Notes under the pieces: generated by a model
Databases searched by the model: none
Told to the model about the DNA's origin: nothing
The model's input: the letters and a program-made list of their open reading frames with translations, nothing else
Position numbers and translations under genes: made by a program
Part shown: positions 1-64,000 of the stretch, one piece after another
How the letters are laid out: each line of letters opens with the position of its first letter
Numbering within the stretch: the stretch's first letter is position 1
Origin: Octopus vulgaris
Taxonomy: Eukaryota
Assembly: GCA_951406725.2 (NCBI GenBank)
Contig: OX597819.1
Span: 61,380,001 to 61,444,000, forward strand
Reading direction: 5' to 3'
DNA length: 64,000 bases

Positions 1-232
1 AGCCTCTAATCTTCAGTCAAGAACCGGATCATCCTCGCAATTTCGGCTGATTAATCTTGAGATCGCTCCGATCCGGCCAGCCCCAAGGAAAAACTAAGCT
101 ACGAGCATTAGATTTCTTGGAAAAAGGATCGAATGTATACGAAACAAGGACAGAAAAACGGACGATGCCACACGAATATAAATACAAAAAACAATAATAG
201 TAATAACAGGACAAAAACAGCGGGTGTCTTAC

Positions 233-277
<45 letters not shown>

Positions 278-547
278 TGTGTACGATATGTAGTGTGTGT
301 GTGTGTGTAGATGCTCACGGGCTTATACGAGCGCTTTCTTGCATCGATGTATAATTATAAGGGCCTATTGTATTGCTTGTGCGCTTGTATACACACAAAC
401 ATATGCCCAAGCACATGCGTGGATATATATGTGTGTGTGTGTGTTTGTGTGCGAGAGTATGTGTGTTTATGAGTGTGTTACACGTATGTGTCCGTGAGCT
501 TATGTGGGGCAGTGTTTGTGTCAATCAATGAATGTGATGGTATTTAT

Positions 548-782
548 GGCGAGCTGGCAGAATCGTTAGCACGCCGGGCGAAATGCTTTGCGGTATTTCG
601 TCTGCCGTTACGTTCTGAGTTCAAATTCCGCCGAGGTCGACTTTGCCTTTCATCCTTTCGGGGTCGATAAATTAAAGTACCAGTTACGCACTGGGGGTCG
701 ATGTAATCGACTTAATACCTATGCCTGTCCTTGTTTGTCCCTTCTATGTTTAGCTCCTTGTGGGTAATAAAGAAATAGGTAT
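548..782 (+). mobile_element. SINE family B (tRNA-like head, Meta-domain-like core)
   Basis: GGCGAGCTGGCAGAATCGTTAGC...GAGTTCAAATTCC (B-box-like), then GTCGACTTTGCCTTTCATCCTTTCGGGGTCGATAAA. Recurs many times in the window. Confidence 0.8.
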
Positions 783-875
783 TTATGCGTGTGTGACCGT
801 GTGTTGCTTCAAAGGATTACGAATTGACTTAACGCGTAGTTAAAAGTTTTCGATACGCTGTGATCATGTGATCTG

Positions 876-920
<45 letters not shown>

Positions 921-1125
921 TTGTGTGTTTGTCTGTCCGTCCGTCCGTCCGTCCATCCGTCCGTACGTCTGTCTGTCCGTCTGTCCATCTGCCAGTCTGT
1001 TTGTCTGTCTGTCCGTCCGTCTCTCTGTCTAGTTGTCTGTTTCTCTCTCTCTATGTATATACGTATATATATGTATATTTATATGTGTATATTATATATA
1101 TACACCTATCTATCTATCTATCTAA

Positions 1126-1162
<37 letters not shown>

Positions 1163-1277
1163 CGCGTATGTATATGTGGATTGAAAGAGCCTGAAGTTAC
1201 TATCTCAACTTTGTTTCATCAAACGGCCCACACACACACACGTTTATGAACGCCCACTTTCACATACACACATATCA

Positions 1278-1338
<61 letters not shown>

Positions 1339-1449
1339 TTCCTACAAAACACTCGCACACACTTACATAAACACATACATTAAGCAATGAAGATGTGTTT
1401 GTCGCAGAATTTGTCACTACAAGCAAAACATAAATACTCCCACATTTAA

Positions 1450-1511
<62 letters not shown>

Positions 1512-2066
1512 CATACACGCAAGCGCGTACATACACTCGAACCTCTCTCCTTATCTCTTTCTCTCTGTCTCTTTCTCTCTCTCTCTCTCACACACACACA
1601 TACATATAAACACACACAGGCACACACAACCGCACACACAAATGTATACACAAGTGCTATACACTTGCACTTCTCTCTCTCTTACCCCTCCCTCTATCTC
1701 ACACATACATTCACACACACATACATACACTCACACACACACAATCTCCCTCATTCTCCATCTTTGTGGTTAAAACGTTTGTTTCACAACCACATGGTTT
1801 CAGGTTCAGCCCCACTGAAAGCCGACACTTCGAAGTTACTGTCACTTCTCTTTAAAAAAAATTATTAAACATATATGCATGTATATATGCATTTATGTAT
1901 GTATGTATATGTGTGTGTGGGCGTTTATGTCTGTATTTATCTTTCATCTTTTGACAACCGGTGTAGGTTTGTTGACGTCATCGTAATTTAATAGCCCGTC
2001 AAAAACTTTTAAAAATTGATAGAATGAAAATAGCCTCAAAAGAAACAATGAGGGTTGATTCGGACG

Positions 2067-2507
2067 ACTCTTTTACTTGTTTCAGTCATTTGACTGTGGC
2101 CATGCTGGAGCACCACCTTTAGTCGAACAAATCGACCCTAGGACTTATTCTTTGTAAGCCTAGTACTTATTCTATCGGTCTCTTTAGCCGAACCGCAAAG
2201 TTACGGGGACGTAAACACACCAGCATTGGTTGTCAAGCGATGCTGGGAGAACAAACACAGACACACAAACATATACGCGCGCGCGCGCACACACAAACAT
2301 ATACACACATACATACATATATATATATATATATACATGTATAGGACGGGCTTCTTTCAGTTTCCGTCTACTAAATCCACTCACAGAGCTTCGGTCAGGC
2401 CGAGGCTACAGTAGAAGACACTTGTCCAAGGTGCCACGCAGTGGGACTGAACCCGGAACCATGTGGTTCGTGAGCAAGCTACTTACCACACAGCCACTCC
2501 TACGCCT
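2067..2507 (-). mobile_element. SINE family A (tRNA-like head, internal (TA)n(TG)n, LINE-like 3' tail)
   Basis: Reverse complement of the element at 32868-33291. About 15 full or partial copies are visible. Confidence 0.85.
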
Positions 2508-2802
2508 ACAAAAAAAAATTAAAAACAAAACATGAGGCTGGTGCCCCAGCATGGCCGCAGTCCAGTGATTGAAACAAAAGTATAAAAGATAAACCAATAC
2601 CCTTCCTCCTCACTGTCTATCTCTCTCTTCCTCTCTCTTTGTCATACAAGCACGCACACACACGCACACAATGATACAGGAACTAAAGGAACATAAGCGA
2701 CTCCCATTCAATCTCATTCGCATCCACTTTCCCACTCTACCTCTCTCGTTGTTTTTACTCTTCCTCTCTCTCTCTCTCTCTCTCTTTATCTTTCACCTCC
2801 CA

Positions 2803-2942
2803 ATATTTAGTCCGTAATGGCTTGTCGGAAAAGAATATTTAATCCGTAATGGCTTGTCCGATAAAACATATCCTGTTTCGGCTATGGACTTACGGGAAAC
2901 CAAATATATTTTGTCGGACAAACGGTTACGGACTAAATATTC
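2803..2942. repeat. Small inverted-repeat element (MITE-like)
   Basis: ATATTTAGTCCGTAA at the left and TTACGGACTAAATAT at the right, with an internal direct sub-repeat TCCGTAATGGCTTGTC. Confidence 0.5.
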
Positions 2943-3042
2943 ACCATTAGGCTTATCATTGAGAACTTTATTCTAAGTGGCCAGATATGGCTACATCTTG
3001 TATGTATGTATATATGTGTATGTGAGAGATTTAGAAATGTGA

Positions 3043-3107
<65 letters not shown>

Positions 3108-3519
3108 TTATATATATATATATATATATAGGCAATATAAGTTGAATTGACTCCTGACTATAGGCTGAAACAGCTGTAAGGAGTAGTTTATTTGTATTAT
3201 TTTTATTATTATATTACATTTTGATGTATATTGTTTTGTTCGATTTTGATGTTCCCATTTGTATAATTAATAAATAATGTGAAATCATACTATCCGTAAG
3301 TTGATGTTCGAAATGAATTTGTTTCTCCATTTTCTTATTTGTATTATGAATTTATGGTAAAAATATTTTTTTAACCTTCACCCATTCAATACAATAAATG
3401 AATTAATTGCATTGCAATTAAAAGCATTTATGTATTTAGTATTTGGGTACTTTACCAGCAGTATATTGGATAACTGATATCCCATAGTGGGTTACTTTCA
3501 TAACTCCTATCTTACTTTG

Positions 3520-3591
<72 letters not shown>

Positions 3592-3605
3592 TGTGTGTAA
3601 AGCTG

Positions 3606-3908
3606 TGGAGGCACATGTCCTGGTGGTTAGAGCAGCGGACTCGCGGTCGAGGGATCGCGGGTTCGAATCTAAGACCGGGCGATGTGCGTGTGTTTATGAG
3701 CGAAAACACCTAAGCTTCACGTTGCTCCAGCAGAAGGTAATGGCGAACTTCTGCTGACTCTTTCGCCACAACTTTCTCTCACTCTTTCCTCCTGCATCTT
3801 GCAACTCCCCTGCGACGGACCGGCGTCCCGTCCAGGTGGGGAACCTATACGCCAAGGAAACCGGGAAACCGGCTCTATGAGCCAAGGAAACCGGGCAACC
3901 GGCCCTAT
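3606..3908 (+). mobile_element. SINE family C (tRNA-derived head, V-domain-like core)
   Basis: A-box-like TGGTGGTTAGAGC and B-box GGTTCGAATC. Core CTGCGACGGACCGGCGTCCCGTCCAGG. Related copy at 33653. Confidence 0.75.
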
Positions 3909-4109
3909 ATATATAGGTGTCCAGTACTGAGGAGTGACAGAATTAGCCTGAAATTAGGACTGGTCTACAGGTCCCTACGCTAAGAGATGGTAGGGGTTCG
4001 CTCCCCTGCGCGCAATTTTATCGGATGCAGCCGTGCATCACTAACCAGCTAGAGGAGATGTTCTCTTGGGGTTAAAAAATCACAGTAGAGTCCAGACTGC
4101 CATGTTAAA

Positions 4110-4620
4110 GAGGCTACATGCATATATCGGTACAGGACGTCGCCAACGGTTCAAACAACATGAAATACGTAAACAACGAGAAAAAATGGAAAGCAGGACA
4201 AGTAAACACAGAGAAAGGACCCTTCATCAGTTGTCGGCTATCTACTCCTCATTTCGAGCATTTAACGACAATATGAGTCTTCAAAGACAGTTGCTTCTAT
4301 AAATTCTAATATTTAGGATTTATGGAGGGTCAAAGTTGGAAACAAAAACATGACAGTGGAGACATTCAAGGAAGCCGAGCGAAAACAAACATGGAGGGTG
4401 ATTAGACCACAACGAGAGGAAAATAGCGAACGCTATGAGAAACATTTTTGTAAAAAGAGGAAAGATAGATGAGAAAGAAAAAACGCCCGTTGTTTTGAAC
4501 GTACGTGCAGGAAAAGAAAGATGGCCACGTGACGAAAAGAAAGATGGATGATGGTCACGTATGAGCAACGAGCAAGAGAGAGAGGGGGAGACGGATAGAA
4601 AACGTGGAGGGAGGGAAAGA
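4110..4620. repeat. Dispersed repeat (second copy at 59905-60350), class uncertain
   Basis: Colinear similarity by eye: GGTACAGGACGTC...CCCTTCATCAGTTG...ACGACAATATGAGTCTTC...ATGGAGGGTCAA. Confidence 0.65.
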
Positions 4621-5332
4621 AAAAGGAATTATAGGAACGTCATGCATCCATTTACATGAAAGTATATATATATATATATATAATATATTATATAGATATA
4701 TTATATATATAATAAATATATATGTAATATATATATTATTATATATATAATATATATACGTACATATAGATAGTTAAATATATATGAGGATATTATTGTT
4801 TATAATAATATCAGTGGCTTAGCATGCGTAAAAAAATCCATAACGGTAAAAAAATTATCAATTAATAATTAAGGGTATTAGCAAGCGGTACTGGCATGCT
4901 AAATACAGTGTTTAATTTTCACTTAAACACAAAGGTGTAAGTGGGCAAATGAATATGTGTGTGTGCCTGTGTGTATATATATGTATATGCTCATGTATAT
5001 ATATGTATATGTGTATGTACGTACGTATGTATGTATGTATATATATTATTATATATATATGTAATATTAACAACTTGACTATAATTTTTACAGAAGTCAC
5101 TCAAAGTGTTTGGCAAATCTACTCCGCCAGATGACATGGCCTCATTATTGACGCATATAAATCATGTAATAAGACATATCTAAGTGGAAATCACTATTGT
5201 AATGCTTGTCTGTTCTCCGTAGAGGTTATAACCCCTCAAATTAATTTAGAAGTAGTCTAGTAATAGTATTATATACGATGTAGATGAGAATCCAATAAGG
5301 TTGAAAATCGATTAAGGCTGTTCATCATTTTT

Positions 5333-6710
5333 GAGGCGCAGGAGTGGCTGTGTGGTAAGTACCATGCTTACCTGTCTCGTGGATAGACGTGTTATTTTTG
5401 CGGTGAGTCAAACGTTTTGCAGAACGTTGGATAATTTTTCTGTTGGAATTGTTGAATATTTTCGAACTGTTGAACATTGTTGAACTTTGAAACTTTAAAA
5501 ATATTTGTGCTTTTTCCCTGCGGCGGGAGAAAGTAATTGTTTGTGTAAAGCCCTTTTTGCAGTTGTGAATTGCTGAAATATTGAACTTGTTAAAGCCATT
5601 GTAGGCTTTATTGTCGTGTTCCCCCCCCCCCCCCAGCGGGGTTGCGATTTGAACTGTTATCCTCATTAAGAGGAAAAAATATTATAGATTTCCCGTTTGG
5701 GGGGATAATCAATTTATTATTGTGTGAAAAATTTAATTTTAGCCGTTATAAGCTCTATTGTAGCACCCTGCCACTAGCGGGGGGTGAGATTTGAACTGTT
5801 GTCCTCGTTGTGAGGAAAAATTTTTAAAAAAACATATTATAGGTTTCCCGTTTTTTGGATACCGTATTGTTATTATTGTGTGAAAAATTTAATTTCGAAC
5901 GTTGTAGGCTTTGTTGTTACGTCTCGCCTCCCAGCGGGGGGTGGGATTTGAACTGTTGTCCTCATTGAGAGGGAAAAAAAAGTAAAAAATTATAGGTTTC
6001 CCGTAATCTGGGATTAAATTGTGTATAAATTTATTTCGAACGAATATGTCGGTCGAAATAATTTCAGAGAAAAATTCACTGGAAGAGCCAGTTAAGAAAT
6101 TTCCAGCAGTTACCGCGGTGGCTACTGAAAACGTCGAACTACCAAAGGAAAAGCTCTCCGAGCTTTCTGAAAAAAATGAAAGAAGAGTGGGGGGTGATAT
6201 GAAAGTATCACCCTCACTTAGTGTTGAAAAATTGAAAAGAAGGACAGTTGTTTTCAAAACATACTGTCCTTCAACAAAGAAATTTAAGCACTTTGAGCAG
6301 TGCAAAATTGAAAAATATCTGGCTTTCATATGGGAAGACATAAAGTATATAGCGAGGGGCCGTACTTATTGTTCCGGGTTCAGTCCCACTGCGTGGCATC
6401 TTGGACAAGTATCTTCTACTATAGCCTCGGGCCGGCCAAAGCCTTGTGAGTGGATTTGGTAGACGGAAACTGAAAGAAGCCCGTCGATATATGTATATAT
6501 ATATATATATGTGAGTGTGTGTGTGTCTGTGTTTTTCCCTCCAGCATCGCTTCACAACCGATGCTGGTGTGTTTACGTCCCCGTAACTTAGAGACCGATA
6601 GAATAAGTACTAGGCTTACAAAGAATAAATCCTGGGGTCGATTTGCTCGACTAAAGGAAGTGCACCAGCATGGCCGCAGTCAAATGACTGAAACAAGTAA
6701 AACAGTAAGA
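5333..6710 (+). mobile_element. SINE family A split by ~1 kb of unrelated sequence (5371-6370)
   Basis: Head AGGCGCAGGAGTGGCTGTGTGGTAAGT at ~5333. The body resumes with GTTCCGGGTTCAGTCCCACTGCG at 6371. Confidence 0.7.
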
Positions 6711-7077
6711 CAGAATTAATTAATGCGTTAAATTAATTAATGCGTTAAATTACTCGATAATATTTTGTATCATTTCTGCCAACACTCGCAGCCAAATCTA
6801 TACAATCTTATGATTTAATTTGGCTATTGACTGATATATAGACAATTCATTACCCAGGTCTGCGTCAAAGTGGAACCAAACGATGGACTGATCAGTAAAG
6901 ATCATGACCTGGAGCGGGTTCTCAAATCCCGTTGAAACCCACCGTTTGTGTGTTTTTAAGTGGGGTCTGTTAAACATGAACAAAAATGTAAAATTCAAAC
7001 GCCACTCAATGAGCAACAATAAATACTTGAGGAAATTGCACCACACAGGCGTAGTTGTTTGGTAAGTAGTATGGAAA

Positions 7078-7495
7078 GCGCCTAGCTGGCAGAATCGTTA
7101 GCATGTCGGGCGAAATGCTTAGCGGTATTTCGGCTGCCGTTACGTTCTGAGTTCAAATTCCGCCGAGGTCAACTCTGCCTTTCATTCTTTCGGGGTCGAT
7201 TAAATAAGTACCAGTTACGCACTGTGGTTGATATAATCGACTTAATCCGTTTGTCTGTCCTTGTTTGTCCCCTCTATGTTTAGCCACTTGTGGATAATAA
7301 AGAAATAGGTATTTCGTCTGCCGTTACGTTGTGAGTTCAAATTCCGCCGAGGTCGACTTTGCCTTTTATCCTTTCGGGGTCGATTAAATAAGTACCAGTT
7401 ACGCACTGAGGTCGATATAATCGACTTGATCCGTTTTTCTGTGCTTGTTTGTTCCCTCCGTGTGTAGCCCCTTTGTGAGCAATAAAGAAATAAGA
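7078..7495 (+). mobile_element. SINE family B, tandem dimer
   Basis: Two consecutive copies of the core and tail seen at 548-782. Confidence 0.8.
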
Positions 7496-7611
7496 AGTAT
7501 GTTTCCCAACCACATGGTTGCGGGTTCAGTCCCACTGCAAGGCACTTTGGTCAAGTATCTTCTACTATAGCATTGGGCCGACCAAAGGCTTGTTTGGTAA
7601 TTTTGTATGTA

Positions 7612-7907
7612 CAGGGTGTTCAAAAAGTCTCTCGGCAGAAAATATTATACTGCAAAATAAACGTTTATAAAATGGTATAAGACTACAAAAGAATATATTC
7701 TTTACAAGACTGAAACAAGTAAAACAGTAAGACAGAATTAATTAATGCGTAAAATTAATTAATGCGTTAAATTACTCGATAATATTTATAAAAGATGTTG
7801 AAAGTGTCGTCTTTCATTTTCAATACATAAGTTGACCCTTCTACACATGTTTTGAAATACAACTTGGAGACAAAAATTCACTGCGGAGTGACTTTTTGAA
7901 CAAACTG
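7612..7907. mobile_element. Tc1/mariner-type MITE
   Basis: TIRs CAGGGTGTTCAAAAAGTCTCTCGGCAG and CTGCGGAGTGACTTTTTGAACAAACTG, flanked by TA on both sides. Confidence 0.75.
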
Positions 7908-8338
7908 TATATGAGACCGATAGATTTTTTAAAATAAGTCCTGGGGTCTATATGTTCGATTAAAACTTCAAGACAATGGCCCCAGCATAGCCGCAGTCCA
8001 ATGACAAAAACAAGTAAAAGATAAAAGATAAAAAATATGTATGAAATAAATTAAGAAAGCACATACTCAGCTATAAGCAGGTGGCTGCCGAAATCTATTT
8101 ATTCCTCGCTTAACTCACTCAAATTCAATATGGAATGGTATGATATTTTATATTAATTTCCTGTTTTCTCAAACGAAACACTATGTAGATTCGATTGGTT
8201 TCTAGTAAAAGACTTCGAAGCAGGTTCAACATTAAGACGAACTATTTTAATTTTCCTTATAATCCATAGCAGAGCAGATTAAATTCTTTTTGCAGACCGA
8301 CGGGAAATTAATATAAAAAAATCTTTAATCTGTTCATT

Positions 8339-9320
<982 letters not shown>

Positions 9321-9774
9321 TGGTTCCGTTTTCAGCAGAGAAAGACGTGATTGCCTTTGCTCTGTGAAAAAGTCTGCATAGAACGGCGAAATAACCCACT
9401 GTAGTTGCAAAACGTAAAACTCTAAGTCATAGAGATCACTACAACACTTTGGTTAAAAATATTTTTAAAAATATATATATAAATATATACATATACACAG
9501 TAATTTTCATTTTCGCCGAAACGCACATGGTGCAAAAATAACTGAATCAAGTTATCTCCTGCAAGAAAGAAAAAAGAAGCATCTCTCCTGAAAAAAATCC
9601 CGTAAACCAAAAAAATAATCCAGACCACATTGTTGGATTAAGTATCAATTTCATCTATTTCATATTTTATTTATTATTCTATTTTATCTTTCACTTTGGC
9701 CCACATCTTAGTTAAAGTTGCGATCGTCATTTGGTTTGTTTACATTTTCAATAACTGTTCTCGATATAATAATA

Positions 9775-11210
9775 TCCCAGATACTCTATCTTCTAATTAG
9801 CCTTAAGATTAAATTAAATAACGTTTAATATTGATACCGTCAAATTAGCCTTAGGATTAAATTAAATAACGTTTAATATAGTTTAATATTGTTAATAATT
9901 ATTCTTAATTAGCCTTAAGATTAAATTAAATAACGTTTAATATTGATACCGTCAAATTAGCCTTAGGATTAAATTAAATAACGTTTAATATAGTTTAATA
10001 TTGTTAATAATTATTGTTAATTAGCCTTAAGATTAAATTAAATAACGTTTAATATTGATACCGTCAAATTAGCCTTAGGATTAAATTAAATAACGTTTAA
10101 TATAGTTTAATATTGTTAATAATTATTATTAATTAGCCTTAAGATTAAATTAAATAACGTTTAATATTGTTTTAATATTGTTAATAATTTTTCAGATACT
10201 CTATCTTCTAATTAGCCTTAAGATTAAATTAAATAACGTTTAATATTAATAACGTCTAATTAGCCTTAGGATTAAATTAAATAACGTTTAATATTGTTAA
10301 TAATTATTGTTAATTAGCCTTAGGATTAAATTAAATAACGTTTAATATTGTTTAATATTGTTAATAATTACTGTTAATTAGCCTTAAGATTAAATTATAT
10401 AACGTTTAATATTGTCTAATATTGTTAATAATTATTGTTAATTAGCCTTGGGATTAAATTAAATAACGTTTAATATTGTTTAATATTGTTAATAATTATT
10501 GTTAATTAGCCTTAAGATTAAATTAAATAACGTTTAATATTGTTTTAATATTGTTAATACTTCTTCAGATACTCTATCTTCTAATTAGCCTTAAGATTAA
10601 ATTAAATAACGTTTAATATTACCCACACTCTAATATAATATTAACATTGCTAATATATTTTCAGATACTCTATCTCCTGATTAGCCTTAAGATTAAATAA
10701 CGTTTTTATCCACACTCTAATATAATATTAATATTGCTAATATATTTTCAGATACTCTATCTTCTAATTAGCCTTAAGATTAAATTAAATAACGTTTAAT
10801 ATTAATAACGTCTAATTAGCCTTAAGATTAAATTAAATAACGGTTAATATTGCTTAATATTGTATATATAATTTTTCAGATACTCTGTCTTCTAATTAGC
10901 CTTAAGATTAAATTAAATAACGTTTAATATTACCCACACTCTAATATAATATTAATATTGCTAATATATTTTCAGATACTCTATCTCCAAATTAGCCTTA
11001 AGATTAAATAACGTTTTTTTTACCCACACTCTAATATAATATTAATATTGCTAATATATTTTCAGATACTCTATCTCCTAATTAGCCTTAAGATTAAATA
11101 ACGTTTTTACCCAAATAACGTTTTTACCCAAATAACGTTTTTACACAAACTTTAATATTGTTAATATTTCTTTTTCAAGTACTCTATCTTCTAATTAGCC
11201 TTAATATCTT
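9775..11210 (+). repeat. AT-rich modular tandem array in the putative 5' UTR of element 1
   Basis: About 20 copies of AATTAGCCTTA(A/G)GATTAAA(TTAAA)TAACGTTT with alternating linker modules. Confidence 0.9.
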
Positions 11211-11265
11211 CCTGTCTTCTCTCGAACATAATTAGATAGATAAACGGATAGACGGATTATCCAGC

Positions 11266-12177
11266 ATGTCCAGAGCATGGAGACGTGACGAGCTGGATTT
11301 ATTCGTACGAGCATGGGAGTGCGCCGGCGGAGATAGCCCTAGCGAGGTGATTGCGGCTGCGCTGAAGAGCAGAGGCTACAAGAGGACAGCGGCTCAGATG
11401 GAGCGAAAGAGACAGGAATTCGTGCGCTCATATGCGCTTGTACGGTCGCACATTGGCGCACTTGATGCCATCTTTGAGAACGAGCGGGGCAAAGATGGCA
11501 AGAATGGAGACGATGAAAGAAGTCACCCCCACCTGGTGGACGCCCAGGAGGAGGTTTTGAATGAGAAACCTGCCCGGGAAGTGAACCCAGGTGCAAGTTC
11601 TCCAACCGGCAGCAAGGGCCATGGAGACGGAGAACCCGGTGAAGAGGTAGAGGGAGGAAGAAGAACTAAAAGAAGGACTGGAAGAGCTAAAGGAAAAGAA
11701 AAAGCTCAAGCAGGACCAAAGAGTGAAACAACCAGGAGTAGAAGTGGAACCGCAAAGGATGGAACCAAACAGCGCACACGGGTGTGTATGTTCTACCTGA
11801 GAGGTTCCTGCTGGCACGGAAAGGAAGGTGCAGGCTGCCGCTTTGCACATCGGGGACCCTGCCACAGAGACACGAGGCAGATGGACAAACCATCAACACA
11901 AAGAAAAGGGATGGACTACGCACCACCTGCCCCAAAGCGGAGGTACGCAGATGTTGTGCGCGCCACAAACAGCCAACATGATGTTGTCGAAAGAGCAGCT
12001 GCTGAGCAACAATCTTTTTTGTGCATGGCACAAAAGATTGTACAGCAGCTGACCTGGCTTCATCAAACCCAAGCCCGCAGGTGGGACTACCCACTATATA
12101 CCAGACCACCACAGCAAACAGACACAGGATGGACACCGCCGGCAACAACGTACACCTCACCTCGATACTCCTACTGA
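11266..12177 (+). CDS. LINE ORF1: Myb/SANT-like N-terminus and CCCH zinc finger
   Basis: 303 aa open. WRRDELDLFVRAW...IAAALKSRGYKRTAAQMERK; CMFYLRGSCWHGKEGAGCRFAH. Homologous to ORF1 of element 2. Confidence 0.8.
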   Translation: MSRAWRRDELDLFVRAWECAGGDSPSEVIAAALKSRGYKRTAAQMERKRQEFVRSYALVRSHIGALDAIFENERGKDGKNGDDERSHPHLVDAQEEVLNEKPAREVNPGASSPTGSKGHGDGEPGEEVEGGRRTKRRTGRAKGKEKAQAGPKSETTRSRSGTAKDGTKQRTRVCMFYLRGSCWHGKEGAGCRFAHRGPCHRDTRQMDKPSTQRKGMDYAPPAPKRRYADVVRATNSQHDVVERAAAEQQSFLCMAQKIVQQLTWLHQTQARRWDYPLYTRPPQQTDTGWTPPATTYTSPRYSY

Positions 12178-15121
12178 ACATCAGAGGACTGCAAACACTC
12201 AGTAACAGGACAAAGATCCCGTTCCTGAGAGACTTTGTTGCATGCAATCAAGCCTTATGCATAGCACTTACAGAAACGCACCTGAAACCGGACATAGCAG
12301 ATGCGGAGTTACACATACCACAGTATGCTGTACTACGGACCGACAGGAAAGAAAGGAGTCATGGAGGTGTTGCTATGTACATCCGTGAGGACCTCACACC
12401 CCAGGTCCTCTTGTCATACTCAAACTCGGTGTGTGACACACTAATTGTACATATTAGGCAACTTGATGTAGTTGTGTGTGCTACATATCGCCCTCCAGAT
12501 GCCCCAAGCCATGTGGGCAAGTTTGAAGACTGCCTTATAAAAATAGAAGAAATTCTAACCACATTAGAACAACACATAGGTGTGCTTCTTATGGGAGACT
12601 TCAATCTGCCCAATGTCAGATGGCCCGAGGGCCTTTCTCTCCCAGGAATGACAAGATGTGAACGAGGACAGGCGAGGTCCCTCCTGAACCTCATCAACAC
12701 CCTGTACATGGAGCAGGTAATACTCCAACCAACCAGGGCAGGTAACACACTGGATCTCTGCTTCACAAATGACATGGATCTCATCCATAATGTGAAAGTG
12801 ACACCGACACTACTCTCGGATCACAACATGATAGAGCTGACCATGTACGGGCCAAAAGAGAGCACGGACATGCAGCCTACAAGAAACCCTCAAAATCTTT
12901 CCAGCTTGAACTACCATAAGGCAAACTGGAAACAAATTGAGAAAGAGATCCTCAAACAAAACTGGCCTGAATGTCTCTCCTCGCCAGACATCGACGTGAA
13001 ACTTCAACAATTCATGTCTGTAATGCAAGCCATATGCTACAAATGTGTCCCAGAGAGAAAGGCCACTGTACACAAGAACAAAATCCCCAGAGAGAGGAAA
13101 ATTTTAATGAGACGGCGTACGAAATTTTCAAATCGCCTAAACAAACAGATTGAAAGCAGTGAAAAGTCCCGCCTAAAAATAAAACTGTTGGAAATCGAAA
13201 AATGTCTGCAACTCTCCCATGAAAAAGAAAGAGCAGACAAAGAAGCCTGGGCTATAGAAAACATAAAATCTAACCCCAGAGCTTTCTACAGGTATGCCAA
13301 AGAAACAGCTACAGTGCACTGTAGAATAGGGCCACTCCTTGAAAAGGATGGCACACTTACAGGAAAACCAATGAGGGTAAGTGAAATACTGAATGAGCAA
13401 TTCAAGAGTGTTTTCACTCCACCCCTTGGGCATCTCCAAATCACCAATCCAACTGACTTTTTTACCACTGCAGATATAAAATCAGAGGCGGCGACGATAG
13501 ATTACATCGATATAAAGGAAGACGATGTAACCAAGGCTATAGATGAAATGAAAACAGACTCAGCTACTGGCCCCGATGGATTCCCGGCAATCCTCCTAAA
13601 AGCATGTAAGAGAGTCCTAGCAAGACCACTGCAGTTCCTCTTTCAGAGCTTCCTTGCAGCTGGCAAACTTCCAGGAAAACTGAAGGAAGGTAAAATATGC
13701 CCCATTCATAAAGGAGGTAGCAGAGCGGAAGCCAAGAACTATAGACCTATCTCTCTGACCTCACACATCAGCAAGGTCATGGAACGAATAGTCAGAAGGA
13801 AGCTGATCACCTTCCTTGAAGAGAATGACTTGCTGCCCGACACCCAACATGGTTTCCGACCAGGGAGAAGCTGTTTAACTCAGCTCCTACAACACTATGG
13901 GTGCTGAAACGGCTGCTCAACCACTCAAATGTGGAAGTGATATATCTCGACTTTGCAAAGGCCTTTGATAAAGTCGATCATGAAATGATATGTCACAAAC
14001 TGCGTGATCTCAACATAGTTGGAAAACTGGGAGAATGGCTTCATGACTTTCTGAAGGATAGAAGTCAGGTGGTAGTAGCCAATGGGGCCACCTCCATTAA
14101 CACACAAATAGTGAGCGGTGTTCCGCAGGGCACTGTTCTGGGACCACTACTGTTCATAATGGCCCTCTCAGACATGCCCTCAGCCACGCAGAGAGCCACG
14201 ATCACAAGTTATGCAGATGATACAAAAGTTTCACAGGCAATACAGAACCCTGAGGACACTAAACACCTGCAATGTGAGCTGGACGAAATATACAAGTGGG
14301 CTGAAAAGAATAGCATGCAGTTCAATGCTGGAAAGTTTCAAGCTTTATACTATCAGCATGCAAAACTGAATGCAATACCCAATGAATACACTGGACCCGG
14401 AGGGATTGCAATCCCAGAGGCACAATCAGTGCGTGACCTGGGTATTCACATGAGTGATGACGCGACCTTTCATGTACATGTTGCTAAACTGACAATGAAA
14501 TGTAGACGGCTGGCTGGCTGGATTCTTAGAACCTTTAGAACAAGAGAACAAGAAACCATGATGGTCCTCTGGAAGACACTTGTCCTAAGCCACTTTGACT
14601 ATTGCTCTCAGCTATGGTCACCATCCAGTGTCAAGTTGATCACAGAACTTGAGGCGATCCAACGAAGCTACACAAAGAAGATAGCCTCTATGCAGAATGT
14701 AAGCTACTGGGAAAGACTCAAGAGATTAAAATTATATTCCCTGGAGCGTAGGCGGGAAAGATATGCCATAATATACATCTGGAAGATCCTGGAGGGAAGT
14801 GTCCTGAACTTTGGCATCGAGAGTTACGCAAATGCCAGAACTGGGCGCCACTGCGTGGTGCCTAGGACTCCAAACCTGCCATCAAGATGTAGGACAAGAT
14901 TCTGTGATAGCCTGGGCTTCCGAGGCCCACAGCTCTTCAATATCCTCCCGAAGAACCTGAGAGACCTGCATGGGGTGGATACAGATGTCTTTAAAATGAA
15001 GCTGGATCTCTTCCTGTCAGGTGTCCCAGATGAACCAACTTCACGGCAGGAGGGGCAGATGAGGGCAGCTGCATCGAACTCTCTCATGCACCAAATAGCA
15101 GTTGCTAGAAAGCCTCTATGA
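12129..15121 (+). pseudogene. LINE ORF2 (APE endonuclease + reverse transcriptase), one frameshift at ~13900
   Basis: APE motifs LNIRGL, LTETHL, YRPP, MGDFN, LDL, SDH. RT motifs [30 protein letters not shown]. Relative to element 2 (QHYDWVLK), 4 nt are missing at CACTATGGGTGCTG. Confidence 0.92.
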
Positions 15122-15208
15122 AGTGAAACCAAGTAGCAACACCAAATGGCGGTGCCCCAGCATGGCCACAGCTCATAAGCTGAAACTAGAATCAATCAAT
15201 CAATCAAT

Positions 15209-18085
<2,877 letters not shown>

Positions 18086-18162
18086 TAAATCCTTAAATCC
18101 TTAAAAATGTTTTAGCCCGAAGGCCGCGGCCATGCTGGGGCACCACCGCTGAATGAGCTACA

Positions 18163-21100
18163 CTAGTTTGTGAATCCACCTCTGATACGTGGCACTTGAT
18201 CAACAAGGGAGTTCGATGCTGCTGCCCGCATCCGTGTCTCCTGTCGTGAGGTAGGTTCATCTGGGACTCCCAACAAGAAGAGATCCAGTTTAGTTTTAAA
18301 GAAACCCACATCCACACCATGTAAGTCTCTCAGGCATTTAGGGAGGATGTTAAAGAGCTGTGGTCCTCTGAAACCCAAGCTGTTGCAGTATCTGGACCTG
18401 TATTTTGATGGTGATGTTGGAATCCTTGGCACCACGCAGCGGCGCCCCGTTCTGCGGTTGGAGTAACTTTGAATGCCAAAGTTTGGGACAAGACCCTCCA
18501 GGATTTTCCAGATGTATATCACTGCATATCTCTCCCGCCTCCGCTCCAGGGAGAAGAGGTTTAATACCTTCAGTCTTTCCCAGTAGCTGACATTTTGCAT
18601 TGAGACGATTTTCTTTGTGTAGCTTCTCTGAGTTGCTTCGAGTTCTGCTGTTTGTTTTATATTGTGTGGTGACCAAAGTTGGGAGCAGTAGTCCAAGCGG
18701 CTGAGGACAAATGTTTTCCATAGGACCATCAGTGTCTCCTTCTCTCTTGTTCTGAAAGTTCGGAGAATCCATCCAGCTAGCCGTCTGCATTTTATCACCA
18801 GATTAGCAATATGCATTTGGAAAGATGCATCATTGCTCATGTCAATGCCCAGGTCACGCACTGATTTTGACTCAGGGATTGCAATTCTTCCTGGGCCAGT
18901 GTATCCAGTCTTCACGTCATTTACCTTTGTGTGCCAGTAGCGCAGGGCCTGGAACTTACCTGCATTAAACTGCATGTTGTTGTCCTCAGCCCACCTGTAT
19001 ATTGTGTCCAGCTCATGTTGCAGATGCGCAATATTTTCAGGGTTTTGTATTGCGTGGGAGACTTTTGTGTCATCTGCATAGCTAGCAAGGGTGGTCATCG
19101 TAGCAACTGAAGGCATGTCTGAAAGGGCCACTATGAACATCAGTGGCCCCAAGACAGTGCCCTGTGGGACACCGCTTGTTATTTGCGTTTCCTTGGAGGT
19201 GGCTCCATTGCTCACAACTGCCTGTTTTCTGTCTTTTAGGAAGTTGTGCAGCCACTCTCCAAGTTTCCCGCCTATGCCGAGACCACGCAGTTTGTGACAG
19301 ATCATACCATGGTCGACTTTATCAAAGGCTTTTGCAAAGTCAAGATATATTACATCCACATTTGAGCCATTTAGTAGCTGTTTCAACACCCAGTCATAGT
19401 GTTGCAGGAGCTGTGTTAGGCAGCCTCTACCTGGTCGAAATCCATGCTGGGTGTCAGACAGTAAGTCATTTTCTTCAAGGAACATGATTAGTTTCTTACG
19501 GACTATTCGTTCCATGACTTTGCTGATGTGTGAGGTCAGAGAGATAGGCCTATAATTTTTAGCATCTGCTCTGCTACCTCCCTTATGGATAGGGCATATT
19601 ACCCCCTCTTTCAGTTTGACTGGGAGCTTACCACTTGCAAGAAAGCTCTGAAAAAGAAGCTGTAGCGGTTTTGCAAGGGCTCGTTTGCACGATTTGAGAA
19701 GGATCGCTGGGAATCCATCAGGTCCAGCAGCTGAGTTTGTGTCAATCTCATCAATGGCTAGTGTGATATCATCTTCTTCGATGTTGATGTACTCAATTTT
19801 TGTCTCTTTGGCCGCTGGTAAAGTGGCAAAGAATTCTTCTGGGTTGTTTACTTGCCTGTGTCCTAGAGGTGTAGTGAACACACTTTGGAACTGTTCGTTC
19901 AGTATTTCACTTATCCTCGTGGGATTTCCTGTGAGAGAGCCATCTTTTTGGAAGAGAGGTCCTATTCTCTGGTGCACTGTGGCTGTCTCTTTGGCAAACT
20001 TAAAGAAAGCTTTAGGGTTTGATTTTATATTTTCTATTACCCAAGCTTCTTTATCTGCTCTCTCCTTTTCATGGGACTGATGTAGACTTTTCTCAGTTTC
20101 CATTAGCATTCTTTCGAGCCGAGACTTCTCACCACTTTTGGTGTGCTTGCTCAGGCGGTTTGCAATCCTTGTCCGTCGTCTCATAAGAATCCTCCTTTCT
20201 CTAGGGATCCTGTTTTTGTTCTTGTGTGTGCTGGCCCTGCACATTGGGACATATTTGTCACATATGGCTTGTATTATGGACATGAAGTGTTTGTGTTTCA
20301 TGTTTATGTCCGGTGTGGAGAGACATTCAGGCCAATCCTGTTTGAGGATCTCTTTCTCAATCGACTTCCAGTTGGCTTTATGAAAGTTTAAGTTGGAGAG
20401 ATGGTGGGTGCTTCGTATAGGCTGTGTGTCTGCGGGGGCTTTTGTTCCATACATAGACAGCTCTATTATGTTGTGATCCGAGATCATTGTCGGCATCACA
20501 TTAACATTATGGATAATATCCATATTGTTTGTGAAGCAGAGATCCAGTATATTATCTGCCCTTGTTGGTTGCAGAACTATTTGCTCCATGAAAGAGGCAT
20601 TTGTGAGATGGAGCAGGGACTCCACCTGTGCCTGCTGATGGTGTGTCATCCCTGGGAGCATCTGCCCCCCAGGCCATTCCACATTGGGGAGGTTAAAGTC
20701 ACCCATGAAGAATACACTGTTGTGCTGTTCAAGGTTGGTGAGGACTTCTCCTATTTTTGTTAGGCAGTCTTCAAACATGCCTGAGTGTTTTGGGGCATCT
20801 GGTGGGCGATATGTAGTGCATATGACGATATTCAGTTGTCTTATGTGTACAATTTGAGTTTCACATACTGAGTTTGAATATGACAGCAGGACCTGGGGCG
20901 TGAGGTCATCTCGGATGTACATTGCAACTCCACCATGGCTCCTCCCTTTTCTATCTGTGCGTATGACTGCATATTGCGGCATGTGTATTTCTGCATCACC
21001 TATATCGGGTTCAAGATGCGTTTCTGTGAGTGCCATGCATATAGCTTGATTGCATGTCACAAGGTCTCTCAGGAATGAAATTTTCTTTTTACAGTTTCCG

Positions 21101-21267
21101 CGCAGCAGCCCTCCTACATTCAGTAGAAATATTTTTGTGGTGTGTGTGTTGGTGTTGGTGTCTGTGGTGGCCATCCTGCATCTGTTGGAGGTGGCCTTAT
21201 GTGGTGGTAGTTCCAGCTTTGTGCTTGTAGCCAGGTCAGCTGCTGAACAATTTTTTGTGCCATGCAC
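18163..21267 (-). CDS. LINE ORF2, uninterrupted (APE + RT), ~1000 aa
   Basis: 1034-aa ORF with [35 protein letters not shown] and YADD. The true start is probably the downstream MATTDT. Confidence 0.93.
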   Translation of the reverse strand: MHGTKNCSAADLATSTKLELPPHKATSNRCRMATTDTNTNTHTTKIFLLNVGGLLRGNCKKKISFLRDLVTCNQAICMALTETHLEPDIGDAEIHMPQYAVIRTDRKGRSHGGVAMYIRDDLTPQVLLSYSNSVCETQIVHIRQLNIVICTTYRPPDAPKHSGMFEDCLTKIGEVLTNLEQHNSVFFMGDFNLPNVEWPGGQMLPGMTHHQQAQVESLLHLTNASFMEQIVLQPTRADNILDLCFTNNMDIIHNVNVMPTMISDHNIIELSMYGTKAPADTQPIRSTHHLSNLNFHKANWKSIEKEILKQDWPECLSTPDINMKHKHFMSIIQAICDKYVPMCRASTHKNKNRIPRERRILMRRRTRIANRLSKHTKSGEKSRLERMLMETEKSLHQSHEKERADKEAWVIENIKSNPKAFFKFAKETATVHQRIGPLFQKDGSLTGNPTRISEILNEQFQSVFTTPLGHRQVNNPEEFFATLPAAKETKIEYINIEEDDITLAIDEIDTNSAAGPDGFPAILLKSCKRALAKPLQLLFQSFLASGKLPVKLKEGVICPIHKGGSRADAKNYRPISLTSHISKVMERIVRKKLIMFLEENDLLSDTQHGFRPGRGCLTQLLQHYDWVLKQLLNGSNVDVIYLDFAKAFDKVDHGMICHKLRGLGIGGKLGEWLHNFLKDRKQAVVSNGATSKETQITSGVPQGTVLGPLMFIVALSDMPSVATMTTLASYADDTKVSHAIQNPENIAHLQHELDTIYRWAEDNNMQFNAGKFQALRYWHTKVNDVKTGYTGPGRIAIPESKSVRDLGIDMSNDASFQMHIANLVIKCRRLAGWILRTFRTREKETLMVLWKTFVLSRLDYCSQLWSPHNIKQTAELEATQRSYTKKIVSMQNVSYWERLKVLNLFSLERRRERYAVIYIWKILEGLVPNFGIQSYSNRRTGRRCVVPRIPTSPSKYRSRYCNSLGFRGPQLFNILPKCLRDLHGVDVGFFKTKLDLFLLGVPDEPTSRQETRMRAAASNSLVDQVPRIRGGFTN

Positions 21268-22019
21268 AAAAAAGACTGCTGTTCAGCTGCCGCCCTTCTC
21301 ACATCTGGGTGAAGCTGGCCACCTGTTGGGTTTCCGCGCACCACATCTGCATACCGTCTTTCAGTAGTGGTCAGTGCGCTTTTTTCCTTCTTTTAACTTT
21401 TTTTTTTGTTTTTGTTCTCCCTGAGGGAGGGACCTCTGTCTCGCGTCCGTGCGGTTTTGGTAGGGCCTCCGATGTGCAAAGCGACAGTTTGCACCTTCAA
21501 CGCCGTACCAGCAGTCCCCCTCAGGTAGAATTTGCAGGTGTTTCTTTCCCTGCCCTTACAGTTTTTGCTGGGGTCCCTCTGCTTTCTCTGGACAGGGCTT
21601 CCTTTAGCCTTGATTCTGTCACCCTTTACCTCCTGCTTCCCATCAATTCCAGGGTGCCTTTCCTTTCTTGCGGCCATCGCACCTCTTTGGTCTTCAGTTG
21701 TGGTGTTGGAAGCTGGACATGTGTCATCGTTTCCCTGTGTTCCAGGCTTCTCCATTTGGCTCTGGATGCTTTCCTCATCCTTTTGGCCCTCCCTGCTGCC
21801 GTCACCTCCCAGGATGATGTCCAGGGTGTCCACATGTTGCCTGATTAGAGCGTACGAACGGATAACTTCTCTCTTCTTTCGCTCTATCTGGGCGGTGGTT
21901 CTCGAAAAATTGTTGCTTTTCAGCGCCGCAGCAATAATGTCGTTCGGCGAGTCGTCCTCAGCGATCCTCCAAGCGCGGACGAACAATTGCACCTCTCTCG
22001 CAGACCAGTTTCTTGCCAT
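21120..22019 (-). pseudogene. LINE ORF1 of element 2 (Myb/SANT-like + CCCH), two frameshifts in homopolymer runs
   Basis: WSAREVQLFVRAW...RTTAQIERK. After CKFYLRG the finger continues in another frame as CWYGVEGANCRFAH. RRYADVVR and AAAEQQSFLCMAQKIVQQLTWL are shared with element 1. Confidence 0.8.
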
Positions 22020-23723
22020 TTTCTTCTAGTGAAATATAGGAACAGAGAGAGAGATAGAGAAGGAGAGATAAGATGGAGAGGGAGAAGAGAAAGGAGAAAA
22101 GCCAGGGGGGGGATAGAGAGAGACGAGGGGATTGTCCTGAGAGAAGAGAGAAAGAGAGAAAATAAGAGGGAAAAAAGATAAAGGTGAAAGAATGGCAGGT
22201 CAGCAGGGGGAGAGTGAGCGGGATAGAGGTGTAGTAGAAAGGGACAGGGTGGAAAAGTGAGACAAGAGGGTGGACCCTAGGGGGAGCAGGGAGAAGAAAG
22301 GCGGAGAGATAAAATGGAGAGGAAGAGAGAGAGAGATGAAATGGAGAGGGAGAGAGAGAGAGGGCAGGATAGAGGTACCAGGGAGTGAAGTAAAGGGACA
22401 GAGAGGGTGGTGTGGAGGAAGGAGACAGAGAGAGGAAAAAAGAGACAGGGGGTGGTGAGCCTTAGAGGGAACAGGGAGAGGAAAGGTAGGAAGAAAAAAG
22501 GGGGAAGAGGGAGAGAGGGGCGCAACAGAGTGTAGTAAAGGGACAGGGAGGGTGGTGTAGAGAAAGAAATAAGGGGACAGAAGGGGAAGAGGAAAAGGGG
22601 TTTGACCTGTGAAGGAGCGGAGAGGAAAGAGGCAGAGAGAGGGAGGGGGAGTAACAGAGAGAGAGAGAAAGAGGGCGGTATATAGATACAAGAGAGAATG
22701 AGTGAAGTTGAGGAACTGAGAGAGGGGGTGAGGTGAGAGAAAGTTGATCTGAGAGAGATGCAGAAAGAGAAACGATGGCAGAGGGAGAGAGAGGGAGGAG
22801 GGGAGAGTGAGAGCGGAAATAGAGGGTCTGGTGGATGGGGAGACAGATAAGGTATAAACTGTATGAGAGAGATAGAAATAGAAATGTAAGAAAGAGAAGG
22901 AGAGATTATAAAGATAGAATAGCGCGTATTTTTATATCTTTTTAATTATTATTTTCTGTTTGAAAGAACACTAATGATAACAAATAATAAAAATGTATGA
23001 GAGAGATAGAAATAGAAATGTAAGAAAGAGAAAGAGAGAGTGCGTGACAGGCACGGAGGGCGAAATTATAAAGATTATAAAGATAGAATAGCGCGTATTT
23101 TTATATTTTTATATCTTTTTTTTTTTTTTTTATTATTATTTTCTGTTTGAAAGAACACTAATGATAACAAAATAAATAATATCTTCCTTACCTTACCGGC
23201 TGAGAGAGTAATTACGTGATTCCTTTTTATAAGAAAGGAAGATAGATAGACAAGACAGACCTTTTATATTCCTTAATCGTATTTTGTAAACAAAAGGGAT
23301 CTGAGTTTCGATTTAGCACATGCAACAGTTTGACGATACTTTCTGTATTTTCCTAAGCGATTTGGTATTAAGCAGCAAATTTTTCAGAGGCTTTTTTCAG
23401 AACACGCAGATATACATCAAAAACGAAAATATCCTTCTCAAAAATACTGTGTCTTGTTGATTCACAGACGAAGAATAAAATTCACTTCGATTTCGGGAAG
23501 TAACACACGTGCGTTTTAACACGTGTATTCGCGAGTATGTTCTAGTTGCAAATACTATATCAAAAGCGAAAATATTCTTCTCAAATACAGTGACTTGTTG
23601 TACTCTCACTTATATTCGCTTTGCAGACAATTTCGCTTCTGATAACATCGATCTCTGGAAGGACTTCTTTAATATTTAGGAGAGACACGTTAACACACTT
23701 GTTGTTAGTTCAGCGCCATCTTG

Positions 23724-24182
<459 letters not shown>

Positions 24183-24194
24183 TCTTCTTTATTC

Positions 24195-24705
<511 letters not shown>

Positions 24706-25396
24706 TGTGTGTGTGTGTGTGTGTGTTTGTGTGTGTATGTGTGTGTGTGCGAATATACAGTCACGCACACATACATATTTATACATAAATGCATACGTAC
24801 ATATTAATCCATGCATATTAATCCATACGTACGTACGTACGTATGTATGTATGTATGTATGTATGTATGTATGTATGTATGTATGTATGTCTACGAGCAA
24901 TGAAATGTGTCGGAGAGTAGTGCTAAATACATTTTACTGCAAAACGTTTATAGGAATTGAATATTGATCTCGTGATTCGAGTTTCATGTCATTGCGATTT
25001 TCAGGCCAGAACTGTTACAACTCAATCTTTGACAATCTATTTTTATTCGTTCTGAATATTGTATCATTGCTTGTATTTGTCCATTGGGTCCATTTTGTCT
25101 TTAATGATTGGTTGCTATTTTTCTGCATCTTCATACGTTATTATTTGATGGGGAGGCGTTTTTTCGATTTGATTATTCGTTTTAGATTTGCCTGTTAATT
25201 TAATTAAGGCTCTTTTTTTGTTAATATTTTGTTGCTATATTTTCAGTCTATTTTATGATATTGAGCATATAAAGGTTGTTAGAGGGAACTCACCACAAAT
25301 GGATCTGTTGTAAAGGATCTACCACTAATTTAGGTATGACTCTTAGAAAGTGTGTCTACTTCAATAGCAATGTTTTTCAGTCATGATGTTTCAGAA

Positions 25397-25671
25397 CAGT
25401 GTTTCCCAAACTGGGTGGTATTGCCCCTCTGGGGGCGATGGAAAGTTCCAAGGGGGCGTTGAAGAAAAGTGGGGTGATAATGGGGTAGCGATTCATGTAA
25501 AAACAACAAAATAATGGGTTCATTAGGTTAAGTTTTATGTTTGAAATACAATTGCTTTGAATTTGCTTCAGAAAGAGGTCTAAGCTTGTGATGGTTAGTT
25601 GGGGTGGGGGAGCTAGGAATGTGGCCTGGGTGTCATAGAGGTGGCAACCTGAAAAATTTTGGGAACCACTG
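25397..25671. mobile_element. hAT (Charlie-like) MITE
   Basis: Ends CAGTGTTTCCCAAA and TTTGGGAACCACTG. Imperfect 8-bp flanks TTTCAGAA and CTTTAGAA. Confidence 0.7.
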
Positions 25672-26176
25672 CTTTAGAATATGCACTGAGTGTAGGTACG
25701 TATGTGTGTGTGTATGTGCACGAGCATCTGGATTTCATATACTTCTTGTATGTCACATCTACATATACATACACACAAAACGTAAAAAGCATTCACTCTG
25801 ATTTTTTCTCCAGGTCTTTAACACGGAAACAATTCTTTGTATAAACTAGTATAAACAAGCCGAACACCAAATTACGTCAGTGTTTTAGCCTGATCCTACC
25901 TCCTCAGTGATAAGTGCCACCTTGGTCGTTTAAAATCAAACTGGAACTTCTGTTCCTATGTATACAAAACGGTAAATTATACGTCTGCTGGGATTCGTTG
26001 AAGTTGGCTAAGCTGGAATTAATTTAATATAAGCATACGAAGCAGTGAGGATCAAAATTAAGATGTGTGCATTTATTTTTACGTTAGAGCCTGGAAAGCA
26101 TTCGCTGCAGAATTTTGTCGCCGAAACAAATTTCTCATTAAGTACTGTATGTATGTATATATACGAATACGTGTAC

Positions 26177-26207
<31 letters not shown>

Positions 26208-26684
26208 TGTATGTATGTATGTATGTATGTATGTATGTATGTATGTATGTGTGTATGTATGTATGTATGTATGTATGTATGTATGTATGTATTTATGCAT
26301 GTATGCATGATGCATGCACGCACGCGAGCGCGCACTCTTTCTCTCCCTCTCTCTCTCTCGCACACACACACATGTATATATGTGTGGATTATTGTGATGC
26401 GCACTTTACTAATTCATCTTTCATTCAAAGGTCCACTAACATATCGAGGAGTAATTACAATAAGTGCTATGGTTCACCACTGAGAACCACGGAACCACTG
26501 TAAAATAAAATGGGTTTTACTTTTGAATTTGATTGCTTCTGTCAATATGGCTTAGATACGCACTTTTCTGCAACACTATCTTACCTTGGAAATATTCTAT
26601 GCGAATGAAATTTTCAGTGTTGTTGGGAAGTGTGAACTCTACCACTTAGTTTAGCACTTGAAAGAATCTATGTGAGTAATGCCT

Positions 26685-26918
26685 TCTTATTTCTTTATTG
26701 CCCACAAGGGGCTAAACATAGAGGGGATAAGCAAGGACAGACAAAGAGATTAAGTCGATTACATCGACCACAGTGCGTAACTGGTACTTAATTTATCGAC
26801 CTCGAAAGGATGAAAGGCAAAGTCGACCTCGGCGGAATTTGAACTCAGAATGTAGCGGTAGACGAAATACCGCTAAGCACTTCACCCGGCGCGCTAACGT
26901 TTCTGCAAGCTCGCTGCT
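26685..26918 (-). mobile_element. SINE family B
   Basis: Reverse complement of the 548-782 type. Confidence 0.8.
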
Positions 26919-27069
26919 TTAAAAGTATTGTTTATAGCCACATGAATATGACTTCGACGTTACTACTGTTTTAACCCCCAGGAAAAGCCTCGTCTAGCTG
27001 GTTATCGATGCAATCCGCACCCGGTATATATTGCAAGTAGGGGAGCAAACCCCTACCTTCTTCCAGTAG

Positions 27070-27612
27070 ACGCGGCCTTATCCAGCTCACCGCCTTCTGA
27101 GATGCTTGAGAAATGATGAGCACGTTGCGTGGCATTCTAGGCACAGAGAATTCTTTATAAAAGTGTGATTGAGATGGGTCGGTCACATAGTACGCATGGA
27201 AGGCATTCCTTTAACCAAAGACCTCTTTTATAGTCAGTTTAACTCTGGTGACAGAAACCAAGCTCCCCTTCCACCGCTCTGTTATAAGGATACTCTGAAG
27301 ACCTATTTGAAAACCTGAAAGATAAATCTAAAGACATGGGAATTGGTAACACTGAATAAAGTGCAGTAGAGGAACTTGTGCTACCAAGCCATCTCCAATC
27401 TTAGAGGAACCAAGATCAATACTGTCAAGAAGGAAATAGCCTAGTGTAGAACCAAGTTCCAGCTACCCTCAGGTGACGTTGACCACAACTTCAACGTCCA
27501 AGATAGGTCTGTATTCCCACATGAGACGACACAGCAAAACATCGAACTGATAACAATGTACAGCTGGGTCCTGCTGAGCATCAATTGTGAAGGGAATCCA
27601 ATAAATAAATGT
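27070..27612 (+). mobile_element. Decayed RTE-clade LINE 3' end
   Basis: Manual translation gives LRWVGHIVRMEGIPLTKDLFYSQ..., CYKDTLK and SKIGLYSHMRRH, which are typical RTE ORF C-terminal motifs. Confidence 0.7.
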
Positions 27613-28257
27613 TGGACGGAGACTAATAAATGTGTCACTGAGTGTGTTGTGTATATTTGCGTGGATACATACATACATACATACATACATACATACATAC
27701 ATACATACATACATACATGCATTCATGCATGCGTGAAATTGTTACGATTCTTTGGGCGGTAACTGAAGAGGATTTAGCAACAATCTGTGTACATCTTTTC
27801 CGTTTGTTCCCTTTATTTGTACTTCTATATATTTTTGAACACACACACTTCTCTTTGACTTAGTATCTGAGAATCATATTGTTCAGTATCTCCTTATCTT
27901 AGCGGGGGAATATTTATTTTGATTGATTTTTCTAGTTGGTCGGTTCGGCGTGCAGAAATTCCTTCGTTGACTTCTGTAAAAAGAAAACAGAGAAAAGGGA
28001 CAATTTTCAAATATTACAATAATTCAAGGGACAACACTCTGTACGACAAGTCTTAACCGATGCAAGGGAGATAATTCTGAATGTCAACGTTTCATTTATT
28101 CAAAATTTAGCGTAAAACCTAATGAAAGTCTGACAAATATTCTCTCTTAATACAGAATTTTAAATAACCTTCCCTTATGTAAGTTTATTTACGTTCATGT
28201 GGTACGTGTGTTCATACTACATACAAATCACGTTCTCAGATAAATACGTTCGTTTTT

Positions 28258-28471
28258 TCTTTTACTCTTTTACTTGTTTCAGTAATTTGACAGCGGCCTT
28301 GCTGGAGCACCACCTTTAGTCGAATAAATGGACCCCAGGACTTATTCTTTGTAAGCCTTGTACTTATTCTATCGGTCTCTTTTTGCCGAACCGCTAAGTT
28401 ACGGGAACTTAAACGCACTACCATCGGTTGTCAAGTGATGTTGGGAGGACAAATAAGACACACAAGCATAT

Positions 28472-28563
<92 letters not shown>

Positions 28564-28720
28564 GACGGGCTCCTTTCAGTTTCCGTCCACCAAATCCACT
28601 CACAAGACTCTGGTCGGCCCGAGGCTATAGTAAAAGACACTTACCCAAGGTGCCACGCAGTGGGACTGCACCCCGGAACCATGTGGTTGGGAAGCAAGCT
28701 TCTTACCACACAGTCACTCT
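28258..28720 (-). mobile_element. SINE family A
   Basis: Matches the family consensus. Confidence 0.85.
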
Positions 28721-30346
28721 GCTAAACACAGAGGGAACAAACAAGGACAGACAAACGGATTAAGTCGATTATATCGACCCCGAAAGGACGAAAGGCAAAG
28801 TCGACCTCGGCGGAATTTGAACTTAGAATGTAGCGGCAGACAAAATACGGCTAAGCACTTCACCCGGCGTGCTAACGTTTCTGCCAGCTCGCTGCTTTAA
28901 AAGTATTGTTTATAGCCACATGAATATGACTCCGATGTTACTACTGTGTTAACCCCCAGGAAAAGCCTCGTCTAGCTGGTTATCGATACAATCCGCACCC
29001 GGTATATATTGCAAGCAGGGGAGCGAACCCCTACCTTCTTCCAGTAGACGACGGGACCATCAGACCGAACGGTTTCAGGCTATTTCCTCCCATTTTCAGT
29101 GGTGAACACTCAGCTGCTAGAGACCGCAGGATTTCGCCCCAGCTCGCGATATATAGAAAACTAAGCGACAATCAATCACTGACCTTGCAACAAACAATGG
29201 ACGATCTAAATGTCCAGAAAACGAAATGTGAAAATAAACGAAGACATGGAATCACATTATGTTGAGCTTATCAAAGACAGGATGCGCATTAATGTAAAGG
29301 AAATGTTATAATTTAACAGCAACCAACACATTGGCCCTTTCTGATTTGCTCTGAGATCCGAACTACACATGATCTCTTTTAGGGCGTTAGATCTTCTTAA
29401 CATCTGAGTAAAGATGACAAAACACAAAGAACTCTGACTTAATCTAGATGGATAGACTTTAATGAGACTTTGATTTAATTATTGTTTTTCATGAAACTTT
29501 GTACATATTCTATATTTTATTTATCAAATGATTGACTAATCTTATCCTCCTGCTTTTATAAAACATTTTCTCCTAGATGTACAGTGATCCTATTGTTTTT
29601 AACGTTTATTGTATCTTCGTATCCTTGTAGCAAATAAATCATTAGTATTATTCGACGTGTCTCAGATTTGGTCGTATTCCTTGTAGAATTTATGCGAGTG
29701 GAGAGTTACTCCCTGTAACTTTAGGAGATGCTTAATACTTTTGCTTCCTTTTCCGCAGATCTTGCGCTTGCTCTCTAACTGAGTTTTATCAATCCTAGTC
29801 TTCAAGTTCGTTCTTAAGGCTTGTTTCTGAGCGGTTATAATCAGTGATTCAGTTTCTATTTTCTATTATCGTCCTCAGTTTGCTGTATGAATTACCAATG
29901 TTATTTCTGAAATAAAGAAAGGAGACTATATTTTCACACTTTCCAATGACTCACTTCTGCATTTTATTCCTCTTTCTGTAGTCTTATTGCTTAAAAAAAG
30001 AAAAATAAACCTTTTTATCATCTCAGTAACCCTAAGTCTCTTTAGGCCACCAAAAGCCAACAGTGTGGCACATTATCGTAGGCTTTCTTGTTGTCCATCC
30101 AACCAACCATTTATTTCTTATTTGTTCATCGCTTACTATCATGCAATCGATATACAACAGATCAACAGTACTCCTCGACTTCGTTCTGCATCCCTTTTAC
30201 TCCTCTCCTAATAGATTTTCCTCTTCCTGGATAGTATATCATTCATTCATACATTCATTCATGTTATTGATGTTGTTGTTGTTGTTGTTGTTGTTGTTCT
30301 TCTTCTTCTTCTTCTTCTTCTTCTTCTTCTTCTTCTTCTTCTTCTT

Positions 30347-30379
<33 letters not shown>

Positions 30380-30461
30380 ATTATTATTAGTCAAGAACTG
30401 ACTATCAGATAACGTGAGTATAAACAGATGTATTGAAACAAATTCGGAAATCAATCACAGT

Positions 30462-31105
30462 TTAATTATCTAGAACTTCTAGATATACGATGTCTTGAGT
30501 GTTTCCTTTAATTAGTGTATAAATGAAAAGATTTTGGGGACTTCCAACTCGCGAACATTCTATATAATTGCCCATGAGAGAAGCAAAGTGAAGTCCAACA
30601 ACCTTCAGAGACTGTCCTTGAGATTTGTTTATTGGCATAGCGAAACTTAGTTTCACTGGGAACTGGAACCGTTTAAATTCAAAGGGGAGGTCATATGGGA
30701 TTAACAGGATCCGTGGAATGAAGACATCCTCACTCTTATAGTTCCCGGTTATAACTGTTATCTCTAGGACATGGGATCGCATAGCTTTCATCATTACTCT
30801 GGTGCAATTGCACAGACGAGGTGAATCCAGATTCCTGGGTGACATGATTGGGGCCCCTTTTTTAAGTGTTAAGTGGTGAGGTAGTATCCCAGATAACTGT
30901 AGAGAGTTCAAGAATTCAGTTGGAGAAACTACAGCCTGGTCCTGATCAGTGACAGTGTCGAGGGATTTGAAAGACTGTTCTTATCCAGGCAACAGCTGCA
31001 AGAGATCCCAATTAATTTTGTTGACGGGAACATTACGTGGAGCTAAGATGACTCGCTCACAGAGCCGTTGACTGTTGCTAAAGTTTTGTGCAATGTTTGG
31101 GAGCA
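30462..31105 (-). pseudogene. Helitron PIF1-type helicase C-terminal fragment
   Basis: ERVILAPRN..., EFLNSLQLSGILPHHLTLKKGAPIM..RNL...LCN, VFIPRI, FKRFQFPVKLSFAMPINKSQGQSL, SRV. Contains a stop and deletions. Confidence 0.88.
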
Positions 31106-31127
31106 CATGATATAATGATGTATACGT

Positions 31128-31187
<60 letters not shown>

Positions 31188-31643
31188 AGCTATTTAGGGC
31201 GCCAAAGACAGGAAGTTCAAACACAGGAAACTGAGAAACCAATTTTCATAAAAATAAATAATATTGCTCGGGCTTTTGTCGGCCCGAGGCTATAGTAGAA
31301 GACACTTGCCCAAGGTGCCACGCAGTGGGACTGAACCCGGATCCATGTGGTCGGTAAGCAAGCTACTTACCACACAGCCACTCCTGCGCCTTATTTGCCA
31401 AAGTATTGTTTGAAGAACCACAAAGTAAAGAATGTACAATGGTTGGCATAGAAAACTAGAATTGTTGGTGCCTCTCGGTAACTTATATCTCTTTATTTTC
31501 TTTAAAAGCTATAAAAAAGTAGCCAGAACAAAGGCGTTACGAGTATATTTTCCTGTGTAGCCCTGAATTATCACGTTCTGATCCACATATACATACATGT
31601 ACAATATGAAATCACTCACACACAAACACACGCACGTGCTCTC

Positions 31644-31676
<33 letters not shown>

Positions 31677-32053
31677 CATATATACATACACACACAGCTA
31701 TACATTTACACACGTGCACGTACACTAACATATGTGAATGCGAATTTGGACACTCCTAGTTATAAAATGAATTTTGGACAATCCTTGAGATCATTATCAA
31801 ATTTATCCACTTTCCGGTGAATGTGATTCTCAGAATATTGTGTATATGTTTGTATGGTATTTCCCCAACCAACGAGGCACTTGACTACACTTACAAACAT
31901 AAACATATATACATTTACTCAAATGCGGAAATTAGTCCAACAGAAGATCGTCGGAGGGACGAAGTAACGGCTATTGCGGAGTTCATTGAGGCAAACATAT
32001 CTTGAGTATCACCCAACGCTGATTTCTTCATTTCATTATCGGACGCACAAATA

Positions 32054-32120
32054 ATGGCTTTGCAACCTGTTGCTCTCTGTCTTATCTTGACCCACGCTGT
32101 GCTGTTGGATAATTCTCAAG
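32054..32120 (+). CDS. Gene 1, coding exon 1 (signal peptide)
   Basis: MALQPVALCLILTHAVLLDNSQ plus one G, followed by donor AAG|GTAAAT. Phase 1. Confidence 0.65.
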
Positions 32121-32867
32121 GTAAATGCCATCGCTAATCCATGTTGTAGTTGTTGTTTCCTAGCTCCTGTATATGTTATATGTATATGTATATGTTTCGT
32201 AGCTACTGTATATGTTTCCTAACTACTGTATATATGTTTGTCCTCCTTTTCGGTGCCATTAACACTAACACGTTAACTGCCACAATTACCACCAGCGTTT
32301 GATTGCTAACTTCACACAACTGCCATATTCCCCACCGGTTGTTTACTTTCATAATTTGAGAAAATATTTTAGTCTGTATCTTTGACATGGTTTCGAGAAT
32401 AGTTAAATAACATGAGTGCTAAATATTAAAGTTTAATTATGAAATATTGTAAAAATTCTTAAAAATTACATTTCTGTGCAATTAAGCAATATGCTATGTA
32501 GCCGGAAGCAATTTTTTCCCACAAGAGTTCCGGACCCCAGTTAAGAACTCGTTTGCATACAGCCAATCAGACCTCAACTATCAAACTTGTGCCCACCTAG
32601 TCATGAGAATACTCTGGTTAAATTATGTGGAAAATGTGCGTTATAGCAAAATCTAACAGTTTTAAACGGGTTAATAGGGGTGACAAATGTGAAATTTAGT
32701 GTATAAAGTGAATGAAGTGCTGCTCGTGGACGCTGCTCATGGATGAAGTGTTGCCAGTTTGCGTAATTTACTAGAAAATGTAAATGAGTGTAGGTTCCTA
32801 ATTTTTTGACTGATTTTGTACATTCCTAACATAAAATGTTGGTGTTGATCTGGAAACATCGTAATCA

Positions 32868-33021
32868 GGAGTGGTTGTGTGGTAAGTAGCTTGCTTACCA
32901 ACCACATGGTTCCGGGTTCAGTCTTACTGCGTGGCACCTTGGGCAAGTGTCTTCTACTATAGCCTCGAGCCGACCAAAGCCTTGTGAGTGGATTTAGTAG
33001 GCGGAAACTGAAAGAAGCCCG

Positions 33022-33100
<79 letters not shown>

Positions 33101-33291
33101 TGTGTTTGTCCCCCAACATCGCTTGACAACCGATGCTGGTGTGTTTACGTCCCCGTCACTTAGCGGTTCGGCAAGAGAGACCGATAGAATAAGTACTAGG
33201 CTTACAAAGAATAAGTTCTGTTGTCGATTTGCTCGACTAAAGGCGGTGCTCCAGCATGGCCGCAGTCAAATGACTGAAACAAGTAAAAGAA
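32868..33291 (+). mobile_element. SINE family A, near-complete reference copy
   Basis: Head, internal (TA)n(TG)n, and tail GGCGGTGCTCCAGCATGGCCGCAGTCAAATGACTGAAACAAGTAAAAGA. Confidence 0.88.
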
Positions 33292-33652
33292 TATGGTGTT
33301 GTGTCGTACTGCGGGTACCTGCAGTATCACTAATCTCAGTCTGAGCATAGATACCTAGTGTTAGCTCCATTCAGAGATGGTGCTCAATTAATCTATGAGG
33401 ATGGAGGTGGGGGTGGAATGTGGAACTTATGTAAGACCTGCTATGCTGTACTCACAGATTGCATTACACAATTCTATGCCTGACTGGCTGTACTATAGTA
33501 CACAGTATGTGGATTTTCAAGGTGAGTTCTGATTGGCTGTATGCAATTAAAAAATTTCGCTAGCCAGAAATACTCGACGTCATCGGTAAGGTTCAGTAAC
33601 AGGCCGTGGTGGTTAACGTGTTAATTTTATTGGCATTGCTATACTAATATCG

Positions 33653-33930
33653 TGGAGGCGCAATAACCCGGAGGATCGCGGTTTCGATTCTCAGACCGGG
33701 CGTTGTGTGTGTTTATTGAGCGAAAATACCTAAAAGCTCCACGAGGCTCCGGCAGGGGGTGGTGACGACTCCTGTTGTGCTCTTTCGCCACAACTTTCTC
33801 TCACTCTCTCTTCCTGTTTCTTGAGTAACGCTGCGATGGGTTGGCGTCCCGTCAAGCTGGGGGGAACACATACGCCACAGAAACCAGGAAACCGGGCCCA
33901 TGAGCCTGGCTAGGCTTGAAAAGGGCGACG
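33653..33930 (+). mobile_element. SINE family C
   Basis: Similar to 3606-3908. Confidence 0.7.
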
Positions 33931-34203
33931 TTTATCGTATACTAATATCTTTTGTGAATCTTGAGTATGAGTCACTAATTATTAGTACTATTTTTGACTC
34001 TGAGCCTTGTGGTAAGTGTTGGAGGTTAAGTGTTCAGCTTCTGATAAACTGAAACCAAAACACAGTTTCAAATCTTTATTGGAAGCATTTAGCTTACATT
34101 ACTAACATCCTTGAAAATCTCCAAAGTACATCCCCCAAATATACAGATTTTATGGCTAGTCCAAGAAACTGATGTTAATGTTATTATTAATCTACATATT
34201 GTG

Positions 34204-34520
34204 AGGGCGCGTGGCTTAGTGGTCAGGGCATTCGGCTCATGATCGTAAGGTCATGAGTTCAATTCCCGGCGACACATTGTGTCCCTGAGCAAAACACTTC
34301 ATTTCACATTGCTCCAGTCCACTCAGCTGGCAAAAATGAGTAGTATCTGTATTTCAAAGAGCCAGCCTTGTCACACTCTGTGTCACGCTGAATCTCCATG
34401 AGAACTATGTTAAGGACAAATGTGACTGTGGAGTGCTCAGCCAGTTGCTCGTTAATTTCTCGAGCAAGCTGTTGATCGTATCAGCTGAGACCCTCGTCGT
34501 CGTAACCGACGGAATGCTCC
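34204..34520 (+). mobile_element. tRNA-derived SINE related to family C (other copies ~45160, 46415 on the minus strand, 49655)
   Basis: GGCGCGTGGCTTAGTGGT...GAGTTCAATTCCC...CTGAGCAAAACACTT...GCTCCAGTCCACTCAGCTGGCAAAAATGAGTA. Confidence 0.7.
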
Positions 34521-34921
34521 TTATTACTATATAACAGTGAGCTAGCAGAACAGTTAGAGCGTCGGAAAGAGAAGGTGCTTAGCGGTATTCCTTCTGGTTC
34601 TTTACATTCTGAGTTCAAATCCAGAATCGTTAAAAGTATATCAATTTGGGTGGCGGTTTAGCGGAGTTGTTAGAGGGTGGAGCAAGATATCATGCAGTAT
34701 CCATTCCAGCTCTATGCGTTCTGATAGCAACGTTTACGGCGACATTGGTGCCTGCTCTATCAGCTCAAGTTGGCCGCCTTTTCATTGGATAAATATCAAT
34801 GGTGAGAAAAGGAGAGATTTGCATGCTTTCGTAACCGACAGCCGTCCTCCAAAATAACACAAAGACAAAAAACCCCAAAAGACAGACACCACCGAGGCCT
34901 GCACTTATATTTTTTATGTTT

Positions 34922-35128
34922 TCTTTTACATGTTTCAGTCATTAGACAGCGGCCATGCTGGAGCACCGCTTAGAAGAATTTCTAGTCAAAGGAATCGACT
35001 CCGGTACCTATTTGCTGTTAAGCTTGGTACTTACAGGAACGTAAACAAAGCAACACCTGTTGTCAAGTGATGGCCCGTGGGGTGGGGTGGGACAAACACA
35101 CACACATACACACACACATACACACACG

Positions 35129-35179
<51 letters not shown>

Positions 35180-35361
35180 ACATGTGTTTATATATATATA
35201 TATATATATATACATATGATAGGATTGTTTCAGTCTTCGTTTGTTAAATCCACTCACAAGGTTTTGGCTGGCCCGAGGCTGCAGTAGAAGACACGTGGGA
35301 CTGAACCTGGAACCATGCAGTTGGGAAGCAAGTTTCTTACCACACAGCCACGCCTGCGCCT
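34922..35361 (-). mobile_element. SINE family A, diverged
   Basis: Matches the family head and tail. Confidence 0.75.
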
Positions 35362-35584
35362 AGTATGTGAAAATACATAGTCAACACTGACCCAACATCT
35401 TCGCATGGAAGTCCTCATTAGACTGTAAAGATGTCTGCTACAAATCTGTTTCACTTGTCAGTATTTTAAGAGTTTCCGTTTTATTTGCAGTAACAAGCGA
35501 TTGCTGATCCCGAATATGCTTGTATTTCATGAAAGCATTTATTTCAAACACAATACTATATGCTTTAACTTCCTCGTTATATTA

Positions 35585-36015
35585 AGGCGGCGAGTTGGCA
35601 GAAACGTTAACACGCCGGGTGAAAATGCTTAGCGATATTTCGTCTGTCTTTTCGTTCTGGGTCCAAATTCCGTCGAGGTCGACTTTGCCTTTCATCCTTT
35701 CGGGGTCGATAAATTAAGTACCACTTACGCACTGGGGTCGATGTAATCGACTTAATTCCTTTGTCTGTCCTTGTTTGTCCCCTCTATGTTTAGCTCCTTG
35801 TGGGCAGTAAAGAAATAAGAAACGTTAGCAAGCCGGGCGAAATGCTTAGCGATATTTCGTCTGTCTTTACGTTCTGGGTCTAAATTCCGCCAAGGTCGAC
35901 TTTGCCTTTCATCCTTTCGAAGTTGATAAATTAAGTACCGGTTGTGTACTGGGGTCGATCTAATTGGCTGGCCCTCTCCCCGCAAATTTCGGGCCTTGTT
36001 CCTAGAGTAGAAACG
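35585..36015 (+). mobile_element. SINE family B, two tandem copies with different tails
   Basis: Two cores. The second ends in the GGCCTTGTTCCTAGAGTAGAAA-type tail also seen at 47730. Confidence 0.75.
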
Positions 36016-36585
36016 AATTTTCTTTTTATATAACTTTTTTAGTTTGAGCAGGGTTAGATAAAATTGCGCCGAATGTCTAATACATTATATAACAAACTTT
36101 TTCCTTTATTTTTAATTCACAATTAAAAATTATTTAAATGTATCAAATGGCATTATTTTGCTTCTAGGAATAAATCTTTCAAAAAGAATGCTGGTATCTA
36201 TTTGCTATTGAGATATCTGTACACACACACACACACACACACACAGATGCATGCATACATATACGCGCACACACGTACACGCACGAACACACACTCGCAC
36301 ACACAAATATACATTTATAGCCACTCTTTTTCCAGAGGACATGGCCCTCGGTAAAGGTTTCGAAGTATGACTTCAAATGACTTGAGCTATACTTATTTGT
36401 GTATGTGTGTGTCTATAAGTGTGTGCGCGCGTGCGTGTTTATTTTTTTCTCAATGGTATGTCGTCAATTGGAGAATTCCTGCATCTTCTCGTTTGGAAAT
36501 GGCGGAAATATTTTCAAAAACTTAAATATTTATTTCGCATGTTATTTGATACGCCCTTATTCGCCTTTGTTGTCCATGCCACAAG

Positions 36586-36744
36586 GGTGGCTGCGTGGTA
36601 AGAAACCAGACGGTTTCGGGTTCAGTCTCACTGCCTGGCACCTTGGGTAAGTGTCTCGTACTATAACCTCGGGTCAACGAAAGCCTTGTGAGTGGATTTG
36701 GTAGATGGACGCTGGAAGAAGCCCTTCGTATATGTAGGTCTGTC

Positions 36745-36775
<31 letters not shown>

Positions 36776-36936
36776 GCGCGCGTGCATGTCTTTGCGTCTG
36801 TGTTTGTCTCCTGCCATCGTGTGACAACCGGTGTTGGTTTGTTTACGTTCACGAAATGTAGCGGCTCGGCAAAAGGGACCGACAGAATAAATTCCAGGCT
36901 AAAATTCTAAGGCGGTACCCCAGTATGGCCGCAGTC
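36586..36936 (+). mobile_element. SINE family A, interrupted at its 3' hairpin by a foldback element
   Basis: The tail stops at GGCCGCAGTC, the target site of the next feature. Confidence 0.75.
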
Positions 36937-37557
36937 GGATCTTTTCCTTTTGAACGGCAGACAATTTCTAGTTACTAAACACTTTAAAACTTCGTATACT
37001 GGTAGAATGTGTCAAAATAAAACATTTTTTTTGTCTTGGCTTTCTTGAGAAAATTGTAATTTGTTTGTTTAAAGTAGTTTAATTTTTCGAATTTTAACCA
37101 ATCCTATGCTCTCTTTTGAGCTAAAATCATTTGCTGCGTCTAAAACTGAGACAACATCCTGTAACTAACCCTAAACCTCCCCCCTAACCCTAATTTTTTT
37201 TCTTAATTGTTAAATTAATTTAATAGTTACGTGTGTAAAAAAAAGCTAAAGCAATGGAATTAAATTAATTTAACAATTAAGAAAAAAATAGGGTTAGTGG
37301 GGAGGTTTAGGGTTAGTTACAGGATGTTGTCTTAGTTTTAGACGCAGCAAATGATTTTAGTTGAATGGAGGTAATCGATTTAAAATTGCCGAAATGCTCG
37401 GATTTTCAGACGAAATATCTTACAAACTATAGAATTTTCTCAATAAAACCAAGAGAAAATTATGTTTTATAAACACTTTCCATCAGTATACGAAGTTTAA
37501 AAGTGTTTAGTTAACTAGAAATTGTGTTGACATCTGCCGTTCAAAAGGAAAAGATCC
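36937..37557. mobile_element. Foldback MITE with 8-bp TSD
   Basis: Ends GGATCTTTTCCTTTTGAACGGCAG and CTGCCGTTCAAAAGGAAAAGATCC. TSD CCGCAGTC at 36929-36936 and 37558-37565. Arms are complementary almost to the centre. Partial copy at ~45581-45730. Confidence 0.9.
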
Positions 37558-38480
37558 CCGCAGTCTACTACTGGTCACATGAAGTTACTTGCCTTAGCTT
37601 CCTTTCATTTCATATTCATGTGCGTATGCGTTGTGTGAGCGCGCGTGTGTGTGTGTGTGGTTGTGTGTGTGTGTTGTCAAAAGAAATTGTACTGTCAAAG
37701 GTGATGCTGTTTCTCTTCATGTCGGTCATTCAATCCAAAGGATTGTCACCTCGGATATTTAAAGAAGTCCTTGAGTGTTTTAGTTATAATTCAGCATGAT
37801 CATGTCGGAAGCGGGGATCAAACTGATGAACATCTTTCGAAATTGTCCTATATCGGTTCCCGTTTATACCTGTAGTTGTACGAACATCAAACACGGGAGT
37901 GTTGTTTACAAAATAGAAGAGAGGGGCGGCAAAAAGACCCACTTCAAAAAAAGACTTGTTATCTTCAAGTACGGATACATGATAATACAATTGTCTTTAT
38001 CTTCCATGTAACAGACATTTTCTTTTTCCCGTGAGAAAATTTTTTTTATTATTTCTGGATGCAGTAAAATGTTTTGAGTTAAACAGCAGTAACAATAACA
38101 ATAACAACAACAATTTCTACTAGAAATAATCCTTTCTAATGTTGGCACAGAGCCAGCAATTTTGAGGTGGGGGTGGGGGATGGGAGTCGATTACATCGAC
38201 TCTTTTACTTAAAGAGGAAAAGCAAAATCGACCTCGGTGGAATTTAAACTTAGAACGTAAAGCCGGAAGAAAGGCCGCGAAGTATTTTGTCCGGCATGCT
38301 AACAATTCTGCCAGCTTGCCGCTTCAATAATAATAATTATTTATTTCAAATTTTTGCTTCAAGGGCAGCTTGGGATGACTAGTGTTCAACTGGTACTCAT
38401 TTTATCGAACGGGAAAGGATGAAAGGCTAAGTCGACCTCAGCGGAATTTGAACTCAGAACGTAGTGACGGACGGAATACC

Positions 38481-38526
<46 letters not shown>

Positions 38527-38559
38527 TAATAATAATAATGATAATGATGATGATGATAA

Positions 38560-39960
38560 AATACCCTGATGCAGTACACTTCCCTCTCCACCCTCACTTT
38601 CCTTTTCAAGTGGAACTTGAAGAATTTGATGAGGGTTTGGCCAAAGAGGGAAGTGTCTGACTTTAGTCCTTTCAAACGAGTCCACCATACAACCGCTTTC
38701 GCTACAGCCACCAGACATATAAAAATTGCCTAAAAGTTTGTGGGAGGATGTAACTTCAAAAGTCAACAATGCTAGGGTGCGTGCAGAACGGCTTCTTTCC
38801 CTGCGTGCGTACTGGGCAGGCCCAGCTGACAGCACTTCCATTTCTGTTGAGTTTACCTCGAACCAGCAATGCCTCTCTCCCACCTTCTTTAGTACTACCA
38901 GGTCAGGGATTTCTGGAAGTTACCCATTGTCCCCGTTCGAAAGTCCCCCGAAACCGACCTCTCGGTTGATTTTCATCGATGCTCGGATTTTGCTCGTGAA
39001 CGCTGTCCCTTTTTTCTGTTATTAATCCTCTTTAGATTATCAACGTGAAACTTCCACCGACTGCATCGCCTGACTGAAAGACGGCTGTGAGTGCTTGACG
39101 ATATTCCAGATGTTAAATTCCCTGTCTCGGTCTAAGTCTGTGAAACTGATGAGCTGTTGAAAAACGCGTATGTGAAACACTTATGAGTCCACACTTATGA
39201 GTCCACACGTATGAGTCCACACTTATTTACTGTCAAGGAGTTGCCGGAGATGCCACAGTTTCAGCACATGCCTGTAAATGATAAGCCACGGTATGCCAAG
39301 TCCACCGCGCAAATGTCGGTGCAGATTTAATTTCCATGATAGGTTTGGTTGACAGCTGAATTCGTTCCACACATGATAACAGTTGTTCTACATAAACCCA
39401 GACATTAAACAAATGCGTGCTGAGTGAAGAATCACCCTGGGTGCAGTTTGGACAGGTTCTGCTGGTGGTGGCTGCAGCGCGATCATTTTCTGTAGAGTTT
39501 ATCCAGGACAAGCAATTATGCCCTTGTTGCACGGCCAGAATAAGGAATTTTGGAAATTGTCTATAATGTCCGTTCTGACTGAAAGTCAGAAGAGTCTACG
39601 AAAGCTGTCCTGGTCAAAATCGTCACTCAGATCCTTCACTAACTCACTATATAATGCGAGGAACTTCACCCTGAACATAGTCCAGTTGGAAGAGAGCAAT
39701 GGGCGCCTGGCAACGTTTCAAATGCCATAGGTTAAACCTTGTTCTGCTCTGGATTCAGAACTGCAGCTCGGTTAGAAAGATGAGCTGCAGAAAAGAGTGT
39801 TACACGAAAAGTAATCACACAATAACCTTATGTTAATGAAATATGCGTAAGATGATGTAACTAATGTTTTATAAACCAATTCTCGGGCAGAAAGACTCGA
39901 AGCAGATCTGGAGTAGAAAGGACATGTCATTGATGTGGTCACGAATTGAGACATAACGGC
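38560..39960 (-). mobile_element. Decayed L1/Tx1-like ORF2 C-terminal relics
   Basis: Fragments RTCPNC...WVYVEQLLS and AVAKAVVWWTRLKG...FFKFHLKRKVRVER resemble the cysteine-rich C-terminus of L1/Tx1 ORF2. Confidence 0.45.
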
Positions 39961-40594
39961 TTTGATAAACCTAGCAGAGTGATTGATTGACCGAACAATT
40001 AATCAAACAATTGATTTTTTAATTGATTAAATGGTTAATTAATTGACAAAAAAAAATAATAAAAGAAGTGAAACAGAACCAGTGTGTGTGATCATTATGG
40101 GCATAATGACCCGTCCGAGATACAACAAAATGACATAACGAAATAGTAAAAAAATAGCACTATGCTATTAATAGAAGTCTGTTTAATATGATCACTGATG
40201 AGAAATGTCTTCATCTAAGCTTACTTAATTGTGTTTTATAATGAGGCCACAACCAGTCATCCCATGTCCCATACGCGCATTCCATTTTGCTTTCCATATC
40301 TTGGCAAAAGATTTCACAATTTCGTATCCACCCAAGAATGTGTTACTAATATGTTGCAGTATATGTGTGCGTGTGGGCGTGAATGTGTGTGAGGGTGTGT
40401 GTGTATACATAATTAAATATGTATGTATATATATATATGTAAGTATACATACACACATACATGTTCAGACATACATACATACATACATACATACATACAT
40501 ACATACATACGTACGTACGTACGTACGTACGTACGTACATACATACATACATACATACATACATACATACACGATTATGTGTTATTTGAATTTG

Positions 40595-40841
40595 TTCTTT
40601 TTCTTAATTTTTTTCCTTTTCCCCTTTCTTTTCCTATCTTTCTTTTCCTTTCTTTCTTTCTTCCTTCCTTCCTTTCTCTCTTTTTTCCATCCTTTCTTTT
40701 CCATTTTTCCTTTTGTTCGCTCATTCCTTTCTTTCCTTCTTCCTTCTTCCTTCCGTTCTTTCTTTCTTTCTTTCTTTCCTTCCTTCATTCTTTCTTTCTT
40801 TCTTTCCTTCCTTCCTTCCTTCCTTCTTCTCTTTCCGTCCT

Positions 40842-40893
<52 letters not shown>

Positions 40894-40910
40894 TCATTCT
40901 TCCTTTCTTT
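40595..40910. repeat. (TTTC)n/(TTCC)n polypyrimidine tract
   Basis: Directly visible. Confidence 0.9.
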
Positions 40911-41274
40911 GTATTTCAACCGTAAGTAATGCAATATACCGGGTTTCATCTCACTTTGCACAAGTGCTTTGTTCACGCGCGCGGGCGTTCGTATCTCCTA
41001 ATACTTTTTTGTTGAATATTTTCTTAAATACTTTCCTGTAAACTATTTTTAACATTTTCTTATTATTATCAAAGAATGTATATATGTATTTTAATACTTT
41101 TGTGACAACCAGTACTTAACACAACAAAGCTTTTACAAAGCTTTACATTTAACTTTTGACAATCTTTTTCTAAAAATGAGAAACCGGTCAAGTCAATAAA
41201 TATCTTTAAAATTGCATTTTCAAACCTTCTTTCATATATATTTCCACACGTGCGGTACCTTACAACTTCATTTT

Positions 41275-41365
<91 letters not shown>

Positions 41366-41514
41366 TATGTATGTATATATGTATATATATATGTATGTAT
41401 ATATGTATGTATATATGTATATATATGTATGTATATATGTATGTATATATGTATATATATATGTATATATATGTATGTATATGTATATGTATGTATATGT
41501 ATATATGTATATAT

Positions 41515-41602
41515 ACTTTGATACTTTTCGGCCATTATTGGCCCAGGCCATGTCTAACTTAATAGCACCACCTGGTAAAAAACTAAATCGCTGCGGGCAG
41601 GA
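41515..41602 (-). mobile_element. ~90-bp 3' tip of a family-3-related LINE inside a TA-rich array
   Basis: CCAGGTGGTGCTATTAAGTTAGACATGGCCTGGGCCAATAATGGCCGAAA, identical to the 3' end at ~17332-17381 but with different upstream sequence. Confidence 0.85.
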
Positions 41603-41996
41603 TATATATGTATGTATATGTATATATATGTATGTATATTTGTATATATATATGTATGTATATATGTATGTATATATGTACATATATGTATGTATATATA
41701 TGTATATATATATATATGTATATATGTATATATATGTATATATGAATATATATGTATATATACGTGTATGTATATATGTATGTATATATGTATATATATG
41801 TATGTATATATGTATATATATGTATGTATATATATGTATGTACATATATATATATACATATATATACATACATATATATACATATATATATGTATATATG
41901 TACATATATGTATGTATATATATGTATATGTATATATGTATATATATGTATATATGTATATATATGTATATATATATGTATGTATATATGTATGTA

Positions 41997-42390
41997 CTAG
42001 CAGTATCGCCCGGCGTTGCTCGGGTTTGTAAGGGAAATAATTATATAAGCATTTTTAGAGATGTAAAGTATAATAGCCATCTCAATATGGCTAACCACAA
42101 AGGGGGAGGGGTGTTACTGTAGCTTTTTACGTTCTGAGATTTAATAATAAATTTTAAAGAGTTACTTCCCTTATATATGTCAAAAATGGATTAAAAATGG
42201 GAAAAATTGATGGTAATTTTTTTTTAAATCGTAGACTCATCGTAGACGCGCGCTAATACCCAGACGGTCTCGATATGAATCACGACTATAAGATACCCGG
42301 TTTTGGTTAAACTGCACCGCAAAATGTGGGAGTAGTTAGGAATCTAAATCGTAGGAGACAGACACACAACCTCACTTTTATATATAAAGA
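41997..42390 (-). mobile_element. Non-autonomous Helitron
   Basis: On the minus strand A|TCTTTATATAT...hairpin CCCGAGCAACGCCGGG...CTAG|T. This gives canonical TC/CTAG ends and an AT insertion site. Confidence 0.75.
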
Positions 42391-42554
42391 TTTCCTCTAT
42401 TTACATAATATTGAGGTCTCTTTCTTTCTTTTGTTATCTTACTGTTTTTACCAATATACATATATATATATATATATACATATATATATAGTTACAGAGA
42501 TGTACTTGCATAGCAAGTGACTTGATCTGAGATCGTGTGCTGGAACGAAAACAG

Positions 42555-42813
42555 TTGCAGCGTTGAAAGTGTTTATAAGCCATTTAAGAAACACACAAAA
42601 ACCGTTAGATTCACTTCAACATTTAAATTTAATTTGTCAAAATATTTTCGTCGCTTTGAGACCGCGACCTGTTAGCACGATATTTTTGTCAGTGAACAGG
42701 TCGCGGTCTGAAAGCGACGAAAATATTTTGGCAAATTAAATTTAAATGTTGAAGTGAATGTAACGGTTTTTGTGTGTTTCTTAAATGGCTTACAAACACC
42801 TTCCACGCTGCAA
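42555..42813. repeat. Inverted repeat (~119-bp arms), Penelope-like terminus
   Basis: Arms 42555-42673 and 42695-42813 are near-perfect reverse complements. Confidence 0.85.
42685..42735 (+). ncRNA. Minimal type I hammerhead-like motif with G3:C8 core
   Basis: Stem I TTTGTCA/TGGCAAA, core GTGAACA, stem II GTCGC/GCGAC, GAAA, and palindromic AATATT in place of stem III. Confidence 0.55.
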
Positions 42814-43398
42814 TATATATATATACACATATATATATATATGTATGTATGTGTGTATATGTGTATGCATGTATGTGTGTGTGTGTGCGTGTCTGTGCTT
42901 GTGATTGTCCTCCACCACTGCTTGACAACGAATGTTGGTTTGTTTACATCCCTGTCACCTAGTGGTTTGACAAAGGAAACAGATAGAATAAGTACAATGC
43001 TTACGAAAATAAAACTGGAGTTGATTCATTAAACTACAATTCTTCAAGGCATTGCCCCAGCATGGCCACAGAGCAATGGCTGGAAAAAGCAGAAGAATAA
43101 AAGAATTGAGGGGGACCTCTACATGGTAGCTAGACCTGGTAGAAATAGCAGCAAAATTTCCCCCAAATCACACCTTACTGTCTTATCTATGTATATATGT
43201 ATGAGCCTATGAGGGAGACCCCTACATGGCAGCTAGACATGGTAGAAATAGCAGCCAAATCTCCCTCAAATCACACCTTACTGTCTTATCTTTCTGCTAC
43301 TTGGATATAGGTGTTATATTCGTCTAAAAAAACTTTCCTGTCACACACTCACGCACACGCACACACACACACACACACGCACCGTCACACACACACAC

Positions 43399-43438
<40 letters not shown>

Positions 43439-43874
43439 ACACGCACGTTAGCTTACAATTTTATTTATATATTTGCGTGTGTATGTGTGGAAAGAAGAAG
43501 TGGGAAGCAGAGTGAAAGAATCACTCACTACAGTAAGTGAATTAGTTTCATTTTATTCCTTGCCCACTGTGTGTGTGCGTTTGCGTGTGGTGTAAACCAG
43601 ACTAAGAAAAGCATTTGACACACACACCAGAATGTGAGTTTTCTGTAAATTTTGCTTAATTGGAGTTTAAATTTTAAAAACTGGACCTGGCATGACGCGA
43701 TGCATTGTACTCTTAAAAATGCCAGGTAAATTGTAATTGAAGAAATCCTATATTGTAGATTTGTATAACTCCCAAAGGGAGGCAGATAAAATCTGCCTTT
43801 TATAATAAGAGATATATGTATGTATATATGTATATATATGTATGTATATATGTATATATATGTATGTATATATG

Positions 43875-43907
<33 letters not shown>

Positions 43908-44110
43908 GTATATATATGTATGTATATTTGTATATATATGTATGTATATGTGTATGTATATATGTACATATATGTATGTATATATATGTATGTATATGTA
44001 TGTATATATATGTATATATATATATATGTATATATGTATATATATGTATATATGTATATATATGTATATATGTATATATATGTATATATGTGTATATATG
44101 TATTTATATG

Positions 44111-44162
<52 letters not shown>

Positions 44163-44195
44163 CTATTTACTATTTTCTCTTCTTCTTTCTAACAG

Positions 44196-44811
44196 CGTTG
44201 AGCCTCGCGAAAGTCCAAGACCAAACAACTCTCCAGTATGACATCCTTCAGTCTCCTGATTCTCCAGTTATGGCTGTCGATCTACAAAAAGAAACACTTT
44301 TGCTTTCTGATACTCATAAACGATCTGCCGAGAATAAGTCTCAATCTGAAGCTTCCGGAATTCAACCGGTTACAAAAGTAGCTTGCTCCGAGAAAGAAAA
44401 GCTTTTCTCATCCACCGGATTGATAATTGTCGCCTGTTTAAGTTGCCTCAGCTTCCTCCTACTCTACACGGTGATACTGTTAATGGCGGTGCCAAGGCTA
44501 TGTTTCCCTTATCATCCAGATAGCAAGAAGATGAAACAGAAGAGGGCTAATATGAAAGAGATTAACAAAGCTAAGACAGATGAGTCGTCAAAGAAGCCTC
44601 TCAATTTACCTTCGGGTAAAATAAATAAATCTGGTCGAAACGATAGTGGCATAGAATCGGTGGATGGACTTATGACTGGAAATGAAGGCAGCACTTTCAT
44701 TGATCGTTTGTATTATTTCGACAAAGCTATCAACCGTCCTATTTCTGATGATGAATTAGTGGGGGAAGAAAGAAGACCTCCTAATAGAGTAGGAGTGACC
44801 ACGTTTAATGG
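44196..44811 (+). CDS. Gene 1, coding exon 2 (ectodomain, TM helix, cytoplasmic tail)
   Basis: Polypyrimidine tract plus TAACAG| acceptor; 616 nt open in phase 1; [27 protein letters not shown]; donor GG|GTGAGT. Confidence 0.8.
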
Positions 44812-46035
44812 GTGAGTTCTTTCGACGTCTTGTATTTAATTTAAAATATGTGATGCGCTGGCATGGCAAGCATTTTTGCCGCAGGAAAATTCGCCTCAGG
44901 GTTTTGGGCCATAGGAAAGTTCGCCGCATAGGAAATTGGTATATAATTGTTTCAACCAATAAGAAGGGGTAAAGTAATTTTTTAACTCATTTAAAATTTC
45001 CCCAAACATTTTTACTACAGAAAAATATATTGTCGAATGAATAAAGAAATTTTTTATGAGTTAAGAAATTGCTTCTTATTGGTTGAGACAATTATATACG
45101 AAGGGGAGCAATTCCTCTTTTGTCTCGCAGCTAAGTTTCCGAGAATCGACTGCACGGGCGGAGGTGCATGACTTATGGGTTAGGGTGCTGGACTCATGAT
45201 CATAAAATTGTGGTTTTTTCGTTTCTTGTACCGGACGATGCATTGTGTTCTTGAGTAAGATACTTATTTTCTGCCGCTCCAGTCCACTCAGCTGGTAAAA
45301 ATGAGTAACTCTGCGAGGGACTGGCGCCCCGTCCAGGGAGGAATATATACGTCAGAGAAGCACATTACTCTTTAAGTAGTAATGTATACTAACCAGGCAT
45401 GGCTGTGTAGTTAAGAAGCTCGTTTTGCAACCGCGTGGTTTCAGGTTCAGTTCCACTACGCGGCACCTTGGAATAAGTGCCTACTACTATGAGCTCCGGA
45501 CCGACCAATGCTTTGAGAGTGAATTTGGTAGACGAAGATTGTGTGGAAGCCCATCGTATATATTTATATATGTGCATGTGAGATCTTTACCTTTTGACCT
45601 ACAGATTAAAAAAATATTTTTTGTAACTAAACACTTTCAAACTTCGGACACTGGTAGAATGCGTCATATAAAACATCTTTTACTCTTAGCATTTTTGAGA
45701 ATAACTTATATTTACGAAGTTATTTCACGTAAAATACAAAAGGCGAAAGAAAAGCACAGAGGAAATTACAAATATCACAGACGTTTGGAAAGAGAGTTCC
45801 AATAATATATTCTTCTCTTCGTTCCTTTATTCCCTTTTTGTACGAATTATTTCTAATGGAAACATTTTCCTTTCTATTTGGAATAATAAGCTTTCATGAT
45901 GCAGTGATAAGCTTACACGGAAAAGAATTGTAGCTACTTTGGTCTCTCAATTACAATAGCTTTTTCCGAAGCTTACGACTTCGGAAAAACTCGTAAACGT
46001 TATGACAGCCAATTACTTCCCTTCTATCATTCTAA

Positions 46036-46390
46036 ATCCCATCCATCCATCTTCTCCGCGCACTATTCTTGGGAAGGTTGCGAGGGCGGAGTCCTCAGCA
46101 TCTCTTCCATAGAGTCCGATAAGTAAGCGTCATTACACACTCCGGCAGGACTTCCAAGAAATTGCCAACTTATACTATGGATATTATCCAACCATCTCGT
46201 TCTTGTTCTACCCCTAGACCACCTGTCGGTTGACTCCGTTTGCTGAGTCCACCTTGTGATTCCGGTCAGCGTCATTCTAATCCCATATCCGTAGAATCGG
46301 AGCTGTGACCTCTCAATGCAGAGAAGTAGGGACTCGGCTTGAAGAAGCTCCCTGATCTCCAAGCCACATACCCTCTCGAATAACATTTCT
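46036..46390 (-). mobile_element. RTE-clade (Expander/Rex3-like) LINE 3' fragment
   Basis: LLLCIERSQLRFYG...RGRTRTRWLDNI, followed by a (GATG)n tail. Confidence 0.75.
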
Positions 46391-47546
46391 CCATTAATCC
46401 CACTAAAGGAAAAAATGTTCCTTCTTGAGCCATGCCAGGCTCATAAGGGCCGGTTTCCCGGTTTCAGTGGCGTAGAAATTCCCCACCTGGACGGGATGCC
46501 AGTCCGTCGCAGGATTACTCATTTTTGCCAGCTGAGTGGACTGGAGCAAGGTGAAATGAAATGTTTTGCTCAAGAACACAATGCATCGCCCGGTCCAGGA
46601 ATCGAAACCACAACCTTACGATCATGAGTTCAACACCTTAACCACTAAGCCACGCGCCTCCATCCACTAAATTAAGAAGTCACTTTATTTCTAGATCTGG
46701 GGACAAATTTCGTAGCTAAGTTCACGGTAAACCTATTCCCCGTCCATTCCTGCTTGAATCTGTTTCGATTCACTTACAGCGATTAATTCTATAGAAATAG
46801 CACACACGACACATACATGACACGTTTTTTTTCTTTTTCTCTTTTTTTTTTTTTTTGGTGACCAATATATGCTTCAGATCAACGTTGCTTTTCTTGAGTT
46901 TCGAACCTGAATGTCCAAGTTGTAAAACTAAAATAGTTAACGAATAACGAATATTTGACTGTTTATACCAAAAATGGTTGACGTTGGTAAACAACTATAC
47001 TACAAGTGGATATATTGAGGCAAGCATCTCGGACGTTAGCTTGTGGAAGACATATACTAATTTGAAATGAAAGGTTAATTTTTGTGCCTAAAATTGCCGC
47101 CAGAAAAGTTGAGAGTTTATTGAGGAAATCATATAAAAAGGTGAAATCTCAACTCATTATGGAGATATATGGCTTAATGTAGCTGGAAGTTATGAGTGCT
47201 TTTAGCTTCCTGTTTGACAGGGCAGTTTTCATCCCATTGGCTTAGCTTGTGCGTGTATACTGCTGGGACAGCCCTTGAATTTATCGTTCCCACTCCTAGA
47301 TCTAATACATCCGGTACAGGCTTATACAGCATAAAAGCACCATCCAGGGCGGTCCACCCCATCAACAGCTGTGCTACTGTTTTATCTCTCAATTTCTTCA
47401 CCCAAATATTATTCCTGTCACCTCTCTTTCTCTTTCTCTTTCTCTCTTTGACAAATACCTTCTTAATTCATACAAATTCATGTATTTATAAATCGTAAAT
47501 GCTGTTAAGTGAAATAAAACGTGGTCAAAGATAAATTTTCTTTTGC

Positions 47547-47760
47547 TCTGGTAGAATCATTAGCACGACGAGCAAAATACTAAGCGGCATTTCGTCCATC
47601 TTCACGTTCTGGGTTCAAATTCCGTCGAGGTCGACTTTGCCTTTCATCCTTTTGGTATCGATAAAATAAGCACCAGTGGAGCGCTGGAGTCGATGTAATC
47701 GACTAGCCCCTCTCCCCACACCAAATGTCAGGCCTTGTATCTATAGTAGAAAGTAGAAAG
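47547..47760 (+). mobile_element. SINE family B
   Basis: Family core present. Confidence 0.75.
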
Positions 47761-48113
47761 AATATTTATTCTCCTGCAACAATCTTTCATCTAATAGCAA
47801 ATATTTTGGGAGGAAATTTTCGTCACAGTGGATAACTTATTTGATTTGATTTTCTACTTGGAACTGTTTCATTTTAATTTTACCTAACGTCGCTAATACA
47901 TTTGAAAAAGTTATGACAATCACACTTCAAATTTTCTGTAGCTCCTAAATGTATATCGTGTATTATGTCACTATAAAGATATTTGTGAATGGGGCCGTGC
48001 TGGTGTAACCGGTCAAACGGAGGAAAAGGAGGAGGAAAAAAGGGTCTAAATAGGAGGGTTGAAAATAAACCCGGAAAAATATATTTCAGTATTTTTTATT
48101 CATATATATATTC

Positions 48114-48255
48114 AGGCGCAGGAGTGACTGTGTTGTAAGTAGCTTGATTACCAACAACATGCGTGGCACCTTCGGCGAGTGTTTTCTACTATAGCCTCGG
48201 GCCGACTAAAGCCTTGTGAGTGGATTTGGTAGACGGAAACTGAAAGAAGCCCGTC

Positions 48256-48298
<43 letters not shown>

Positions 48299-48490
48299 TG
48301 TGCGTCTGTGTCTGTCTCCCCAACATCGCTTGACAACCGATGCTGGTGTGTTTACGTCACTTAGCAGTTCGGCAAGAGAGACGGATAGAATAAGTACTAT
48401 TGCAAACAATAAGTCCTGGGATCGATTTGCTCGACTAACGGCGGTGCTCCAGCATGGCTGCAGTCAAATGACTGAAACAAATAAAAGAAT
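48114..48490 (+). mobile_element. SINE family A
   Basis: Family head, internal (TA)n and tail. Confidence 0.85.
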
Positions 48491-48700
48491 ATTTTAACTT
48501 CATTAAAATTTTAAAACTCATACTGTTTTTCATCACAGTTTTCATGTTTGTAACCCCAACACCACTACCCCTTCCTCTGTAAGACAGTCCGTTGTTTGTC
48601 CCCGGGCCCTCCATTTGTATCTTCTATGTATGCCTTTTAAAGGCAATAAAGAAATTCACTATAACGATATTTGATATGACTTTTTATTTCTATTTGTCAG

Positions 48701-48773
48701 CAAACGTCCGCGATCGCAGTCAGTTGCCATAATGCCATCACGTTATCAGTCAGGAATATACATTGAACTGTGA
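48701..48773 (+). CDS. Gene 1, terminal coding exon
   Basis: Acceptor TTTTTATTTCTATTTGTCAG|. A phase-2 join gives GKRPRSQSVAIMPSRYQSGIYIEL*. Confidence 0.6.
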
Positions 48774-49089
48774 ACTATAGAAACAAACGACCAATCAAAC
48801 GAGTTTCTTGATGAAACCTTCTCTCGTTAAAACAATATCATCGTTTATCACAATGAGGCGAAGATGTGTACCCTACATTCAAAGCTTGTAATTACCAGTG
48901 AACTGCACACACACATGCACACACACACACAAAGAAGTTTGGTAATATAACCAGGAAAATAGAGCTCAAAACATGAGTTAATACTTTCAATTAATCGACA
49001 GAAGTCACGAAGTGACTCAAAATCCGAGAGTTTCGTCCATTGATACTTACGAAATTCCGATAATATATATGTGTGTGTGTGTGTGTGCG

Positions 49090-49130
<41 letters not shown>

Positions 49131-50016
49131 GCGTGTGTGTGTATGTGTACAGAGAAAGATATGCATATAGGTATGAGTGTACATATGTATATGTGTGAGC
49201 ACGCGCGCGTGTGTGTGTAGATAAATCCAGAATCTTGGATGTTTCGTTAATAAAATTTTCAAACAGTTTCCACTGGTGATTTGCTTCTTCCTTCTCCCAT
49301 CGTTTCAGATCTCATCGGTCACAGTACAAATACAAATTTTTCTGAGTTTTTTTTCTTCTTTTATTTGCAGATATTAGCTCTGATGAGCACACAGTTTTGC
49401 TCGCTAAAATTATAAACAAACCCAGCGACTTGCTCAGACTCAAAGCTTCGCGATGACACCTCGAAACACTCGTGTCCTGGAATCCCTTGCACCAATAAGC
49501 CGCGAGTGTTATACAAACGTTGTCATCATACAAAGGAGAAGTTGTTTCCCTCTGACATACACAACAGCGATTAGCATATTAGCGTTCGAATCTGCCGAAG
49601 GTATTATGATATACAAATGGCGCGCGCGCGCGAACACACACATACACACACATATAAGTGGCTTAGGGTATTCGGGTCACGATCGTTAAGTCGTAAATTT
49701 GATTCTTGGCGAAGTGCTGAGTCCTTGAGCAAGACACTTTATTTCACGTTGCTTCCGTGCACTCAGCTGGCAAAAATTAACTGTACCTGTACAGGTTTTC
49801 AGGTTTTCACATTTACAAGTACACGGGGTAAGTGGATCTGTAAAAATATGCAAGAATTTTCTAAGGTTTAATATATGAAACATTTTGCATTTATTAAAAT
49901 TTCAGTGACGAAGTTTTGTTTCTTTCTAAGAAACCAGCTTCTTCCTTCTACGAAGAATTTTAATCCACACCCAAAGAAAAGGACATTTAAACAAATGATA
50001 AAACCATTTAATGAAT

Positions 50017-50055
<39 letters not shown>

Positions 50056-50896
50056 TAGATAGATAGATAGATAGATAATATAGCAGCAGTATAAAGTAGG
50101 GTACTTTACACTGTTGTGATTGATTCCATATGAGGTTTAATACATTTCATATGTCGAAAAAATTACAGAACATTAATCTACCGTGATAATGGAGCAAAGC
50201 TGAATACAGATTAATAATAGGCCACTAGAATATCTTCTTGTTTATTTCCGTATTTATGTTCCCCACATTACTGAAATTGCGCATTACACGTCTCCCGTCA
50301 TTTTCATGATTTTCTTTCCTCCTCCTTCTCTTTTCTTTCCTCTTTTTCTCCCTCTTCCTTTCTTCCGACCAATTGTTTTCTCGTCCTTGAATCTAAACCA
50401 AACAAAATCTGTAATGCGCCATAGGAAATAAATAATAATTTTGCAAGAAAATATTCTAAAATTTGTTCCAAAACAGACAATAGTAGAGTCTTTCTTTCAA
50501 TATGTCGGCCAACTTACATTATTTTTCTCCACTATCGACCAAAAATATTTGTGACTCTTTTTCCTACTTGTAAAAGTTTAAAATGTCCAGTGGTCAGGCA
50601 GGTTTGAGATAATTATGCTTTGTTGGTGAGGACTTATGAGGTCGAAGCATCTTAGATGCCACAGTTTCTGCCAACAATGACCAGAGGGTTTCCCAAAGCA
50701 TGCGCATGATTTATGTTGAAATTGGCTCCTAATTTATTGAAATTATCCATAGGCTCGGGAACAGGGGTTGCAGGGGTTGGAAGTGCACCCCTAAAGTTTT
50801 TTGGTGGGGGCAATGGAAACGCTTTGATCGTCCTCCTGAATAAACTTCATCCCCAAAGCGAATGCATCGTTCCTGAGCCTCTCGGAAACCCCGTAC

Positions 50897-51492
50897 AAGT
50901 CATGTAACATATTGGGTTGTTCCTGCCTCTCTTGTGAAACACCGGACATGTCATGTAACATCATGGGTCGTTCCTGCCCTTTGGCGAATCCCCAGATATG
51001 TCATGTAAAGTTATGGATTGGCCCTGCCCCTCGGGTGAATCCCCCAATATGTCATGAAATGTTATGATTTCGGGCCTGCCCTTCTGACAAATCCCCAACA
51101 TGTCATCTAAAGTTAGGAATTGGTCCTGTTCCTCTAGCGAATCCCCCATGTCATGTAACATTATGGGCCCTGCCCCTTTGGCGAAATAAGCAAAATGTCA
51201 TGTAAAGTTATGAGTTGGTCCTGCCACTCTGGCGAATCCCCCGACATGTCATGTAACGTTATGGGTTGCGCATGCCCCTCTGGCGAATCCCCTGATATGT
51301 CATGTAATGTTATAGGATGCACCTGCTCCCTTGGCGAAATCTCTGACATGTCATGTAACGTTGGCATGTTATGTAACATTACGGATTGGCCCTGCCCCTG
51401 TGGCGAATCGCCCGACATGTCCTGTAACGTTATAGATAGGGTCTGCCCCTCTGGCGAATCCCCAACATGTCATGTAACGTGATTGTTTGGCC
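50897..51492. repeat. 51-bp minisatellite, about 11 diverged units
   Basis: Unit ~TGTCATGTAACGTTATGGATTGGCCCTGCCCCTCTGGCGAATCCCCCGACA. Confidence 0.9.
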
Positions 51493-51493
51493 C

Positions 51494-51910
51494 AGGAGTG
51501 GCTGTGTGGTAAGTAGCTTGCTAACCAGCCACATGGTTCCGGGTTCAGTCCCACTGCGCGGCATCTTGGGCAAGTGTCTTCTGCTATAGCCCCGGGCCAA
51601 CCAATGCCTTGTGAGTGGATTTGGTAGACGGAAACTGAAAGAAGCACGTCGTATATATGTATATATATGTATGTATGTGTGTGTATATGTTTGTGTGTCT
51701 GTGTTTGTCCCTCTAGCATTGCTTGACAACCGATGCTGGTGTGTTTACCTCCCCCGTCACTTAGCGGTTCGGCAAAAGAGACCGAAAGAATAAGTACTGG
51801 GCTTACAAAAGAATAAGTCCCGGGGTCAAGTTGCTCGATTAAAAGGCGGTGCTCCAGCATGGCCGCAGTCAAATGACTGAAATAAGTAAAAGAGTAAAAG
51901 AGTAAAAGAG
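51494..51910 (+). mobile_element. SINE family A with (GTAAAAGA)n tail
   Basis: Complete copy. Confidence 0.88.
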
Positions 51911-52111
51911 CATATATATATACATATATACATATAGACGACGAGTTTCTTTCAGTTTCCGTCTACCAAATCCACTTACAAGGCTTTGGTCGACCCGAGG
52001 CTATAGTAGAAGATACTTGCCCAAGGTGTCATACAGTGGGACTGAACCCAGAATCGTATGGTTGGGAAGTAAGCTTCTTACTACACAGCCACTCCTGCAC
52101 CAACATGTATG

Positions 52112-52187
<76 letters not shown>

Positions 52188-53350
52188 TAGTTGAGTATAG
52201 AAATTCGGGGTGAGTACTTGATAATTATAAGCACCTGTGTATACCGTTTGGTGGTGTAGGTGGTGGAGTAAATTGATCAAAATAAAATAAAAACATGATG
52301 CGAAGGATTCAGCGGTACATATGTTTCGGGCCTTTATTAGACAGATTTATAACAATGCATAATGTATGTCTGTGGCCTTCTTCAGCCGCGCACAACAGCT
52401 TCCGCAAGGACATGTGTTACATCAAAAATTCTTGGTTGGGGATGCAAATCCTCTCATTCACGTACGACATAATGCGGCAGCAGCATAGAATTGAAGCGTC
52501 CATCTCTTTCTTCTCTCAATGTAGAATGAGGAAAAATGGATGTTGAGGTAATGTAAATAAATAAATACATATATAGAGGTGAAGATGGAGGGGCGAGAGT
52601 TCGGGACGAGGGATAAAAAATGTGTAAAAAAAGTGTAAGTATAGAATAATATAAAAATGTAGAGGATAAAGATATAAAGAGTTGTAAAGAAATATAAAGA
52701 AATGTAAATAAATGTAAAGGCATAAGGTTATAAAGTAAAAATAGAAATAGAAATAAAAGTAAAAAAATCTGATAAAACCATGATAAAAGTGTAAAAGAAT
52801 GTAAAGATATATATATATATATACGTAGGCTTATACATATATATATATATACGTAGGCTTATAGATATATATATATATACGTAGGCTTATACATACACAC
52901 ACACACACACACATACACCTGTGTGTATATGTAATGAATGATAGTGTTCTTTTTGCGACGTTAATAAACTCTACATATTTTCGCCCTAACAACATCATCG
53001 TCGTCGTCGTCGTAAGGTCCCTTTCACTCTTTGCCTTTCGTTCCTCTTCCTTTTTGTCCTTTCATTCACTCTCTAACCCACCCACACCCCCTGCTACACC
53101 GCCTTTCTTTCACTAATTTTATCTACACATGGTTGTTGTTAAAACTAGTTGTCGTGGGTTACAAAAAAGTAAAAATAAAATAAACGAAACAAAAAACCAG
53201 AAAAAAAAAACAAAGAACAAGAATGGCATTTTTTTCTTATAAAAGCTTAAACTCTGCTGGAATGACTCAGAAGGAAGTGAGTTGGTTCCAGCCGATATTG
53301 TTACTTGAAGAGAATCAAAACTTGACCGGTGCAACACTTCAGAACCAATC

Positions 53351-53411
53351 ATGTTTTATAACACTATACAGTTAGTGTTACTGCTTTTGGTTGTCTGTGC
53401 TAAATTTGAAG
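53351..53411 (+). CDS. Gene 2, coding exon 1 (signal peptide)
   Basis: MFYNTIQLVLLLLVVCAKFE plus one G, followed by consensus donor AAG|GTAAGT. Phase 1. Confidence 0.75.
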
Positions 53412-53682
53412 GTAAGTAAAACAATTTTATTGCAATGAACGATGATGATGCTGCTATGTTTGTGGTGATTGTTGATTTTTATTTTCACAAAAACAATATT
53501 CTATCAAAAGTAGAAACATTAACATTTCTAAATCTCTCAAAGAGAGATATTCAGTAACAGTTCTTTAATGCCATAAGCTATTTGCCAACATAATATGGCT
53601 GTCCTTGAAGGGACGCTTGTTCCTGTTGTTTAGCCCCGGGAAACATCGTTTCCAGCTGGCTTTACGACACAATATCTATGTC

Positions 53683-53825
<143 letters not shown>

Positions 53826-54074
53826 GGTCAATATAAAGACCGTCACCCGGGTACATAAAATGTGGAAAAAGGAATATGAAAAAAAAAAAAAATGCGCGCT
53901 GACGACCTTGGGGTTGAGTGGCGAGGGGACTTTCGGAAAATTCATAAGATCCGATTTTTCCGTCATAATTTCCGGCAAAATCGATATATAGTTTTTTTTT
54001 GTTTTTTTTTTATACGGAATCCCACATTTTTTGGTTATAGAGGATCAGTTTCCGGAATTTTTCAAAAAATCGCA

Positions 54075-54433
54075 TTTTCAAAATTTAAATTTTGCCCACT
54101 TCTAAATTTTGTAAAACATCTTCTGCAAGTTCTTTCATTCAAGCATTCTTTCCCATAAACTGAGTGTATGTTTCGAGTCGCTTTGGCTGCAGTGTTTCCT
54201 TTTTCGTACTCATAAAGCATTATGTGCCTGAAATGCTCTGTGGATACTTCCATGTTAGAAAGGGTTTTAATCGAATAAGTCTTAATTCTATTATACTGTA
54301 AAATAATACTTAATTAGTTTAAATGTACAGAAATGCATAAAAATAATTTTTAATTCCATTAGACATTCTAAAATACTATTAAATTTCATTCAATCTCAAA
54401 AAAGGGAAAATCTCACAGAACGTATGGGATGAC

Positions 54434-54437
<4 letters not shown>
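54075..54437 (-). mobile_element. Mariner 5' fragment (same family as 60941-62227)
   Basis: TIR TCAGGTCATCCC and MEVSTEHFRHIMLYEYEKGNTAAKATRNIHSVYG. Confidence 0.85.
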
Positions 54438-54496
<59 letters not shown>

Positions 54497-54606
54497 AAAT
54501 GTAAAAAAATACAAACTGGGACAAGAACGTGAAACATTTAGAAGACGATACAAAAAACACAGACGGGACATTCGAAGCCTTCAATCTTCAGTCAAGAACC
54601 GGATCA

Positions 54607-54694
<88 letters not shown>

Positions 54695-54739
54695 GTATAT
54701 ATATGTATATATATGTATATATATATATATGTATATATG

Positions 54740-54843
<104 letters not shown>

Positions 54844-54880
54844 GTATATATATACATATATATATATATATGTATATATA

Positions 54881-55141
54881 TCATCATCATCATCATCATC
54901 ATCGTTTAACGTCCGTTCTCCATGCTAGCATGGGTTGGACGGTTCGACCGGGGATCTGGGAAGCCAGAAGGCTGCACCAGGCTCCAGTCTTATCTGGCAA
55001 TGTTAATACAGCTGGATGCCCTTCCTAACGCCAACCACTCCGTGAGTGTAGTGGGTGCTTTTTACGTGCCACCTGCACAGGTGCCAGGCGAGGCTGGCAA
55101 CGGCCACGGTCGGATTGGTGTATTTTACGTGCCACCGGCAC
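54881..55141 (-). mobile_element. Retroposon with (GAT)n tail (family E; other copy 58215-58602 on the + strand)
   Basis: GGTTGGCGTTAGGAAGGGCATCC...CCAACCCATGCTAGCATGGA...GGACGTTAAACGATGATGAT. Confidence 0.7.
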
Positions 55142-55236
55142 ATATATATATGTGTATATGTATATATATATGTATAGGTATATATATATGTATAGGTATA
55201 TATATATGTATATGTATATATATATATATGTATATA

Positions 55237-55359
<123 letters not shown>

Positions 55360-55414
55360 GTATATATATGTATATATATATGTATATATATATATGTGTA
55401 TATATATATATGTG

Positions 55415-55463
<49 letters not shown>

Positions 55464-55467
55464 GTAT

Positions 55468-56231
55468 ACTTTGATACTTTGATAGGTTTCGGCCATTATT
55501 GGCCCAGGCCATGTCTAACTTAATAGCACCACCTGGTGAAGTCTTTCAAGTCAGAATTTGGGCACTATGGCCCACTCAAGTAGAGAGTTATTGTTTACAG
55601 AGACATATCCGGGTGTAGGGGGTTTATCCGGGATTTCTTGAAGGAATCTGTCCAAAGACTTCTTGAACCCTATAGGGTCAGTTTCTGTTTTAATGTGTTT
55701 TGGTGTAATGTTAAAGAGAGCGGGGCCAATTGAGGTGAAATAATTGTGCCGTATTGTTGTTATGAGATGAGAGTGCGATTTTTGTTTTGGGCGGATGGCA
55801 CGGGGCCCAAGCCTTGGATGTACCTTAAAGGTGATGCCAACATCATTTGGGCAATGCTGATGGAATATTTTCCACATCATGCAGATGATGTAGCGCTCAC
55901 GACGACGTTGGAGAGAATAGAGTTTTAGCTTTTCTAGCCGACCCCAATAGTCGAGGCCTGTCATGCCATCTATCTTTTTTGTGATTGCCCTTTGAGGTGC
56001 TTCAACTTTTATGATACCTTGTATTGTGTGGGGAGACCACAGTGGACAACAGTATTCAAGGTGGGGTCGGGCAAAAGTGGAGAAGAGAAGGATAATGGTG
56101 TGGATATCTCTCGACTGGAAAGTTCTGAGAATCCAGGAACACATTCTGCGGGCCATGTCAACTTTGGTGTTTATATGAGTGGCCCAGCTTACGTTGTTGT
56201 CCACAATTACTCCCAAGTCTCTGATGTTGTT
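55468..56231 (-). mobile_element. 5'-truncated LINE family 3 copy inside (TA)n
   Basis: Almost identical to 16638-17401. I noticed only two synonymous differences. Confidence 0.93.
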
Positions 56232-56236
56232 ATATG

Positions 56237-56405
<169 letters not shown>

Positions 56406-56470
56406 GTATATATATATATGTATATATATGTATATATATATGTATATGTATATATGTATATGTATATATA

Positions 56471-58063
56471 CCGTGGCGGCCAAAATGTTCAGAACGGCAT
56501 TGTTTTCGTCAGAAAAGTAAGTATAAGTTTTTATCAAAGTAGTTTTATATTCTATAATTTTCACAGACAATAAATACAATATTAATTGTTATTGTCTGAG
56601 AATTTTATGTAATTTGAGAGGATAATACAAAAGTTATGAATGATTTAGTGATTTACTGCAAAACCCATGGCGGCCAAAATGATCAGAACGGTTGAAAAAA
56701 TAACAAAATAATCAAAAATGACAGAGAATACTGGAATTATTTAATGACATCTTCGACTGCATGAGGAAATTAAATTTTCAATTTCTTGCTGGGTGATCTT
56801 ATTCCATTCTTCCTGAAGGGCATTCCATAATTGCTCAGTTGTTTTAGAATTTCTGGCTTTCGAACGTTCTCCTAGAATATTCCATACATTTTCAATAGGA
56901 TTGAGATCTGGGCTTTGAGCAGGCCAATCCATAACAATAACCTTTTCCGCCTTGAGGAAGTTCATGGCCACCATAGCCTTGTGACATGGGGCATTGTCCT
57001 GCATGAATATGGGTGGTCGCTTAGTTGAATTTCTCAGCACAGGCAAGACATGATCTTTTACAAGTTGTTTATAAACTCCTGCATTTACCTTTCCATGTAA
57101 TCGAACCAAAGGGCCCACACCATCTCCTGATATCATCCCCCAAACCATGACACTTCCTCCACCGAATTTAACACTAGTCTTAAGGCATTTAGGCGACAAT
57201 TTTTCACCTACTTTTCCACGAACGTACCTTTTCCCATCTGAGCCAAATAACATAAACTTAGATTCATCACTGAAATGCACCGTTTGCCATTTTTCTTGAG
57301 ACCACAACACATGTTCGGTTGCAAAGGTAAGACGACACTTTTTATTCTTGGAGCTGATCAGTGGCTTCACTGCAGATGCTCTTGCTTGTAGGTCATGTTC
57401 AACTAAACGACGAGACACAGTTTTTCGAGATAAAGTTTTCTTCAATACAATGCTCATTTTCCGAGAAACAGCAGCAGCAGTTTTAAATCTGTCCTTTTTA
57501 ACCAACTTTACCATAGCACGATCTTCTCTCTTGGTCGTTTTTCTTGGCCTACCTGTAAACTTTCTTGCTTCACACGAACCACAATCATCGTAGACCTTAA
57601 GAATACTGTGTACAACACTTTTTGACTTGTTAACAATCTTTGCAATAGATCCAATACTTAAATTATCCTTCCTTCGAAGCTTACTAATCTGCTGACAAAT
57701 TGGTAACGGAGTAAGTGGCATTATATTAACAAAGTACACTGCAAATATTCTTACTAATGTTTAGTAAACGAACCATCACGTAAACAAATTCAAAACATTA
57801 GAGTTCGCCGGTTAAATATACTAAAACACGGAGTAAAAGCAACCGTTCTGATCCTTTTGGCCGCCATGAGTTTTGCAGTAAATCACTAAATTATCCATAA
57901 CTTTTGTATTATCCTCTCAAGTTACACCAAAATCTCAGGCAATAACAAATAATATCGTATTTATTGTCTGTGAAAATTATAGAATATAAAGCAAGTTTGA
58001 TAAAAACTTATACTTACTTTTCTGACGAAAACAATGCCGTTCTGAACATTTTGGCCGCCACTG
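56471..58063 (-). mobile_element. Tc1 DNA transposon with ~223-bp IR/DR-type TIRs
   Basis: TIRs at 56471-56693 and 57841-58063, each with two copies of TGGCGGCCAAAA.G.TCAGAACGG. TA flanks. Confidence 0.95.
56741..57721 (-). CDS. Tc1 transposase, DD34E
   Basis: 326 aa from MPLTP. GRPRK, FSDESKF, QDNAPCH and SPDLNPIE, with 34 residues between D and E. The C-terminus may be ~10 aa short. Confidence 0.92.
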   Translation of the reverse strand: MPLTPLPICQQISKLRRKDNLSIGSIAKIVNKSKSVVHSILKVYDDCGSCEARKFTGRPRKTTKREDRAMVKLVKKDRFKTAAAVSRKMSIVLKKTLSRKTVSRRLVEHDLQARASAVKPLISSKNKKCRLTFATEHVLWSQEKWQTVHFSDESKFMLFGSDGKRYVRGKVGEKLSPKCLKTSVKFGGGSVMVWGMISGDGVGPLVRLHGKVNAGVYKQLVKDHVLPVLRNSTKRPPIFMQDNAPCHKAMVAMNFLKAEKVIVMDWPAQSPDLNPIENVWNILGERSKARNSKTTEQLWNALQEEWNKITQQEIENLISSCSRRCH

Positions 58064-58136
<73 letters not shown>

Positions 58137-58137
58137 G

Positions 58138-58184
<47 letters not shown>

Positions 58185-58192
58185 GTATATAT

Positions 58193-58214
<22 letters not shown>

Positions 58215-58224
<10 letters not shown>

Positions 58225-58602
58225 GTATATGTATATAATCCGAACGTGACCATAGCCAGTACCGCATCGACTGGCCTCCGTGCTGAGGGCACGTAACAAA
58301 CACCATCCGAGCGTGGCCGTTCGCCAGCCTCGTCTGGCACCTGTATCGGTGGCACATAAAAAACACCATCCGAGCGTGGCCGTCTGCCAGCCTCGTCTGG
58401 CACCTGTGTTGGTGGCACATAAAATCACCCACTACACTCTCGGAGTGGTTGGCGTTAGGAAGGGCATCCTGCTGTAGAAACACTGCCAGATCTGACTGGC
58501 CTGGTGCAGCCTTCGGGCTTGCCAGACCCCAGTGGAACCGTCCAACCCATGCTAGCATGGAAAGCGGACGTTAAACGATGATGATGATGATGATGATGAT
58601 GA
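58215..58602 (+). mobile_element. Retroposon family E with internal ~56-bp tandem duplication
   Basis: See 54881. CACCATCCGAGCGTGGCCGT...GGTGGCACATAAAA occurs twice. Confidence 0.7.
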
Positions 58603-58640
58603 TATATATATGTATATATGTATATATATATGTATATATG

Positions 58641-58741
<101 letters not shown>

Positions 58742-58958
58742 TGTTATATTTCGGAATGGTCATATTGCCAGTTTAGCCAATAAAAACACACGCACTATAT
58801 ATTTGGTGTTATTTTGCTTCAGTGATATTTATTTTTTACATTAATCTTAATCTTATTTCGGCCAAAGTTCTTTCGTCACACTCCTGTGACCGCATCAGTG
58901 GTCCTTTGTTTTCTTTTTATTGGCTAAACTGGCAATATGACCATTCCGAAATATAACA
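58742..58958. repeat. Inverted repeat (~44-bp arms) enclosing a hammerhead-like motif
   Basis: TGTTATATTTCGGAATGGTCATATTGCCAGTTTAGCCAATAAAAA and its reverse complement. Confidence 0.8.
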
Positions 58959-59027
58959 ATATCTGTTTCAACACACGACTTCACATAAAAAATCTTGCAC
59001 AACAAATATTTAAACGTATATATATAC

Positions 59028-59420
59028 TCTTTTACTCTTTTACTTGTTGTTTCAGTCATTTGACTGCGGCCATGCTGGAGCACCGCCTTTAGTCGAGCAA
59101 ATCGATCCCGGGGCTTATTCTTTGTAAACCCAGTACTTATTCTATCGGACTCTCTTGCCGAACCGCTAAGTGACGGGGACGTAAACACACCAGCATCGGT
59201 TGTCAAGCAATGCTAGGGGGACAAACACAGACACATAAACACACACACATACATATACATATACATATATACGGCAGGCTTCTTTCAGTTTCCGTCAACC
59301 AAATCCACTCACAAGGCATTGGTCGGGCCGGGGCTATAGCAGAAGACACTTGCCCAAGTTGCCACGCAGTGGAACTGAACCCGGAACCATGTGGTTGGTT
59401 AGCAAGCTACTTACCACACA
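59028..59420 (-). mobile_element. SINE family A
   Basis: Matches the family consensus. Confidence 0.85.
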
Positions 59421-59541
59421 GATGTATACATGTGTGTGTGTGTGTGTGTGTATTTTGATGTTTATGTTTATTTCCGTAACTTGCGTCACGGCAAAAAGAC
59501 ACCGAAAGAATAAGTACCTGGCTTTAAAATACACGGGGCAG

Positions 59542-59602
<61 letters not shown>

Positions 59603-60347
59603 CATGTATGTGTTTGTTTGTATGTATATGTATGTATTGGTTTGTATGTATGTGTATATGTATGTGTGTGCATGTATGTGTATGTATGTGTATGTATGTA
59701 TGCGTGTGTGTGTGTATGTATGTATGTATGTATGTGTGTATGTATGTGTGTATTGTGTGTGTATGATTGTGTATGTATGTGTGTGTATGTATTAGGTGTG
59801 TGTGTGTATGTATGTATGTGTATGTATAAACAAATAATATATAAAAATATATATATAATATACATATGCATATATGCAGATATACATAGATAGATATACA
59901 TATACGTTAATGGGTACAGGACGTCACCAACAACAAACACCATGAAATACGACAACAAATGATTTCAATACGCAAAGAACGAGAGAAACAAATGGAAAAC
60001 AGGACAAATAACACAAAGAACGACCCTTCATCAGTTGTAGGCAGTCCATCTACTCCTCATTTCGAACATTGAACGACAATATGAGTCTTCGAAGAGAGTT
60101 GCTCTCATAAGTACCAAAATAAAATTTTTGGTTTATGGAGGGTCAATATTGGGAACAAAAACAGGACAGTGGAGACATAGAAGGAAACCGAACGAAAACA
60201 AATATGAGGGTCGTTAGACCAGAACGAGAGGAAAATAGTGAACGCTGGAGAAATATTGTCTTTGAAAAGAGAAAAATAGAAGTGAGAGATAGAATAGTCC
60301 GGTCCTTAGTACAGTGATGAAGGAAAAGAAAGATGGACAATGATCAC

Positions 60348-60418
<71 letters not shown>

Positions 60419-60613
60419 TTCTCTTTATACGTTTCAGACAGTTGACTGAGGCCATGCTGGAGCACCGCATTTAGTCGAACAAATCGACACCCAGGACTTA
60501 TTGTTTGTACCGAACTGCTAAGGTTCGGGGGCACAAACATACTAACATCGGCTGTTAAGCGATGGTGGGGGGGATAAACTCAGAAACAAACATGTACACA
60601 CATAAATATATGT

Positions 60614-60675
<62 letters not shown>

Positions 60676-60779
60676 GGGCTTTGGTCGGTTCGAGATTTAT
60701 AGTAGGCCACGCAGTGCAGTGGGCTGAATCTGGAACCATGTAGTTGAGAAGCAAGCTTCTTACCACACAGCCACGCCTG
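60419..60779 (-). mobile_element. SINE family A, internally deleted
   Basis: Head and tail recognisable. Confidence 0.75.
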
Positions 60780-60940
60780 TTATTCTTGTATCGATTTTAG
60801 CAGGAGGCAATAACCGTCATTAGTGCTAATTCTTGTTTATTTTTTAACTCACTTCACGGTGTTGTCTTCTGAAAGGGTCCTGCTTAAGTGGTGAAGATGA
60901 CAGAGCTGCTCTACCTGAGCGTACATCTGACCGAGATATA

Positions 60941-62227
60941 TCAGGTCATCCCATAAGTTCTGTCCGATTTTACCTTTTTAAAATTGAATGAAATTTAATA
61001 GTATTTTAAAATGTCTAATGGAATTAAAAATTATTTTTATGCATTTCTGTACATTTAAACTAATTAAATATTATTTTACAGAATAATAGAATTAAAACTT
61101 CTTTGATTAAAACCCTTTCTAACATGAAATTATCCACAGAGCATTTGAGGCACATAATGCTTTATGAGTACGAAAAAAAGAAACACTGCAGCCGAAGCGA
61201 CTCGAAACATACACTCAGTTTATGGGAAAGAATGCTTGAATGAAAGAACTTGCAGAAGATGATTTGCAAAATTCAGAAGTTTAGATTTCAGCCTTGAAGA
61301 TGAAGATCGAACAGGACGTCCAGTTGAGTTTGATAATAAGCTCCTTGAGGCATTACTTGAAGAAAACCCTACATTATCAGTTGAAGAATTGGCAATAAAG
61401 CTTAGTTCAAACCATACAACTGTTCATCGTCATCTTCAACAACTTGGAAAGGTCCCTAAACTTGGAAAATGGGTGCCTCATGAATTGTCCGAAAGCAACC
61501 GCAAATCCCGAGTTGACATCTGCTCTTCTCTCCATTCTCGCGAACTCATTTCACCCTTTTTAGATAGACTTGTGACTGGTGACGAAAAATGGATCTTCTA
61601 TCGAAATGTTAAACGTCGTAAACAGTGCTTGGTAAAAGGGAAAAAGCCCAACCACAACCGAGAGGGGACCTCCATGAGGAAAAGGGTCTTCTCTGTATCT
61701 GGTGGGTTTGCAAAGGAGTAATTCACTTTGAATTATTACCACCTAATGCAACAATTAATGCTCAAGTCTACTGTCAGCAATTAGAGCGTTTGAACCAAGC
61801 TTTGAAGAAAAAAAAGACCGGCTTTAGTGAATCGAAAAGGAGGGATGTTTCATCAGGACAATGCGCGACCCTACACTGCAAAGATTACATCACAGAAGAT
61901 CGAAGAGCTTGGTTGGGAAAAAATTCCTCATCTACCTTATTCTTCCTACCTTGCTCCTTCAGACTACCATTTGTTTGGTAGTTAACAGAATCATTTGGGG
62001 GACATAACTTTCGCAAGGCAGGAGGAGGTCGAAACTGACATTTCAGAGTTCTTCACTTTGAAACCAAAAGTGTTTTACACTGATGGTATCAAAAAGCTTG
62101 TAAACAGATGGAAGGTAGTCATAGATAATTAGGGAAATACATTGATGATTAGATTTCAATTAAATATAACATTTGATCACTTGATTTCTTTATTCAAAAT
62201 TCGGACAGAACTCATGGTATGACCTGA
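60941..62227 (+). mobile_element. Full-length decayed mariner (DD34D-type)
   Basis: TIRs TCAGGTCATCCCATAAGTTCTGTCCGA and TCGGACAGAACTCATGGTATGACCTGA, TA flanks. WVPHEL, VTGDEKW, HQDNARP and LAPSDYHLF lie in broken frames from the ATG at 61124. Confidence 0.93.
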
Positions 62228-62229
62228 TA

Positions 62230-63050
62230 GATTCATCTAGTATATCAAATAGAAATTTGCTTTTTCTTTCATATCTACTCCTCGCAGATCTCAGAAACTT
62301 TTAGTTACGGTATTGAAGAGTTGTAGGCTTTTGAATCCTAAGCATTATTAGGCATTAGGATCTTTCTCCCGACGGAGTGGTTGTGAATTTTGTTACTATG
62401 GAGTGGCGTCCAGTCCGGTCATTTGTATAGCTTTCATTCCCGAAGTTGAGTGATAGACTATCCAGGATCCTCCATATACTTATCCATCAGAACTTTTCGC
62501 GTCTTCTCTCCTCTCTTGGGCGTCTGTTGAACCAAGGCAAGATCTTATTAAATTTCTTCCAACCACCTGAAGGTTTTCAAATTTTCACTAGATTATTTTC
62601 TTCAAGGAATTAATAATAAAGAAATTACAGGCATTTAAAGTTATTAATTTTAGCCAATTCTGACATGGTCTGAGATTTTGCTGTCAGTAATAAGTCCCAT
62701 TACATGACGCTGCAGGACTTCCAGTTTCTGTAGTGCAACAGAAGTCCAGTTGACTCATTTTAGCCTATATAAGACTACTGGCAGAACAAAGATACTAGAT
62801 TTTATGAGAAGTAGAATTTTTGAAGTGCAATTTTCTTCATATTAAAGACTGCCAGGGTCCGATTCTTGGTTCGCATCTCTTTTGAAGAGTGTTTTGAAGA
62901 GTGTTTGTGTCCGAGGGAGACGAATTCAGAGAACATGCCAGAATTGAAGCTCTGAGACAAATAACCAAATTACCTCCAATCACCTCTGCCACCAAAAATA
63001 AAGTACTCATTCTGCTTGGGGACTCTAAACGAATGGTCTGTAGCGTCAGC
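62230..63050 (-). mobile_element. Old, decayed CR1-group LINE 3' region related to elements 1 and 2
   Basis: Manual translation IWRILDSLSLNFGNESYTNDRTGRH compared with IWKILEGSVLNFGIESYANARTGRH in element 1. Confidence 0.6.
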
Positions 63051-63505
63051 AAGATCGGTTTGGAAGGTATGATTAATGGAAAGAGAAACAGATGTTGACG
63101 TAAAAACACAAAGGGCAGGGTCAAGCGGTGGGGCAGGGAGACAAACACAGACACACTGATATATATATATAGGACGGGCTTCTTTCAGTTCCCGTTCATT
63201 AAATTCACTCACAAGGCTTGGCTCGACCCGAAGCTATTATAGAACATACTTGCCCAAAGTGTCTCACAATGGGACTAAATTTGAAACCACGTGGCTGGGA
63301 AACAAACTTCCAGCCACACAGCCACATTTGCGACTATGAATAATTCACAACATTTAATTTGGTATTTTACAATTTTAACAAAACCAACTTATAACTAAGT
63401 TAGCTCATTAAAAGTTTATCAAAGTAATCAATCAATCAATCAAATGTATTTTTGTGTGTTATGTCAGTGTATTTTTCTTCTTTATTCTTCTTTCGTTTTC
63501 TTCAG

Positions 63506-63692
63506 GTTTCCAGGCCGAGAATGCTCCACGTGAGTGTCAGTTGGTCATCAGCCCAAAGATCGGCGATATCTTTGTTCGAGTTGGAAGCTCGGGTACAATA
63601 ACTTGCGCAGTTCCTCAGACATGCAAACTTTCTGCTTATTCTGTAGCCTGGAGAAACTCAGATGGAATCTATCTCCATCAAGAATCTGTAAG
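63506..63692 (+). CDS. Gene 2, coding exon 2: first half of an Ig-like domain (IgSF cell-surface or secreted protein)
   Basis: Strong acceptor TTTCGTTTTCTTCAG|. A phase-1 join gives GFQAENAPRECQLVISPKIGDIFVRVGSSGTITCAVP...VAWRNSDG (B-strand Cys, C-strand Trp). The donor is at 63688 or 63693. Confidence 0.75.
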
Positions 63693-64000
63693 GTACATAT
63701 TGTATTTGATTATTCAGGACCGGCATACCGCTTAATTGTGTCGGTAAACACCGGTCCTTTCTTATTAGGAACAGCTCTTCTGTTTGGTAGTGTTGAATGG
63801 CTACTTCAAAATCACATCCACTGCTTTTATCATCATCATTTAACATCGGCTTTCAATACTGGTATGGCCTGGAGGGTTTAGCTAGAGCTGGCTAGTCGGT
63901 GAGCTGTATCAGGTTCTGAAAGAAAAGAGTCTCCTTGAAACATTTTGCGAAGACTGTTTTCATGCTCTACTGGGACGGGGAGGGAGAAAAACCTTTCTCA

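What the first reader, a model, noticed from the sequence alone, without database searches (positions are those of the whole stretch)
11266..12177. Unusual LINE ORF1: Myb/SANT-like domain plus CCCH zinc finger
Seen in both full-length elements: an N-terminal W..xE..LF..AW...IAAAL.....RT.AQ.ERK block, a variable charged linker, a C-x7-C-x8-C-x3-H finger, and a conserved RRYADVVR / AAAEQQSFLCMAQKIVQQLTWL block. Established: common LINE ORF1 types use RRM, CCHC knuckle, PHD, esterase or L1-type domains. Inference: the N-terminus resembles trihelix/Myb-SANT DNA-binding domains and could tether the RNP to TA repeats, while the CCCH finger binds RNA. Domain identity is by eye only.
Basis: partly seen in the sequence, partly recalled or inferred. 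Interest (0 to 1): 0.8.

Follow-up and report, generated by a model that had tools for sequence, protein, structure and literature searches.

The report
Octopus CR1 ORF1 with Myb-like domain
A family of octopus jumping genes (CR1 LINEs) has a first protein that joins a predicted Myb/SANT-type DNA-binding fold to a single CCCH zinc finger, a combination not found among the described types of this protein, though what the Myb-like part binds is untested.

Summary
ORF1 (11266-12177, 303 aa) of a CR1-clade LINE has an N-terminal helical domain, a charged linker, a C-x7-C-x8-C-x3-H finger and a conserved C-terminal helix. The second copy has the same blocks only across two frameshifts.

The N-terminal domain is very likely Myb/SANT/trihelix-like. 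Pfam Myb_DNA-bind_4 hits are weak, but one relative passes the cut-off. The model has pLDDT 89, and the best fold matches are SANT, MYB, TEA and GT-1 domains (Z 7.2 at most). Helix 3 keeps a conserved basic face.

The layout recurs in subfamilies 22-57% identical in that domain; all named members are Octopus vulgaris. The finger is closest to the first finger of triple-CCCH proteins, some with a PHD-like N-terminus, which suggests a PHD-to-SANT swap. I could not show that those proteins are LINE ORF1s.

All nine CR1 ends examined abut TA microsatellite, but nothing ties this to ORF1. Ten paper searches found no such ORF1 type; Repbase and Dfam could not be searched. Verdict: a probably undescribed ORF1 type in a known clade. 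DNA binding is likely; TA specificity is unproven.

The parts
11266..12177 (+). ORF1 of element 1, intact, 303 aa (P0001); overlaps the ORF2 start by 49 nt
11272..11490 (+). Predicted Myb/SANT/trihelix-like domain (aa 3-75): helices 7-20, 25-35, 42-60, plus an extra helix 63-74; basic face on helix 3
11491..11778 (+). Variable linker, predicted disordered: acidic half aa 76-130 (6 basic, 14 acidic), basic half aa 131-171 (15 basic, 3 acidic)
11785..11850 (+). Single CCCH finger, C-x7-C-x8-C-x3-H
11938..12084 (+). Conserved C-terminal helical block (aa 225-273), amphipathic with a heptad-like pattern; candidate self-association helix
12129..15121 (+). ORF2 of element 1 (APE endonuclease + RT), broken near 13897
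9322..11265 (+). 5' UTR of element 1, 23% GC, with 20 copies of a palindrome-rich unit (9796 to about 11140)
15122..15210 (+). 3' UTR and (AATC)n tail of element 1
21120..22019 (-). ORF1 of element 2: same blocks, two frame breaks (near 21516, inside the finger; about 21397-21362)
18163..21174 (-). ORF2 of element 2, intact, 1003 aa, 72-76% identical to element 1's
22020..23721 (-). 5' UTR of element 2, CT-rich, no clear homology to element 1's 5' UTR
8353..9321 (.). (TA)n tract at the 5' end of element 1
15211..15923 (.). (TA)n tract at the 3' end of element 1
17401..18087 (.). (TA)n tract at the 3' end of element 2, shared with a truncated third-family copy
23724..24183 (.). (TA)n tract at the 5' end of element 2

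Best explanation
This is the ORF1 protein of an octopus CR1 LINE lineage, which likely packages the element's RNA through its single CCCH finger and basic linker, likely self-associates through its C-terminal helix, and carries a predicted Myb/SANT-like domain that likely docks the particle on DNA or chromatin without being the sole reader of TA repeats. Shown: the ORF, its four-part layout, selection on the blocks, recurrence in diverged subfamilies, CR1 placement of the RT, and the TA flanks. Predicted: the fold (about 0.9). Inferred: nucleic-acid binding by the basic helix 3 (about 0.65), RNA binding by finger and basic patch (about 0.75), oligomerisation (about 0.6). Also inferred (about 0.5): it arose from a PHD plus three-CCCH protein by replacing one chromatin-directed module (PHD) with another (SANT) and losing fingers 2 and 3. 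TA choice is assigned mainly to the ORF2 endonuclease and priming, with ORF1 at most assisting.
For: Fold: Pfam Myb_DNA-bind_4 E 0.011 and 0.027 for the two copies. It also hits 5 of 11 relatives that have the domain among 16 scanned, one above the curated cut-off (P0043, 29.3 vs 27 bits). Model pLDDT 89, pTM 0.73. Foldseek probabilities: TEAD4 0.94-0.96, RAD MYB 0.95, GT-1 0.89, DNAJC2 SANT 0.84. The top 7 of 48,161 chains in the wide search are SANT, MYB, TEA, trihelix or GARP-type domains. Helix 3 and its flanks: position 40 basic in 26/26 rows, R47 22/26, K48 25/26, position 49 basic in 24/26, position 60 basic in 23/26; the domain is net positive in 19 of 20 rows. Finger: Pfam zf-CCCH E 0.0067; nearest solved sequences are MBNL fingers (E 0.00095 with the family profile). 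C-terminal helix: pLDDT 88-93, 22/22 identical with 8 silent changes, hydrophobicity concentrated in three of seven heptad positions. ORF1p coiled coils and arginine-rich motifs are described for ZfL2-1 (PMC3905857, passages). Origin: a profile from the first finger of 9 triple-CCCH proteins scores 8 octopus-type proteins 29-46 bits and 11 generic CCCH proteins 17-27. The 7,8 spacing occurs in 8/8 octopus-type fingers, 9/9 first fingers and 1 of 63 generic fingers; hhalign probability 98.5.
Against: Every fold signal is individually weak. No Foldseek match reached E 0.001. The best Z is 7.2, under the level of 8 that the tool trusts. Atlas scores were all under 0.9. Only 2 of 11 rows of alignment A5 hit the Pfam family at E 1 or better. 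Family profiles found no Myb entry in the PDB by sequence. Helix 3 lacks the tryptophan of the usual C..KW motif (motif recalled; columns). The top structural matches include SANT domains, so the fold does not tell DNA from protein binding. The C-terminal helix is not significantly shared with the triple-CCCH proteins (best 9 of 300 shuffles for 1 of 8). Those proteins were not shown to lie upstream of an ORF2. No binding data exist.
Confidence: 0.5

Rival explanations
1. The Myb-like domain reads (TA)n specifically and is the main targeting device, as the Myb domain of R2 reads its rDNA site.
For: All 9 CR1 ends examined abut TA-rich microsatellite; 7 of 9 lie within 25 nt of a perfect (TA)5, against 11.7% of random positions. 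Helix 3 has a conserved basic face. [quoted passage not shown]
Against: Three of the 5 insertions belong to a distant, 5'-truncated CR1 family (39-59% identity over ORF2 pieces) whose ORF1 is unknown. The 9 ends are not independent, since two tracts are shared. An APE endonuclease alone cuts a simple repeat in TRAS1 (PMC2868851, passages). Unchecked AI notes report unrelated Penelope elements in (TA)n in this genome, so TA landing need not involve a Myb domain.
Confidence: 0.2
2. The domain is a protein- or RNA-binding module: it carries ORF2p or the RNP into the nucleus, touches histones or remodellers as SANT domains do, or adds an RNA-binding surface.
For: The best structural rows include the DNAJC2 SANT domain, RSC chains and Cdc5. 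Harbinger Myb-like proteins bind their transposase and import it (PMC9392472, passages). The helix-3 tryptophan is missing.
Against: Near-invariant Arg/Lys along helix 3 and a net positive charge fit a nucleic-acid surface better than a histone-tail surface (the contrast is recalled knowledge). The two roles are not exclusive.
Confidence: 0.18
3. The domain binds the element's own 5' UTR repeats and regulates its promoter, as Harbinger Myb-like proteins bind their own ends.
For: Element 1's 5' UTR has 20 copies of a palindrome-rich unit found nowhere else in the window. Harbinger precedent.
Against: Element 2 keeps the same helix-3 residues but has none of these units and an unrelated 5' UTR. 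Shared 10- to 12-mers do not clearly exceed shuffles (19, 42 and 73 of 200); shared 9-mers do (0 of 200), probably from AT-rich composition.
Confidence: 0.06
4. The N-terminus is a small helical bundle that only resembles Myb/SANT.
For: Sub-threshold Pfam scores for the window proteins, Z under 8, no sequence hit to Myb entries in the PDB.
Against: One relative passes the curated Pfam cut-off. Four methods name the same fold group.
Confidence: 0.06

Closest known systems
CR1-clade LINEs of Octopus (O.sinensis_104, _135 and _14 LINE clusters in Martelossi et al. 2023, PMC10294476; passages, supplementary alignment and Table S7 rows read)
   Same: Their RT stretches match elements 1 and 2 nearly letter for letter (by eye) and are classed Jockey/CR1/CR1, with 21, 14 and 183 RT members.
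   Different: That work classified these by RT; 'Myb' and 'zinc finger' do not occur in its main text.
ORF1 types I-V of the Jockey superfamily (Metcalfe and Casane 2014, PMC4120745; parts 1-3 of 6 and supplement 1 part 1 read, term searches)
   Same: Modular ORF1 with a proposed chromatin-directed module (PHD in types IC, IIB/C, III) beside nucleic-acid-binding modules; frequent domain swaps.
   Different: No Myb, SANT or CCCH in its text or Table 1, and no Octopus element in its list. This ORF1 has no RRM, CCHC, esterase, transposase-22 or PHD hit, so it would fall in type V (unclassified).
Triple-CCCH proteins, some with a PHD-like N-terminus (P0053 cluster in Petrolisthes cinctipes; P0057, P0060, P0064, P0075 unnamed)
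   Same: Same first finger, C-x7-C-x8-C-x3-H with a His-Gly after the second Cys in most; similar length. The crab cluster has 14 near-identical sequences, as a transposon protein would.
   Different: Three fingers, not one; a Cys-rich PHD-like or other N-terminus instead of the Myb-like domain; C-terminal helix not significantly alike. That they are CR1 ORF1s is recalled and inferred, not shown.
R2 retrotransposon N-terminal zinc finger plus Myb module (PMC11204384, abstract and section 9)
   Same: A non-LTR retrotransposon carrying a Myb-type domain; there it recognises the target site.
   Different: In R2 it is part of the single RT/RLE protein, with DNA-binding fingers. Here it is in a separate ORF1 of an APE-type element, beside a CCCH finger.
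Harbinger/PIF SANT-Myb-trihelix protein and MSANTD genes (PMC9392472, passages)
   Same: Same broad fold; binds DNA and its transposase. The Pfam family hit here is PF13837 (its link to these proteins is recalled).
   Different: A DNA transposon protein with no CCCH finger. A possible donor of the domain, not tested.

Membership tests
CR1 clade LINE | ORF2 with APE endonuclease and RT | tested here: met
   Exo_endo_phos and RVT_1 hits
CR1 clade LINE | RT groups with CR1 references | tested here: met
   Near-identical RT rows are classed CR1 in a published tree; match by eye, no reference tree of my own
CR1 clade LINE | Short tandem-repeat 3' tail, not poly(A) (recalled) | tested here: met
   (AATC)n in element 1, an 8-mer repeat in element 2
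Proto2 clade | Proto2-type RT | tested here: not met
   Proto2 reference rows differ throughout from this RT (by eye)
Myb_DNA-bind_4 / trihelix (PF13837) | Curated score of 27 bits | tested here: not met
   16.5 and 15.3 bits for the window copies; met only by relative P0043, 29.3 bits
Myb_DNA-bind_4 / trihelix (PF13837) | Three-helix homeodomain-like fold | tested here: met
   Predicted model and fold searches; best Z 7.2, so moderate
Myb_DNA-bind_4 / trihelix (PF13837) | Conserved aromatic core with a Trp in helix 3 (recalled) | tested here: inconclusive
   W5 18/20, W17 20/23, F/Y38 24/26 and Y56 25/26 kept; no Trp column in helix 3
Myb_DNA-bind_4 / trihelix (PF13837) | Sequence-specific DNA binding | not testable with these tools
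   Needs EMSA or SELEX
CCCH (C3H1) zinc finger | C-xn-C-xn-C-x3-H ligand set | tested here: met
   8 of 8 octopus-type proteins counted, spacing 7,8
CCCH (C3H1) zinc finger | PF00642 cut-off of 20.5 bits | tested here: not met
   16.8 bits; some triple-finger relatives pass
CCCH (C3H1) zinc finger | Zinc and RNA binding | not testable with these tools
   Inferred from likeness to MBNL fingers
ORF1 types I-IV | RRM+CCHC, CC-RRM-CTD, PHD or esterase domain | tested here: not met
   No such Pfam hit at E 10; the model has no room for such a domain
Repbase/Dfam-catalogued ORF1 architecture | An entry describing Myb plus CCCH in a LINE ORF1 | not testable with these tools
   Neither database is available here

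The most novel reading that the evidence does not exclude
A CR1 lineage captured a Harbinger-type trihelix domain into ORF1, in place of a PHD finger, and uses it to recognise (TA)n. That would be target-site choice made by ORF1p through direct DNA reading in an APE-type LINE, and would help explain how these families reached high copy number while landing in microsatellites.
Probability: 0.15. Interest if true: 0.8.

Novelty: new variant of a known kind. Interest (0 to 1): 0.55.

Why it matters
LINE ORF1 proteins are seen as RNA-packaging factors, and the role of their extra modules (PHD, esterase) is largely untested. A compact Myb-like domain in ORF1, in a lineage that lands in one simple repeat, gives a clean test of whether ORF1p takes part in choosing the insertion site. 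It also adds two domain types (Myb/SANT-like, CCCH) to the ORF1 lists I could read, and points to a wider, poorly annotated group of triple-CCCH proteins that may be invertebrate CR1 ORF1s.

Tried and rejected
Proto2 membership (recalled idea): rejected, the RT is CR1. Homology of the C-terminal helix to the triple-CCCH proteins: not significant. P0022's and P0043's C-terminal scores come from being in the alignment and were not counted. Linking triple-CCCH proteins to an ORF2: the metagenome scan with an ORF2 alignment gave 9 loci, none with a profile hit for the finger or a convincing one for the N-terminus; the viral scan found nothing. Longer fused forms (651-2000 aa): none among 7992 candidates, weak evidence. 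Whole-protein Atlas search: no usable hit. PDB sequence search with family profiles: no Myb entry. Rfam over 9300-24400: no match. A genome-wide count of 3' flanks could not be obtained, so TA association rests on this window alone. The dimer prediction for the C-terminal helix was never run, so self-association is untested. No whole genome is held. No RNA holder is on record as RNA; two runs guessed to be RNA cover ORF1 with contigs, which shows no expression. Ten paper searches: none listed a paper that, by title or abstract start, describes a LINE ORF1 with Myb/SANT or CCCH domains; one search was noisy (20 of 121 listed). Term searches for Myb and CCCH were blank in PMC4120745, PMC5203782, PMC13343379 and PMC9115989. 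Supplement 2 of PMC4120745 was unreadable, supplement 3 was not opened, and the curated libraries of PMC10294476 were not examined; they may bear on novelty.

Full report
Observation. The ORF at 11266-12177 (+) encodes 303 aa directly upstream of an APE-RT ORF2, which it overlaps by 49 nt. A loose CCCH pattern appears in 86 of 100,000 shuffles. The second long element (- strand, 18092-23721) carries the same blocks, but its ORF1 has two frame breaks, one inside the finger. Element 1's ORF2 has a 4-base deletion near 13897 relative to other copies. So neither copy is whole. The conserved blocks are under selection: 23 silent changes among 39 identical codons in the N-terminus, and 8 silent and no other changes in the 22-codon C-terminal block. 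Laid on four public runs, the family gives 45,000-50,000 contigs in two of them, with depth rising toward the 3' end, as expected of an abundant LINE.

Which element. All named homologues with the N-terminal domain are Octopus vulgaris proteins. In the supplement of Martelossi et al. 2023 (PMC10294476), RT rows from O. sinensis match elements 1 and 2 nearly letter for letter by eye, and Table S7 classes them as CR1. My recalled idea that these might be Proto2 was rejected on the same alignment.

The family. A profile search of 1.84 billion representatives returned 70 proteins. The whole layout (N-terminal domain, finger, C-terminal helix) is in P0004 (O. vulgaris, from the cluster look-up), P0012, P0014 and P0015 (unnamed). 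It is partial or degenerate in P0016, P0022, P0024, P0043 and many fragments. N-terminal domains of nine rows are 22-57% identical, so this is an old, diversified ORF1 type. Its range outside Octopus is unknown, because the most diverged members carry no taxon.

N-terminal domain. Pfam Myb_DNA-bind_4 scores the two window proteins at E 0.011 and 0.027, below the cut-off. Among 16 relatives scanned, 11 have the domain; 5 hit the family and one passes the cut-off. In alignment A5 only 2 of 11 rows hit it. AlphaFold2 with 26 rows gives pLDDT 89 and helices 7-20, 25-35, 42-60 and 63-74. Foldseek has no match at E 0.001, but its highest probabilities are TEAD4, RAD MYB, GT-1 and the DNAJC2 SANT domain. 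The wide search ranks DNAJC2 SANT, RAD, TEAD4, GT-1, ARR1, LUX and PHR2 first, with best Z 7.2, a level that can reflect a common arrangement. The Atlas gave Myb-family clusters at 0.78-0.83, leads only. Sequence profiles found no Myb entry in the PDB. I put the fold at about 0.9. It is a divergent member: helix 3 has no Trp column but a near-invariant basic face, which favours nucleic-acid binding over a pure protein-contact role (inference).

Finger and origin. The finger is a CCCH type with an unusual 7,8 spacing; MBNL fingers are the nearest solved sequences. The search also returned proteins with three CCCH fingers. Two show a complete C4HC3, PHD-like N-terminus by eye, which Pfam did not call PHD. 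One forms a cluster of 14 near-identical porcelain-crab proteins. A profile built only from nine of their first fingers scores eight octopus-type proteins 29-46 bits and eleven generic CCCH proteins 17-27 bits; the 7,8 spacing is in 8/8, 9/9 and 1/63 fingers. The profile comparison gives probability 98.5, driven by the finger. The C-terminal helices are not significantly alike. I recall such PHD plus CCCH proteins as invertebrate CR1 ORF1s, but could not link them to an ORF2. The PHD-to-SANT swap is therefore an inference (about 0.5).

Linker and C-terminus. The linker is predicted disordered and ends in a basic patch (15 basic, 3 acidic residues) just before the finger. Residues 237-273 form a confident helix with a heptad-like pattern. 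Coiled coils and arginine-rich motifs serve multimerisation and proposed RNA binding in ZfL2-1 ORF1p (PMC3905857, passages). Self-association was not tested here.

TA repeats. All nine CR1 ends examined, from five insertions, abut TA-rich microsatellite. Seven lie within 25 nt of a perfect (TA)5, against 11.7% of random positions; two tracts are shared between neighbours. Three of the five insertions are truncated copies of a distant CR1 family with unknown ORF1. The TRAS1 endonuclease alone cuts its repeat (PMC2868851, passages), and unchecked notes report Penelope elements in (TA)n in this genome. The preference looks real in this window, but it cannot be assigned to ORF1. The R2 Myb domain shows that such a role is possible (PMC11204384). 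Harbinger Myb-like proteins show the alternatives: binding the element's own ends and importing the partner enzyme (PMC9392472, passages). Binding to the element's own 5' UTR is disfavoured, because the two UTRs are unrelated while helix 3 is kept.

Novelty. The survey of 448 Jockey-superfamily ORF1s lists no Myb, SANT or CCCH domain and no octopus element. Ten paper searches found no description (listed under Tried and rejected). Repbase, Dfam and most subscription papers were out of reach, so the claim is 'not found', not 'absent'. Verdict: a real and probably undescribed ORF1 architecture within the known CR1 clade. Interest 0.55; 0.8 if ORF1p proves to read (TA)n (probability about 0.15).

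Noticed in passing
window 9322-11265 and 22020-23721: The two elements are 72-76% identical in ORF2 but have unrelated 5' UTRs: an AT-rich array of 20 palindrome-rich units in one, a CT-rich tract in the other. This suggests promoter replacement.
   Followed up: partly
window about 2076-2250 (-), 33100-33290 (+), 51700-51900 (+), 59040-59200 (-), 24190-24300 (-): A SINE-like repeat shares a roughly 24-nt motif with the 3' UTR of elements 1 and 2, a candidate SINE-LINE partnership.
   Followed up: partly
window 15933-17400 (+), 55469-56228 (-), about 41517-41579 (-), 62243-62483 (-): Truncated copies of more distant CR1-like ORF2s. The first three share one 3' end and sit in TA tracts; the first two are identical over the last 304 nt. 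The fourth is a decayed fragment, family not determined.
   Followed up: partly
window 8353-24183: Three CR1 insertions are packed into one TA-rich region, two of them tail to tail, separated by TA tracts of 460-970 nt.
   Followed up: no
window 56741-57721 (-): An open 326-aa frame that looks by eye like a Tc1/mariner transposase, flanked by TA-rich tracts.
   Followed up: no
P0070, P0073 (unnamed proteins): Triple-CCCH proteins with a third kind of N-terminus (helical, neither PHD-like nor Myb-like), which hints at repeated swaps of the N-terminal module.
   Followed up: no
P0053 cluster (Petrolisthes cinctipes): 14 near-identical 'C3H1-type domain' proteins annotated as host genes may be transposon ORF1s.
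   Followed up: partly
window 50867-51480: A 51-nt tandem repeat array of about ten copies.
   Followed up: no
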